The notes: generated from the letters alone by a model not told the origin. DNA of 64,000 bases from an uncultured virus (IMG/VR IMGVR_UViG_3300037067_013349) (IMGVR_UViG_3300037067_013349), one strand, 5' to 3'; shown: positions 1 to 64,000, numbered from the stretch's first letter. Numbers and translations are program-made.

Positions 1-121
1 CACAAGAGAAGAATTATATCATCTTCTCGATTCACCAGCGCCTCTTCCGGCACTGGGATTATTCACTGACATCTCCGACGTTGTGAAACGAATCGACAAC
101 TATTGCCAACAGGTGATGTAA

Positions 122-787
122 ATGGACGCTACGCTTGCCTATGATGGATGCAATGTGACATTTTATGATTGTGATCCAAATGACGAGATACAAGGACGCC
201 TTTTAAAGGGCGAATGGTATGAACAACCGAACCTTGAATTTATTAAAAGCTTAAATGTTGAAGGCTCTTATTTGGATATTGGGGCATATATAGGGACTCA
301 CACGCTATTCTTTGCTTTATTTTGTCAAACACAATCAGTGTATGCTTACGAACCACAAACCGCAGTTTATAGGCAATTACGTAATAATATCATCGGGAAT
401 GCACTTGGCGGCAAAGTCATTTTAAAAAATTCAGCATTGTCAAACCGAAGCGGCCTTTGTAATATTGGTGCAACAAGAGAAAATCGTGGTGGTGGTAGGA
501 TTATTCCTGGTGATGACATTCAAGTAACTATTCTTGATAATGACAACCTACCCAATATCGTGCTCGCAAAAATTGACGTCGAAGGAGCAGAGCTGAAAGT
601 ATTACAAGGTGGTAAAAATACATTATCACAAGCCAGTCATATATTTATAGAGATGTGGCCAGAATATGTTTGTAAAGATTACAATGTTGAATATACTCGA
701 CCACAAATCGAATTGCTTTTAGCTGACTGGGGATTAAAATATCAACGAGAGTTATATTCTGACCTACATTGGTTTGGCAGGCAGTAA
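122..787 (+). CDS. FkbM family SAM methyltransferase
   Basis: YLDIGAYIGTHT motif I, YAYEP, KIDVEGAE motifs typical of the FkbM family. Confidence 0.9.
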   Translation: MDATLAYDGCNVTFYDCDPNDEIQGRLLKGEWYEQPNLEFIKSLNVEGSYLDIGAYIGTHTLFFALFCQTQSVYAYEPQTAVYRQLRNNIIGNALGGKVILKNSALSNRSGLCNIGATRENRGGGRIIPGDDIQVTILDNDNLPNIVLAKIDVEGAELKVLQGGKNTLSQASHIFIEMWPEYVCKDYNVEYTRPQIELLLADWGLKYQRELYSDLHWFGRQ

Positions 788-1566
788 TGGAAATCATTTT
801 TACACTTGCCTCTGGCCGTTCAGGAACTTCCTTTTTAACTGGCCTATTTGCATCTAATATAAAGAATTGTGTAGCGCTACACGAGCCATCACCATATCTC
901 AACGATTTAGCGATTGGTTGGTATGATAATGGAGAGACAGAAAAGATTGAAGAATTGTTCCAACGAACACGACGTCGAATCGATATTCTAACCGAATCAG
1001 GAGTAACAGTCTACCTAGAATCATCGCACCTATTTCTGAAGTCATATTGTGATATAGCGATAAAATATTATCCAGCTATGAAGCTGGTGTGGCTAATTCG
1101 CAACCCATTAGAAGTTGCGAAAAGTATGTTCAACAGGATTGATCCGTGTGGCGGTTTGTCTGTCGAAAATCCATACACAATCAATCCAACATTGCCTATA
1201 TTTCAAGAATTAGGCGAATTAACAGAATATCAAAAGTTCCTTGTGCAATGGATTGAAATTCAAAATAGAGCAATACAATTTAGCGAGCGGTACAATAAAA
1301 GTTATTGTGTTGTAGAAACGGCCCAATTGAACAATCCTGACGTCATCAAACGGATGCTATGTGAATTGGGAATTAATTGTGCTCAACCGATTGTCGCCGG
1401 ATATAAAAATGCAAATGCTAACAAAACAACATATGGTACAAAAGAGGTAGATGAATTCAAAGCAGTTATCAAGCGGATGAAGCCAGAATATCTCAAGATG
1501 GTCAGCACGATACGAAAACGATTTGAACCAGACGTTCCACAATGGTTGGACATATTAAAATGCTAA
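787..1566 (+). CDS. Sulfotransferase-like P-loop protein
   Basis: SGRSGTSFL 5'-PAPS loop, HEP, and LIRNPLEVAKS 3'-phosphate motif; ATG at 787 overlaps the upstream stop. Confidence 0.75.
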   Translation: MEIIFTLASGRSGTSFLTGLFASNIKNCVALHEPSPYLNDLAIGWYDNGETEKIEELFQRTRRRIDILTESGVTVYLESSHLFLKSYCDIAIKYYPAMKLVWLIRNPLEVAKSMFNRIDPCGGLSVENPYTINPTLPIFQELGELTEYQKFLVQWIEIQNRAIQFSERYNKSYCVVETAQLNNPDVIKRMLCELGINCAQPIVAGYKNANANKTTYGTKEVDEFKAVIKRMKPEYLKMVSTIRKRFEPDVPQWLDILKC

Positions 1567-2072
1567 TACCAGTTGATTATTGGACAGGACAGAAAACTTT
1601 AGAGTTGGAATATCCTTGGTTAACACCGCATGCAATAGCTCATCTAGAGTGCATAATTAAACCGCACTTCAGCATTCTAGAATTTGGATGTGGCGGTTCT
1701 ACAATGTTCTTTGCAAGAAGATGTCGCAGAGTCGTTAGCTTTGAGACAAATACAAAATGGTTCGACAATGTTAAGAAGGCATTAACGGAAAAACTGATAA
1801 CGAATGTCGACATAACCCTGGTGCAAGACAACAGCGGTGTTAGACTTGAAGAGAAGTTCGATCTGATATTAATAGATAGCGAGGGTGGGTTAAATAGAGA
1901 AGAAGCTATATCGGCATCGTTACCATTTCTGAATGATAATGGGTATGTTGTTGTCGATAACTATGGAAATTTTGATATTGAACCATTCTTCAAGGTTGGT
2001 TACGAAGCACAAGTTTTTGATGACTTACATTGGTGCGGAAATGGAACAAAGGTCTTTTCAAAATGTCAATAG
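1560..2072 (+). CDS. Class I SAM methyltransferase
   Basis: ILEFGCGGST, FDLILIDS, GYVVVDN motifs. Confidence 0.8.
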   Translation: MLIPVDYWTGQKTLELEYPWLTPHAIAHLECIIKPHFSILEFGCGGSTMFFARRCRRVVSFETNTKWFDNVKKALTEKLITNVDITLVQDNSGVRLEEKFDLILIDSEGGLNREEAISASLPFLNDNGYVVVDNYGNFDIEPFFKVGYEAQVFDDLHWCGNGTKVFSKCQ

Positions 2073-2614
2073 AAGATAATAATGCTGAATCGTGGGAATG
2101 GCATACAACTTTTGTGGGCCTTCATATGGCCCATAATTATCGATTATACTATATAATCGATAGCCTATTTAGAGATAATACATTTCACAGCATTGTTGAA
2201 ATTGGCACTGGGCATGGATCACTAACGCTTGTCTTAGGATTGTGGGGTCTCAAACTAGGTATTCCTGTAACCAGTTTAGATATTGATGGAACTCATTATA
2301 ATAAGACGTTATTTGATGCTTTAAAAATCAATTTCATTAATGAAGACGAATTCAGCGAATCTGCTAAAGAGCAAATAGTTGACGCTCTAGGACGCAAACC
2401 AGCTCTATTGATTTGCGATGGTGGCTTAAAGAGGTGGGAATTTAACATGTTTGCTCCTTTGACATCGGAAGGCTCAATAATAGGAGTGCATGATTGGGGA
2501 AATGAATGCACTTACGAAGATATCGAAGATACAGTCGCAGAATACTGTAGTATTTATCAAGAGCAGCGCTGGAATGAAATGAACGTCCAATTCGCTACTT
2601 TTATGCGGAAATAG
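2063..2614 (+). CDS. Class I SAM methyltransferase (Methyltransf_24/CmcI-like)
   Basis: IVEIGTGHGS, LICDGG, IGVHDW motifs. Confidence 0.75.
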   Translation: MSIEDNNAESWEWHTTFVGLHMAHNYRLYYIIDSLFRDNTFHSIVEIGTGHGSLTLVLGLWGLKLGIPVTSLDIDGTHYNKTLFDALKINFINEDEFSESAKEQIVDALGRKPALLICDGGLKRWEFNMFAPLTSEGSIIGVHDWGNECTYEDIEDTVAEYCSIYQEQRWNEMNVQFATFMRK

Positions 2615-2684
2615 TTCGCTGCTGTCTTTGAACCTGTCAAGACCGTATTATAAAGTGAAACTGTCTTGAATCATAGGTTAAAGC

Positions 2685-4877
2685 ATGATCGATCTCGAAT
2701 CAGTCACCGTAGAAGGCTTTGTAAGCTGGGGTCCATATAAAACAGTGTTGAAACTGGCTGATATGGAACAATGCTTTATAGTAGGTACTGTATATGATAA
2801 GTCAGGATATGGAGTCGGTCACGGTAGGTCGAATGGTGCCGGAAAAAGCTCGTTAATGCAGGCAATATTGTGGTGCATATCTGGTAAAACAGTTTATAGC
2901 CAAAACCCTGGCAACAAGATACTCAATTGGTTTTGTTCAACCGATGCGAAAGTCGGTTTGAAATTTAAGAATGGCAGTGAATTAACACGCATCAGAACAA
3001 GATCCGGTAACACAGAATTATTGTTCAGGCGCGGGTCGCAAGAGATAATTAACTGCACTCTCTCAACTACAAGCAATCAACAACGGTTATTGGACAAAGA
3101 ATTAGGATTTGACTATAACCTGTTCTGTGGATCTGTGTTCTTTTCTCAATATCGCCAACCATGGTTGGCGATGGCAGATCAGACAAGACGGCAAGCATTT
3201 GAACGCATAATGGGCATCGATCGGCTGTCGATTTATGCAGAAGTCGCGAAGGCTAAGTATGACAAAGTAGTTGGTGAACAAGAGAAACGGAGAATCAGAG
3301 TATCTGAATTAGAATCTAGTATCGCCAACTTAATTCAGCAATTAGATCTTTCCCAAAAATCATCTTCAGAATTTGAAGCGAGCAGGGAAACACGGCGACA
3401 AACCAAACTACAAGAAGCAAAAGAGTATGAAGAAAAGGCTAAGAACTGTACGTCAATTGATATTGATGCATTAACTAAAAAGTGGAATATAGTTGCCAAA
3501 ATCGACGCCAAAATTGATGAAATAAAATCACAGATTACAGAAGCCGATAACGGAATTTCGGTAGCAGAAAACGCGAAGCTGCGTGCTATAATGGAATTGA
3601 AAGAAGCAGCACAGTCTGGGCGTGACAAGCTAACAAAGTCTATCGACAAGGAAAAAGAAGAAGCCCAGTCTAAAGGTGACAAACTTGCAGAAAAGAAAGG
3701 TGAAGAAACTAAGCCTTTTGATCGGAAAATATTAGATTTACGAAGTGAGATATCTAATCAAAAGGGTGTGATTGAAACACAGAACGCAATAATCAAAAAA
3801 TGGCAAGATAAGTCTGGTAAAATATGCATTGAGTGTGAGCGAGAATTACCTGCCGATTACGCCAACAGCAAAATTGATAAGCCACAGAAAAATAAAGCGA
3901 CAGCTGAAAAGAAGATAATAGCGTTACAGCAACAAATCAGTAAAGAAGAAGCGGCTATTGCCAAGATTAATTCTGAGGTCGATAAGCTAGAAGCTAGCAC
4001 AGAGGAAGCGATTGAAGAGCTAGATAATAAAGCCCAAAGATTAACAGCTGCAATTGATATTCAGTTGGAAAAATCGATAGCCGCAGCGAAAGAGACATCT
4101 GAATCAATAAAAAGTGAGCTGCAAGCGAAAAAGAAACAATTACAGCAATTGATTGAAACCACTAAAAAGAAGCTAGAGGTCGCAAAGCCAGATATAACAG
4201 TCAATGAGGCCAAGGCAAAAAATTCACAACATAATACATTGCTGGAATCAGTACGGCGTGCTAAAGAAGAAGCTAAGAATATAGCAGCTGAAAAGAACAC
4301 ACATACCGAGTCAATCATCAGGCTTGGCCAGAATATTAAACAGAAGGAAGATCAAGTTAAGCTAGAAAATAAAGATCTGGCTACTTATGACATCATCTTA
4401 GCGCACTTGCAATACATTCAGAAGGCATATAGTGATCGTCGTAAGATTAAAAGCTATTTAATTAGTAGGCATCAGCCATACTTTAATTCTCGGTTACACC
4501 ATTATTTAGACCTATTTAACCTGGATATCAAAATCTCCTTGACCGAATCTCTTGGTATAGAAAGCAATTTGTGGGGATATGATTTTCAGTCGGGCGGCGA
4601 ACGAGGTCGAACCGACTTAGCCTTTATGTTTTCGGTATTTGATCTGCATCAGGGAATGCACGGGCCGCAGTGCAATATACTGGTTTTAGATGAGCCTGAG
4701 AAAGCTTTAGATGAGGCAGGACGCCAAATGCTTATAAGCGTCATCAAGGATGACCTAGCCACGAGATTTGAGTCGATTTTCATAATATCTCACAGTGATT
4801 GCTTTCATGATGTATTCCCTCATCAAGTCACTGTTGAAAGAACCGACAGATTCTCTCACATTACCGACATCAGGTAA
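2685..4877 (+). CDS. SbcC/Rad50/T4 gp46-like recombination ATPase
   Basis: Walker A GRSNGAGKS, long coiled coil with CxxC zinc hook (CIEC), signature QSGGE, Walker B LVLDEP, H-loop IISH. Confidence 0.93.
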   Translation: MIDLESVTVEGFVSWGPYKTVLKLADMEQCFIVGTVYDKSGYGVGHGRSNGAGKSSLMQAILWCISGKTVYSQNPGNKILNWFCSTDAKVGLKFKNGSELTRIRTRSGNTELLFRRGSQEIINCTLSTTSNQQRLLDKELGFDYNLFCGSVFFSQYRQPWLAMADQTRRQAFERIMGIDRLSIYAEVAKAKYDKVVGEQEKRRIRVSELESSIANLIQQLDLSQKSSSEFEASRETRRQTKLQEAKEYEEKAKNCTSIDIDALTKKWNIVAKIDAKIDEIKSQITEADNGISVAENAKLRAIMELKEAAQSGRDKLTKSIDKEKEEAQSKGDKLAEKKGEETKPFDRKILDLRSEISNQKGVIETQNAIIKKWQDKSGKICIECERELPADYANSKIDKPQKNKATAEKKIIALQQQISKEEAAIAKINSEVDKLEASTEEAIEELDNKAQRLTAAIDIQLEKSIAAAKETSESIKSELQAKKKQLQQLIETTKKKLEVAKPDITVNEAKAKNSQHNTLLESVRRAKEEAKNIAAEKNTHTESIIRLGQNIKQKEDQVKLENKDLATYDIILAHLQYIQKAYSDRRKIKSYLISRHQPYFNSRLHHYLDLFNLDIKISLTESLGIESNLWGYDFQSGGERGRTDLAFMFSVFDLHQGMHGPQCNILVLDEPEKALDEAGRQMLISVIKDDLATRFESIFIISHSDCFHDVFPHQVTVERTDRFSHITDIR

Positions 4878-4934
4878 TGTCTGACAAATATATTGTGTGT
4901 CGATATATGTCCATCTGCAGGTCAAAGATAAATT

Positions 4935-5465
4935 ATGAATCGCTTCGCAGATAAATTACGCTCAGCATTAAATAACGATGTAGCCGAAAGGCTACTTGTC
5001 CGTTACTTCATGATGAAGGGATTCGACAAGACTAAGCTGGACCAACAAATCTATCCGGCCATTATGCAAGATATGCAGTTTGCCATTACAGAAATGTCCG
5101 ACAAAATAGAGGTTGTCCCATATGTTAGGAATGTAGATCCACTGGGTGATACAGCTAGACTTGGGTGGAATTTATTTGTATTGGGTAATCAGAGGTGTTA
5201 TTTAGGAGAGACGTTCCACACCGGTCTTAAGCGGCTAACTCTTCAACTACAACATGGACAAATTATATCGGAAGATCGGCTAGCTACACACCAAACGACA
5301 CCAAGACGAGTAATCAACTTTGTTGCAAGAGCCTTACGGCAGCACGAAGATGGATATTTGAACTTGACTCCTCGTATAATCCCCCTGCCTTATCAACATC
5401 CAAGAGCATCTGGGCTGGGCATGGCACAACAATTTTGGAGCAAACCCGGTGGACCAAAGTGGTAA
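4935..5465 (+). CDS. Hypothetical protein
   Basis: 176-aa ORF preceded by CAAAGATA motif. Confidence 0.6.
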   Translation: MNRFADKLRSALNNDVAERLLVRYFMMKGFDKTKLDQQIYPAIMQDMQFAITEMSDKIEVVPYVRNVDPLGDTARLGWNLFVLGNQRCYLGETFHTGLKRLTLQLQHGQIISEDRLATHQTTPRRVINFVARALRQHEDGYLNLTPRIIPLPYQHPRASGLGMAQQFWSKPGGPKW

Positions 5466-6812
5466 TTAGCTAATTTCAGTAGCTATACCATGGGCTATTA
5501 GTTGCAATCCGATTGTTGCTTCACATTTTTTGATGTCTTTTGGTGTACATCCAAGGAATCTAGCCATTCGATTCTTGTGTGGGATGCCCTGATTTACTCT
5601 CGGTGTATCGGGATATTCTTGGACAAATCGTTGGTAAATTGGCCCTGTCCCATACAACAATTGGAAAACTGCCTGGCAATTACCGTCAGGCAGGCAATCC
5701 TGTACGCGTAAAATAATCTCACGCGTATCGATGGCTCTGGCACTGTCTTCAAGCATGTTATGATCCTCCAACTGTGATATAACATCGATTGAATCACCAC
5801 CGTCACTGCGGTAGCCAACAACATTATTCACAATCTGAACTTCTGAATTGATTGATGCTGGAAATTCAGCATACGGCGATTGCCCTTGCATGTCACGAAT
5901 CAAGATGTGATTAGAAACTATTGTGACCTCGCCACCAAGAGACATAAGTCGTTCTCTGATTTCCCAAAAACGAGGGTAAAAGTCAGACGGCGGCAAAAGC
6001 ATTGGGTCACATGTAATAACGTAGCAAGGATATCCAACCGGGAGTAAATCATTACATTCTGGATAACCACTATAAACATGGAATGCTTTGATATCTGATA
6101 GAAGCAAATTAATCGCATCCGCTGCTATTTTGTCAGCTGGACCAAACAACCCGATTGTTTTCTTTTTATGCTTTGTTATTGGATTTTCAAGCAATATCTG
6201 TCTGAAGTAGTTCCAGATAAACGAACCGAAATATTTCTTCAATTGATCTGGGTCATTGAGAATCCGTTCTGGGTCCTCGACCTTTGATGCTCCACTTATC
6301 GCTCTAATGCAGCTTTTAATAATCGGTGGCCGCTTATGCTCTCTCTCTAAGCGATCTACCAAGTGCAAATATTCCTCTTGCGTTAATGAATCATTTATAT
6401 TAAAGATACTATCGCACGGATCGGAAATCAAGCAGCAATTACAGACTGGGCAGAAATCAAATTGCCGGTTGAAAGGAGTGATGCGATTGCTTTGACTCAG
6501 AAAAGAAGTGCTATCGCATAATGAACATTCGAAGCTGTAATCGGTGTGATATAGTAGATGAACAAGGCCACGCCAAACTGCTATTCTAAATTCTTCTTGT
6601 GCTGCATTAATATTATCATGGTAATCTGCAGCAATTGTTGATCCTAACTGATAAATAAATTCTTGTCGATGGCCAGCAAGGACTTCATGCTCTCCGACAA
6701 TAACCATTAATTCTTCGATTCTCATCTGCTCTTCCATCGTCAGATTTTTCATTGTGACGTTGGCGAGCGATCCACGCAAAAAGACTTCCGAAAGTTGTCT
6801 TACTTTGGACAT
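5466..6812 (-). CDS. Divergent RNA polymerase sigma-factor-like protein with zinc-binding insertion
   Basis: Region-2-like AQEEFRIAVWRGL ... FGSFIWNYFRQIL interrupted by CxxC...CxxC; C-terminal region-4-like HTH (LPDGNCQAVFQLLYG...NRMARFLGCTPKDIKK). Confidence 0.55.
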   Translation of the reverse strand: MSKVRQLSEVFLRGSLANVTMKNLTMEEQMRIEELMVIVGEHEVLAGHRQEFIYQLGSTIAADYHDNINAAQEEFRIAVWRGLVHLLYHTDYSFECSLCDSTSFLSQSNRITPFNRQFDFCPVCNCCLISDPCDSIFNINDSLTQEEYLHLVDRLEREHKRPPIIKSCIRAISGASKVEDPERILNDPDQLKKYFGSFIWNYFRQILLENPITKHKKKTIGLFGPADKIAADAINLLLSDIKAFHVYSGYPECNDLLPVGYPCYVITCDPMLLPPSDFYPRFWEIRERLMSLGGEVTIVSNHILIRDMQGQSPYAEFPASINSEVQIVNNVVGYRSDGGDSIDVISQLEDHNMLEDSARAIDTREIILRVQDCLPDGNCQAVFQLLYGTGPIYQRFVQEYPDTPRVNQGIPHKNRMARFLGCTPKDIKKCEATIGLQLIAHGIATEIS

Positions 6813-6865
6813 ACAAACATTCCTTCGTGTGTATTAGAAAATCTGGAAAAAGGAAATTCAAGTCG

Positions 6866-7513
6866 ATGGCTAAATATTGTGATACACAGGTACTGGAGCG
6901 AAATTGGTTCGAGTGGCTAGTTTCTAGTAATACACCAAGCATTGAAGCTCTGCGTGTCAAGGGCGTAGTATGGACTCTCATCATAGGTATGCTACCGGAC
7001 AGTAAAATACAAGATCCTTGTCACGAAACACGACTTCACTATATCATTCCGGACAATATCAGTTTTTGCACTACTGGTGATGTTATAGATTGGTTTATGC
7101 CAGGACGCATGAGTAGAGAAGAGATTGAATCTCAGGGGTACTATCAAGAAAAACCAGCTTCGCAAAGCTGGCAGGCTATGCTTCAAGATATTGCAAAAAT
7201 TTGCAATGGCATAGCGAGTAAATTCAATCAGCCATCCGCAGAAGAAACTAACAATCTTGCAAGTGAAGCGCTTGTTCAGGTCATCAGCAAAATTGATCGC
7301 GGAAAGTTGAAATATACTCCAGGACGAGCACCAGTGTTTAATCTTTTGACTACAACAATCCATCGTTGCATATATAGCATTCTAAGTAAGGACACACGAC
7401 AGAAAAAGAACTTCATCGCCTTCGCCGACAATTTGGTGATCGAAGAAACCGGTTCCGTTCGCTCAGGCTATAGTAGAACACACCTGAGGTCTCGTGTCAA
7501 GATTGATCATTAA
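6866..7513 (+). CDS. T4 gp55-like late sigma factor
   Basis: KYCDTQVL N-terminus; KICNGIASKFN...LASEALVQVISKI...YTPGRAPVFNLLTTTIHRCIYSILSKDTRQKK resembles gp55 region 2; no region 4. Confidence 0.7.
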   Translation: MAKYCDTQVLERNWFEWLVSSNTPSIEALRVKGVVWTLIIGMLPDSKIQDPCHETRLHYIIPDNISFCTTGDVIDWFMPGRMSREEIESQGYYQEKPASQSWQAMLQDIAKICNGIASKFNQPSAEETNNLASEALVQVISKIDRGKLKYTPGRAPVFNLLTTTIHRCIYSILSKDTRQKKNFIAFADNLVIEETGSVRSGYSRTHLRSRVKIDH

Positions 7514-7538
7514 ATGGCCTGTCGGAAAATCCTAATTT

Positions 7539-8480
7539 ATGATTTCTAACTTAAGAGTACGACCGATAAATACAGGCCGACGAGAAGTTGTCTTACCACG
7601 AGCTGTGAGGCCCGCTGTCAAGCAGCAGCAATCAGTAACTAAAGTCTTGCGGGCTGCAATGCGCCCACAAGTATCTATGCCAAGGGCTATTCCACAAGTT
7701 ACCAGACAACCGCCGGTAATGGCCCGACGAGGAATAACGCCAAGGAAGCCAGTCGAAAGAGCTAGCAAACCGACTGTAAAAATTGTTACCCGTGACCCGC
7801 CCGAAGCCAGCATAAAGAAAATCCGCGAGCTGCGTAATAATTGTATTGGCCGTACGTTGGTTATAATCGGCAACGGCCCAAGTGTCTTAGAAATCGATAC
7901 AAAAAAGCTGCTTGATAATCCGTCTGTCGATATTATGTCGATCAATAAACCTGACTTGCGAGTATGGCCAACAAAATACTGGCTATTCTGTGATATCTCT
8001 CAACTAAAACGACATAATGATTTATGGTCTAAATATAATGGATGCATTTTTAATTCAACGATGATTGTCGACATGAGGCCGGGGACTATTTTCGTTAAGA
8101 ATATTCCCGGCTTCGGATTCAGTATGGATTTATCCAGAGGTTTTCATATTGGTCGATCAAGTGTATATGCTGCCATGCAAGTGGCTTTATGGCTAGGATA
8201 TGATAAGATATATATCTTCGGTATTGATATGGGAGCAGTTACCGTCGACGGCAAAGAAATGTTGCATTTCTATGGCGTGAATCAAGACTGTACTGCCGAC
8301 AATCGTAAGAAGAGATTCGCTGAAGAGGCCAAGTATTATGAAGACGCCGCTCACTCTTTACCTGCAGAGATAAGAGAGAAATTTTATTTCTGCAGTTCTT
8401 ATAACACATTCAAGTTTATTGATCATTTTAATAGGTTAGACCAGCACGAAGCTATAAAAATGATTTCTGGAAATGTGTAG
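7539..8480 (+). CDS. DUF115/MptE-like (Maf-type glycosyltransferase-like) protein with basic N-terminal extension
   Basis: IIGNGPSV, SSVYAAMQVALWLGYDKIYIFGIDM, HFY motifs. Confidence 0.75.
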   Translation: MISNLRVRPINTGRREVVLPRAVRPAVKQQQSVTKVLRAAMRPQVSMPRAIPQVTRQPPVMARRGITPRKPVERASKPTVKIVTRDPPEASIKKIRELRNNCIGRTLVIIGNGPSVLEIDTKKLLDNPSVDIMSINKPDLRVWPTKYWLFCDISQLKRHNDLWSKYNGCIFNSTMIVDMRPGTIFVKNIPGFGFSMDLSRGFHIGRSSVYAAMQVALWLGYDKIYIFGIDMGAVTVDGKEMLHFYGVNQDCTADNRKKRFAEEAKYYEDAAHSLPAEIREKFYFCSSYNTFKFIDHFNRLDQHEAIKMISGNV

Positions 8481-8487
8481 ATAAATT

Positions 8488-9120
8488 ATGCTAACATCTA
8501 CCATAACTTGCCCGTACTGTAATAATGAATTTTCAGCACCTGTATGGATTGACGGAAGCTGTGAAAAATGTGGCGGAAATTATTATTGGTCAATGGAGTT
8601 CAATGAAGAACTTACTGACGGTTGGCATGTTATAGAATGGGATCAAAGTAAGTCTATATATGTTGCTACTACGTTGTCAAATTGGAAGCGTGCAAGGGCG
8701 GTTTTAGACTTCTGTAGAAGTCTAAAAATTGATATATCATTCGATTGGACTGTATGGGGCGAAGAAATCGGAAAAGGGCCACGTGATTTAGATCCCAAAT
8801 CACTGCGCGAAAAAGCGTTACAGGAATATACAGGGGTAGCCAATGCATCTTATATATTAATAATATCACCAACCGGGCGTGGAACTAATTTTGAATATGG
8901 TGTTGCCTATCAGCGGATGATGAATGATAGTAATAAACCAGAAATAGCCATATTAGAGGAGGCCCGGTCTACCGAGCCCGTTAGTTTCCATTATCTCCCG
9001 GTTAAAAGATTCAGCTGTATGCGAAGTGCAATTACAGATATGTTAAATCATTTTGGCATCAGCATCAAAGATATAGATATTGATTTGGACGCACTTGGTT
9101 TAGGGGATCAGATATGCTAG
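8488..9120 (+). CDS. Zinc ribbon plus nucleoside 2-deoxyribosyltransferase / dNMP N-glycosidase-like domain
   Basis: N-terminal CPYC...CEKC; then IYVAT, FDWT, and GRGTNFEYGVAY (NDT GT-x-x-E-x-G-x-A catalytic Glu motif). Confidence 0.7.
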   Translation: MLTSTITCPYCNNEFSAPVWIDGSCEKCGGNYYWSMEFNEELTDGWHVIEWDQSKSIYVATTLSNWKRARAVLDFCRSLKIDISFDWTVWGEEIGKGPRDLDPKSLREKALQEYTGVANASYILIISPTGRGTNFEYGVAYQRMMNDSNKPEIAILEEARSTEPVSFHYLPVKRFSCMRSAITDMLNHFGISIKDIDIDLDALGLGDQIC

Positions 9121-9305
9121 AAAAAAACAAAATGCCATCAAAACCGGTGACGCCTGAAGGTACCAAACAGCAGAAATCATTTGCTGGGCCACACGGCGGT
9201 GGAACAGCTTATCATCAATTATCGGTCGGTACGAATTTTGCTGTCCATAATGCCATCCCAGGCCACACCCAAAAACAGAACGTCGAAATAAAGAAGCCAA
9301 AATAG

Positions 9306-9662
9306 ATGTCACTGACTCAAGAGCTATTTGAGATCAGAGGACAATTAGCTGCCGCCGCCCAAAAGGTCTATGATGATTGGAGTCCTGATGAATCGGGGCT
9401 CGATGATGAATTTGGCGGCGGCGGCATCTGTGACGCTGTTCAGCGTGCAATGGCTGATGTGATATCTTCGCAGGTAGACTGCAATCTAGAAGATGGCGGT
9501 TGGGAGGGCGATGACCATGCCAATCTTATAGCCTCAAGAGGCAGTGAAGAATGTATAGTTGATATCCCTGCACATGTTTATGAGACTGGTGGCGGTATGA
9601 ACTGGCAAAAATTGCCAGACGTGTTTATAGATGCACAAGATGTCATTATTGCCCCACTATAA
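9306..9662 (+). CDS. Hypothetical protein
   Basis: 118-aa acidic ORF (GGGICD...H...VDIP...YETGGG). Confidence 0.6.
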   Translation: MSLTQELFEIRGQLAAAAQKVYDDWSPDESGLDDEFGGGGICDAVQRAMADVISSQVDCNLEDGGWEGDDHANLIASRGSEECIVDIPAHVYETGGGMNWQKLPDVFIDAQDVIIAPL

Positions 9663-9707
9663 AATTCTGCAAGATCGTGTGATCTTTATTATACGTAATG
9701 TATTTGA

Positions 9708-10436
9708 ATGTCGACGTTACTCGACAAAACAAATAGGCATAACAAAATGTTATATTTCATAAGCCAGAAACTCGAATTAGACATTATGCAGGCTAGCGAG
9801 CTAGAGGAGGCAATGGAATTAGCTCACGTCCACAGGATGAACGCTGTAGTAGTCCATCCAGACCTGGTTGCAGATGCACTGATGCAGCGTGTTAAGCGAC
9901 AAGCAAAATACCGGATTTTGACTACAGTGGATTGGCCGAAAGGCGACAAAAGTAGTGTTGCTAAGTTTCATAGTATGTCAATTCATTCTCTGTCATGCGA
10001 CGGCTTCGAGATCGCTCTAGGCGTGAAGTCACAGGGAGAAACTAAAGCTGAGACATTGGCTATTACTGAATTTATTCGACGCCATTTGCCCGCCGTTCAT
10101 GAGATTCGATTTGTTCTGGGATGTCTATCCAGAGAACAGGAAGAAATCGAACGCCTATGTATGGCAATAAGAGAAGTCCCAGCACCGAATTTCTTACGGA
10201 CAGATATCAATCTTCGGTGTGCCCAAGCGAAAGCAAATATCGCTGCCCATGTGGCGTCACTTACTGCAATCAGAGCTTGCATAAACAGGCCCATCAAATT
10301 ATGTGGGAACATCAATTCTGCAAAAATCGTGGCTTCGTGTAAGGCCGATCGATATGGAGTAAGTCTAAAACAAGCACAAACTATAATTAAGGAACTAAAA
10401 GACAACCCAGCTAAGATAGACAAGCTCTTCAGATGA
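9708..10436 (+). CDS. DeoC (deoxyribose-phosphate aldolase)-like TIM barrel, divergent
   Basis: AVVVHP, TTVDWPKG, IKLCGNI, ADRYGVS match the DeoC pattern (AVCVxP, TVxxFPxG, xKxSGGI, AxRxGxS); the Schiff-base Lys position (FxKTST) reads FLRTDI. Confidence 0.65.
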   Translation: MSTLLDKTNRHNKMLYFISQKLELDIMQASELEEAMELAHVHRMNAVVVHPDLVADALMQRVKRQAKYRILTTVDWPKGDKSSVAKFHSMSIHSLSCDGFEIALGVKSQGETKAETLAITEFIRRHLPAVHEIRFVLGCLSREQEEIERLCMAIREVPAPNFLRTDINLRCAQAKANIAAHVASLTAIRACINRPIKLCGNINSAKIVASCKADRYGVSLKQAQTIIKELKDNPAKIDKLFR

Positions 10437-10612
10437 TAGCTAATACCGTCAAAGTTGGTATATTGGTTCGCATTTACAATCAAGAGCATATTTGGCATAA
10501 TGAAATAGGAATCATTCGCGCCATCTCACCAAGCGGTTTCTGTAGAGTTGAGCTTCTGGGAAAATTAGTATGGATGCCAGCTTCTTGGTTGATAGAGGTA
10601 GAGGAGAAGTAA
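10433..10612 (+). CDS. Small SH3/KOW-like beta-barrel protein (59 aa, not in the ORF track)
   Basis: MIANTVKVGILVRIYNQEHIWHNEIGIIRAISPSGFCRVELLGKLVWMPASWLIEVEEK; ATGA overlap with the upstream stop. Confidence 0.55.
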   Translation: MIANTVKVGILVRIYNQEHIWHNEIGIIRAISPSGFCRVELLGKLVWMPASWLIEVEEK

Positions 10613-10613
10613 A

Positions 10614-10949
10614 ATGATAGAATTTGATATTATCGATGAATTGGGAGATAACGCGGAACTACTGACAAAATCAGATTTGTGGTTGTCGACGGTAGAAGCT
10701 AAGCTAGCACAAAATCTGACTCTTTTATTACAAGACTTAGAGCAAGTACAAACTGCGATTAAGATTAAGCGCAGACTTCAGCAGAACAACAGAGTAGCAG
10801 TTAAGCGTCAAATTCGCAACAGCACAATCCCAGACGAAATAATCGAGATTCTGCCGCTGTCAAAAGCAGTAAAAGCAGCTAACCAGGGAAATCTGTCAGA
10901 TCAGGTTGGTGTATGGGCTGCTGATGGCTATGACATTCAATCTGTCTAG
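10614..10949 (+). CDS. Hypothetical protein
   Basis: 111-aa ORF with GAGGAG RBS. Confidence 0.55.
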   Translation: MIEFDIIDELGDNAELLTKSDLWLSTVEAKLAQNLTLLLQDLEQVQTAIKIKRRLQQNNRVAVKRQIRNSTIPDEIIEILPLSKAVKAANQGNLSDQVGVWAADGYDIQSV

Positions 10950-10959
10950 ACGGCTTGAT

Positions 10960-11856
10960 CTATCTTGATTTATTGGACTTGCCAGATTTGGCATTCAATC
11001 CATTTAGCTCGTCCAGTAATTGCTTTATTCTAGTCATCTCATCTAGATGTGATTGCCATTGTGCTCCAGATGGTAAGGCTGCACGAATGTTGGCGATCTC
11101 CAATGCGATTTCTGCATGTTTTCTTTTTAATTGCAGATATGGAATAATTTTTGGTAATATTTCACGTTGTTTCTCTGCCATCAACCTTATCGATCGTACA
11201 GGGCGTTTATTGTCTTTACCGCCACCAGCACGCAAAGAATTGACACCTAACTGTGATTCAAGATATCTGATAGTTTGTTGGTGTGCGAGAGCAATTTTGT
11301 GCACTGGTTTGATTGTGCAGCCGCCTTTGCCGAACTTAGCATTGATGATAGCCCCGTCGCCATCGGTCATTCCGGCCAGCCACGGCCAACTAAATTCATG
11401 TTCCCTTGGCTCTTGATCTTCTATAGCTCTCTTACCGACTTGGTTCAACTCACGCACTCTCCTATAGATAGAATCCCACAATTGTGATTCTTCTAGAGCA
11501 TAAAAGGAATTCTGACCATTTTTGACGTTTAACGCAGCTAATAACAGTTTAGCTTGCGGCTGCTTGGTATAGAGATGAGGGATCAGTTTGGGCAGGAGGC
11601 GACGAAGCTGGCCACCAATAATTGTAATCGTCCGTCTTGGTGAATGCCGTTTATTTCTGGGATGCGATCTTTGTTGGCTATGTCCAAGCAATTTACTTGC
11701 TGCCGGTATGATTATATCGTCCGTTGTGGAGATCCTAAGTCTGCAAGTACGTATTCTATAAGTGCGGCGTCCTCTTTTGGCACGCTTATAGGACATGCTG
11801 AAAGAACCCTCGGTGTCGATTACACCACATAACCATTTAATGTCGTGGTCAAACAT
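10960..11856 (-). mobile_element. Free-standing double-motif LAGLIDADG homing endonuclease
   Basis: WLCGVIDTEGSF and WLAGMTDGDGAI motifs, each followed by PHLYTK/PYLQLK; true start is probably the ATG at 11856, since the longer ORF overlaps purZ. Confidence 0.9.
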
Positions 11857-11877
11857 ATGGTATGTTTGACCACGACA
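11841..11877. promoter_or_regulatory. 17-bp perfect hairpin covering the LAGLIDADG start codon
   Basis: TGTCGTGGTCAAACATA-tgg-TATGTTTGACCACGACA. Confidence 0.8.
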
Positions 11878-11891
11878 GATGAAAGACAAAA

Positions 11892-13076
11892 ATGAGTGAT
11901 ACATATCGATTGCAGACGAACGCAAGCGGCGGAATGTTAGTTGTGACGACTGATGGTGGGGCTGGATCTTCTGGTAAAGGCTCCTTGAACTCTTGGATAG
12001 CTGATAAATGTACTTTCCATCTAGCCGCAAATAATTGGATGACAAATGCCGGGCACTATACCGAGCTCGACGATGGGACTCGCATACTAGTTCAGCATAT
12101 CCCGTCTGCATTTATCAACAAAAACACTGCCCTCTATATCGATGCCGGTGCTGCAATTGATCTTAAAACGTTGTTTGCAGAAGTAGCAAACCTGGAAGCA
12201 CTAGGATTTCCAATCCGCGAACGACTTACAATTCATCCGCTCGCGAATGTGATCACCGAAGAGAATAAACAATACGAGCGTGACACCATCAAGACTGGCA
12301 GCACGTTCAAAGGTTGCGGTGCTGCTATTGCTGCTAAGGCGATGCGTCTTACTCGCCAGAAGTTAGCGAGAGATTATGAAGAGCTGCGCGCATTTTGTAA
12401 GATCTGCGATCTTACGGCCGAGCTAAATATTGGCATATCTACCAAAGGTATGCGAGTGCTCATCGAAGGCTCGCAGGGCGTCGATCTGGACTTGAACTTT
12501 GCTGAATACCCATATTGCACATCGCGGCAAACGCACCCAACACAATTGGTCGCAGACGCTGGGCTGCCATGTCAAGCAGTTACCAATGTGATTATCAATC
12601 TGCGTACGAATCCAATCCGTATCAGTAACGAATCTGCAGCAACCGGCGAACACTGTTATACCGGCAACTACTGGGAAGCTAAAGAGATTGGGTGGGAAGC
12701 TGTTGCAAAACAAGCAGGGTATGACAACTTCGACGAATTTGTTGAGGAATACCAATACGCAATGATGACCTCTGTTACTAAGAAAGTCAGGCGCATCTTT
12801 GAGTTTCCAATCGAGAGAGCCAGATATGTCAATGCATTGGCTGGCGGGCTGCTGCCATCAAGCAACTTGCTATACAGCCTCAATTTTCTGAACTTCGTTG
12901 ATCGCACAATAAAGGGGAAGACGACTGTTGATGAAGTATTAACACCGAAGGTCAAACAATGGCTGGAGGACAACCTACTCGCAGTTATCAGAGAAAATGG
13001 TTGTGATGATAAAATTTGGTATGGGCTGCGATGGCTCAGAACCGGACCACGCCACAGTCAGATAGTTGAGCTCTAG
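11892..13076 (+). CDS. purZ: PurZ-type adenylosuccinate-synthetase paralogue (N6-succino-2-amino-dAMP synthase)
   Basis: DGGAGSSGKG (Ser in place of the PurA catalytic Asp), NAGH, GST, EGSQG, YPYCTSR, RTNPIRI, TSVTKKVRRIFEF, LNFLNF, TGP. Confidence 0.85.
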   Translation: MSDTYRLQTNASGGMLVVTTDGGAGSSGKGSLNSWIADKCTFHLAANNWMTNAGHYTELDDGTRILVQHIPSAFINKNTALYIDAGAAIDLKTLFAEVANLEALGFPIRERLTIHPLANVITEENKQYERDTIKTGSTFKGCGAAIAAKAMRLTRQKLARDYEELRAFCKICDLTAELNIGISTKGMRVLIEGSQGVDLDLNFAEYPYCTSRQTHPTQLVADAGLPCQAVTNVIINLRTNPIRISNESAATGEHCYTGNYWEAKEIGWEAVAKQAGYDNFDEFVEEYQYAMMTSVTKKVRRIFEFPIERARYVNALAGGLLPSSNLLYSLNFLNFVDRTIKGKTTVDEVLTPKVKQWLEDNLLAVIRENGCDDKIWYGLRWLRTGPRHSQIVEL

Positions 13077-13894
13077 TGATGAATATTAAGTTAGCTGCTT
13101 ATACGGACGAAGTTTTTGATGATCCAGATAAAGCCGGTGAGTTATTAGTCTCTAAAGGGATCACCCACGTTTGTTTGCGCCGCGCTTGGTGTCGTGATAT
13201 ATCAACGATGCCAGACAATGCTTTAAGTATATTGAATGATGTTTTGATCAAATACAACTTGCAGCCAGTGTTACTGCATACAGATATTGGATGCGTCGAA
13301 CCGCTTAAGTTATTATCTGAAGAGCCTAAGATTACTAGGGCCTTTCAGATATGCAAATTCCTTAAATGTAAGGCACTACGCATTGGGCTCGGCATCACTA
13401 CCAAAGATGCAAAAGAACAGCCAGATATTGTGCAGAAGTGGTTGTCAATTATTTCTGCATTAAGTATATCGTACGATGTAGCATTATTATTCGAGCCAGA
13501 ATTGAACAGTTACTACAGCCATCCTGCATCAATTGCCGTAGTTCTGAATAAACATCGAAGGGTAAATCTGTTATTTGACCCGGCAATGCTTGTGTTGCGA
13601 TCTAAAACAAATCCTTTCGTCAAATTTTGGTCCTTACTCAAATCCCGCGTGAATTTCATAGATATTCATGATTTTAAAAGTAGGGATTCAGCAAGGCCAG
13701 CTGGGGCAGGAGATGCTCAATTGGACGCTATTGTGTCTGATGCGTTGGCAGATGACTTCAAGGGGTGGTTCTGTATCGAACCCGGACTGGGCAAGCGGTA
13801 TGGTGATGCAACAACAAAAGATAAAACGTTCTTGCGTGCTCTTGACGCTTTTGAAGCAATGTTGAAAAGAACACATTTGTCTAAAGTTTTATAA
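13076..13894 (+). CDS. Xylose-isomerase-like / AP endonuclease 2 TIM-barrel metalloenzyme
   Basis: AAYTDE, LLFEP, LFDPA, IDIHD, GAGD, GWFCIEP metal-ligand pattern; translationally coupled to purZ. Confidence 0.8.
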   Translation: MMNIKLAAYTDEVFDDPDKAGELLVSKGITHVCLRRAWCRDISTMPDNALSILNDVLIKYNLQPVLLHTDIGCVEPLKLLSEEPKITRAFQICKFLKCKALRIGLGITTKDAKEQPDIVQKWLSIISALSISYDVALLFEPELNSYYSHPASIAVVLNKHRRVNLLFDPAMLVLRSKTNPFVKFWSLLKSRVNFIDIHDFKSRDSARPAGAGDAQLDAIVSDALADDFKGWFCIEPGLGKRYGDATTKDKTFLRALDAFEAMLKRTHLSKVL

Positions 13895-14121
13895 TGGAGA
13901 ATACGATGCCAATCAATATCTCTGGTGCTCTAGCCGAGATGCGTAAAGCTGGCTCAAAAGGTATCCGGACTATGCCGATGCCCGGTCAAGACATTAACAC
14001 AGGCTTTTACTTAATTGAGATTGCCAAAGATGGTTGTTGGGAGCCATTATTAGAGGGCCTGCCGCGTGCAACTGCTGAAAGTCTGATTGCACAGGCGACC
14101 AATCGCGTTATAATGGAGTAG
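13894..14121 (+). CDS. Hypothetical protein
   Basis: 75-aa ORF, TAATG overlap with the upstream gene. Confidence 0.55.
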   Translation: MENTMPINISGALAEMRKAGSKGIRTMPMPGQDINTGFYLIEIAKDGCWEPLLEGLPRATAESLIAQATNRVIME

Positions 14122-14468
14122 AATATTATTGGTACAAGACTTGTCTGGCTCAGAGAGAGACTAGCTAAACAATCGCCGCCCGATTGTTTAGCAGAGTTGA
14201 TAGGCGTCTATGATCCTCTAACGAGAATAATTACTATTTCGTTAGTATTGACAATAGATGGGACAGAATATAGAGTGGTCAGATGTCATAAGCCGGTTGT
14301 TTTAAGACAGACAAATGACGAAATAACAGAGTTACGCATATTGCATCGCAATATGATTGCCTATATGGTGCGAACCTATGGCGAGATCGAATGGTCTGCT
14401 ATAGTGAGAAAGTTCCTAGGCTGGTCAACTAATCCATCGCATAAAGCAATTATGCAACGATGGATTTC

Positions 14469-14732
14469 TCACCAAGTTTGAGCATTCTTGGCAAAGACGG
14501 CCTGCTTCTTTGTCGCTTTTGAGGCACCGCTACCAGGCTTTAATACCTGATTGGCGTATCCTGCGACACTCTTCCCAGCCCGATTTGCTTTCTCGGTGAA
14601 TTTGCCTCTGTTTGCAGGCTTAATAGTTCCAGTCTTCTTCTCAGACACAACCGGGGTCTGGTTGACAGTGATTTTCGACTGGGCTATCGAGCCTACGAAT
14701 CCAGATCCAAAAAGAACATTTGGTCTATTCAT
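14469..14732 (-). CDS. Small basic protein with IKPANRGKFT...AVFAKNA-W motif
   Basis: The motif resembles a short domain I recall from other large phage proteins; not verified. Confidence 0.5.
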   Translation of the reverse strand: MNRPNVLFGSGFVGSIAQSKITVNQTPVVSEKKTGTIKPANRGKFTEKANRAGKSVAGYANQVLKPGSGASKATKKQAVFAKNAQTW

Positions 14733-14741
14733 CTTATTGTC

Positions 14742-15635
14742 CTATTGCTCAGGGCCGTACTTACGTTTGAATTCGTTGAAATCTGTTGGATATGGTTTAG
14801 TCGGAAGATGAGGGATATCAATTCTCATCCCCATTCTTTTTGCTTTAGCGTTAATTCTCTGCAGCCAGTATTTCTCTGGTTTATCTCTGTATTTCGTTTT
14901 ACTAGAATCAACCATGCATTTGTTGATATACATGGCCATTTCATACTTGCGAGTCAATGGCGTCGATGGAATTTTTGGTTTCTTGGTCCTGAATCGCCGT
15001 TTTTCATGAAATTGTTTAGCGACATATGGTATCACCATTGCAGCAATTCGAGCATTATTGCTTGCTCGGATCATTGCGGCACCGCGTTTGATCCGCTTTT
15101 TAGGATCGAACATATCTAGAGCACTAGCTATCGATTGGCCAAGAGATTCTTGGATTTTGCCCTCTGTGTAGTGACGGCGATTAGGTTTTCTTTTAATACC
15201 AAATAATCGGTTAAATATCTCATCCACTTCTGCATTACGTCTATTATGTTTTGTTAGGGCTGCGAATCTGCTCTTGACATCTTCTAAGTCTTTATTAACA
15301 ATTAAGTCTGCCTTAGTTCTGGCCTTGTCTATAATTTCTGCACGTTGCTTAGGAGTAATATAGCCTCCATACTTTTTTGCAATTGCATTAATCAGGGAAA
15401 GCCACCATTCATTTGACTCCGGACTGTCGTCTATTAATGATACGTCTAGCGTCTTAGCCGCTTTTATAAAGTCCGACAACCCCAATCGTTCAACTTCCTT
15501 GTCGTGACCTGATACCCACGACTGGAATTGCGACACTTTTGATCCGATAAGATCGGATATAATACCTTCACAAACTAATTCTTCTCGGCCAAGCGATAAG
15601 ATGTCATCAAGACGGTTAATATTTGCAAGCTTCAT
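14742..15635 (-). CDS. Hypothetical protein (possibly virion-associated)
   Basis: 297-aa ORF; MKLxxI N-terminus. Confidence 0.55.
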   Translation of the reverse strand: MKLANINRLDDILSLGREELVCEGIISDLIGSKVSQFQSWVSGHDKEVERLGLSDFIKAAKTLDVSLIDDSPESNEWWLSLINAIAKKYGGYITPKQRAEIIDKARTKADLIVNKDLEDVKSRFAALTKHNRRNAEVDEIFNRLFGIKRKPNRRHYTEGKIQESLGQSIASALDMFDPKKRIKRGAAMIRASNNARIAAMVIPYVAKQFHEKRRFRTKKPKIPSTPLTRKYEMAMYINKCMVDSSKTKYRDKPEKYWLQRINAKAKRMGMRIDIPHLPTKPYPTDFNEFKRKYGPEQ

Positions 15636-15750
15636 TTATTACTACCACCGGAGAGTGTTATTAAACCGCCTGATAATAAGGGGATTGATGCAAAATGGAC
15701 TCTGTGATAAAATTTGGCAGCAAAACGTATTTGAAGAATGTGGGGATACA

Positions 15751-16158
15751 ATGGCCAAAACACCTAAATTACGAATGGCGTCTAGATTACAAGTACCATT
15801 TTTCGTAATCGCTTACGGCCCAAAAAGGTTATTTTCTCTCGACGATGAAGCAGGAAACAGTACATTACCAATTTTTACCGAAGGAGAGGCTGCAGAATTG
15901 TATCGAAGACATTTTGCCAAGAGCTTTAAATTGAAGCTCCAAGTCTTCGTTGTAGACAAGATAGAAAATGCACTGAATTTAATAGAATGTGCTAGCCTAA
16001 TCTGTCCATCATTGCAGCATGTCGTTATAAATCCCTTTTTACCATCTCCACACATAACTCAACCTAAACCGAAAGCAATATCAACTGTGATCGCAAATCT
16101 CAAGGCTCAATATCGTCGTCAAAAGGGGCATAATCATCAGAATCCTCGTAAGAAATAG
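15751..16158 (+). CDS. Hypothetical protein (LPIFT motif, SseB/DUF3110-like)
   Basis: TLPIFTEGEAAELY; GTATTT motif upstream. Confidence 0.45.
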   Translation: MAKTPKLRMASRLQVPFFVIAYGPKRLFSLDDEAGNSTLPIFTEGEAAELYRRHFAKSFKLKLQVFVVDKIENALNLIECASLICPSLQHVVINPFLPSPHITQPKPKAISTVIANLKAQYRRQKGHNHQNPRKK

Positions 16159-16526
16159 GAATCCTTGGCACAGGATGTGATTGATCAAGAGGTTCGTCAT
16201 CGAGCGGTACCTCTTCCTCCTGCACTTTGTTAGGGTCTGTGTTCATGCCAAACACTCCATATCCACAATATCCTCCGAATTTCACAAAAGTAACTGAGGT
16301 CGGCGGTTATCATCGGACCTGCATAGTGATCGATTTATTTACGCTTCAAGAATTAGGGGCACCTCAGTTAGCTATGATTGAGGATCAGATTGAACTATTA
16401 TTATCCAGAATTAGCCTAGTCGACAAATCAGAAGTCGTAGGGCCACACAGATTTATTAAGCCTTTAAAAGTTGCTCTAAGATTGGAATAACTATAATAAA
16501 GTATTTAATTAGTCGGAAGGAATAAA

Positions 16527-17204
16527 ATGCAAGCTAGACTGCTGACGCCAGAAGGAGGAGTTTCTAATGAAATTTACGAGATTGTTGGTCCAGCAGACCG
16601 AAAGAATTGTATTTATGTAACTGATAGCGATGGTAAGCAGATTAGGGTACATAAAGAGAGAATGCTGCCGCTGAACTCTCCCGGAAAATTGGTCGCTGTC
16701 AACCACGGGGGGAAAATGAAAGCGGCTTGCCCTGTGTGCTCAAGGACATTAATTGTCGAAAGCAATGTCGCCGAATGCCCTATCCATGGCAAAATGCAAG
16801 TAGTCAGCCACGAACATCTAACCAATCCGGACGAACAGTCCACAACTCAGCAGGAAGTAAAAATGTCAAAAGAAGTCACCACTACCACAGTCGATTTTTC
16901 AGTTGTTGCTCAATACGGCGTAGAAGTATGGACCAAACAGCAACTGAAGTTCAGTGATCCACGAACCGACGTTCAATCGCACGTTTTACTCGCAGATGAT
17001 CCGCCGCGAAAATTATGCTTCAATACTTATAATGGAGCATTGGGAAAGAAGAAAGCACATACGATGGACGCATTCCTTTCCCAACTCCAATCGTTTAAGG
17101 ATGGAGCAGCTGTAGCACCATCCGGTGCTGCCGTTTATCCATTGAAAGGAACGTTGGACGACGCCCGGAAGCGGCTTGAGAAATCAGGATACACTAAGAG
17201 ATAA
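16527..17204 (+). CDS. Hypothetical protein with zinc ribbon
   Basis: CPVC...CPIHG; AAGGA RBS. Confidence 0.6.
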   Translation: MQARLLTPEGGVSNEIYEIVGPADRKNCIYVTDSDGKQIRVHKERMLPLNSPGKLVAVNHGGKMKAACPVCSRTLIVESNVAECPIHGKMQVVSHEHLTNPDEQSTTQQEVKMSKEVTTTTVDFSVVAQYGVEVWTKQQLKFSDPRTDVQSHVLLADDPPRKLCFNTYNGALGKKKAHTMDAFLSQLQSFKDGAAVAPSGAAVYPLKGTLDDARKRLEKSGYTKR

Positions 17205-17260
17205 CGCATTTATCTCACGCCTACAGGATGCTATCAGACTTTTAAGCAAAGGATTGTTCA

Positions 17261-17434
17261 ATGCTTGTATTATCTCGTAAGAAGAACGAGAGTATCGTCA
17301 TCAACGACGACATTACGATCGTTGTGGTAGAAATTCGAGGCGACAAAGTTCGTCTAGGCATTGAGGCTCCCAAGGAAGTGCCTGTCCATCGTAGAGAAGT
17401 CTTTGACGCAATCCAGGCTGAAACTTCAGCGTAA
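17261..17434 (+). CDS. csrA: Carbon storage regulator CsrA/RsmA (57 aa, not in the ORF track)
   Basis: Translated by hand: MLVLSRKKNESIVINDDITIVVVEIRGDKVRLGIEAPKEVPVHRREVFDAIQAETSA. Confidence 0.95.
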   Translation: MLVLSRKKNESIVINDDITIVVVEIRGDKVRLGIEAPKEVPVHRREVFDAIQAETSA

Positions 17435-17811
17435 TGAATGAAGATACAATCAGGCGTCGTGGCACAGCACGAAAATTAGCGCGTGATGTGTTTTCGTTAA
17501 TTGCGGAAGAGGCATCCAATATACAGCCTGACGCTATTGATTCATTCTGGGATGAAATAAGAAAATCTCTACCGCAGCAGGTGACGGTCGTGGTCACGAA
17601 AGCCTGTGAAATGACCGTCGAGGAAGCTCGTAGATTTGGTATGTCTTTAATGCCTTTTGGAGAATTTAAAGGTCAACCAATTAATGCTATACCACTTAAT
17701 AGGTTAGAGTGGTATAGCGATTCTAAGTTTCAGCAAGAGCTTACTCGCTATTTAAATAGCCCAAATATCAAGCAAGAGAGAATGTTAAATGATCTGTCAG
17801 ACGACGATTAG
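17434..17811 (+). CDS. Protein with C-terminal DUF3820-like (MPFGxxKG) domain
   Basis: MPFGEFKGQPINAIPLNRLEWY. Confidence 0.65.
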   Translation: MNEDTIRRRGTARKLARDVFSLIAEEASNIQPDAIDSFWDEIRKSLPQQVTVVVTKACEMTVEEARRFGMSLMPFGEFKGQPINAIPLNRLEWYSDSKFQQELTRYLNSPNIKQERMLNDLSDDD

Positions 17812-18530
17812 CTTTTCTTCGCTAAGATCCAACACTGGCAGACATTACACTCTTCATTTGTAACTCGCCCATCGATTTGAATATCTTCATAGGTTGGCCA
17901 AGCGTGATTGTACCATAGTTGTTGTATATATCTATAATTTCCCCATTGCCCAATCTCTACGATTTCAAAATTAGCTGACGCAAATAACATTGCGAGCCCC
18001 GCTGGCGTAAAACCATTGAAATGGATTGGGGTTAAATGTGGTATATTTAGAGTTGGTACGCTTGTGAAAACATACCCTCCTGATCTTACAGCGTCATAGA
18101 TATTTTGGACAGCTAAAAAAGGATTATATAAGTGTTCTAATGTCTGATTAAAAATGAAGAAATCAAAGTAGTTTTGGAAATAAGATGACAGAGTATGAAG
18201 ATCATATTTTGGATAGCTGATAAGGGCTTGCTCTTCATATGTAACAAATTCGATTTCTGGGTCATTGTTCGTAAACCCTAATGCACAGCCATTTTTGATA
18301 TTGTGTTTATTAGTCCATTCAATAAAATCAAGTATGCACCATACTCTTGGAAAGTCTTTGCCTTTCCAAGAACAGCTCCAAGACTTCACTGGGCATGTAG
18401 GTAATGCTTCATATTTGGTGAAATAAGATGCAGGAAGGTGGATATGCGAATCATAAATCTTATAAATATCATGTTCCGAAAACAACTTCATGTGATAACT
18501 TTGCATATCAAAATTATCACATGAGAACAT
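17808..18530 (-). CDS. SAM methyltransferase (type 11-like)
   Basis: FDFFIFNQTLEHLYNP, VRSGGYVFTSVP motifs. Confidence 0.8.
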   Translation of the reverse strand: MFSCDNFDMQSYHMKLFSEHDIYKIYDSHIHLPASYFTKYEALPTCPVKSWSCSWKGKDFPRVWCILDFIEWTNKHNIKNGCALGFTNNDPEIEFVTYEEQALISYPKYDLHTLSSYFQNYFDFFIFNQTLEHLYNPFLAVQNIYDAVRSGGYVFTSVPTLNIPHLTPIHFNGFTPAGLAMLFASANFEIVEIGQWGNYRYIQQLWYNHAWPTYEDIQIDGRVTNEECNVCQCWILAKKS

Positions 18531-19279
18531 TCAAAGAACTGATGCTCTGTGCGACCAACGAGGATGCAATTTGGCCAAGTATAGAGTATTTATTTCATAC
18601 ACATTATGTCGATTCGTCAGTTACAACTCAACTTATACCCAGGATAATTCATCAAATCTGGCTTGGTAGCGAATTCCCGACCAAACTCCACAGACTACGC
18701 AACACCTGGATAGCTAAGCATCCAAACTGGCAATATCATCTTTGGACAGATAGGGATGTTGCTAGCTTTGGGCTTACTAATAAAAAGATGTTCGATTCTG
18801 CTCAGAATTTGGGGGCCAAATCTGATATATTCAGATATGAAATCTTATACCGGTATGGTGGACTATATATTGATACCGATTTTGAATGTTTTAAACCGCT
18901 TGATGACATGCTGCGTCTGGAATTTTTTACTGGTTGCGGCACTTCAGAAGCGATTTGGTTTAATGGCTTATTCGCATGTCGCCCCAATCATCCCATATTA
19001 GAATATTTGATATTACGCCTCGCATATAACAATTCGTCGAATTGGGACGAGATAATGCGAATGACAGGGCCAGGTTTCTTCACTCAAGCGGTCAATGCAT
19101 ATATTCACACTCATCCTGATACACCTCTAGTAGTTTTCCCATCTGCATTTTTCTACCCTGTCAAGAATGATATTAGATTCCAAATCAGAGAAGACACGCC
19201 AGCAAGCAGAGAGATAGTAAAACAGTATTTACATCCTGAATCGCACTGCGCCCATTTATGGTATTGTAGCTGGCAATGA
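18521..19279 (+). CDS. DXD glycosyltransferase (GT32/OCH1-like)
   Basis: IPRIIHQIWLG, SDIFRYEILYRYGGLYIDTD, TGPG motifs. Confidence 0.9.
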   Translation: MRTFKELMLCATNEDAIWPSIEYLFHTHYVDSSVTTQLIPRIIHQIWLGSEFPTKLHRLRNTWIAKHPNWQYHLWTDRDVASFGLTNKKMFDSAQNLGAKSDIFRYEILYRYGGLYIDTDFECFKPLDDMLRLEFFTGCGTSEAIWFNGLFACRPNHPILEYLILRLAYNNSSNWDEIMRMTGPGFFTQAVNAYIHTHPDTPLVVFPSAFFYPVKNDIRFQIREDTPASREIVKQYLHPESHCAHLWYCSWQ

Positions 19280-20115
19280 TAACATTTGCTGATTTGATAG
19301 TCGGTGAAAAGTTTGTGCAGGCCGCTGATTTCGTATTCTCTAGAGAATACGAGTTTGACTATCATAAACTTGAAAATACCTTCGATGTTTCAAAACTAAA
19401 AGACATCAATGTCGTGTATCTTCATACAGTCTTTAAAGATGATTTCTTCCGCCTCATTCGCGGTTTGCCACATCAATTTATAGTCATAAGCCATAATTGT
19501 GATACAAATGTTATCTGCGCTGATATGCCGCCAAATGTTATTCGGTGGTTTTCGCAAAATGTAGCTGTAAGAGACGATAGATTAGAGTCGCTCCCAATAG
19601 GTCTTGAAAATAGTAGATGGTTCCCGGAAGTCGATAAAAAACGCAAAATATTAGTAAAGATTCAGACAAACAAATCGATTAAAAATGTTGTCTATATGAA
19701 CCACAATATAGCAACAAATGAGTGTGAGCGATCCCACCCATATGAATTATTATCCAATAAAAGCTTTGTTACAACGAGGATGGGTTTAAATCCATACAAC
19801 TTTGACCAGTATCTAGATGACCTACACAGTCATCAATTTGTAGTATCACCAGCAGGAAACGGTATTGATACACATAGAAAATGGGAAGCTCTCTATGTTG
19901 GAACCATACCAATTGAGAAGCGATGTGTCAATAGCGTTTTTTACGAAGACCTTCCGATTTGTCTAATAGATGATTGGGAGCAAGTGACAGAAGAGTTTCT
20001 CGAATCTGAATATAGACGTATCACATGCACAATATGGAATCTTGAAAAACTCAAGATGTCTTGGTGGCTACATCACATTCAAAGTGCACGCCAATTTTCC
20101 CAGACAAATTCATAA
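19276..20115 (+). CDS. Exostosin/GT47-like glycosyltransferase
   Basis: FVVSPAGNGIDTHRKWEALYVGTIPI. Confidence 0.8.
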   Translation: MITFADLIVGEKFVQAADFVFSREYEFDYHKLENTFDVSKLKDINVVYLHTVFKDDFFRLIRGLPHQFIVISHNCDTNVICADMPPNVIRWFSQNVAVRDDRLESLPIGLENSRWFPEVDKKRKILVKIQTNKSIKNVVYMNHNIATNECERSHPYELLSNKSFVTTRMGLNPYNFDQYLDDLHSHQFVVSPAGNGIDTHRKWEALYVGTIPIEKRCVNSVFYEDLPICLIDDWEQVTEEFLESEYRRITCTIWNLEKLKMSWWLHHIQSARQFSQTNS

Positions 20116-20669
20116 TCATAAGTCAGATAGTGTGTTCGTCTTAGGCGGTTTCTTATAATCTGCCGCCTTGTCACGGCATTTTCTACAAACTGATGAAATT
20201 GGACTTGGATGTCTTTGATCATGTCTGTCGCTCTTATGTCGAGCATATGATCGAGCAAGTCGTACTCAGCCCCTTCAATATTTATCTTCATTAAACGTAT
20301 TTGCGATAGCGAATGCTTGCTGATTATTTCATCAATTGACACAACTTGAATGGTCTCTTGATTACTAGAATGAACAATGATACTTGATGCGTCATTATTT
20401 AACGATATTTTACACTCAGTTGTTATCGGCCCTATCCCACTATTATAGATTTGTACTGTAGTTCCGGCTAAATTGCGTAATGCTAGATTATAAAATGCCT
20501 TGACTGGTTCAAAGGCTAGTACTTTGCAATGATAACGCTCGTAGATTTGTCGGCTCCATTCACCATGATACGCACCGCAGTCTATGACAACATCATTAGG
20601 CATTGCAGCATAATTTAGCCTAAATGTTTTATCGCCATTGTCTGCTACCCACCGATCGAAGTCTGGCAT
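20079..20669 (-). CDS. FkbM family methyltransferase
   Basis: IDCGAYHGEW, AFEP, KINIEGAEY, QVQFH. Confidence 0.88.
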   Translation of the reverse strand: MPDFDRWVADNGDKTFRLNYAAMPNDVVIDCGAYHGEWSRQIYERYHCKVLAFEPVKAFYNLALRNLAGTTVQIYNSGIGPITTECKISLNNDASSIIVHSSNQETIQVVSIDEIISKHSLSQIRLMKINIEGAEYDLLDHMLDIRATDMIKDIQVQFHQFVENAVTRRQIIRNRLRRTHYLTYDYEFVWENWRAL

Positions 20670-20671
20670 TT

Positions 20672-21400
20672 TTAATCTTTCAAATGCAAATCAGTCACAT
20701 TGGCATGGCAATTACTGCTATCAACCATCCTGGGCCAATTTCCTTCAACAAATGTGACATCATGCTCTCCAGTACGATTTTCAACAAGTGGACTAAAAAT
20801 CCGACCATCTCCTAGCGTCCCAGCCCACCAGCTAAATGATGAATTCGCTCGCAATAATATTTCAGCATTCATTAGTGTTATAAAATCTTCTAAAAAAGGA
20901 ACGCCTGCATCGATCAAATCTTGATGTGGCTCTTTTCTTCCCTCTTGCACCCAGCAGATATCAGCCACATTTAACCCAAGCTTATTACATATGGCAATGT
21001 AAGAGTTTTCGCTGACTAGGCAATAGATATTGCTCAGACCCACATAGTCTCCTCTTCGGACATGTGCAGCTATTCGCGGACGAGATTGAAACCTCTGCTT
21101 CCACTTGTCTCTTAATGTGAACCAAGATTTCAATTTCGCCCGCGACATCATGTCTACAGCCGCCTGAGATTGAAAGTATCCATTTAATACTACGTTGATT
21201 CTGCCATTTGGAATCTCATCGAATCCAGCATGCGGCAAGTCATAATTTAGTGGTTGATTGGAAATATCGAATATTCTCTGCCCAATCCAACCAGGAGTTA
21301 ATAAAACGGCTCGATGGGCTTCTGCATAGGCACGAGCAAATGCATATTGAAATAGTTGATTTCCGAAGCCACCACAAAAATTAATACCAACAGCAGCCAT
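20672..21400 (-). CDS. Alpha-1,2-fucosyltransferase (GT11)
   Basis: GGFGNQLFQYA, GYFQS, HVRRGDY, NSSFSWW. Confidence 0.92.
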   Translation of the reverse strand: MAAVGINFCGGFGNQLFQYAFARAYAEAHRAVLLTPGWIGQRIFDISNQPLNYDLPHAGFDEIPNGRINVVLNGYFQSQAAVDMMSRAKLKSWFTLRDKWKQRFQSRPRIAAHVRRGDYVGLSNIYCLVSENSYIAICNKLGLNVADICWVQEGRKEPHQDLIDAGVPFLEDFITLMNAEILLRANSSFSWWAGTLGDGRIFSPLVENRTGEHDVTFVEGNWPRMVDSSNCHANVTDLHLKD

Positions 21401-21401
21401 T

Positions 21402-22040
21402 TTATCTCCTACCAGCTAGTATATGGTCAATGTTTTGTCTCAATGGAAAATCAAACGCACAGCCCAGTATATCAGATACACTGACTGACTGACGAAAGAG
21501 CATTGGATATATTCCATATGCCTTGATGTTGGTAAAATTTCTGGCATATATAACATCAATTGGTATGCCAGCTCCGACCAATGCTACAATACATTCTATA
21601 AGTTTTTCAAAACACTTCCCATTGACAGCATATGCGTGTGTTGTCAGAGCATCATTAAGATGTAGCATATGAGATGAGACAAGCGTAGGCGATACGCAAG
21701 CTGTAGGCTCAAGATTGTATCCTAAATATAGCATATCCCAATCTTCAGGGACTTGCTTACTACCTTCTCTCCAGATTGGTATCCAGTCTGGATATAATTC
21801 TGCATCATCTTCAAGTATTAACAAATTTTTCACATTGTCCGCTAAGGCTTGCCGGAGCATAGCTAAATGCGATTCAAGGCAACCCATCCAACCGGGCTTC
21901 TTATCGATTGCAGGAAATCTTATAGCTTTGGTAATGCAGGCGTGATGCAGTTGTTTTTGGATGCCCGCCCATCTATCAGTCCGCCTGTCCAAATTTAGTA
22001 CATAGATGCGATCGAAGAAATCTTGCATAGTATTGTCCAT
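21402..22040 (-). CDS. Glycosyltransferase family 25
   Basis: YVLNLDRRTDR, GCLESH, LILEDDA, WDMLYLG, THAYAV. Confidence 0.9.
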   Translation of the reverse strand: MDNTMQDFFDRIYVLNLDRRTDRWAGIQKQLHHACITKAIRFPAIDKKPGWMGCLESHLAMLRQALADNVKNLLILEDDAELYPDWIPIWREGSKQVPEDWDMLYLGYNLEPTACVSPTLVSSHMLHLNDALTTHAYAVNGKCFEKLIECIVALVGAGIPIDVIYARNFTNIKAYGIYPMLFRQSVSVSDILGCAFDFPLRQNIDHILAGRR

Positions 22041-22051
22041 TTTTTGATGCC

Positions 22052-22654
22052 ATGATCGACACACTTTCCGCCAGGCGTGAATTTCCATTGATTGTGACCG
22101 CCTATACTATATCTAGTCATCTCGGTGACTATTACAAACGATGTGTAACCAGACTAATACGTAGCTGTATTAATTTCGACTTGTCACATATAGTCTTGCC
22201 ACTAGAGCCGCAAGGTGGCTGGGATGCTGGATGTGCAACCAAAACCGTAGTAATACAACAATTACTTAGACAATTGCAAAGGCCGCTTCTATGGCTTGAT
22301 GCAGATGCCGAAATTTTGGCATATCCAAGCATGTTTGAAAATATTAATTGTGAGATGGCATTGGCATCTGTTTCTGGGCACTGGCTAAGTGGCACTCTTT
22401 ATTTTACACCAAGCGCTCTTCCATTTATTGAACGGTGGAAACAACGGACAGGCCCGGTTGTGGATGAAATAGCACTGAGAGAGGCTTATGCAGCTGCGAC
22501 AGCTGACCGACCTAAGATGATAATGTTGCCTGGATCTTACAATACAGCCATTCACGTAGGATGTGATCTTAGCAACGTAATTATTGGGCACCACATACGA
22601 CCTGATGTTGCGCCAACTAGAGGCGTTCAGGCGAATCCTGTGCCTGAACTCTAG
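22052..22654 (+). CDS. DXD nucleotide-diphospho-sugar transferase
   Basis: KTVVI...LLWLDADA, SGTLYF motifs. Confidence 0.75.
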   Translation: MIDTLSARREFPLIVTAYTISSHLGDYYKRCVTRLIRSCINFDLSHIVLPLEPQGGWDAGCATKTVVIQQLLRQLQRPLLWLDADAEILAYPSMFENINCEMALASVSGHWLSGTLYFTPSALPFIERWKQRTGPVVDEIALREAYAAATADRPKMIMLPGSYNTAIHVGCDLSNVIIGHHIRPDVAPTRGVQANPVPEL

Positions 22655-22984
22655 CCGCCAACTTGTTTCCAATAAGCTACAACTACAGGCATACCAGTAA
22701 CTACTATCTTGCGCATAAGAAGATTACTGGCAGTGTTGTAATAATACCAATTACGATAAGTGGCGGCATCGGGTTCGTATGGGGTCATTTCAATAATATG
22801 TCCGCCATTCATTTCAATACCAAACCGATTTGGATTGCCAGCTGCAGTGATTGCACCGCGACGTATCATTAAGTCTTCGAGGAAAGAATTCGTGTTGCCT
22901 AGCGGCTCTAATGAACTGAAGATTTCTGGCATAAAATCCCTCCATTATTATTTTTAACAAAATATATGGAAAAGGAGAACGGTC

Positions 22985-23746
22985 TTGAGTGATCCCAAAA
23001 CAATTGCGTCATTGATAACCGATAATCCTATATTATCAGGCGAACAGCTTCTGGAAATGTATTTGTCGGCCAACGATAGTATTTACTTCGAATCTTTTAG
23101 GTCATTTTGTTCTAAATATAGTGTGATTGTCGAATATGATGAGTTTATAGACCTGCTGAGAGAGAATCGAACTTATTTATTCAATGAATACTTTGATCGC
23201 ACAACACCATATTGGATACCCAGTCTAACAGAGGGATATGTTATAAATTCATTGCCAAAAGGCGAGTGGGGCGACGATCAAATCGAGGGAATAACAACGC
23301 CAGTATTAGGTGGCCCACAGCAACCATTAGACTTCGAACCTCTATCAGACGAACAGATACTTGATGATCCTGAATCAACACCGCAACTTGCCGATATTGA
23401 TACAGATCCAGAAAATGAAAGTGAAGATGATCTCCCTGGCTTCGATACAAGAACGAGACGTAGACCGAGCAGAGATCCAAAAGCAGAACACGGTGTGATG
23501 TCAGCATTTGAGAGCGCTGAGCCCGGATTAGAACTCTCATCTAGACTAGATAATCAAACAGGCAATAGTGGACCTGCACTGGCTAGACTATATGGTTTAG
23601 TTGATTCATGGCAAAATGGTGCAATGGATCAGCCGACATTCGAAACGGAAATCAACAAGCTCTCTGAAGAACCCACATTAAAGAATAGCTCTATCAGCGT
23701 CGAAGCTATGATTCAGAAGATACTAAATATCAGGCGAGCAACTTGA
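22985..23746 (+). CDS. Acidic hypothetical protein
   Basis: 253-aa ORF, AAGGAG RBS, TTG start. Confidence 0.55.
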   Translation: MSDPKTIASLITDNPILSGEQLLEMYLSANDSIYFESFRSFCSKYSVIVEYDEFIDLLRENRTYLFNEYFDRTTPYWIPSLTEGYVINSLPKGEWGDDQIEGITTPVLGGPQQPLDFEPLSDEQILDDPESTPQLADIDTDPENESEDDLPGFDTRTRRRPSRDPKAEHGVMSAFESAEPGLELSSRLDNQTGNSGPALARLYGLVDSWQNGAMDQPTFETEINKLSEEPTLKNSSISVEAMIQKILNIRRAT

Positions 23747-24532
23747 TTACTTCTTTATATCCGTTTCATGTTGCATTCTTGATTCTAAGTCATCAAGTAA
23801 CTTAATGAGCATGTCTTGTTTGGCCTTGATTTCGGCGTCTGTTGCCGACCCTTTCTCTGCATGCTCTAACCGCCATTTTCGGATCTCTGAGATGTCATCT
23901 GTAATTCTGGCTATGTCTTCTGCAGTATTTTTACAATGCAGTCGAAGTTCCATTTGCAGTTTTTCATCAAGACCGCTTATCTTGGCCTCTGTCGTCGCTG
24001 TTATCAATGCCATCTCTCTTTGTAGACTGTGATCTAATTTGTCAAGATGGCCAGCAACTTCGGCTGCAAATGCATCCGATTTTCCTTTTTCATATTGATT
24101 ATTAAACATTCGCTCTGTGATTACTGTATTTTCGCGTTTCAGATCTGCAATATTATCTGATTGTCCCGATAGCATCAAACCGACAACAGCGCCAGCCATG
24201 CCGAGCAAAGTAATAGCTAAAGCCGCAAAAGCAGATATAGTTTGCCATTGTGGTTTTGTCGATGCTGTCAATCGGTCTGTTACCGTATTAATCTGATCAT
24301 TGAAGCTATCACGCATTCTAGTTAGGGTATCGCCAATCATCTCTCTGAATTGGCCGATTTCCTTCCCCATCATGCTGATATTTTGTGATACCTCCTGGAT
24401 ATCACGAGTGAGTGATTCTACAACACCCTCTAACCGCCCGACACGAGTGTCCATTCTACTGTCATGTTCAGTGACTTTCTCAGGGAACACAACGTCTTTG
24501 AAGGGGCAATCGTCTTTGTGCGAAGGTGTCAT
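23747..24532 (-). CDS. Single-TM coiled-coil membrane protein
   Basis: Heptad coiled coil, hydrophobic AFAALAITLLGMAGAVVGLML segment, second coiled coil. Confidence 0.6.
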   Translation of the reverse strand: MTPSHKDDCPFKDVVFPEKVTEHDSRMDTRVGRLEGVVESLTRDIQEVSQNISMMGKEIGQFREMIGDTLTRMRDSFNDQINTVTDRLTASTKPQWQTISAFAALAITLLGMAGAVVGLMLSGQSDNIADLKRENTVITERMFNNQYEKGKSDAFAAEVAGHLDKLDHSLQREMALITATTEAKISGLDEKLQMELRLHCKNTAEDIARITDDISEIRKWRLEHAEKGSATDAEIKAKQDMLIKLLDDLESRMQHETDIKK

Positions 24533-24651
24533 TTTGTCATCCTAGATAAAATGTTCGTAAACGGTTATAAAATAAAGTTTAACTGAATACGGACGTAGAA
24601 GTATCAAATATGAAATATTACGCATGGCGAATAGGATAGATGTATCCTAGA

Positions 24652-24685
24652 GTGGCTGAAAGCCTAACGTGGCTGAAAGCCTAAC
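24652..24685. repeat. 17-bp tandem duplication
   Basis: GTGGCTGAAAGCCTAAC x2, each unit containing a GGCT-GAA-AGCC mini-hairpin. Confidence 0.85.
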
Positions 24686-25382
24686 GCACATCTGCTAGAA
24701 GATTTAGAAGATCCAATAATTCTTCTGGACCTTCTACATACCATTCATTTTCAGATATTAGGATTGCCAAATCCTCAACATCAGTTGACATAGCAATTAC
24801 AAAACCGGTTTTAGACCTTAGCATGTAATCACATGTTTCACCCTTGAATTTGCCAAATATGCCAGAAAATTGATCGTTGCATGGGCATATTTCAACTTCA
24901 CTACCGGGAGGCACACGTGATAGATTGCGTTTTATTATCCAGTAGCGCGTATCAGCCCTAATAAGAACTTTATCTGCTGCCCTGCGATGTAACTCACACT
25001 TCCAACAGTGCATAGAGTCGTCCGGTAATTTACGCAATCGGCTGTGGCAACGTGGACATGTCATCTTTTGAAGCACTACGCACTGTGATTACAAAATACC
25101 ACAACATATCTTGCTGAGGTATGTTAGTCCGCCTATATTATATATTATAGCACCAGAAGATATTGTGTTTAATTGTCTGATGTGTTTGGTTGCGTGCGCT
25201 GCACCATATATGCACACGGTGCTTCGCCACCCGATGAAACATATGTGCAGCCGGTTTTCTTTATACGGCGCTTACGCTTCTCCAGTTTGGCAAGCGTGGT
25301 AGTTCTTTTCTCACATCGCTCTAAATATTTCTTTTTAGCCGGAGTTAATGGCTTCGGTTGTTTGGGCGCTGTTTTCGATTTT

Positions 25383-26324
25383 TTAACCGAGGTCTTCTTC
25401 GATTTCATTATAGTCCTCAATAGTTTCAACTTTTGTGATCAACTCCCTGTGAACAACGCATCCCCTACGGTGTCGTATTAATGGTGTTGTTCTACCTTTA
25501 CCAGTCCAATACAGAGCCAAAGGACTCGAAGAACGAATGTGGGGTGTTACTTCTATCTTGCGTCCCACGTTCCATCCAATTTTGCCACGTCTAACAGCCC
25601 GATCTACTATAGATTGGTTCGGGTCAGATTCGTATTTCTGTCTATCTTTGTCGAGGACATCTGGTTCTATGATGGCAGGGTCATCCTCCAACAGACATAG
25701 TGTACAGACAAGCCTAATAATATCTGCTTTTAATTTCGGAGGGAGCAAGACGCCATAGTTGGAACTTGGATCGTTAAGGAGCATACTTGCCGCCGTCTCG
25801 ACAGTCATACCCTCTTCAACTGGCATATTGATATAGGTCAAAACTGGGAAATTCTCTGCTCCAGGAGGCACTGCGGTTTCGCACATTCCTATAGTTTCCC
25901 CAAAGTCGACCCAGATAGAGATTCCTCTATATGTATGGCCGCTCTTTTGTAACGTTACAGGACCACACAGAATAGACCTAACGTTATAATGAGAACCGGA
26001 GTCATCAAAAGACAGTTGGTGATCGACTTTCGGGAGGAATACAGCGAATACTCTAAGCTTCGATGGTAATTTTATAGAACCAGTATCAACTGACAGCTTC
26101 AACCGTAAGAGAGAAGGAATTATGGCTGGATAAACACGATAGTATGGGCATTTATCAATCTCCCACCAACCCTCTAACAATGACTGGCGGAACATAGCCC
26201 GATCATACAATTGAAAGGCTGAATATTTGAGAGAATCGGCATAAAATTCTTTGATATTCTTCTTTTGACCTGGGTTTATTGAATTGGCACAAACCCTCGT
26301 TGTATGATATTGCCAAAAGTCCAT
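25383..26324 (-). CDS. Hypothetical phage protein
   Basis: GAGGAG RBS and TGCTATAAT upstream; PHIR...YWTGKGR C-terminal motif. Confidence 0.6.
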   Translation of the reverse strand: MDFWQYHTTRVCANSINPGQKKNIKEFYADSLKYSAFQLYDRAMFRQSLLEGWWEIDKCPYYRVYPAIIPSLLRLKLSVDTGSIKLPSKLRVFAVFLPKVDHQLSFDDSGSHYNVRSILCGPVTLQKSGHTYRGISIWVDFGETIGMCETAVPPGAENFPVLTYINMPVEEGMTVETAASMLLNDPSSNYGVLLPPKLKADIIRLVCTLCLLEDDPAIIEPDVLDKDRQKYESDPNQSIVDRAVRRGKIGWNVGRKIEVTPHIRSSSPLALYWTGKGRTTPLIRHRRGCVVHRELITKVETIEDYNEIEEDLG

Positions 26325-27357
26325 AATATATCTCCTCAGTATATTATAGCACGAATTAAATACCATATTAATCGGTGCTACTAGTGCCCATTAACGTATT
26401 TAAGCCATCGGAGCGTTCTTTATACGCTTTCCTTGCTGCCTTGACGGGAGCCTGGTTATTTAGACGTTCTAAAGTAAAATCAAAAGAAGCGCAAAGAAAC
26501 GCACAGGAAGACGATATGCGGACATTCAGCAATACCGAATTTATGCAGTGGGCAAAAGAAAAGAAGCTGTCTTTCGTTAGTCAGTCAAACTGGCCTGATG
26601 CTTTTAAACTAATCCCTCCTGAAGAGGTAGCTACGCTGCTGCCAACCAATACAACCTCACATGCTAATTTATACGTAAATGCCAAGAAAGAACTATTTCT
26701 GGCTGTTTGTGTTGTTCCATCTGGAACTACGGTGAACACAATCGACAAGCGTGATAACTCCGTTATCTTGGTTTTCAAGCAATTGACTAATTTGAAGTGA
26801 TGGTGTAAAATATGGATAGTGAAAATGTATCTGAGAAGTATATCTCCAAGTGTCATGAGATTTTAGACGGGTGGAATATTCCACCCGATGCAGCAGGCAC
26901 CACAAGTGCCGAGCAATTGTTCAATCGGTTAACAACTTATGCCAAACTTCGGCATGACGACGATATGGTATGATGCAAGTGTTAAAATCACGCAAGATAC
27001 AGATTCGCCGCCAATGGACTAGCTCAGAAGTAGCAAATAAAATGAACATATTTGAGCTAGGCCGGTGGTTGATAGATCTAGATAATGCCAAAACGCCAGA
27101 AGAAATCGAAAAACTCGAAATCCGCTGGCTGGAATTTAACAAAAATCCCAGTCGATAAATGGGATATAAAAGTATTTCACCAAAAAAGCTGTCCACCATT
27201 CCTACCGTATTGTGCTGTAGCAGAATATGCAAATTCGGGAAAGAAATGGATAGTAAATGAGGAAGGCAATACACCAGATGAAGCCGTGAGTCGACTCAAA
27301 TTTCGTCTGGAGAAAATGTAATAGGAACGTCTAATTTTATCTAATTGGAGGTGTAGC

Positions 27358-27567
27358 ATGCCATCAGGAATGTTAGTTGACGATCGTCCCTTCATAAATG
27401 ACGAACTCGATGACGACGATTTCGAAGACGAAGACGAAGACGAAGACGAAGACGAAGAGTGGGACGACGACGAAGAGTGGGATGACGATTTCGACGATGA
27501 CGAAGATGAAGACGACTACGACGAAGACGATGACGATGACTGGGAAGACGACGACGAAGACGAATAG
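27358..27567 (+). CDS. Extremely acidic Asp/Glu-rich low-complexity protein
   Basis: GGAGG RBS; sequence almost wholly D/E with periodic W/F/Y; (GACGAA)n microsatellite-like DNA. Confidence 0.65.
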   Translation: MPSGMLVDDRPFINDELDDDDFEDEDEDEDEDEEWDDDEEWDDDFDDDEDEDDYDEDDDDDWEDDDEDE

Positions 27568-28184
27568 CTGCTATGAAACGGTGGCGTGAAGAACGACATA
27601 TTATGGAGCGCCAGGTTAAGATCTGGGATTCCTCGCTCCATAGAGTCGATGAATTCGATAACCGCTTCAAAAAGCCACTGGGACGATTTCGCAAGAGACA
27701 TCCTTGTGGCTGTGGCAGGCCGCGTTGCCGGTTATGCCACTCTGATAAAATAGATGGCGTCAAGCCATATAAAGTACTTCTTAGTGATATCGGCGTTAAA
27801 GAACAGTTATCTGAATTATAGTTATGGGATTTAACTATTGTAGGACATGCGGCTACACATTCAGTAGGCCAGGGGATGGGTGTATTAAAGATCCATCCGC
27901 TCCATGGTGGGCTTTTTGGCGAAAAATCATATGCCCTGACTGCGGTGGAGACGGCATATCAAAACCGCCCGGATGGCCGGATCGTGCTGAAATGGATAGG
28001 TTGCGCCCAGCACCGCCTGGAGCACCACCGCCTAAGATTTTAACTATAGCTTAGCCGGGTCTATTAGAAGCCTCACGACATCAGCCCGTCTCGCAGACAA
28101 GGCCCTAGCACCTATGGAGCGAGGTTGATGCTCCTGGACCCCAAACATCAAACACAGACTCTGAAAGAAGCGACAACTTCATAA

Positions 28185-28934
28185 TTAGCGTCTAGATGCT
28201 AAGTATTCAGAAATCGATTTTGCTAATTGTTTTTGATATGCTTCTGCTGTGAATATGCCTTTTGGGATAGCCCTCTGAATCGTTCGATTCAGAGGCTTCA
28301 ACTTTCCTTCACAAATATGCAGAATTGCTCCAGTCACACTCGGCTCAGCAACGGCGTCCCAAGTGACAAAACGGTATCCTTCGGTTACATAATAAGTCTC
28401 TTGGCCACCGTGGTCACGCACATCCATGTCACCAATGCCGCGTGAAGAAATGCCAATGCGGCCACGTTTGATCAGAGTTTTTAATTGCTGGCCAAATGGC
28501 AACTCGTCGATAATTTCAGCTTCACCATAAACGCTCTTACCCTCCATCCAGATCTTGGTAAGAAGGTGAGAAATCCGATCAAGATGTATCTTAGCGTCTG
28601 CTGGATGGTCGAATTCTCCCCACACAGACCTATTTGCTAAATCCTCCTGAATAGCTTCAACAGCTTCTCTAACTATTGGACGTGGGTAAATGCGGCCATT
28701 CGCATTCAAGTCGTCTGCAACTTGGAAAATACCGGTAACACGGGTAATGGGCGCTCCTGCTAAGACGCCTTCACCGATAACTTGCTTTGTGTCGACGATT
28801 TTCAGTGGCCAAACATCCTGAAGTAACTGTGTCCCCTCAGGTATAAATCCAGTTTGAGCGGTAAGCCCACGGTTGAAATTCACTTTTGGATTGTAACGGC
28901 CAGCTCGATGTGTTCTTGTCAATAGCATATTCAT
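28185..28934 (-). CDS. Prohead core protein protease (T4 gp21-like)
   Basis: NANGRIYP, GEFDHP, ISH, GISSRGIG, TWDAVAEPS. Confidence 0.93.
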   Translation of the reverse strand: MNMLLTRTHRAGRYNPKVNFNRGLTAQTGFIPEGTQLLQDVWPLKIVDTKQVIGEGVLAGAPITRVTGIFQVADDLNANGRIYPRPIVREAVEAIQEDLANRSVWGEFDHPADAKIHLDRISHLLTKIWMEGKSVYGEAEIIDELPFGQQLKTLIKRGRIGISSRGIGDMDVRDHGGQETYYVTEGYRFVTWDAVAEPSVTGAILHICEGKLKPLNRTIQRAIPKGIFTAEAYQKQLAKSISEYLASRR

Positions 28935-28984
28935 ACTCCTATTCCTCTGTATCTTTGCTATCAGACATATCTACTGTGTATAGA

Positions 28985-29017
28985 AACGGGCAACCCTCAC
29001 AACAAGGGTTGCCCGTT
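28985..29017 (-). terminator. Intrinsic terminator-like hairpin downstream of the SPFH gene
   Basis: AACGGGCAACCCT-N7-AGGGTTGCCCGTT. Confidence 0.65.
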
Positions 29018-29044
29018 GATAGTAGCCAGATTGCGACCTATGGC

Positions 29045-30314
29045 CTATTTCTGTTGTGGCTGTCCCACTTTACCCGGATTTACGTCAAGTGATAAATCTT
29101 TGGCAGCCTTAGCAGTCAGCAGACTGATGAGATCCATTGCACTCGCGCCGGTTTTGCCGTCGCTACCACCCATGATAATTGACGGAACCCACGCGCCCTG
29201 ATGCCTGGCGATAGCATCTGCATAATATTTGCTGACTTCAATGTAAGCTTCAAGCTTCTTTTCCAGAGCACCGTCAGCCTCCATGACAAGCTTACGGCGA
29301 GCGGCTTCACCTTCACCGCGAAGAGTTTCGGCCATTTTTGAACTGCGCCGCTGCCTTCGCATCTAATTCAGCAACTGCCAATTTCTGGGCTGCCAAAGTC
29401 TCAGCGACTTTTTTCTCTTGTTCTGCTCTGGTGACTTCTTTAGCCATAATGGTTTTCTGTTCCCATTCAGCCTTGGCAGCAGTCGCTTCTCCTTGTTTTT
29501 TAGTGGTCAGAGCTTCTTGCTCTGCTTTCTTGGCGTCGGCCATAGCGATCTGGACTTCCATCGTCAGTTTCTGTTGCTGACTAATCTGGTCCTCAACCTG
29601 TTCGTCGTATTTGACCTCATTAATGCTAAGGTTGAATACCTTTATACCGAATTCTTGCAAAGGGCTTTCTTCTGCCCGCTTTGGTTTGCCATCTTTATCC
29701 ACGACCAATTCAACCTTAGCAATCGTTTTTACTTCGCCGGTCAATGGGTCCTTTGCCTTTTCTTGAACGGTCCTGGTCAGATATACACCATTCTGAATCT
29801 GGTCTTCAATCAGATTCAGAAGTTCATTACGACGCTCGGCGTAAGATTCTTTAGAGCTCATAATCGGACCGGTCATATAGATCGATTTCTCAATAATCGT
29901 TCCGATCAATTGCTGCTCGATAGCTGCTTGACTTCCGAACTTCTGATGAATAGCAGTCAGATGCGCTTCATCTAACGGCATTTCCCAGCTAATACCGCCA
30001 GATATCTGGGCATGACCACCATCATTGAATCTGATCTTAATCGAATCGTTTGTCTTTTCTCCCTGGTCGTCTTTGGCAGAGAACCAATATTGCGATCGCC
30101 GGTTGTATAGCGTCACTTTACCAAATCCTTGCCATTTCACACCAGAAGTAGTATACCAATTCAAATCACCAGCAACCGGACTTTGAATAACCATAACTTG
30201 TTTGGCATCGAGATTCTCGGCAATGCTACCGAGAGATAGCAATATTGCTACTAAAACAATAGCAGCCAATGCCATCGCAACAATCTGTCTGTTAGTCATC
30301 ACTCCTGTCCTCAC
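29045..30314 (-). pseudogene. SPFH/band-7 membrane protein split by a one-base frameshift
   Basis: TM plus SPFH domain (IRFNDGG, ESYAERR) ends in KNGRNSSR*; the natural continuation MAETLRGEGEAARRKLVMEADGALEKKLEAY...PSIIMGG is in the adjacent frame across TTCAAAAATG. Confidence 0.75.
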
Positions 30315-30549
30315 TTTCGTCTTTTTCGAGTTCTTTAACGGTTTTCCTAAGCTCTTTCAATGTGCGCTTCGATTGCGCAATATCGACATCTTCACGTACT
30401 TCGGCTATCTCTTCACCCAGCCTTTTCATTTTATGCCTAAAGAATGGAAAGGCTCGCTCACCCTTCCACAATGGCATAAAAATCTGAGTGGTAAAAAGGA
30501 GTATAATAAAGGCAGCTACAAATAGCTCTAACAGTGGTAGGAAGACCAT
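30292..30549 (-). CDS. Small membrane protein upstream of the SPFH gene
   Basis: N-terminal TM plus coiled coil; overlaps the SPFH start. Confidence 0.6.
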   Translation of the reverse strand: MVFLPLLELFVAAFIILLFTTQIFMPLWKGERAFPFFRHKMKRLGEEIAEVREDVDIAQSKRTLKELRKTVKELEKDESEDRSDD

Positions 30550-31417
30550 GTGGCTATTTCCTTGTTGTGTGGTTTTGTTGAATTGATGTTACTAGATTAG
30601 ATGCTATTTTTTGTGCAGCACTGCTCAAGTGCTGCCCTGTAAGATAGCAAGTCATTATTTCCTGAGGACTTGTAAGCTGAACAACATTTCCTCGCAAGTC
30701 CATGGCCAGACAGTCACTATAATCGTCATCATAAATATTATCTGACATATATATCTTAAATACATCCCTCACAGTATTTGATTATGGCAAATATGGAGAG
30801 ATGTATGGATAAATGGAATCATGAACTCGAAGAAGCTTGGAGATGCAGGTTGCTCGCGATTAAAGATGAGAAGCAACCATTTCGTAATTTTATACAAAAG
30901 GCGGTAGAATGCGAAATATTAGAAGCATTTACAGCTGCACTCAGTGAAATTGAACGACTTCGACAGGAGCTATCCTCTGCCAAGCAACAGCTTGATCAAT
31001 CTAAGTGGCCACAAGATACCGCCAATAATGGGTCGATCTGCACCAGTGCTATGGAGGTATATCCCCATAACGATAGCCAAGACAATGTAGGCCAAAAGGG
31101 CTACTAGCCACCAATATTTTGCTAAAAATGTACTCATAGCACCCTCCTTAGGTGCTGGTTGGTTTGAATCTCTCAATCAGATCCTTGACAAACGTGATAA
31201 TAATAGGAATAATCGAGACTATCCAAGTGGCCGAAAGTCCAAATGCACGCAGAGCATTTTTAATCGGCTCATTTGGATGCGCCGCCTTTGCAGCAGCATA
31301 AAATGGTGCTGCACTAGCACCCCAGCCACCAATGTACATAGCAATTAGAATCTTCAACATGGTTGGCCTCCTTCTATCCTATTTTTCCCGCAATCCCTAG
31401 TTGATAAAAATACCACT

Positions 31418-32221
31418 ATGGCCAACTTCCCGCCGGTTGTGCGAATTGAGACGACGAACGCATGCAATGCTAAATGTGTTATGTGCCCTCATAAGGATAT
31501 GCGACGTCCAGTTCGCATCATACCAGATAATTTATTTAGCAAGATTGTTGACGAATGCTCCAGACACAGGTTGGCAGAAGTACATCTACACAATTTCGGT
31601 GAGCCTCTGCTAGATGCGGATTTGGAGGACAAGATAAAACTTGTCAAACAGAAATGTAGAGTACGCACTAAAATCTTTACTAATGGATCTTTACTGACGT
31701 CAGATAGGATTAACAGGCTATTAAATAGCGGGATTGACGAAATCAAAATAAGTATAGATGGTTCAACACCGAAAGAATTCGAGCAAATTCGGCCTCCATT
31801 AAAATGGTCTGAAATATATAACAATATTAAAGCCCTCATTGAAACTCGCAATATACTAGAATTAAAAACCAGAATTTACATTACTGGTTGCACTGGACAA
31901 AGCGTCAGAAATCTATTTGATTTTCCAATAGATTTCGCTATAGGACCGAAGCATAACTGGGGAGGCCAATATGGCGATGAGAAAGCTGGCAGATTCGTTA
32001 GATGTAATAGATTGTGGAGGACTTTCACGATTCTTGTTGATGGGATGGTAGCGCAGTGTCATGCAGATGTACATGGGCAGTATTGTTTAGGAAATATCCA
32101 TAAACAGACTATAGAAGAAGTTTGGAACTGCCCAGAATATAACACCATCCGTGACATGCATACAAATTCACGGCAAGCAGAATTAGAATTATGCCGTAAT
32201 TGCTCCCAATGCAGATCTTGA
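31418..32221 (+). CDS. Radical SAM/SPASM protein
   Basis: CNAKCVMC (CxxxCxxC), GEP, and C-terminal C...DG..QC..D...C..C SPASM/twitch motif. Confidence 0.92.
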   Translation: MANFPPVVRIETTNACNAKCVMCPHKDMRRPVRIIPDNLFSKIVDECSRHRLAEVHLHNFGEPLLDADLEDKIKLVKQKCRVRTKIFTNGSLLTSDRINRLLNSGIDEIKISIDGSTPKEFEQIRPPLKWSEIYNNIKALIETRNILELKTRIYITGCTGQSVRNLFDFPIDFAIGPKHNWGGQYGDEKAGRFVRCNRLWRTFTILVDGMVAQCHADVHGQYCLGNIHKQTIEEVWNCPEYNTIRDMHTNSRQAELELCRNCSQCRS

Positions 32222-32222
32222 A

Positions 32223-32666
32223 TTACAGTTTACTGGTTGCCAATATAAAAGGCCGTGCACTAGAATGTTTTTGACGCATGCCGCTTTGCCTATCGGCTGC
32301 AAAATATTTAATTTCTGGATGAAGACGCACAATCTGTGCTAGGAGATGCCTCAAATTTGCATAGCCGGGTAAAGGGTCGTCATATATCTGTCTGCCGTGT
32401 CTGCTTGCCCCCTTACCGATCCAATCAATCCAGGCAAGTCCAGAATCCTCATTTATTATTAACTCTATTCGGACTGTTATCCCTTTTTTCAAACCACGTT
32501 CATCTATTGATTCTGCAAAAGCCAAATAAGTAACGAAATTTAACCTGTCGCCCTTTTTAGTCTTGACTTCGTTGTGCATATAGGTGTTGTCGGGAGCAAT
32601 TTCCTCATACGAATCGACAACATCTAAATCCCATTGAACCGATTCTGATAGCATAATGAGACGCAT
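32223..32666 (-). CDS. Hypothetical protein
   Basis: 147-aa ORF; CAAAAATA motif 4 nt before the ATG. Confidence 0.55.
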   Translation of the reverse strand: MRLIMLSESVQWDLDVVDSYEEIAPDNTYMHNEVKTKKGDRLNFVTYLAFAESIDERGLKKGITVRIELIINEDSGLAWIDWIGKGASRHGRQIYDDPLPGYANLRHLLAQIVRLHPEIKYFAADRQSGMRQKHSSARPFILATSKL

Positions 32667-33660
32667 ATGCTATTTTTGAACTACTTCAGCCAATCCAAGA
32701 CTACGCTCTGCATCTTTATCGCGTACGAAAATCGATTCCGCCCAATTAGCACCACGGGTACTTCGTCGTCTGGCCGCAACTGCTGTCGGTGGAGTCTCAC
32801 TGTTTCGTTTCAGATGATAAAGCCCAGAGAAGCCTTCGATTCTATATAGATTCCTGCCAACATAAGTAGCACCAGTGAAATCTGCAATTGGCAAACTTGC
32901 TATATGATCGTTGTTCGTTTGTGTTTTAATTTGCAACTGCTTATTAAGGCGTCTAATTTCATTAGCGGCACTTACCATTAAATGATGAACAGCACATGGC
33001 TCACAAATGAAGCCAACTGAGATGTCACATTTACAACCACCAGCATCAGATATCATCTTGGCAGTCGCTATTAAATCGTCAGGTAGCTCTTCTCTTTTAT
33101 CACCAATCATTGGCTTATCTACTCACCAAGAGCCAGAGAGCCAGCAGCAATATCATGCTCATCATCAGAAGGAAGATTTTGAAGCTGCTCGCGAGTGAGT
33201 GATATATTATATCTTTTGGCAGCCGCTAGATGTGGGGCTATGCTGCTAATAAGCTCATCAACATCACTGCCATCGGCTGTGTGCCAGTTTTGTGATGCTT
33301 GCGGCTTATTCTTATCAGGGACGGCTCTGATGGCGTTCGGATCGGCACATTTAATACACACAATGCGTGCTGGCTTCCCGTGTAAACCATCAGATTCAAC
33401 AATGCCACCACCAAGCAGAAGCTTACCACAGCCGTCGCATTTCGGGCATACTTTGACAGCATAATTATAAAGCAACTCAATAGCGGTCACTGCTTCGTCA
33501 AAGATTTCAGATTCTGGTGTAGGTGTCCAGTTTTCGCCATGTTCGCCATCTTCAGCAACAGGATGTGCGTCAACACAATTGCAGCTTGGTTCAAGTTGCC
33601 CACAAATTGTACATTTATGGTAAGAGTCAGACCAACCCTTCAGACGTTCAATAAGATCGT

Positions 33661-33912
33661 TCATAGATTTAATCCAGGTATATCGATTCTATCAAATCCG
33701 CTTAAATCGTCGAGAGAAGTATTTGGCAACAATATCCATTCGTCGCCTTGTGATCTTGTCTCGACATATAACCGAAACAATGTGAACGCATGCTGTATTA
33801 TACGCTTCCTTGTAAATCCTGTCAAGTCAGATAATCTGTTCAACTCCTCATCAGCCTCCTTGGTCAATTTGATTTCGATTTTCACTGGCTCTGGTTTTGG
33901 TTCTTGTTTCAT
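33661..33912 (-). CDS. Ribbon-helix-helix-like DNA-binding protein
   Basis: KIEIKLTKEADEELNRLSDLTGFTRKRIIQHAF. Confidence 0.55.
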   Translation of the reverse strand: MKQEPKPEPVKIEIKLTKEADEELNRLSDLTGFTRKRIIQHAFTLFRLYVETRSQGDEWILLPNTSLDDLSGFDRIDIPGLNL

Positions 33913-33914
33913 CT

Positions 33915-35051
33915 CTAGCTCCATTTCTCCGGAAAATAATATTTTCGACCAGCAGACACATATGCCGTTTGATTCATTCCGTCCTTATAAGCACCATGTC
34001 CTAACTTTTTACATGATTTATAATGGCAATCTTTCATATTATCTGGAACTTCTATTGATATACCCCTTCTTACATCGCTGACCGCCGACCAAATCGCACA
34101 AGCAGCAGCCTTGTTTCGAGGTGCTGTCGCAACAAGTATGGTGGCATGCGCCAACGGGATATCACATTCCGGCCTCCCGACTTCTTTGGCCGCAATATAT
34201 GCAGCATGTGCTACAGCTGCACAAATCGGTGTGGCTGCTGCGTCTTCACAGGCACTGACAAGAAGCCTGCGAGCAATATATCTAGGATCTTCACCCGATT
34301 CGAGCCAAGCGGCAAGAACATATATTGCAGTATCTGGATCTGATGCTTGGATAGCTCCTTGATACCAGCTTGCGTAGTTGTATTTGTCGTCTTCTGAATG
34401 TCTGTAGTATTTAGAAGGTGCGATTTTCTGAACATTACTTAGACTTATAACCGGATTATAATTATAAGCAGCTTCTAAAATCGACAGCGCCTTTCTTGCA
34501 TCGCCACAAGCAATTCTTGATATATAAAGAACCGCGTCCTTCTTTATGTTAATAGAGTCATCGGATTCTTTGAGATGCTTAATGCCACTGACAACTACTC
34601 TGGCTATCTCTGACTCGTTAAGCGGTTCCAATGTGAAGATCTGACACCGTGACAACAGAGATGGTCGAAGGGTAAGAAAAGGATTGTCTGCGCTGGCACC
34701 AATGAAGCGGACACGTGAAGTTTCTAAATAAGGAAGCAAAACATCGGCTTGATTGGCACTGAGGCGGTAGCAATCGTCAACAAATACAATCGTATCGTCA
34801 CTAGAATCTAGAACTCTACGCAGTTCTTTGACTGTGAATGTGGTAGCATTAAATTTATGGATTGTATATGTCTGCTCCATGACATTGACGATGCTCGTCT
34901 TACCAATACCAGGAGCACCATATAATATGAAATTACCGAATCGATTAGATTCAATCGATTTTCTAAATGCTGCCCCGGCACCAGTCAAGTGAGACTGACC
35001 GATAACATCATCAAATGTTTTTGGACGTAATTGTATTGTTAATGGTTCCAT
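33915..35051 (-). CDS. rarA: Replication-associated recombination protein A (RarA/MgsA AAA+ ATPase)
   Basis: EPL..LRPKTFDDVIGQSHL, GAPGIGKT, SRCQIF, GDAR, GEDPRYIARRL, GHGAY; Walker B reads VDDC. Confidence 0.9.
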   Translation of the reverse strand: MEPLTIQLRPKTFDDVIGQSHLTGAGAAFRKSIESNRFGNFILYGAPGIGKTSIVNVMEQTYTIHKFNATTFTVKELRRVLDSSDDTIVFVDDCYRLSANQADVLLPYLETSRVRFIGASADNPFLTLRPSLLSRCQIFTLEPLNESEIARVVVSGIKHLKESDDSINIKKDAVLYISRIACGDARKALSILEAAYNYNPVISLSNVQKIAPSKYYRHSEDDKYNYASWYQGAIQASDPDTAIYVLAAWLESGEDPRYIARRLLVSACEDAAATPICAAVAHAAYIAAKEVGRPECDIPLAHATILVATAPRNKAAACAIWSAVSDVRRGISIEVPDNMKDCHYKSCKKLGHGAYKDGMNQTAYVSAGRKYYFPEKWS

Positions 35052-35351
35052 TTAATCATTCTAACCATAATAAACATTCTTCAGTTTCGCATTTACCCCA
35101 CAAGTGACCATTATAGCCGCCGTATTGTAAATGCAACTTTCCGCCACAAATTGGACAAACTTCAAAACTCTCCCAATCCACCTCACTATGTTCTCCGTTT
35201 TCTGCCGGTCCCATATGCTCTTCTTTTGCAGATTCTATTATAGCCAGGCATATAGGGACACAATCATCGTCCAAGCATAAATCTCGAATCTGATCGTGCA
35301 GCGATTTCATTTGAATATGAAATACGCCGTAAATAGACGGGAGGTACAGAA

Positions 35352-35957
35352 ATGTTCATATCATTCGATGGCGGTGAAGGATGTGGCAAATCGACACAAA
35401 TCGAATTAACTTGTAAATGGCTACGAAGCTTGGGGCGTAATGTCATATCGTGTCGAGATCCCGGCACCACCGAAGTAGGTTGTGCTATCCGTGATATTCT
35501 TTTGCACAGTTCAGATTTACGCATCGATCGTAAAACCGAAATGTTGCTTTACATGGCTGCGAGGTCCCAATTAGTAGAGCAAATTATAAGACCGGCGTTG
35601 CAGCAGGAGATAATGGTTGTCAGTGATAGGTATTTATTAGCAACCATCGCATATCAGGGATATGCTGGTGGCCTTGATATAGATGACATCAGAAGAGTCG
35701 GGTGTATAGTAACCGAAGAAATAATACCGGATGTTACCTTCTATCTGGACATATCGCCACAAGTAGCGTATAAACGGATCGACCGGCAATTGGATCGTAT
35801 GGAAAGTATGGGTATGGAATTCCATCAGAGGGTCCGAAGTGGATATCTAACTGAGGCTGCTGAACCGCAAAATAGAATCGTCGTAATAGACGCTACTAAA
35901 ACAGTGGATGAAGTCCAAGCAATTATACGGCCCCATATTTGTGATATTTTGAGTTAA
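35352..35957 (+). CDS. tmk: Thymidylate kinase
   Basis: FISFDGGEGCGKSTQ, LLYMAARSQ, SDRY..ATIAYQG, DRME. Confidence 0.95.
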   Translation: MFISFDGGEGCGKSTQIELTCKWLRSLGRNVISCRDPGTTEVGCAIRDILLHSSDLRIDRKTEMLLYMAARSQLVEQIIRPALQQEIMVVSDRYLLATIAYQGYAGGLDIDDIRRVGCIVTEEIIPDVTFYLDISPQVAYKRIDRQLDRMESMGMEFHQRVRSGYLTEAAEPQNRIVVIDATKTVDEVQAIIRPHICDILS

Positions 35958-36032
35958 ACTATATATTCATCTGTGCTATAAAGCTTCCGTTGGAGTCTCT
36001 ATTTATATCACCGTTTTAGCTAGGAGGTTTTT

Positions 36033-36380
36033 ATGAAGTGGGTTACAGGGCTGCTCGCTTGTCTGCTGTTACTCATCTCCGTTTCCGTTGCCAATGCCGG
36101 ATGGCACGAACGATGGGTCCAGGAAAAGTACCAAGTCAAAGTCTATCCGGCCCCCGTCTGGGAGAAATGTGACCACGGCTGCTGGCACCAAGTGCAGCCG
36201 CCTCCCTATTGGGAAGAAAGAACCAGAATGGTTCGTCAGGTATATTGGGTCGATGAACCGGTCTATGTCTCACCACCGGTTTATTGTTGCCCGGTCTACA
36301 CTGCGCCGGTTTGCGTGTACCCACAAACCTATTACGTATGTCCGCAGCCGATCTATTGCTGCCCGGTTTATCCGTGGTGA
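36033..36380 (+). CDS. Secreted Pro/Tyr/Cys-rich protein
   Basis: AGGAGG RBS; signal peptide ending ANA; YCCPVY repeats. Confidence 0.65.
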   Translation: MKWVTGLLACLLLLISVSVANAGWHERWVQEKYQVKVYPAPVWEKCDHGCWHQVQPPPYWEERTRMVRQVYWVDEPVYVSPPVYCCPVYTAPVCVYPQTYYVCPQPIYCCPVYPW

Positions 36381-36393
36381 CGATAGATTACCA

Positions 36394-36425
36394 TGCATGC
36401 CGGGAGGAATTCCTCCCGGCATGCA
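36394..36425. terminator. Perfect 32-bp palindrome after 36033-36380
   Basis: TGCATGCCGGGAGGAA|TTCCTCCCGGCATGCA. Confidence 0.65.
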
Positions 36426-38032
36426 ATTTAGGAATATAATATGTGTTTAGGAGTTGTTTTCGTTTTTGGCATCAGGTATTTTATTCTTGAAAGGCCATCT
36501 AATGACGAAACAAACCAACTCCCAGGCAGCCAAGAAAACGGCTCGGCGTAAAAAATCGCTGTCAGAGATTGTAGAGCGTTTTCTAATGGACCTTTTAGAA
36601 AACGATGACTTGCAATGTAGCAAGCCGAAGGTCATGTGGGCTGTCTTGAATAAAAGGGCGAAATTACCTCTTTAAAACCATTGTGTCGGTTGGCAAAATG
36701 GTCAGCTACTAAAGGAGAGACTGTTCGCCGCGTCAAAATCATGATGGAAGATTGAGATGTGCAAGACACCGCAAGAGCAGATCGAGGTACTACAGCAAAG
36801 GGTTAAAGAGCTAGAACGTTTTGAGCAGGCAATAAACCTTCTCGAAAAAGGACCATTGACATCAGTATCAGTTTTAGATACTGGTGAATATCATATAACA
36901 GTACAATCTGGAATAGCCAGTGTGTCTTTCACTCGCAGTGCTCCGTCTCTCGTCGATGCAATGATATCGGCAGGGAAATACTAACATCAGATGCCAAAAG
37001 TCCATATCACACAATGCCTGTGTCCTAGCCGCCATTGTATAGCTGCTTTAGCATGGGAGGAGCCAGATTTTACTCCCGAATCCGCAGTTGCAAAATTGCG
37101 TGACACTATCAACGAAGCAGTCAGCAAAAACATCATCCATCATCGATGCGCTATCTGTCAATCGACAGATCTATCATATGAAGATGGAATTACAAAGTTT
37201 GAATGTTTGCGAGAGGCGATGGACGACATTGCTGCTGTGCAGGCGGAAAATTTGAAAACAAGGAGAATGCTCGATGCCCTCAAAAACTAATATTGTTGAT
37301 CCGGAAGCTGTTGTAGAGCGGTGTATTGAGTTGAACACCACGCGACAGCGTGTATCCGAAACAACAGCACCGCTGACTATAGTCGCATATGACTGGGAAT
37401 CTTTACGCAATCAAGACAAAATTCAAGTCGCAAGGATGCCACATAGTTTTACTAAGAATCTCTTGTTCATGGGTATGATTACCAATATGCCCGGACATTG
37501 TTTGGTGATCGACCATGATGGAATTGGTCATTGGGGGTGTCACCCAGAATCATTCTTCGTTGTCTCAGAAGAGGAAGCATGATGCCTGGCCCAGTAAGCG
37601 ATTCATACGATCCAGTGTGGGGGACATCAGCGAACGCCGACATTGTGCGCGACGGCATTCAGGATGCAATGGAATCCATATCATGCGCTCTCGGTGGAAT
37701 GCCTGGGAAACCGGCACCGCTGCTCAACATCCTCGATGTTGCGAGATCAGATAATGGTCCAGACTTGGATGTGAAACTTTCAGAGCGAGAATTGAGACTA
37801 CTGCGATTCGCGTGCCGCGTTGCGCTGGAAGAGGATGCCATATGAAAATCACAGAAATCCGCAAAGCACGGCACGAAATCGAAGCAGAGGTTGAGGCCGC
37901 TAAAAATGCCATAGAGATTGCGAGAACTAAATGGAAGCAATTGCAAAGGCAATGCAAACATCCAAAGCTGCGCAAATATTCAGCATGTGGTGAAACTGGC
38001 AATTATTGCCCTGACTGTGGATATCAAGATTA

Positions 38033-38485
38033 ATGTACGATGTTCGTTTCGGACAGCCAATAAACGGAAAGCTGCTCGTATTAAGTAGATCTGCTGCAGC
38101 AGATTTCACAAACGACAAGCCTTGGGCGTGCATATCTATTGGCTCCGAAGATGGTGATTGGCCGAAAATTAATCGTTGTCAGTTAGTAGACATCCTACAA
38201 GTTTCATTTTTAGATCTCGATCGTTTGCCAGAATCATATGATGGCAATGGTATTTTAATTAACGACACTCATGCTAAATTGATTTGGGATTTTGTCGATT
38301 CAGTATGGGATAAAGTTGATTTACTGGTTATTCATTGCTTAGCTGGTGCTTGTCGCTCACCTGCTGTCGCTGCTGCAATAGCCAAAATAAAATATGGCGA
38401 TGACAGCTTATATTTCAAATCATATTTGCCAAACGCTTTAGTTTATAGAACAATGATGGAATATCACCTTCTCTGGAAACAATGA
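38033..38485 (+). CDS. Protein-tyrosine/dual-specificity phosphatase-like protein
   Basis: IHCLAGACRSPAVA (HCxxGxxRS), FxD, PN. Confidence 0.85.
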   Translation: MYDVRFGQPINGKLLVLSRSAAADFTNDKPWACISIGSEDGDWPKINRCQLVDILQVSFLDLDRLPESYDGNGILINDTHAKLIWDFVDSVWDKVDLLVIHCLAGACRSPAVAAAIAKIKYGDDSLYFKSYLPNALVYRTMMEYHLLWKQ

Positions 38486-39512
38486 AAATAGACTTATCAG
38501 AAAAACTGTGGATTGCTAACAGATCTAACCCAGATGATCTACGACAGCAAGGGTTGTCAGTCGATGTCCATAATGATTATAAACTGAATGGTGAGCGATT
38601 TACTTTCTGGCAGATGTCGTTCGTTGAAAGACTTGATGGTCGCCATAAAGTGCGACGTGCTCTTATCGGTGAAGGTAAAACAGACGCGGAAGCATTAGAT
38701 AAAATCCGTGCTCAATATGCAGAGATAATTGACAATCTGCATCATGCACCTATGTGCCCTGCTAATCATTATCATGGGACCAGGGCACCCACTGGCGCAT
38801 GCAGCTGTGGCGCGGTTGAATATCAGAAAGATAAAACATGATTCCAGAAGAGTTTGCGGGCGAAGAAGTTACAAAAGAAGATTTTATCCCCGGTACGAAA
38901 GAGCATCCGAAGGAATATGGTATACAAGATACCAAATCAGGCCAATGGATGGGCACCAGCGATTGTCCATTAACATTTGGAAAATATGTTCCGGCTCAAA
39001 TACATGCCCAAGCTATAGCAGAGCAGTTGAAGCTACCAATGGGCAGGTTCATGGCCAAACGCTTCACTGGTGCTAATGTCAAAGTTGGCGAAGAAGAAGT
39101 ATCGTGCAGCTTTGAAGATGCGTTGTCGAAGATTATGGAGGAATAACATGATAAAGCATAACCGCGAATTTTTGCATAGTCACGATCATTTAATACCAAA
39201 CATAACGCACGAACACGTTGTTGTTGATCGTACTGACTGGGAGGAAGCACGTAGAATCTTCGCTGGTCAGTACAAATCATATGAGTTCATAGTTTGTCTA
39301 GATGACGGTATTGATATAGAGTCAATATCAGAACCATTGCTGAAAGCTGGGTGCGACGACGGAACGCTTGCAAGTTGTGGAAATCGCGTTTGGATACGCT
39401 TTACTCGCAAAGCTGAATCGCTAGAGCAAGCCATCAGATCTGCAGTAAACGACATTCGTAGTGCAAAATGCTGTACCGTAGTTCGGATTGAAGTTGAACC
39501 ACATTAATACTG

Positions 39513-40127
39513 ATGATTTGGTTTTCTGCCGATTGGCATATTAAACACAAAGGCATATTGGAACATATGCCACTAAGGGCCACTGCGTTTGGTGATGTAG
39601 ATGCCATGTCTGCGCACTTCATTACTGAGTGCAACCGAGTGGTTAAACCGAATGATGAGCTTCGCGTGATTGGTGATTGGATTTGGGGAACACGATGGTA
39701 TGGACATTATCGTGCCCAACTAAAAGTCCGAAGAATTCATATAATCGGTGGCAATCATGACAGTCAATCATTGCGCATGCATGTTACGTCCTATAAAGAG
39801 ATCGACTATGCCAAGATTGACGGTATCAGATTTCATTTATTGCATTACCCAATGCTATCTTGGCGTGGCCGAGAGAAAGCCAAATCAATTCATCTTTACG
39901 GGCATTCACATACTAGGAGTGAAGATTTCTTAAATCTCCATTTTCCTGGTCGTAGAGCCATGGATGTTGGAATAGACAATGCTTTCAAGTTGCTTGGTGA
40001 ATGGAGACCGTTTTCATTAGACGAGATATTGGAAATATTGAAAATAAAGCGATGCCCTCTATGTAACAAGATCGATCCACGACATGACAGAAAATGTCCA
40101 AACCTCATCGTAAATGATGGTGAATAG
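39513..40127 (+). CDS. Calcineurin-like metallophosphoesterase
   Basis: SADWH, GD, GNHD, HYP, GHSH, DVGID. Confidence 0.9.
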   Translation: MIWFSADWHIKHKGILEHMPLRATAFGDVDAMSAHFITECNRVVKPNDELRVIGDWIWGTRWYGHYRAQLKVRRIHIIGGNHDSQSLRMHVTSYKEIDYAKIDGIRFHLLHYPMLSWRGREKAKSIHLYGHSHTRSEDFLNLHFPGRRAMDVGIDNAFKLLGEWRPFSLDEILEILKIKRCPLCNKIDPRHDRKCPNLIVNDGE

Positions 40128-40698
40128 AGTTCTTACCAAGAGCCAATATGCCATGCTTACTTTGATTGTGGAAGGCAATCAGAAGCTTGTGTATGATCTT
40201 ATCGGAAGCAATCATCCAACAGCAAAATGGTTTTGGCGTGAAACAGGATGGCAAATTGACGACAACCGTAGCAGATATGTAATAAAAGCGGCGTCGAAAT
40301 TACTAGACCATTTCCATAAACCATTAGGGATTGCAAAGGAATAATCTCTAGTATTTAATAGTTGTACGGAGTACAACGTGACTCACCGTAACAATACCAA
40401 CGATAATGAACGCGATATCCTATCTTTCGTTGATTCGAACAAAGTCGATGTTGAGGCTGGATGGCAACAGTTCATATCAACTCATATACAACCTGACCAC
40501 CTCTTTCGTTTAGCAACTGGTCAAGAAAAACCATCTAGTAAAGATGAGGCTCATTTGCTAACATGTACTCGGTGCCGTACAGTTTACCAAAATTACCTAC
40601 CTAATACTAGATAAAACAATTAGAGCGGCAAGGAAAGCATTCTCTTCATCGCTCAAAAAGCTTAAAGGCGAAACGTGGAGATCAATGTTGAAAAGCAT

Positions 40699-40771
40699 GG
40701 GCCAGTAGCACAATGGTTGGTGCAGGGGACTCATAATCCCTCGGTTGGGGGTTCGAATCCCTCCTGGCCTA
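40699..40771 (+). tRNA. tRNA with CAT anticodon (probably tRNA-Ile2, otherwise Met)
   Basis: Acceptor GGGCCAG/CTGGCCT-A, anticodon arm GGGGA-CTCATAA-TCCCT, T arm GGGGG-TTCGAAT-CCCTC; no encoded CCA. Confidence 0.9.
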
Positions 40772-40777
40772 TTTACA

Positions 40778-40798
40778 GTTCGAATCCAGCCGGGACTA
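40778..40798 (+). pseudogene. 3' remnant of a second tRNA
   Basis: GTTCGAATCCAGCCGGGACTA corresponds to T loop, 3' T stem, 3' acceptor strand and discriminator, with no 5' half. Confidence 0.55.
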
Positions 40799-43329
40799 CA
40801 GCCCATCATCCGAATTATGAAAAGTTATTATGTCTAAAGAAACAAACAAACGTGCTGAACGATGCGAATTATGTAAATGGTGGGATATCAAAAAGTTCGG
40901 TATCGAAATCGGGCACGACGATCGCGATACCGATAAAGACGATAAGCCACTCGAATGGCAGGGTTTTTGCTGCCGATTCCCTCCACAATTCATAGGCTCG
41001 CGTATGGGAAGTGAAGAATCTGTAGCTGGATGGCAATACCCAATAACCTACACTGATTGTTACTGTGGCGAATTCGCTGCTAAAACAGATGTCTAGAGCC
41101 AATGCCCACTTTGGGCTTGGAGCGGCTAATTGGCATGCTTGACATGCAAGGGAAAAACTCTTAGCCGCTACTTATAATGGAGGAAGTTATGTCGGCGACT
41201 GAAATCGATAACTTCTTTGATAATATGATGCTTCTTGTGGCCATAGGAATCCTCACCGTAATCTATGAGGTCGGGGCAAGACTATGGATAGCACATCGTT
41301 CTAAAAAGGCTAACTACAAAGATCATGTGCATCGAAATGGAGAGCCATATGAAGGCACCTAATATTATTAGTGTTAAAGAAATACGTACTTGGAACAGCG
41401 ATGCTGAATTGAATGGCAAATGGGTTCCGGCACGTCCTCTCGGCCTTGATACATTGGCTAATCGCATAAGACTAGCGTGGTTAGTATTTATGGGCAAAGC
41501 AGATGCCCTAATTTGGCCGGAGAATCAATGACAGTTTATTTGTACCCTTTTTCGTGCTAAAATGGGTACATGGATGATACTTGGACACTACATGCATTGT
41601 TAGATCCCTCCTCAATGTGTTCTGACCCGAAGAACTTCATCGATGAAGTTACAAGGGACGGCAGGAGGATACGAACAACCTGTAAAGTATGTGGTGATTT
41701 TGTCGGATACCGACCAGTTGAAGAAAAGCCCAAAACAAGGAAACGGTCATGAGCATTGAGAGGCATCCGAATTTTCACGCATGCAATTTTACCACCCAAA
41801 TCATGTCTGCTTATTATGAATCATTACGAGGCAAGGCTACCAAAGACAATGCACCCACAATTTCCGAAGAAGTGGTTAATTTCGTCTGCCATATAGAAGA
41901 AATGATAGATGAGGCAGTCGAGCGTGCCCCACACGGAAAATAACCGATGACGACAGCACAAGCTGATCATATTCGAAAGAGATTTCACGAGACGGAAGGA
42001 TGGGATATCTTCCAACAAAACGAAGTCAGATTCGCTAAAGCATTGGAAGCTCTTCCAGACGAGACGTTGATGCGAACCGTTAACACGTTTTGTCGTGAAA
42101 TGTTCGAGGACGCCAAAAAACAGGCAGAATTAACATGTCTGTAAGATATCCATTAGGATGGTAAAATGGCTGAAATCGACCACGAATTCACCAAAGAAAT
42201 TGTCTGCCCTTACTGCGGCTACGTTCATAGTGAAAGCTATGAATTTGGCAATGGCGCAGACGATGGCGATGATGAGTGTGGGAAGTGCGGTAAGAAATTC
42301 AGCTGGTCGAGAATGATATCAGTTAGCTACTCTACCTCAAAAACCGGGGAAGAGGGAGATGACGAGGATTGCGAAGACGAAGGCCGCGAAGATGATGGTG
42401 ATAATTGCTGGTGCCACGACCCTGACATGGGAGCAAGAGGATAATGCCGAAAGCATTCTATCGGTGTTCTTGCGGCAGGCGATGTGAAGTCAGATATATA
42501 GGAAAATGCAAGGAACCTCCAAAGGTCTACTGCATCAACTGCACAAAAGTGCGAATGCAATTGACAGGGTGTGTACCATCAGGCGACACGAAGATCAAGC
42601 GAACAGAGATATGACAACTGACGCAGCCCAAAATCTTGCTAATGCACGGATGTCAAAGGAAGATATCCTGAAAGTAATCGAAGTCTTGACAAGGACTAAC
42701 GATTGGAGCACGCGGATTGTCAACAATACTGCTGCATCACCTTTCCTTTTGATCCAGAAGGAATTTTGTGAGCTAATCATCTACTCGGATAGAGATGATG
42801 TTTTGTGGGTCTGCACCTATCCAGAGATGGACGATAGATTCCAGCTTGACCGGAATGATGACGGACACTGGACGATAGCGAACACACCAGCCACAACAGC
42901 ATTTATCACGCAACTACTAGAAGACCACTTTCATATGATTAGTGGCAAAACGACGCGAGGATAGCTATGGCTTTTGTGATGTTGATAATACTAGCAGTCA
43001 TAGCTATAGCGGCTGTGGGCACACTATGTGCAATGGATATATGCGGATGTGGTCCTAAATACCCGCAATTCAACACAAGCCACTCGAATAAAACGAAGCC
43101 ACCGGACAACCTCGACGCCGAAAGGGTGATTAACCTGTAACGTGGAGCGAGGCTATGACGGCAGATAATGATATCAAACGAGAACCAATGAGCGGCGAAG
43201 ATCACGCTGTCGTCTATGAGGCATGGCGAATTCTCTGTCGTAGTGCACATCATGCGGCTGCGACCGCTGTAGATAAGGCTCTCAAAGTTGATCTTGAACG
43301 GTTCAGGCATGCAATTGAAGGGTAAACAG

Positions 43330-43411
43330 GCCCCTATATCGTAATTGGATAACGAAACGGTCTTCTAAACCGTCGCCGTAAGGCTTGCAGGTTCGAGTCC
43401 TGCTAGGGGTA
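43330..43411 (+). tRNA. tRNA-Arg(TCT) with a long variable arm
   Basis: GCCCCTA/TAGGGGT-A; D stem TCGT/ACGA with GGA (A20); ACGGT-CTTCTAA-ACCGT; 13-nt variable region; GCAGG-TTCGAGT-CCTGC. Confidence 0.9.
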
Positions 43412-43417
43412 CTAAGG

Positions 43418-43458
43418 TTCGAACCCTCCAAAATCAAATATATTTTGGAGGGTTCGAA
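43418..43458 (+). promoter_or_regulatory. 17-bp hairpin sequestering the HNH gene RBS
   Basis: TTCGAACCCTCCAAAAT-caaatat-ATTTTGGAGGGTTCGAA, with ATG at 43459. Confidence 0.85.
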
Positions 43459-44040
43459 ATGATTACTGAAATTGGTGAACAGATTATCAAATTGCGTAGC
43501 GAGGGGTTATCGCTCAATAAAATCGCTACCAGATTATCATGCTCAAAATCGACGGTTTCTAAATATTGCGGTGTGTTGCACGATAATCAAGCAATTATTG
43601 TCGCAAATACTGCGGCGGTTCTATCGTACAGAATAAAGCAACAGCAGCAACGACGAAGCGTAGAGTTATTACGAAACAAAAAACCAGATGATCCGACATG
43701 GTTCAGCAATTACAAGGCACGATTGCGTGAAGCGGTTAGAGCGTTCTTGCTGTCTGCTGTCGAATCAAAATGCCAGGTTTGTGGGTATTCTAGGTGTTCG
43801 AGTAATTTAGCATTCCATCATAAAGACCAGACTACTAAAGAGTTTGGTCTAAGTGGGATGAGACTAACTTATAACCTAGATAGAATCATAAATGAGGCAA
43901 GAAAGTGCGTAGTACTGTGTCATAATTGCCATGGCGAAGCACACGCTGGCATTTTAGATATTGATGCTATCCCAGCAGTGCAATTCGAAGAAACACCAGA
44001 TAATGTGATAAGCTGGTGGATCGAAAATTGTTGCGAATAA
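43459..44040 (+). mobile_element. HTH plus HNH homing endonuclease, tRNA-adjacent
   Basis: LRSEGLSLNKIATRLSCSKSTVSKY HTH; CQVCGY...LAFHH...KCVVLCHNCHGEAH. Confidence 0.88.
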
Positions 44041-46563
44041 GATGCCCGTCAGATACTATGAGGAATATCTCTAAGACGCACTGGTATTATTGTAGCAAGC
44101 TTGGCTGTCGCCTGTATTATGTAGCTCCGCAGCATCATCAAAACAGGCCGGTCGTTAACGTGAAAGTCTGGTGCCCTGCTATTGATTCTTATATTTGGAT
44201 CTCTTTGGTCGGGATTGGGGCGGAAGGTGCCAAGGAATTTAGTTGGCTTCCCGCTTTTCCCGTCGATTTATTCCACACGCCATATAAGCTTGATCCACAT
44301 CTCTCCAAAACTTGCAATCAAAGTATGATGGATGAGTGGGAGTATTTGATTGCGTCTAAATTGATGAGAAAAGGATGGCCAGCAGAAACCCATTAACAGA
44401 TCCACGACGTGGCGACATTATCTCCGCCAACGGCCACGATATCGGCAGAGAAGTAAATCACGCCGACAGCCACAGAGTTGATTACAGCCCATGGAGAGGC
44501 GGCGGTGCTGAATACCGCCCAGACGGTGCGTGCTCACTTGAAACGTGGCGTCGATGGTGCCGCAAACACAAAGCAACAGTGGTGAAAAAGAGCAAATGAC
44601 ACAAAGCATCATTTCGACGACAAAAACGAAGTTCAAAGTATTCTTTGACCGTATTCGCACCCCTCATCGCGAAGAAGCGATGAACAGGTTGTTAGAGCGC
44701 GTCGATGAATGGCAATCGGCTGGATGTAGAACTATCTTGTCCTACAAATGGCGACATATGGCCGAACGCGGAGATTCGTCTACCATTTATGTCGAAGTAG
44801 AAATCATTTATCGCGAGACTACAACTGATGTCAGCGACGATAACGCAGGTAATTGAAGAGTTGATACAAATCCGGCAGCGTGCTGGCGATATCGAATTCG
44901 AAGCTGTGGTAAACGGTGAGATAGTCGTCGAAAATGACGGTCGGCAGTGCTTCTCTACAAACAATTTTCGTGTTGTTGCTGTATCACGCGACGGTTATCC
45001 TGTTCTACCGAGCCTAGTCGTCACACCAATTGCCAAATGACGCCAGAACAAATCAAACAGACCGCTTATTCTTATGACAGAGCACTTTGTCCTCTGTCCG
45101 ATATGAAAGAGGGCGGTACTCGTCTAGAACACACTAGATGGATGTGTAGGCAAATCGCCGACGATTTCATCATAAACGGCAAAATAGAGAAAGCAAACCG
45201 CTGGTTGGGGTTTGTTCAGGGTGTGCTTTGGGTAGAGGGAATTTTCACAATCGACCAACTGCGAGAGCATTCAAGAGGATAATGTGGACAAATTCAGTGA
45301 AGCTATCGTCAATGCAATCTCCCAAAAACTGTTGCTAGGAGATGTATCGGTTGAGAAAGCACTAGACGTCTTGATGTCGCATCTACTGGATAAGCACCAC
45401 AGCGGGATGCGTATCACCTTCTTCTTTCCTGAATACACCAGTTTGAAACCCGTTTCCGTGCGTGGTACTCCGCCACGAGTCGGCGAAAAAGTGTATTTAA
45501 GACAATTAACGCTTCCAGCTGAAGAAGAGTGCAACTATAGCAGCTGGATGGATTGGACTGTAAAACGTGTTGACTACTCAGTCACACCGAATACGAAACC
45601 GGTTGAGACGCTTCGCATGCTTACTTATGGTGAGGAACCAAATTCATATGAGGCCCAGGTAATGCTGTACAAGGGCCGTAAATGGTCGTCTGTTCGGCGG
45701 AGGTTGCATCATGAGCGCATTTGAAGAAATGAAATTCTGGTTCGCTTGCTTTTACGGCAAGAATGCGAAATTAAACCTTTTTGGGCAGGTTTTATTCACA
45801 CCGTTCATTGTGCCGTGCGGAATATTCCTATTCGTTTTCGAGTTCCTCTTCACTAAGAGATAATGCCGTCGACACTAGATATCAAAACAGAGGAATTCCA
45901 ACGCCAGCAGCTTGCTGACATTCTGGCACAGTGCACACCAAAGCAGCAAAAATTCTTTAATGAGAGAGTCTTCCCAGGCGGAGTGCCCAGAGATAGCCTT
46001 GTGATGGCGTACGATTTGTGTGAGAGGACACTGAAAAAGAATGAAAGAGTCGGCCATGAATAGACGTATTTTTCTAAGTTTTTGTTCGTTGTTGGCTGCA
46101 CCATCGAGCCTGTTGGGGAAGTTGTGCGGAAAAGAAGAGAAGATTCGCGTCCTACCAGATGTACGCACTCCTAGGTCTGATTTGCGCACTGTCGAACCCA
46201 TACGATGGTTCGAATGCCGTGGTATGGCCACTGAGCCAATGACTGATTGGTTTGCACCTGCCGGATTAGATCGCGAAACGCCACACTTGCGAGCACTAGT
46301 TATACCAGGATTCTCAATGAAGGACCTGGTTCCTGGCGACCTGTTCAGATTGCGTGAACCGGACGGAACATTAGTTGCTGGTGGAGAAATATTTAGGGCA
46401 GTCGGTAAGCCTTTTTGTATTGAAGGTGTCTGGGGCATTGGAGCTGAGTCTTGCGAGGAATACACCAGCCATTTTGTCGCAGAGAACGGCCAACCGATGT
46501 CTGAAGGGCAGTACCGATTAATGAAGTCACCGATGCTGGTTCTAACAAAAAATGAGGCGTCGA

Positions 46564-46833
46564 ATGGCGAAAAAGAAAAAGCCGTCCGGTAGAGGCAAAC
46601 TATCGACAGGTTCATTTGCTGACTTTAAACAGGAATTCTCATACGACACTGATTCCATTCTGTTTCTTGCAGCACTACAACAATATATAAGAGTTGATAT
46701 TGAAGAGCTTGCCCTTGAAATGGCTGGTGAGAATAAACTCTGTATTCCAAGATCGACTATAGAAAAAGCAGCAAGACAATTAGGGCTCGGCAAATGGCTT
46801 GATAAGTGGCCTGAGGAGAAATCAAATGACTGA
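46564..46833 (+). CDS. Hypothetical protein with Lys-rich tail, possible histone fold
   Basis: GAGG RBS; helix pattern resembles a histone fold (see findings). Confidence 0.4.
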   Translation: MAKKKKPSGRGKLSTGSFADFKQEFSYDTDSILFLAALQQYIRVDIEELALEMAGENKLCIPRSTIEKAARQLGLGKWLDKWPEEKSND

Positions 46834-47178
46834 TTCCAACTTTGACGAATATAGTAAATTGGTTAATGAGTTATTAGATCGCGGCATCAAAGTTGGTGAT
46901 GTTCTCGAATGTGAAGGTGGCCGTGTTTTAGAGCACAACCAACTTAAAGCACCCGTTCTCAAAGTTCAACTGTGGTCTATAATCGACGGCACAGGACCTA
47001 GATGGTTCGTGCGGCAGGTAGGGTTCTATCGCGGCACCACAGCTTTCGTTCCTGACCTTTCAATTGATTATGATGTGCCGCCTGGAACTCGTTTTGAAGT
47101 GGTTAAGGTTTCTCGAATGAGCGTTGTATTGAAAATGGTTGATAATAAGCCATTGTTCCCATATAAGGGCGAGATGTA

Positions 47179-48048
47179 GTGGCGAACGCCATAGTTGCAT
47201 CAATAATTGGCAAAGACGAAGAAGACAATCTGAGCCGCTGTATCAAATCGGTTAGATCGGTGGTATGTTCTGTCGTATATGCTGACACAGGTAGCACAGA
47301 TTCCTCAATCCATATTGCTAAGTCATTAGGGTGTCAGATACGGCAAATACCATTCGAGGACTTTGCGCAAGCTCGCAACGCTGCAAAAGAAGGACTTACT
47401 TGCGATTGGATTCTGCAGATAGATGCCGATGAAGTCCTTATCAACCCAGAAATCATAACTTCTCTTTGTGAATCGACATATTACGAAGCCTATGTCATTG
47501 CACAAGAGCACCTAATTCTCGGTGGAAATAAAAGTGCTATGGGAATGCGGCTTTTCAGAAATAGGCCGCATTATCAATATGTCGGATGCATCCACGAGAT
47601 GCCGGAAGACTTGCAAGCACCGGGGCCAGATAAAGCTATTTCTCCGTATAAGCTGGCTGAAAACGTATGCCTTGCTCATTTTGGATGCATTGACGAGAGA
47701 CTGCGGCGACAAAAAGTATCAGACCGTAACCTGCAACTTCTCATAAAAGACTTGCAAGTCAACCCTGACAGGTCATATAACAAATATTTGGCGATACGCG
47801 ACTATCTCAACATATACAAATGGCGTACGGCCGCTAATGGTTTTAGGTGCAAATTCGGTTCAGTGGAGCATATGCTGCTCTGCGCTGTCATGAGAGATTA
47901 TGAGAAATTTAAAGACAGTTTGCTCGTACGATATCATGATTTAGCTGCTGAAGTATGTGAAACGGCTAAATCAGTTTTGTCGCAACAAAGTTATCAATGC
48001 GTTGAAGTCAATCTCAGTCCAATTGAACTATTGTCGTTGGGGTTATAA
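47179..48048 (+). CDS. Glycosyltransferase family 2
   Basis: KDEEDNL, DTGSTD, DFAQARN, WILQIDADE, RLFRN, IHE. Confidence 0.9.
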   Translation: MANAIVASIIGKDEEDNLSRCIKSVRSVVCSVVYADTGSTDSSIHIAKSLGCQIRQIPFEDFAQARNAAKEGLTCDWILQIDADEVLINPEIITSLCESTYYEAYVIAQEHLILGGNKSAMGMRLFRNRPHYQYVGCIHEMPEDLQAPGPDKAISPYKLAENVCLAHFGCIDERLRRQKVSDRNLQLLIKDLQVNPDRSYNKYLAIRDYLNIYKWRTAANGFRCKFGSVEHMLLCAVMRDYEKFKDSLLVRYHDLAAEVCETAKSVLSQQSYQCVEVNLSPIELLSLGL

Positions 48049-48709
48049 TGCCGATTCCGAAAGTCATATGTAGTATTTGTGGTGAAGAGGTCAACAAGGC
48101 ACAAACACTGCACATAGGTGGCGGGAAAAGAGCATGTAAATCACATGAAGGGACATTAGAAGCAAGCAGGGCTGAGCTAGAAAAAGCCCGACAAAAGAAG
48201 CAAACAGAGGCAGAAGCAGCAAAGAAAAAGAAGGAAAAGAAGGAAGCCGTAGAAGCTCCGCCAGATTTTCAGCCAGAGTGCATGATTTGCAGATGTAAGG
48301 GGCTAAGACAAGAAGATTGGTACACTCGCCTGATAATAGAAATGAAGAAACATGAGATTACCCATGGTAATCCAATTCACATGTTTTCTCCAGACATTCA
48401 AAAAATAAATGCTCTTGTCGGTGTTTCTTGCCTATACTATGTTATATGGCGAGGCAGCAATACGAAAATCAAGATTCCATATCGAACCTATCAGGCTGTT
48501 CTTACACAACAATCATTGGGTTTTGATGAGCCTGTCTTATTAATATGTCAAGACTGTGTGTTGAAGAAGAAATTCACCACTTATGCTCAAGAGAGAATGG
48601 TTGAGCTAATGGAGAACGATTTATTCCTCCAAGCTGTGGCCGGATTAAGCAAGATAATGTCTCCTGAATTCAAAAAGATAGCAATACGCGAGATAGCAGA
48701 GAGCAACTG

Positions 48710-49456
48710 ATGAGAATTAAATCAGACTTTCATGACTATTACGATTGTGCGCAGGCGTATGGACAAGACCAAGATCTTGTCTATGTGCGTAAGAAAATTG
48801 ATTATCCACTCGCCGCAGAGCTAGGAACAAAAAGAATATCGATACCGCTACCATCGACCGACCGCTATTCTGGTTATACGAGACCCGGAGATCTGCCGAC
48901 CTCGATGAGGTTTTTTGTTATTGGAGTTGCTGGCAAGATATATCCAGTATTCCAGCTTATCTGGCAGTATGCATATGATCACAAAGCTTATGAGGCTTTT
49001 TGCTATAGTTTAGATGATATTGACAAAGTAATCGGGAGGAAGTGTAATAAAAATGCAAAAAATGCATTCAACGAAAAAGTTATAAGTCACGGCAGAAGAT
49101 ATCGGAACAGACACTGGTCCTCTACAGCATTAAGAAGGGCCAAGTTTGAAGATTTCTTTTTCGAGTGGAATAGTGAAGATCAAGCAGCAAAGGTTCAAGC
49201 GCTATTTCGGCAATATCCGATATGGGCTATAGAATCGCGCCGTGGCGAGTGGTACGTCTGTTATAATTGCTCCTTGAGGAGCTTTAAATTTTTCAAAGTA
49301 AAGGATACGGTTACTACTTATCAAGAGATAGCTATGTTTTTAGGAGGATTGGCAACGCCGCAGAAACCGATTCCAGTACCATCTGATAGGGATATGGTCA
49401 GTATTAAAGGATTTGACAAATTTAGCTTCCGCAAAGAGCCAAGTAAGAAGAAATGA
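48710..49456 (+). CDS. Conserved-looking phage hypothetical protein
   Basis: MRIKSDFHDYYD N-terminus; YQEIAMFLG...GFDKFSFRK C-terminus. Confidence 0.6.
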   Translation: MRIKSDFHDYYDCAQAYGQDQDLVYVRKKIDYPLAAELGTKRISIPLPSTDRYSGYTRPGDLPTSMRFFVIGVAGKIYPVFQLIWQYAYDHKAYEAFCYSLDDIDKVIGRKCNKNAKNAFNEKVISHGRRYRNRHWSSTALRRAKFEDFFFEWNSEDQAAKVQALFRQYPIWAIESRRGEWYVCYNCSLRSFKFFKVKDTVTTYQEIAMFLGGLATPQKPIPVPSDRDMVSIKGFDKFSFRKEPSKKK

Positions 49457-50256
49457 CCTATATTACCAGTAATTCCAATATCACGGAGGACTCTTTACCA
49501 ATTGCGTTATTTCTATATTCTATAAGAGATGACGTTGAAAAGCATGATTGGAATGAAGAAGGCACGTGGAGATTTATTAGTGGTGTAGACAAGCGTCACC
49601 AAATACAAACCACAACTTGTAAATTTATCGATGCTGTGGCAGCTTTCTTACTTGGCGAAGTTAGTGACTATTTCGACGATTGGACCGACCAAACGCTTGG
49701 GCAAGTGGCAAATTGTGGCAATGGCAAAATAGTGAAGGTTGTCGATACGAAGGTTAAGTGCAGGTCAGGTTTAGTACCGCCTTTGACCCCGATATCAAAA
49801 GACGAATTAAATATACTTGCTGCTAATGGCTTTCATGCTATTGGCATTTAATTATGGAAGACATAGGCCGAATCAACGATTATCGATGTAAAGCATGTGG
49901 CAGATCAACTATCACAATTAATCTAAACGTCGGCACGACACCGTTTATGATTAAATGTCCACATTGCAGTGCTATAGAGGCATCGAGTTGTTTTTATCAT
50001 ATAGATCGGGTTGCGACACGAATCGAAGTCACACATTGTTGGTATAGACCTACTAAAGACTACCTACGCAGGCACCCAGGATTAAAAGAACATATACTTA
50101 ACGGTGGCTTAATAATGGCCCCGATTGGTACTGTTCCAATTGCGCCTGATAATGTGAAGGTCGATTGGAAATTCGAACAGTGGCATAAATTCGCGCGAGC
50201 GACTTATGACGATAACCCTATGCTAACAGATATTATTGAGGAGATAAAGAAAGACG

Positions 50257-51309
50257 ATGAATCTAGATCAGTTAGCGAAGATACTTGAATCAGCAAAACT
50301 TCCGCAAGACTTATTCGGCGAAGACCCGGATCAGACTTATCGCGATTGGGCCAAAATTTGCCATCCGGATCGCTTTGCTTCCAGCCCGGACGAGACCAAA
50401 GAAAGGGCTAAACAAGTCTTCACTCTACTAGAAGAACGATTCAGCGATTCCAAAAAGAAGCCAGAAATTTGGACTCCAACCGACGCATGCATGGCACACG
50501 GCGTCGGCTCTCCTCATGAATATCATATCGGGCCACAATTAGGAAGTGGTGAAATCTCAAAAGTCCTTTTTGCTGTACGAAAAAGCAATAGTGATTTGGA
50601 TTCCGTTGTTCTTAAGATTGCACACGTAGAAGAAGCCAATGGCTATCTTGAAAAAGAAGCCAAAATACTCGCCGACATACGCTCCCAAGCTGGCGACAGG
50701 AAGTACGGAGAATATTTTCCAAAACCAATTGAATCATTTAAGCATGATAGCTTATTTGTCGCGGTTCAACAATACTACGATGGCTTTTATTCTCTCAGCG
50801 AAATCATAGCCAAACATCCAAATGGCCTCGGTAAAAACCACGGAAGACATTTGGCGTGGATGTTTAAGCGTATATTGACCGCTCTTGGGTTCGCCCACAG
50901 CTGTAATTACATACACTGTGCCCCTATCCCACCGCATCTACTATTCCATGTTGGGCGCGATGAAAACCATGGGTGCAAGCTGCTTAGCTGGGCAAATGCA
51001 CTGCGATCAGAGCAGAAGCTCGCTGTGGTTCCATTAAAGTATAAACCATGGTATCCGAAAAAAGAGATATCAAAACAATATCCAGCAACACCAAGTTTAG
51101 ATATTTTCTTGGCAGCCAAATCTATGCTCGAATTTGTCAAAACTGACAAATCTGGATCTGTTCCAGCTCCATTACAGTCTTTTCTTGAATCTTGCGTTGT
51201 ACAGAACCCTGTTACAAGACCACAAGACGCCTGGAAACTATTGGACGAGTGGAGCCAACTGCTTAAGAGAGTTTTTGGTCCGCCGTTATTCGTTCGCGTT
51301 GATATGTAA
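50257..51309 (+). CDS. J-domain plus degenerate Ser/Thr kinase-fold protein
   Basis: YRDWAKICHPDRF (HPD); LGSGEISKV, VVLKIA, alphaC Glu; HRD replaced by HCA and DFG by SWA. Confidence 0.8.
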   Translation: MNLDQLAKILESAKLPQDLFGEDPDQTYRDWAKICHPDRFASSPDETKERAKQVFTLLEERFSDSKKKPEIWTPTDACMAHGVGSPHEYHIGPQLGSGEISKVLFAVRKSNSDLDSVVLKIAHVEEANGYLEKEAKILADIRSQAGDRKYGEYFPKPIESFKHDSLFVAVQQYYDGFYSLSEIIAKHPNGLGKNHGRHLAWMFKRILTALGFAHSCNYIHCAPIPPHLLFHVGRDENHGCKLLSWANALRSEQKLAVVPLKYKPWYPKKEISKQYPATPSLDIFLAAKSMLEFVKTDKSGSVPAPLQSFLESCVVQNPVTRPQDAWKLLDEWSQLLKRVFGPPLFVRVDM

Positions 51310-51341
51310 CTATCGTTTCATTAACCAAAGGAGTTTCAATT

Positions 51342-52331
51342 ATGGGTGGCACTAATTGGTCCGACGACCATTACAAGGAACGTGCCTCAGTCCGTGCGGC
51401 CACCGGTAAAGCAGCATTCGCATATAGTGATACAATGCGAGCAGCACCGGCGCATGAGCGCAAGGTTCATGACACACTGAATCCATTCGGTGTGAAGTTT
51501 CGCGAAAGCCGCGACAGTGACGCTCATCCAGAGAGCCTCGCCATCGCAGTCATGTTCGACGAAACAGGTTCAATGGGTTCAATCCCAAGGCACTTTCAAG
51601 CAGCATTGCCTCAGTTGATGGGCTTGTTGATGCGGAAGGGTGTTGTAGAGCATCCGCAAGTGCTTTTTGGTGCTTTCGGCGATGCAACGCCGGATCGACA
51701 CCAAAACGAAGTAGCTCCACTACAAGTTGGGCAATTCGAGTCCGGCATCGAGATGGAGGACTGGCTAACCAACATCTATCTCGAAGGCCAAGGCGGCGGT
51801 CAGAACACAGAAAGTTATGAGCTAGCCATGTACTTCATGGCTCGCCATACATCGCTTGATTGCTACGAAAAGCGAAACAAACGTGGCTATCTGTTCCTCA
51901 CCGGCGACGAACTTTACTATCCAGCCGTAAAGGCAGAGGAGGTCAAGCGGATCATCGGTGACACGATGCAAGAGGACATCCCGACCGAAGACATCATGAG
52001 CGAGTTGCAACTCATGTATGATGTCTATTTCCTCATACCGAGTGGCACCAGCCATTACAGCGCCGATTGGCTGATTGATGGTTGGCAGAAGCTTTTGGGC
52101 CAGCAGGTCATACGGCTCGATGACCCAGACGCCATTAGTGAAGTCGTGGCTAGCACAATCAGTCTTGCCGAAGGCTACAACATCGACATCATCAACAAAA
52201 ACCTTGAAGAAGCCGGTGTTTCGGCAGAGCGGCGTGGTTCTATCACGAAAGCGTTAGTCCCGCTGGCTGATACTGCCGGTCGCAAAATCGTCAAAGGCTC
52301 CGTCGCTGGTACTGGGCTAGCGAAGGTATAA
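51342..52331 (+). CDS. VWA (von Willebrand A) domain protein
   Basis: MIDAS-like FDETGSMG, GAFGD, LQVGQFES, GGGQNTESY, TGDE; AGGAG RBS. Confidence 0.85.
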   Translation: MGGTNWSDDHYKERASVRAATGKAAFAYSDTMRAAPAHERKVHDTLNPFGVKFRESRDSDAHPESLAIAVMFDETGSMGSIPRHFQAALPQLMGLLMRKGVVEHPQVLFGAFGDATPDRHQNEVAPLQVGQFESGIEMEDWLTNIYLEGQGGGQNTESYELAMYFMARHTSLDCYEKRNKRGYLFLTGDELYYPAVKAEEVKRIIGDTMQEDIPTEDIMSELQLMYDVYFLIPSGTSHYSADWLIDGWQKLLGQQVIRLDDPDAISEVVASTISLAEGYNIDIINKNLEEAGVSAERRGSITKALVPLADTAGRKIVKGSVAGTGLAKV

Positions 52332-52341
52332 AGTAGCAAAA

Positions 52342-52399
52342 GGCTCGCAGCAGGGTACCCAAGGGTCTTGGCTCTTGCCTGCTGCGAGCCCGCTTTTTA
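52342..52399 (+). terminator. Hairpin plus T-run between the VWA and PurA-like genes
   Basis: GGCTCGCAGCAGG...CCTGCTGCGAGCC followed by CGCTTTTTA. Confidence 0.6.
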
Positions 52400-52410
52400 T
52401 TGAGAGTACT

Positions 52411-53604
52411 ATGAAACGAGCTATCGTTGTGGTTGGTCTCGGATATGGCGATTGTTGTAAGGGCGCTACAGTCGATTATTTGGTAAGAAGGCTAAATGCC
52501 GATTTGGTGGTCCGTTATTGTGGCGGCTGCCAAGCGGCACATAATGTTCATCTACCAGATGGGACATGTCACACCTTTAGTCAGTTTGGCTCTGGCACTT
52601 TCTTCGGTGTCCCGACATATTTAGGTCCGGACATGATTATTTCGCCCATATTCATGGCGAACGAAGCAGCACACTTGGAATCATTACATATAAAACCATA
52701 TGAGCTTTTATATGTAGACAAAGATTGCATAATAACAACACATTATCATGTCATATTAAATCGATACCGTGAAACACAAATGGGCGATAGACGCCACGGA
52801 TCTTGCGGTTTGGGTATTGGTACTGCTCGTGAATTTTCACTACGATATCCCAGTTATACATTAAGAATGGGAGATATTCCGAATCGTTCCGCTTCAATTC
52901 GAAAATTGGAGAAGATACAAAGATGGGTCCAACAAGTAGCAGGAGTGGGTGTTGTTGATCATATAAATCCTGACGACGTTTATAAACATTTGTCGGAAAA
53001 GTCAGAGAAAATATGCACTGTTGATGAAATGCCCAACTTCGACATGGCTGTTTTTGAAGGCTCGCAAGGTATATTATTAGATGAGAATTATGGGCATGCA
53101 CCATACGTCACATGGTCAACCGTCACCTTAAAGCATGCAGGGGAATTATTGCATAAATGCTTGCAAAATATAGAAGTCAGTACTATGGGCTGCATTAGAC
53201 CATATTTTACCAGACACGGCGCAGGACCATTGTTATATCAACGGCCAGCAATGTTAGATAATTTTCCTAACAAAGATCGAGAGAACACACACAACGAATG
53301 GCAGGGGACAATGAGGTATGGTCTACTCGATTTCAACACATTATCCTATGCCAAAGCGGTTCTCGGCGGTGAATTGCATGGTATTTCATTGAGTTGTGCA
53401 GATCATATTGGTGATGGGATCGACGTTTTCGACATAGAGGAAGAAACTGTTACGCAAGAAAAGCTGATTGAAAAGATCGAAAGGGTTTTGGCACCAGTAT
53501 CTATTATAGGAACAGGACCATGCCACATTGACCGCCGCTTGATCATTAACCGTCGCATGATGACCGACCTTACATGGCGTCCTTTGGAGGAGGCAATAAA
53601 ATAA
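52411..53604 (+). CDS. Divergent adenylosuccinate synthetase (PurA-like, Asp-type)
   Basis: GLGYGDCCKG, RYCGGCQAAHNV, HGSCGLGIG, FEGSQGILLD, YFTRHGAGP, NEWQGTMRYG. Confidence 0.85.
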   Translation: MKRAIVVVGLGYGDCCKGATVDYLVRRLNADLVVRYCGGCQAAHNVHLPDGTCHTFSQFGSGTFFGVPTYLGPDMIISPIFMANEAAHLESLHIKPYELLYVDKDCIITTHYHVILNRYRETQMGDRRHGSCGLGIGTAREFSLRYPSYTLRMGDIPNRSASIRKLEKIQRWVQQVAGVGVVDHINPDDVYKHLSEKSEKICTVDEMPNFDMAVFEGSQGILLDENYGHAPYVTWSTVTLKHAGELLHKCLQNIEVSTMGCIRPYFTRHGAGPLLYQRPAMLDNFPNKDRENTHNEWQGTMRYGLLDFNTLSYAKAVLGGELHGISLSCADHIGDGIDVFDIEEETVTQEKLIEKIERVLAPVSIIGTGPCHIDRRLIINRRMMTDLTWRPLEEAIK

Positions 53605-54982
53605 TGTCACAAGAAACACGATCTGACTTGGCTCGTGCTAGGGATATATGGCTTGCATCAGATGAAGGCAATCGGTGTTGTGAAGGAGCTGTTGAAGGCA
53701 TTTACCTTCGTAACAGAATTGAATGTGCTTTTTTGGCCGGAGCTAGAATAGCAGAAGATCGGATAAATGAGAAGGTAGCAACTATGAAGAAGCAGATGTT
53801 AGAATTAATCAACTCAATATCAGATTAATATGCAATCAAGTAGATTGATAGAAAAGGCTAAAGCATTAGCCGACTCTGCAGAAACATGGGCCGACCTGTC
53901 CAATGCCCTATTTAATCCAATTTATGGTCTAATCACAACTACTTATCAGACCAAAGAGGAACGATCTGCTTTTCGCTCAACCGATGAATATCGATTTATC
54001 AGACAGCTGCTCAATGATACTATAGATAGAACTGGATTGATCGAAGGCGCTACACCAAAGGTCTATAAATGAGACTAAGAACAGCTATCAAAATACAACG
54101 ATTCTATGAAGAGCCGATAGATCGCAAAGGGCGTATTCGACATAAAGGGATACGCTTGCCATATAATGCCAGCCAATACGAAAAATCACGTATCATATGT
54201 AAGCGTCATTGGACAGATCGTCGGGTTCCTTATATTCCGTCTGATGACGAACTTAACAATCGCGCGGAAATACAAATGTGCATATTCGCCGATGCTTTCA
54301 TTGAAGACGAAAATGAACGAGATGCTTTCAAAGAAATGGCATTATTAGAATTATCTAAGTGTTCTAGCTGATATGGATGACCGTCCTTTACACAACCCGC
54401 GCCCAGGAGACATAGTAGAGGCTGTGATCGATGGACAACATGTGGTTTGTCTGGTCACTATGGTCATCACAGAAAATATTGAGTCTATAATATATGACAC
54501 GTTTACAGATGGAAGACTGTCTCCTCATTGCAAAACTTCTATATTCCGATGGCAAGAGTGGTGTCGTACTCACGGTGCCACTGTTAAACATAGTTAATCT
54601 GGTGAATATTTCGTGCTATAATTCTGTAACGCACCATATCAGAGTTAGATTATGAAAAACAAATTCTTAGTTACCGTGATTACTGGTGATAGTTTGACAT
54701 CGCGGTTTATGCAAGGCGCTGATGTGTTCGAGCATTTCAAGGTCTTCGCAAACATCTATGAGCTTGGTATTGTACTGAAACCTGACGTTTCAAAATCTAA
54801 GGCCCTGGGCGAAATACGAACTTTGCTCGAACGAAACGGGCAGAGGGTGGTCGCTATCTTTATGCCTAACGAACCTGATGGTGCTTGGCGCGACAAAAGC
54901 GTTAAAGTAGTGAGCGACGGGTACAAATGGTTTATGCTTGAAAAATACCTAGAGGAAGCCGGTTTTATTGAGGAGCAAGCCG

Positions 54983-55417
54983 ATGCAATTCGTGCTTGAT
55001 GACGGTGGCAGAGCCGCAGCTGGGTTCAAAGGATATACCGGCGATTGTGTAGTTAGAGCCGTTGCTATAGTGTCTGGAAAACCATACCGTGAAGTATATG
55101 ATGCTCTATCAGAAGGGTGCCGCACTCAACGACTGACCAAAGGAAAAAAGAAAAGATCTAGTGCTCGTGACGGCGTAAATACGAAGCGTAAATGGTTCAA
55201 AGATTACATGGCCAGCCTCGGCTTTAAGTGGTATCCAACAATGCAAATCAGATATGGCTGTCGTGTTCATATGCATGCTGACGAGCTGCCTAAAGGAAGA
55301 TTGGTCGTTGCAGTATCTAAACATTTTGTCGCTGTGATTGATGGAGTAATACATGATACACACAATCCTTCGCGCGACGGGACACGATGTGTTTATGGAT
55401 ATTATAAGTTGGAGTAA
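54983..55417 (+). CDS. Cys/His phage protein, possibly papain-like
   Basis: GDCVVRAVAI...HFVAVIDGVIHDT. Confidence 0.5.
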   Translation: MQFVLDDGGRAAAGFKGYTGDCVVRAVAIVSGKPYREVYDALSEGCRTQRLTKGKKKRSSARDGVNTKRKWFKDYMASLGFKWYPTMQIRYGCRVHMHADELPKGRLVVAVSKHFVAVIDGVIHDTHNPSRDGTRCVYGYYKLE

Positions 55418-55998
55418 CAATGGAACAAAAGGAAAGCCAAGTAAAATTCACACCTGAACAACTTGCAAAGGCTAGTCAGTATAAAACACCACTCATCTGT
55501 GTTTCTGTTCAATATCCGGATGGCGATTTATATGATTTGAGTAATAATACAGCAATCCCTCCTCATTCAAAACGTGTTGAAATTGCTGGTTCAGTACCAG
55601 CATCGATTGCAACAGAGTTATTAGAGTGGATTACTGCAAATGCTAATATTTTTCACGGTTTCACACAAGAAATCATCCATGGCGAGAGGCACAGAGGAAT
55701 CAAACAAATTACAGTTCCTGCTATGGCTGCTTGTGATGGGCTGTTAGCACGGCTCGAAAACGATCAACATGATTTTGAAGCCAAAGAGTCAGCAATTCAG
55801 TTGTTATCATTAGATCCTGTACTGTCATTGCGTGGGCTTCAACTAATGTTCCAATTAATATCAGAAGGGCATCTGATTATCAAGCTAGAGGAGGATAAAT
55901 GCGAGAACGAAAGGCAGTGAGCTATACTCGTGAGCAACACAGAATTGCAAAAGAAAAAGGGTTACACCTTATTTGTGCATCAGCACTTGGTGTCGAGT

Positions 55999-56862
55999 TC
56001 AGCGGTCCTGTGCCGGAAGAAGTGGCGCGTGAATTATGCGAATGGATGACGGAGCATTTGCTTGCCCGTGACTGGACGCAGCAACCTCGATCATCACCTT
56101 GTTTAACTCATTCTTCGAGATAGATCTCTGTCCCACTGTGTTGTTGTGCTCCCATTCGACACCATTAAGATATTCTAAAGTTCTGTCGATCAATGCTTCA
56201 TCATGAAGCCTAATATAATAGTGTGCGGTTGTCGATGGTGATAAGTCGCGAGATGCTCTACCAGCACGCATCCCAACACGGCGGACGCAGAAATGTGCAT
56301 CATCACGCTTCACATAAGAAAATCCTAGTGGTGCATACTGCGTCGGAATCTCTCTAGGATAGCCCCTGTTTTCCCATACTTGAAAAACGACAGGGACCTT
56401 TTGAGTTTCTCCGTTTAGCAACGCATTCTCTAGTGGTATATCTAGTTGTTGCACTAAATGGTATCCATTAGGAATTCTAGCTTGTATGCTGTCCTTCTTA
56501 TATGATAGCGGCAGAATAAATGCTATTGTGTCGGCTATTTCTGAGCATTTTCTTATAAAAGCCAAAGCTAGCGATCCATTAGTGCCAAACGGCGGGTTGC
56601 CAATACATAGTATGTTCTTCCTATCTATTTCTGTTTGATATCCTTCTTTTAGAAAATCGCGCTTTTCTATCGAGGGATGCTTTGGGTCCACATCAAAAGC
56701 AATACAATTATCTATCTGCCTCGAAAAAGACCCATTACCGGCAGATGGCTCTATTATTAATTCGAATTTGGATAAATCAATACTGTCGATTAATAATTTT
56801 GCTATCTTGGGGATAGTAAAAAACACGCATTGTTTGCTTTTTCTAATGTGTGTTCCCATCAA
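55999..56862 (-). CDS. Amino (N6A/N4C) DNA methyltransferase
   Basis: FFT, IEPSAGNGSF, IGNPPFG, AFILP. Confidence 0.88.
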   Translation of the reverse strand: MMGTHIRKSKQCVFFTIPKIAKLLIDSIDLSKFELIIEPSAGNGSFSRQIDNCIAFDVDPKHPSIEKRDFLKEGYQTEIDRKNILCIGNPPFGTNGSLALAFIRKCSEIADTIAFILPLSYKKDSIQARIPNGYHLVQQLDIPLENALLNGETQKVPVVFQVWENRGYPREIPTQYAPLGFSYVKRDDAHFCVRRVGMRAGRASRDLSPSTTAHYYIRLHDEALIDRTLEYLNGVEWEHNNTVGQRSISKNELNKVMIEVAASSHGQANAPSSIRIIHAPLLPAQDR

Positions 56863-58015
56863 ACGTCGCTACTAAATTGTAAAAACTATCAGGCAACAAT
56901 GCATTTTCCAAAGATCGCTGGCTGAAAATAAATCGACCGCCATATTTAAAGCCAAGATCATCCCAGTCTATGCGATTCAGTGCCTCACATGCTTCTTCCA
57001 GATCAGTTATGGGAATCTTCCCGAAGATTCCCATAACTGATCCATCAAAATTCTTACATGGATGCATAAAAAATGGAGTACTGTGCCTAGTTTTGCAATT
57101 AACATAAATTCTATCAGAATCGCTGGCATATAAGCATCTGCCCCATTTATACCAGTTGCTTTCGTTAAATTTCTTGATTCGCCTCTCTATCAGCCTGTCT
57201 TTGTGATTTAGCAAATATTCGTCATAATGATCATAATAGACTCTTCGTGTCTGTCCAGTCTTCACAGTAGTTGAACAAACAATGTCTAAATTCCCTCTTT
57301 TATCAACAAATATGTCATCAGCCCCACTTACTGCTCCGACTTTAACATAAAACAGCTGTGAAAATGGCACACTATATTCTCCAGACACAAACATCAACTG
57401 GCCTCCAGCATTTACAAGCTTCTTTGTGATGCCGTTGACCGTCGCGATCTTAGGTCCGCTGTACCCTTTTTCAAATCGCCAAATTACCAGATTATGGGCG
57501 GTTGGTGTTCCTTTAAATAGATTGTCTTCTCCATATTCAAACCAGTACGTTATGTTGCCATCACCACAAAGTGCGTTGTTGATAGGTATGGCGAATGTAT
57601 GTTTTATAAAGTCGCGTGGAGTAATAAAAATCAACTCGCCACCGTCATTCAAGTGCTCCAGGCATTTAGCTATGAAATGGATGTATAGGTTGGTCTTGAA
57701 TGGAAATCTCTTTGACAAAATTGATCGTGTCTCTGGCGGAATATTCTTTCCGGCTACATATGGTGGATTGCCAATAATGGTATCAAACTTATTAGTGATA
57801 GGATATTCGAAGAAGTCAATATTTAAACAACCAGCGGGGCAATACTGCTGATCTATTTCAATTCCAACAGCACCGTCTTCATGGCAAATATGCTGCCAAA
57901 ACGCACCACCACCAGCACTAGGTTCTAATATAGTCCCATGGTTCTTTCGCAATTGCAGCATATCAGTCACAATTGACTGGGGAGTAAAGACTTGTCCAAG
58001 GTGCTCTGTGTTCAT
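56843..58015 (-). CDS. Eco57I/TaqI-like amino DNA methyltransferase
   Basis: GQVFTP, LEPSAGGG, IIGNPPY, NLYIHF, GELIFITP. Confidence 0.9.
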   Translation of the reverse strand: MNTEHLGQVFTPQSIVTDMLQLRKNHGTILEPSAGGGAFWQHICHEDGAVGIEIDQQYCPAGCLNIDFFEYPITNKFDTIIGNPPYVAGKNIPPETRSILSKRFPFKTNLYIHFIAKCLEHLNDGGELIFITPRDFIKHTFAIPINNALCGDGNITYWFEYGEDNLFKGTPTAHNLVIWRFEKGYSGPKIATVNGITKKLVNAGGQLMFVSGEYSVPFSQLFYVKVGAVSGADDIFVDKRGNLDIVCSTTVKTGQTRRVYYDHYDEYLLNHKDRLIERRIKKFNESNWYKWGRCLYASDSDRIYVNCKTRHSTPFFMHPCKNFDGSVMGIFGKIPITDLEEACEALNRIDWDDLGFKYGGRFIFSQRSLENALLPDSFYNLVATFDGNTH

Positions 58016-59248
58016 TTGCTGCCAATATAGCCCATGTAACGTATTTTACAATAAAATACTAACTCATAACCTATTTGTCTCATGCTATAAGACTTATGAA
58101 GCATTCAGACACACCATGGGAAATTAGAGACACATCTACCAACAGCAAATTCTCTGAGAATTGGCGAGAAATATTTGCTGGTAATAGACCTATCGTTTCA
58201 GCCGGTTCTTATGACCGTAATGGTGACACTATCTGTGGTGTCACCATCGGCAAAGATGACGCTGAATTCATCGTTTGCGCAACCGATTGCCACGATGAAT
58301 TATTACGATGTTGCGAAATGCTGCTACGCGATATATGTGCGGACCCTATGGCTGTGGCCTACTTCGACCTTCGACATATTAAAGCAGCAGAGCAAGTCTT
58401 AGAAAAAGCAAAAGAATATGAGCGACGTGCACAAGAAACTAGCACGTAAAGCAGCTCAGCTAAAGGCCACACCAGACGCGACGAAAATCTGCCTCGTCAT
58501 AGATCTTTTGAAGAATACGATTTAACTCCGCAATACTCTTACTATTGCGGACTGACTCAGCAAATCGTTTCAATGGGTCCGCTTTGGAAATCTCTACCGC
58601 TATTAATTCTTTGACGTCTTCAGGGCAGTCTTCTTCAACTCGTGTCAAGTCGTGTTTCTCTGCACACTGTAGCATCACTCCGGCTAAATCAATTCTGTAT
58701 AGCCATCCCATAAATTATTCCCTTTCGACACCGTTCGTTCTTCTGTGCATTTTGTTGTCAAACAAGACCTGTTCAATAGTTTCAGACATAAAGGCCCATT
58801 CGTGAGGAAGCAGTAGGCGCTCACTTTTGTCGCCTTTCAGAGATACAACAAGTTCATCGTCTTGTTTACAAATCCCGATTAAAAACTTCCCAGTTATGCC
58901 ATCCGCTTTTAAAAATGATCTTTTGCATTCGGCAAATGATTCATGACCTTTTTCGTCTTTGAGGGTCAAAAATGCCATACCCTTCCGAATGGTGTTGATG
59001 TGTCCTCGTAGTATCAAAATCTTCGGCTTCAATTCGTCCATTTGTCTCTCTTAGAACTTGGCAGTTAAATGTTTAGAAAAATATATAGTGGTTTGTGTTA
59101 TTGAGTAAATAACGATGTGAGGGGATTTATGTGCAATTTTTTATTACGGTTTAGACGCAAGCGTCGACGTCCCCGCCATCGTAATTGGGCCGAAAGCTTT
59201 CGGTGGCGTCTCGGTCCCATAGAAACCTCACCGAATCTAGGAGAACCC

Positions 59249-59653
59249 ATGATGTTGGTCTTGAAAGACACCCAAAGGGTTACCATTAGTGTCACTCCAG
59301 TTGATGCGAAGGGTAATCCGGCACAAGTGGACGGTGCACCTGTGTGGTCAATAGTTGGACCGGAAGTTGTCGCTCTCGAAGTGTCAGAAAACGGTCTAAC
59401 ATGCGTAGTCAATACTGTTGGAACTCTCGGCACTACTCAAATCACGGTCACAGCCGATGCCGATATCGGCGAAGGCATTCAAACGATTTCCGGTCTGCTG
59501 GATATCGAAGTCGTTAGCGGCATGGCTGTTAGCCTCAATGTCACCGCTGGTGTCCCCGAAGAGATCCCAGCCGAAACCGAGCCGGAAGTAACCGAGCCGG
59601 AAGTAACCGAGCCGGAAGTAACCGAGCCGGAAGTAACCGAGCCGGAAGCTTAG
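59249..59653 (+). CDS. Ig-like beta-rich protein with C-terminal TEPEV repeats
   Basis: AGGAG RBS; VTPVDAKGNP...VWS...GTTQITVTADAD. Confidence 0.6.
   Translation: MMLVLKDTQRVTISVTPVDAKGNPAQVDGAPVWSIVGPEVVALEVSENGLTCVVNTVGTLGTTQITVTADADIGEGIQTISGLLDIEVVSGMAVSLNVTAGVPEEIPAETEPEVTEPEVTEPEVTEPEVTEPEA
59576..59648 (+). repeat. 15-bp tandem repeat (about 4.9 copies)
   Basis: ACCGAGCCGGAAGTA repeated, encoding TEPEV. Confidence 0.95.
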
Positions 59654-59670
59654 TCAATTCCGTGATCTTA

Positions 59671-59703
59671 TCAACTGCCCTGTCAAATCGACAGGGCAGT
59701 TGA
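59671..59703. terminator. 14-bp hairpin between convergent genes
   Basis: TCAACTGCCCTGTC-aaatc-GACAGGGCAGTTGA. Confidence 0.7.
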
Positions 59704-60041
59704 GTATCAAAACGTACGCGGTAGCGGAACTACATTATTACGTGTATGGTTGAGTATTTTCTTATCTCCACTATCTGACAGTTTGACAAATTGTACAGAC
59801 GCCTCTAGCATATCGCCTTTTTTTGGCTTGTGCTTGAATTGCTTAATGTCATATGTCTGTTCTACTATGTCACCATCCATCTCAAATATCACAACAACAT
59901 GCTCGTCCGATACATATACTACTTCACCGACATATGATTGAGATAAATAAATTAAATCAGGCATTTTCTTGTAGATGCTTTATGGCATAACTTGATGACG
60001 GTATGATATCTATCGGAGTAGCTTGCTTCCAGTGATCTGAT

Positions 60042-60542
60042 TTAATCACAAACAAAGCCTTCTATCAAGCTATTGACGGCGGCATACAAACTCGCATCAC
60101 CATCTGTAAGCACTTCAAGCAGGTCTCGTTTTTCAGCAACGTATATTCTGGCGAAACCCTTATCATGCTCGATAATGCTCGGCACATTATCTAAGATGTC
60201 AGCCAGTTTTATGGTCTTAGCACGTGATGATGCAGCTGACAATCTTTGTTTATCTGTTTGCTTCCGGGCTGCACGATTTACGCCAATCCTTTTAGAAGTG
60301 AGATCCGCAACAAGCCCAGCTACATCGTGCCCAAACCCTGCCTCAATCATTTCGATGGTAACTGATGTATCCTCAACTACATCATGCAGCCAGGCAGCAG
60401 CAATCATCTCCACATCGTGAGGTACAGCAGACACAATCCGCGCAACAGATTCAGGGTGCACTACATATGGCTCTTTAGTGTATTTGCGCACTTGTCCTTG
60501 GTGAGCAGTACGGGCCAATTGGACTGCCATTTCAACTAGCAA
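60042..60542 (-). CDS. Small alarmone hydrolase-like HD protein (RelA/SpoT HD, Mesh1-like)
   Basis: AHQGQVRKYTKEPYVVHP, AAWLHDVVEDT, IKLADILDN. Confidence 0.88.
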   Translation of the reverse strand: MLVEMAVQLARTAHQGQVRKYTKEPYVVHPESVARIVSAVPHDVEMIAAAWLHDVVEDTSVTIEMIEAGFGHDVAGLVADLTSKRIGVNRAARKQTDKQRLSAASSRAKTIKLADILDNVPSIIEHDKGFARIYVAEKRDLLEVLTDGDASLYAAVNSLIEGFVCD

Positions 60543-61316
60543 ATCATATCTCCCATTTTGTCGCCACTTGGACTGGTTTTGGTGTTGTAATCTCGCCTTT
60601 GAATATGAACAGCGAATGGCTTGGAAATACCATCAAGCTTGTTGGAATAGTTGTGATGATTAATAGCTTAGCCCATTCACCATTCAAGCGGTGTTCTAGC
60701 TCCTCTCTAGAAAGAATCTCAAGGTATGGCTCATCTTCATTGCGGTGGATCGTCAGAAACTTTCCCATGCGAAAACCTCATTTTATCGATATATCTTACG
60801 GCTTGCATCACCGCTTCGGTTTGTGTCGGATAACGTTTTTGATATCCATCATCATCTAATTCAACAGGTTTCTTTTCTTTGGCGTATCCTATAGCCCATC
60901 CTGCTGGATGAGTTGCATCGCCTTCGAGCCAGTTCAAGCTTAGATTAAAATGCTCTAAGCGAGCCCAAGCTGATATCATATCAATCAGCTTTTTGAATTG
61001 CACTGAATCAGTGGCTGTATCATCCTTGAGGGACGCCCATGCTTCTAATTCAGCAGCAACCTGCTTCATATGGGGCGGAGCCATAGCTATATAAGTGCGA
61101 GCAGCAGCCCGGCACGCCATGGCATGTTCCATGTCGCCGCCGAAATCCAGACGAAGGACAAAGTATTGGGCGTCTGGATCGTATGTTCCATCCGCTCTTG
61201 TGACATTATAGCGTTGATGCAACCCATCCGGATTTTCTTCTCTTTTCGGAAGCTGGGACATACTTACCTACCTTTATATGGATTTCCAGTTCTTTATAGC
61301 ACAAGTGATAGCAGTC

Positions 61317-61380
61317 ATTAATCCTCCTACAGATAAAATACATTCCTTTGGTTGAGTATTTTATCTGTAGGAGGATTAAT
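61317..61380. repeat. 25-bp perfect inverted repeat carrying GTATTT and AGGAGG on both strands
   Basis: ATTAATCCTCCTACAGATAAAATAC-N14-GTATTTTATCTGTAGGAGGATTAAT. Confidence 0.85.
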
Positions 61381-61709
61381 ATGTCATCAACAGCAACTTT
61401 TCAAGCAAGAATTTGGCTCAATGGCGACGAAATTCATGAATATGAAGTGTGGGGCTATGAATTGTTCCCGATAGAGGGTGCCAAAAGATCTGGTCAAGAA
61501 TGGGCGGCGGAGCATCTATGCAACTACGACGCGGAAGATATTCGCGGCTTATTTGAACTAGAATTTGGCAATTATCAAATATTATTCACAGCTAAACTAT
61601 GCGGTGAGCTTAATGACTTCAACCAAGAATGGGATGAACATATAATTATTCTGAATAGCCAAACTATGGAATTACCAGACGATTATTATGAAGACAAAAA
61701 CAACCTCAT

Positions 61710-62636
61710 ATGAATAAACCACTTGGCGGCAAAGCTTACGGAAGCATTCCGCATTTACCGAACAGCAGATTGGGTCCAAAAGACTACAGTGTCACTGAGG
61801 GGCAGGCGATAATATGTACCGAGAAAGCACGCGATGGCGATCGAATAATAGTCCAAGAAAAACTTGATGGATCGTGCTGCTCGGTTGCTCGCATAAATGG
61901 ATCATTAGTCCCACTGAACAGAGCTGGCTGGCCGTGCGTGTCCGCTCCATGGCTGCATCACCGAATATTCCACAATTGGGCCATGGAAAATTGCAATCGA
62001 TTTAATTGGCTGCAAGAAGGCGAAAGGGTTGTTGGAGAGTGGCTTGCCTTGGCACATGGCACAAGATATAAGCTATGGCATGAACCCTTTGTGCCGTTTG
62101 ATATAATGAAGTGGAGAAAGAAAGTAGATCAAAGGGCTACTTTTGATGAATTTTGTGACCGCATAGCCGAGACTCGTTTGGTTACTCCATTTGTTGTTTC
62201 AATTGGAGCACCGATATCAACAGAATTCGCTATAAAGTCTGCACAAGAAAGAAATTATCATGATGCCATAGATCCAGTTGAAGGTGTTGTATATCGAGTT
62301 GAGCACTTGGGGCGTGTTGAATTCCTTGCAAAATTTGTCATATCTGAGAAAATAGATGGCAAATACTTTGTCGAAAATTATGGTGAGAGTGTTTGGAATT
62401 GGACACCAGATCACAAGGATTCAATCATGTTTCAGGGAACAATTGCAGAATTGCTAAATCATATCGGCAAAACAAGAAACATATCTGAAGGCCGACGTGT
62501 TGTCGTTCAAGGTGCAATCAAAATCAACAATGAGACCGTCGATGATTTGACTCAGATGTTTGATTTTAAACTGTCAGATCGAATACAGATAGGCAATCAA
62601 CCACCTTTCTTCCTCAGAGATTTAGGAGATTGTTGA
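61710..62636 (+). CDS. ATP-dependent RNA ligase fused to a C-terminal S4-like domain
   Basis: QEKLDGS (motif I), GEW, FD, EGVVYR, AKFV; C-terminal IAELLNHIG...SEGRRVVVQGAIKINNE. Confidence 0.82.
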   Translation: MNKPLGGKAYGSIPHLPNSRLGPKDYSVTEGQAIICTEKARDGDRIIVQEKLDGSCCSVARINGSLVPLNRAGWPCVSAPWLHHRIFHNWAMENCNRFNWLQEGERVVGEWLALAHGTRYKLWHEPFVPFDIMKWRKKVDQRATFDEFCDRIAETRLVTPFVVSIGAPISTEFAIKSAQERNYHDAIDPVEGVVYRVEHLGRVEFLAKFVISEKIDGKYFVENYGESVWNWTPDHKDSIMFQGTIAELLNHIGKTRNISEGRRVVVQGAIKINNETVDDLTQMFDFKLSDRIQIGNQPPFFLRDLGDC

Positions 62637-63043
62637 TGCGATTTTTATTATTAGTAGCTGTCTTACTGGCAACCCCAACATCGGATGAGACATATGAAGC
62701 AGTTCGCCAAAAGGCTATCGAAACTGAAAAGCCGATTGTTGTTATGGTAAGCACAGAATGGTGTCCGCCATGTAAAGTAATGAAGAAAACTATCTTACCT
62801 AAAGTTGCTGAACATGGTTATTTTGAAAAAGTCATGTTCGCTACGGTCAATCCTGACAAGCAAAAAGAATTAGCACAGTTGATAACAGGTGGCGGGGCAA
62901 TTCCACAGCTTATTATGTTTCGTAAATCATCTAAAGGCGGTTGGTTACGAAAGAAAATTATCGGACAGCAAACGGTAGAAACTGTTGAAGAATTCATAAA
63001 TCAAGGTCTTTGGGAAGACGCTAAAGAAAAGAATGACAGTTAG
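62636..63043 (+). CDS. Secreted thioredoxin-like protein
   Basis: Signal peptide, WCPPC, IPQL. Confidence 0.85.
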   Translation: MRFLLLVAVLLATPTSDETYEAVRQKAIETEKPIVVMVSTEWCPPCKVMKKTILPKVAEHGYFEKVMFATVNPDKQKELAQLITGGGAIPQLIMFRKSSKGGWLRKKIIGQQTVETVEEFINQGLWEDAKEKNDS

Positions 63044-63209
63044 ACATATTTGTACTGCAGAAAATCCGTGGGATGAAGACAGAGGCCCCGCCATTCATCC
63101 TGACGCTCAGCCGTGCGGTGAGCAAAAAGACGGCTGGCCGAGTGGTGATATTCAAGGTTATAAATGCCCTCATTGTGGCAAATACTTTGAAGTCGAGCTA
63201 CCGCAATGA
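63033..63209 (+). CDS. Small zinc-ribbon protein (58 aa, not in the ORF track)
   Basis: MTVRHICTAENPW...HPDA...YKCPHCGKYFEVELPQ. Confidence 0.6.
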   Translation: MTVRHICTAENPWDEDRGPAIHPDAQPCGEQKDGWPSGDIQGYKCPHCGKYFEVELPQ

Positions 63210-64000
63210 ACTACTGGGATATAGTGCGTCCGACTTACATTGAAAACTGGGATCGGTCTCTTCATTCTTTAAGCATCCCGTCTATAGGCATTCTATTAGA
63301 AAAGGATGCTGCCCGTAGATTAGGGTCTAACATTATCGAATATGGTGAAGAATTTTGTCAGACAAAAGCAGAGCAAGAGCATAACGCTCGTGCTTTAGAT
63401 TGGGCCGCACAATCGGCTACTGCTGGGATGCTAGACATGTCAGAGCCGCCTAACAAAATAGAACTTATAAAACCATCTCTTGCTTGCGCTGACATATCAG
63501 ACATACGAGCTAAAGTTTCAGACGCTGTAGATCGTATGCCTGATGGGGCTTTTGTTCGTTTGGGCAGTAGGTCTCCCAAGGATTCGTGGGCACTTCAAAG
63601 AGAGGGCGGTAAGATACTGCCAGGAGAAGATCCGCTACGTTTCATGTTGGACTGCTCAGAACGAATCTACGAAGATTTAATGTTAGCAATCCAACACAAT
63701 TATTATCCATGTATATGGGTTAGGCAATGGATAAATATCCCAAGATGGTCGGAATTTCGATGCTTCATGAAGCATCGAAAGCTTGTTGGTATCTCACAAT
63801 ACAACTATCTAGATAATGAAATCTTTTCTGAAATAGACGCTGGAATGTGTGAGTGGGCGATCCATGAATTCTTTAAAAGCTTTCTTAAAGCAACCGCCAT
63901 TCAAGATGTAGTTTTTGATGTATTCGTGAAGTCAAGAAAAATCGGTCCACATTCGAGAGATGTCGAAGTTAAATTGCTAGAAATTAACCCGTATTTTGAG
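63206..64000 (+). CDS. Cdc123/D123-like (R2K clade) ATP-grasp protein, truncated by the window end
   Basis: Translated by hand: AFVRLGSRSPKDS, SERIYEDL, EFRCF, LVGISQY, VVFDV, LLEINPY. Confidence 0.85.
   Translation, partial: MNYWDIVRPTYIENWDRSLHSLSIPSIGILLEKDAARRLGSNIIEYGEEFCQTKAEQEHNARALDWAAQSATAGMLDMSEPPNKIELIKPSLACADISDIRAKVSDAVDRMPDGAFVRLGSRSPKDSWALQREGGKILPGEDPLRFMLDCSERIYEDLMLAIQHNYYPCIWVRQWINIPRWSEFRCFMKHRKLVGISQYNYLDNEIFSEIDAGMCEWAIHEFFKSFLKATAIQDVVFDVFVKSRKIGPHSRDVEVKLLEINPYFE

Follow-up and report, generated by a model that had tools for sequence, protein, structure and literature searches.

Described Z-base systems and the locus

PurZ is the enzyme that starts the synthesis of 2-aminoadenine (Z), a substitute for adenine in DNA. 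The classic cluster, PurZ-DatZ-MazZ, is that of cyanophage S-2L and vibriophage phiVC8 (PMC8342488, PMC8065100). In the available text of two other papers, enzymes of the NDT family are linked to the pathway. DmtZ, an NDT family member of PurZ0 actinophages (2026), cleaves dAMP by hydrolysis and passes deoxyribose-5-phosphate on to the Z base (PMC12884076), and in 2025 NDT genes were tied to dZ metagenome contigs, with adenine nucleoside depletion as their proposed role (bioRxiv 10.1101/2025.10.22.683976). With these systems already in print, the purine-modification system seen in our locus by the first-pass annotation cannot be called wholly undescribed.

The window, the whole stretch of 64,000 nt analysed here from an uncultured virus, contains all the genes named in that annotation at 8488-13894, and their identities were borne out by ORF calls, domain matches and models: an NDT-fold protein, a DERA/DeoC-fold barrel, an opposite-strand LAGLIDADG protein, a PurZ-group synthetase and a xylose-isomerase-like TIM barrel. 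Like the PurZ0/DmtZ system in its available description, the locus combines a PurZ-group synthetase with an enzyme of the NDT superfamily where DatZ and MazZ would otherwise stand, and dUTPase-family genes are a further likeness, here in the genomes of relatives, which carry two of them. However, the window's synthetase groups with phiVC8-type PurZ and not with the single PurZ0 reference (support 96/90, in a small tree), and its NDT protein has an extra zinc-ribbon domain, shows no detectable similarity to DmtZ and is neither fused nor adjacent to a dUTPase. This NDT protein is paired with a DERA-fold protein, whereas none is mentioned for DmtZ in the available part of PMC12884076, and the genes lie on T4-like contigs of 75-408 kb, in contrast to the actinophages of about 40-70 kb which carry PurZ0/DmtZ. 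The classic phiVC8 PurZ has the Ser at the Asp13 position and the specificity residues in common with the window's enzyme; unlike in the classic cluster, no DatZ (YfbR-like/HD_3) or MazG-type gene was found in the window or in four relatives, while in phiVC8 an HD gene is only two genes away from purZ. In the dZ metagenome contigs, which are from aquatic phages, NDT genes of the PF05014 type are found together with PurZ, but according to the available text they accompany DatZ and PolA, are not beside purZ and act on nucleosides (bioRxiv 10.1101/2025.10.22.683976), whereas the window's NDT gene is located ~3 kb upstream of purZ and without DatZ. In that same text there is no mention of an aldolase, a xylose isomerase or a jumbo phage, and we found in print neither a PurZ in a deep jumbo-phage clade nor a DeoC-fold partner of PurZ with Arg at the presumed Schiff-base position.

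On balance, we lean towards reading the 8488-13894 region as the module that handles nucleotides for a Z-base pathway, in a T4-like clade of uncultured jumbo phages. In the pathway that we infer for its proteins, family membership and conserved specificity residues suggest that PurZ would convert dGMP and aspartate into a succino intermediate, from which a host PurB-type lyase would release dZMP. By analogy with DmtZ, the NDT-fold protein may fill the DatZ/DmtZ role, hydrolysing dAMP to adenine and deoxyribose-5-phosphate, and may also move the sugar phosphate onto the Z base. In the most speculative step, the DERA-fold protein would act on the sugar-phosphate product, pulling the removal of adenine nucleotides forward, and would do so without the canonical beta-6 Schiff-base lysine. 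The TIM barrel would be a clade-specific accessory, and the LAGLIDADG gene presumably a selfish insert. The combination of PurZ, an NDT and a remodelled aldolase-fold protein would represent a partly known, partly new design of a Z-DNA pathway.

PurZ, its immediate neighbours and the absence of DatZ and MazZ

The purZ gene (11892..13076, + strand) encodes a 394-aa adenylosuccinate-synthetase homologue of the PurZ group (succino-amino-deoxyadenylate synthase type), with matches to PF00709 (5e-24), phrog_1211 (3e-46) and, as best family, NCBIfam NF038379 (1.2e-50; 172.4 bits, under the 300-bit cut-off). The protein represents a divergent lineage. Its motif G-A-G-S-S-G-K-G places Ser at the position of E. 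coli PurA Asp13. The 19 other jumbo sequences of the alignment all show this replacement of the catalytic Asp; the Asp itself is present in E. coli PurA and in the second AdSS of the window. The phiVC8 residues compared were taken from bioRxiv 10.1101/2025.10.22.683976, where the available text ties F12, S14, T262, F295 and Y298 to dGMP's 2-amino group and the ATP ring, F12 being said to help accommodate the 2-amino group. In the jumbo sequences S14, P233, Y244, T262 and F295 are kept in 20/20 and W252 in 19/20, and position 298 is Tyr in 14/20 and Phe in 6/20, the window among the latter; none of the seven phiVC8 PurZ residues occurs at its position in either E. coli PurA or the second AdSS. 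The F12 position is Ala in the window-type PurZ and A, W, F, H or Y across the jumbo sequences, and this Ala counts against the reading as a Z-base module. In a 25-row tree with three named PurZ-group sequences and one PurA as references, all 23 sequences of the Ser type fall into one clade (support 100/98), from which E. coli PurA and the second AdSS are separated. A tblastn search of GenBank phages with PurZ gave 203 matches, and the 40 records listed are without exception adenylosuccinate-synthetase genes, from phiVC8-like vibriophages, actinophages, Acinetobacter phages and similar.

The TAG stop of purZ (13074-13076) overlaps a GTG at 13076, the next ATG being at 13079, which bears out the proposed coupling to the downstream gene (13076..13894, + strand). 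This gene encodes a 272-aa xylose-isomerase-like (AP_endonuc_2) TIM barrel with a weak match to PF01261 (1.1e-6; 29 bits against a 31.1-bit cut-off), a family which matches 14 of 20 members of the TIM barrel family (best 1.7e-12). The best PDB profile match is AsbF (0.0025). E140 is nearly invariant, D168 and D199 do not vary at all, most members keep E235, and in distant ones H198 is replaced by Arg; we take these five as candidate positions for a Glu-Asp-His-Glu metal site. The gene is absent from L031/L032 and L062-L064, and since it is missing from the most distant loci the TIM barrel is a lineage accessory. On the other side of purZ lies a mobile insert, the gene of a 383-aa LAGLIDADG homing endonuclease (10960..12111, - strand; PF00961, LAGLIDADG_1, at 25.9 bits, over the 23.1-bit cut-off; phrog_5046, 2.5e-27). 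Homologues align no earlier than residue 52-70, and so the first ATG is probably not the real start, which would lie further downstream. It is present in two of four close relatives (L002 and L003, not L001 and L004), and L063 has a 40%-identical copy at the same place, 5' of purZ.

A Pfam scan of the 93 window ORFs revealed no member of the DatZ or MazZ families, in agreement with the first-pass annotation, and four relatives gave no match to PF12917, PF13023 (HD_3) or PF03819 (MazG); two of them are 99-100% complete, and no canonical datZ or mazZ turned up elsewhere in these. As a positive control, PF12917 finds phiVC8 DatZ at 2.6e-15. The searches with DUF550 and DUF5664 were empty, and their controls gave no match anywhere. 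The one HD protein of the window (60042-60542, - strand) matches SpoT/Mesh1-type (p)ppGpp hydrolases. Two observations stand against a Z-base module: N6-adenine-methylase-like proteins, encoded at 55999-58015 of the window, would be of little use if every A were Z, and the dUTPase-family genes of the relatives could remove dATP instead.

The NDT-fold and DeoC-like proteins

The NDT-superfamily protein (210 aa; 8488..9120, + strand) was modelled by AlphaFold2 with a mean pLDDT of 82.6. Residues 1-50 form a four-Cys zinc-ribbon-like domain and residues 53-192 an NDT/DNPH1 fold, for which VIA-align returned chains of NDT, RCL/DNPH1 and MilB with Z 11.5-10, TIR domains scoring equally well; the top Foldseek row is RCL, with probability 0.98 but E 0.019. 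Y58 and E136 are invariant in 18/18 sequences, the latter within the motif G-x-G-T-x-F-E-x-G, and the intact catalytic Glu reported previously is thus confirmed; the invariant D86, D100 and E113 are candidates for the third residue of the triad. The window protein has no Pfam match at E<=0.1, while PF05014 matches 1 of 18 NDT homologues (3.4e-6) and all five syntenic NDT orthologues tested (1.7e-9 to 7.9e-6, three over the cut-off). The fold (Z 10.9 and 10.2) and the Glu-bearing motif are common to the DNPH1/Rcl and MilB N-glycosidases, although identity is only ~10% and the N-terminal zinc ribbon is extra. Like these enzymes, the window protein does not have the acidic residue six positions before the Glu that, we assume, holds the 5'-OH in nucleoside-specific NDTs. 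DmtZ is also devoid of it, according to the available text of PMC12884076.

Membership of the monophyletic DmtZ group was considered for the window NDT and rejected: hhalign against the Litotes DmtZ-DutZ fusion gave a probability of 0.26%, with no detectable sequence relation, and tblastn gave no match in 50,697 phage records. Judged by sequence, the protein is a lineage separate from DmtZ, and the missing relation counts against the reading as a Z-base module; it may work like DmtZ though it is not DmtZ by sequence.

The DeoC-like protein (242 aa; 9708..10436, likely start 9747, + strand) has homologues that start at the Met of residue 14. Its model (pLDDT 91.0, pTM 0.88) retrieved in Foldseek, among the matches listed, only deoxyribose-phosphate aldolases or designs built on one (best E 1.2e-10, TM 0.72/0.79). 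Common to DERA/DeoC are the eight-stranded barrel (Foldseek TM 0.72-0.79), the acidic residue of strand 4, the Lys of strand 7 and the G-N after strand 7, which is presumably the DERA phosphate-binding place. The residues E101, R134, R164 and K197 are invariant in the protein. Unlike DERA/DeoC, the family has Arg on strand 6, and on strand 5 too. Via the strand register, we take position 164, which lies on model strand 6, as equivalent to K167 of E. coli DeoC, the Schiff-base Lys; it is Arg in 130/136 family members and Lys in 6/136, the latter being a correlated switch. The earlier observation of Arg at the Schiff-base Lys is thus based on strand register and on conservation in the family, not on residue-level superposition; at the presumed Schiff-base position the protein does not have the canonical Lys. 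Comparison with E. coli DeoC by hhalign was not significant, and no Pfam family, PF01791 included, matched at E<=0.1. The missing Lys and the missing DeoC Pfam match both count against the proposed module. A profile search with the family in 1.84 billion proteins found 219 clusters only, a number taken as too small to include canonical aldolases.

Linkage across related contigs and alternative readings

In all informative contigs found among relatives, the NDT-like, DeoC-like and PurZ genes occur together, even where identity of the DeoC-like protein falls to 27%. In the 20 DeoC-anchored loci listed, PurZ is found in 20, NDT in 17 and the TIM barrel in 18, two of these last being partial tblastn matches only. 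A scan anchored on the flanking gene 5466-6812 gave one locus with all three core genes (L059) and one in which PurZ and the DeoC-like gene occur without an NDT match (L049); in the L018 contig the NDT gene is present but relocated. In the most divergent DeoC-like subfamily an NDT-like ORF overlaps the DeoC-like start in 3/3 loci, with PurZ 0.4-2.5 kb downstream, and translational coupling links the DERA-fold gene with the NDT gene in these distant relatives. Because the TIM barrel is absent from the three most distant loci and L031/L032, the conserved core is NDT, DeoC-like and PurZ; of the four-gene cassette proposed initially these three stay, and the TIM barrel drops out. The first-pass interpretation is partly supported, and in the relatives we found neither a loss of co-occurrence with purZ nor any other of the sequence observations that it had named as contrary to it.

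All the contigs found belong to one broad clade in which the flanks SbcC, 4935, 5466, 6827 and 7539 are also syntenic, and therefore the adjacency could reflect inherited order rather than function. Among the related contigs we found no relative without purZ in which co-loss could be seen. We consider it unlikely that the locus represents only an inherited T4-like core gene order, in which the NDT and DeoC-like proteins would work, with no relation to PurZ, in the salvage of deoxynucleotides at large or the recycling of host nucleotides. Flanking genes without a nucleotide link do keep their order in the same loci, PurZ lineages swap independently of the DeoC-like gene (the L013 DeoC-like protein is 81% identical, its PurZ 29%), and in L062 and L063 the two genes are separated by a dCMP deaminase, which suggests a nucleotide cluster of a more general kind. 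However, the trio persists where other flanks change, as in L062, with a T4-like portal gene nearby and no TIM barrel, the NDT and DeoC-like ORFs overlap in distant loci, and NDT-type enzymes have already been tied to Z pathways in the available text of PMC12884076 and bioRxiv 10.1101/2025.10.22.683976.

Still less probable, in our opinion, is a PurZ-like enzyme without full Z substitution of the genome, having another substrate or product or giving partial replacement. The variable F12 equivalent, scores under the curated NCBIfam PurZ cut-off, the adenine-methylase-like genes of the window and the failure to find DatZ or MazZ would all fit it, but the Ser and Thr positions linked to the 2-amino group in the accessible literature are kept in 20/20 sequences, and the purZ of L017 contains an intein, which suggests an important gene. 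Least probable, it seems, is that the DeoC-fold protein, the TIM barrel or both perform a new step on the PurZ product, as a non-homologous fumarate-releasing lyase or in a further modification of Z, instead of acting on deoxyribose-5-phosphate. A PurB-type lyase (PF00206) was not found in four relatives, the start of the TIM barrel gene and the stop of purZ are coupled, the invariant R134 and R164 of the DeoC-like barrel could bind carboxylates, and the xylose-isomerase-like superfamily, in which AsbF is the best PDB profile match, includes dehydratases. Nevertheless, several loci do without the TIM barrel, the distant loci couple the DeoC-like gene to the NDT gene and not to purZ, and, to our knowledge, the known Z phages also have no PurB and use the host enzyme.

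The remaining genes of the block all lie on the + strand. Directly 5' of the NDT gene, a member of the conserved block (7539..8480), syntenic across related loci, encodes a 313-aa MptE-like/DUF115-type protein matching PF01973 at 1.8e-4, under the cut-off; weak matches to this family recur in 9/10 orthologues (best 4.1e-8, 33.6 bits against a 34.6-bit cut-off). A 63-aa ORF (9114..9305) is conserved at 79-89% identity in five close relatives, more than its neighbours. The 118-aa ORF that follows (9306..9662) is confined to part of the close subclade, with matches in L001, L003 and L013; L002, L004 and the distant loci gave none. The interval from the DeoC-like gene to purZ contains a 59-aa ORF (10433..10612), which overlaps the DeoC-like stop and is kept in many relatives, and a conserved 111-aa ORF (10614..10949) with 30-75% identity in most related loci. 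A conserved 75-aa ORF (13894..14121) closes the block and has matches in 20/20 of the listed DeoC-anchored loci and in close relatives.

Conservation of the gene block

The window appears to be a piece of a large T4-like phage genome. Its ORFs encode a prohead protease of the T4 type, a clamp loader and an SbcC-like nuclease subunit, along with numerous glycosyltransferases and methyltransferases. The window DNA had no match in 50,697 GenBank phage records, nor had the NDT-fold, DeoC-like and TIM-barrel proteins or those encoded at 5466 and 7539, and these DNA and protein searches gave no cultured relative for comparison. Densely packed (+) genes occupy 7539-14121, broken by a single (-) gene; in a promoter and terminator scan the site count did not exceed that of shuffled sequences. 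The genes of the candidate alternative Z-pathway cassette proposed in the first-pass annotation were all recovered in place: those for an NDT-fold protein (8488-9120), a DeoC-like protein (9708-10436), PurZ (11892-13076) and a TIM barrel (13076-13894), all (+), together with the gene of a LAGLIDADG endonuclease (10960-12111, -). Two genes at 5466-6812 (-) and 6827-7513 (+) separate the module from the SbcC-like gene and are conserved clade-wide; their proteins, the first of which contains conserved Cys pairs, are without match in GenBank phages or Pfam.

The entire block is common to four close relatives, whose contigs measure 234-388 kb. The DeoC-like alignment, used as a scan query, located 24 loci, from which four repeating the close-relative contigs were removed. 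PurZ was matched in all 20 remaining loci, the NDT gene in 17 (none in L018, L031 and L032) and the TIM barrel in 18, two of them partial (no match in L031 and L032); L024-L028 are mutually near-identical, and so are L031 and L032. Scanning from the flanking gene 5466-6812 located an NDT-like gene at another place on the L018 contig and added three contigs, of which L059 carries all three core genes, L049 has the DeoC-like gene, a PurZ gene truncated by the contig end and no NDT match, and L060 stops short of the block. Viral contigs were also searched with a DeoC-like subfamily of six sequences having Lys at position 164, yielding three more loci whose DeoC-like proteins are 27-28% identical to that of the window. 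There an NDT-like ORF, weakly matching PF15891 or PF05014, overlaps the DeoC-like start in 3/3, PurZ lies 0.4-2.5 kb downstream, and the TIM barrel is found in none; in two of the three a dCMP deaminase intervenes between the genes and purZ is followed by a gene of the metallo-beta-lactamase fold.

With the TIM barrel missing from these three distant loci and the other three genes retained, NDT, DeoC-like and PurZ make up the conserved core. The proposed conservation of a four-gene neighbourhood thus holds for this trio and breaks down for the TIM barrel, absent from L031, L032 and the three distant loci. All the contigs compared belong to one broad clade, several of them also keeping unrelated flanking genes in like order, and a co-loss check anchored on gene 5466-6812 turned up no member of the clade lacking purZ. 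The TIM barrel, a lineage accessory, starts over the purZ stop or directly after it. Its PF01261 match falls just below the cut-off, 14/20 family members match, and in a PDB profile search the dehydratase AsbF ranks first (0.0025). At the corresponding position two distant loci have the metallo-beta-lactamase-fold gene (L062 8295-9251 and L063 7358-8173), which matches the anti-Pycsar Apyc1 family at ~1e-18 to 1e-19. The LAGLIDADG gene is present in two of the four close relatives and absent in two, and distant L063 carries a copy in the equivalent place upstream of purZ.

PurZ and its lineages

The protein encoded at 11892-13076 matches PF00709 and phrog_1211, and its best solved relatives are a short archaeal synthetase (2e-27), phiVC8 PurZ (1e-26), the PurA-like phage enzyme 7vf6 (8e-25) and S-2L PurZ (2.5e-21). 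The NCBIfam PurZ model is its top family, at 172 bits, below the 300-bit cut-off. An alignment was built with phiVC8 PurZ, Litotes PurZ0, a Bacillus phage homologue and E. coli PurA as references, excluding intein-bearing L017 and the near-duplicates L025-L027 and L032. In it Ser occupies the position of the PurA catalytic Asp in the window protein and the 19 other jumbo-phage homologues (20/20). Among the phiVC8 PurZ residues listed in section 8 of bioRxiv 10.1101/2025.10.22.683976, P233, Y244, T262 and F295 are kept in all 20 jumbo sequences and W252 in 19; at position 298, 14 have Tyr and 6 have Phe, and position 12 is variable, with Ala in the window type. A 25-row tree, in which references are few and several branches long, sets the 23 Ser-type sequences apart from E. 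coli PurA (support 100/98); the single PurZ0 reference lies outside the remaining Ser-type sequences (96/90).

The PurZ lineages diverge from the relationships of the phage backbone. PurZ of the close relative L013 (11238-12509) is 29% identical to that of the window and 57-58% to those of the distant L063 and L064, with neighbouring genes 66-85% identical to those of the window; PurZ of L023 (11475-12659) and L062, both distant loci, is 62-63% identical to the window protein. This disagreement suggests that purZ has been replaced at a fixed site, perhaps with the help of the homing endonuclease beside it. In L017 purZ (11750-15388) is an open frame of 1212 aa, interrupted past the conserved N-A-G-H motif by a large insertion that bears LAGLIDADG and probably consists of one or more inteins.

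A second adenylosuccinate-synthetase homologue of 409 aa is encoded at 52375-53604 (+), preceded by a kinase-like gene (50257-51309) and a phrog_2971 gene (51342-52331). It was considered as the true PurZ and rejected, since the catalytic Asp is retained and E. coli PurA is its closest match (3.5e-23); its P-loop is an odd G-D-C-C-K-G. The gene occurs in all four close relatives and not in the L019 contig, which is 98% complete.

The NDT-fold and DeoC-like proteins

The window NDT protein (8488-9120) has no Pfam or PHROG match of its own, its family profile found nothing of meaning among PDB sequences, and similarity to DmtZ was undetectable. The family has 22 database homologues; PF05014 is matched by one of 18 homologues and by 5/5 syntenic orthologues from distant loci (1.7e-9 to 7.9e-6). 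Alignment of 17 of the homologues with the window protein (18 rows) shows Y58, D86, E136 and the motif surrounding the Glu to be invariant. In the structure model (pLDDT 82.6), residues 1-50 form a four-Cys beta domain and residues 53-192 a flavodoxin-like one, whose Z scores of 11.5-10 to NDT, RCL/DNPH1 and MilB chains are equal to those for TIR domains; Foldseek matches are weak, with RCL on top (E 0.019). A predicted complex with the DeoC-like protein scored 0.00, uninformative in either direction.

The DeoC-like ORF (9708-10436) likely starts at 9747, and its model is confident (pLDDT 91.0, pTM 0.88). All the Foldseek matches listed are deoxyribose-phosphate aldolases (DERA) or designs derived from one, the top match reaching 1.2e-10 with TM 0.72/0.79; the predicted fold is that of DERA. 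The ESM Atlas returned, as a lead only, unnamed clusters at 0.84-0.86 and one DeoC-named at 0.78, and the family profile found nothing of meaning among PDB sequences. A profile search of 1.84 billion representatives gave 219 clusters (50% identity), from which the 135 listed representatives of at least 200 aa were aligned with the window protein (136 rows), 15 shorter ones being left out. K86 is present in 136/136; position 164 has Arg in 130 rows and Lys in the other 6, and R134 and K197 each occur in 126. The R-R-K pattern at 134/164/197 is found in 124 rows and a Lys at either 164 or 197 in 132; in the six Lys-164 sequences position 134 is Cys or Ile and position 197 is Ile, Val, Thr or Ala. 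In the model, positions 101, 134, 164 and 197 lie on strands 4, 5, 6 and 7, where E. coli DERA presumably has D102, K137, K167 and K201. Taken together, the fold matches, strand positions and alignment counts indicate that the canonical Schiff-base lysine is very probably absent from the window protein, in a mapping by strand register; hhalign of the family to E. coli DeoC was not significant. The caveat already attached to this protein, an Arg in place of that Lys, agrees with this, and relocation of the catalytic lysine is possible.

Helper genes and the proposed pathway

Z-DNA has been demonstrated in small sipho- and podophages with DatZ/MazZ or DutZ/DmtZ helpers. The observation that the window has no recognisable datZ or mazZ extends to four relatives, two of them estimated to be 99-100% complete, in which YfbR-like, HD_3, MazG, PurB-type lyase and family-B polymerase searches gave no match; as a positive control, the DatZ search detects the DatZ of phiVC8. 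DUF550 and DUF5664 were likewise unmatched in the four, in searches silent in control genomes too; a family-A polymerase matched weakly in 4/4. An HD_4 protein of the window (60042-60542, -; phrog_990; Lmo0812 match 4.9e-18) was rejected as DatZ, since its matches are to (p)ppGpp hydrolases of SpoT/Mesh1 type and include no DatZ structure; it could be an alarmone hydrolase of the phage. All four relatives have dUTPase-family genes, both complete ones having two each (in the 388-kb relative, L006 1495-1986 (-) and L010 1426-1920 (+)). One of the pair has canonical motifs; the other has an altered third motif and adjoins a thymidylate-kinase-like gene, which makes it a candidate DutZ-type dATP/dGTP hydrolase, in a comparison with DutZ where tblastn matches were generic and motifs uninformative.

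DmtZ, an NDT-family enzyme of PurZ0 actinophages, cleaves dAMP hydrolytically and also passes deoxyribose-5-phosphate on to the Z base, and DutZ eliminates dATP and dGTP (PMC12884076). PF05014 NDT genes have been tied to dZ contigs and a dA-preferring nucleoside transferase demonstrated (bioRxiv 10.1101/2025.10.22.683976). The core of the first-pass proposal, an NDT enzyme draining adenine nucleotides where DatZ otherwise would, has thus been published before for other phages; its genes stand as observed and its interpretation is supported in part. In contrast to the DmtZ system, the jumbo-phage NDT belongs to a separate lineage. In the text of PMC12884076 E. coli DeoC serves as an assay reagent only, with no mention of a phage aldolase-like gene or a jumbo phage, and aldolase, xylose-isomerase and jumbo terms are absent from that of the bioRxiv paper. 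Literature searches for PurZ with jumbo phage found only dU-DNA work, to go by titles and abstracts, those joining 2-aminoadenine, deoxyribose-phosphate aldolase and phage found none, and among the papers listed for huge, mega, giant or T4-like phages none names PurZ. A PurZ-type enzyme in a T4-like jumbo clade, a separate NDT lineage and an obligate DERA-fold partner were not found in print by these searches or in the main texts of PMC12884076 and the bioRxiv paper.

The module is most likely a variant Z-base pathway, each functional step of which we infer, formed by PurZ, a glycosidase that would be DmtZ-like and outside the DmtZ family, and a DERA-derived enzyme that would work on the sugar phosphate. 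A more specific scheme is put forward tentatively, as possible and rather doubtful: a deep clade of uncultured T4-like jumbo phages would have 2-aminoadenine DNA and exclude adenine by a third, undescribed strategy, with a DERA-derived enzyme coupled to an NDT-type glycosidase of dAMP. In the DERA-derived enzyme the catalytic lysine would lie on strand 7 instead of strand 6 (R-R-K versus C-K-hydrophobic variants), and its destruction or conversion of deoxyribose-5-phosphate would make the removal of adenine nucleotides irreversible. If the module works as proposed, Z genomes would reach large T4-like phages, a third helper set would add to the evidence that adenine exclusion evolved convergently, attention would be drawn to an uncharacterised DERA-fold family (219 clusters) whose chemistry is directly testable with deoxyribose-5-phosphate, and new parts would be available for in-cell Z-DNA production.

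Elsewhere in the window, two neighbouring genes at 55999-58015 (-) have Eco57I/N6-adenine DNA-methylase-like domains, of puzzling purpose if the genome is truly without adenine. Methyltransferases, FkbM-type ones among them, and glycosyltransferases of several families form islands at 17808-22088 and 122-2072, and a radical SAM/SPASM gene lies at 31418-32221. A D123-family protein (PF07065, 6.9e-18), of a family known chiefly from eukaryotes, is encoded at 63206-64000 (+) and runs off the window end.
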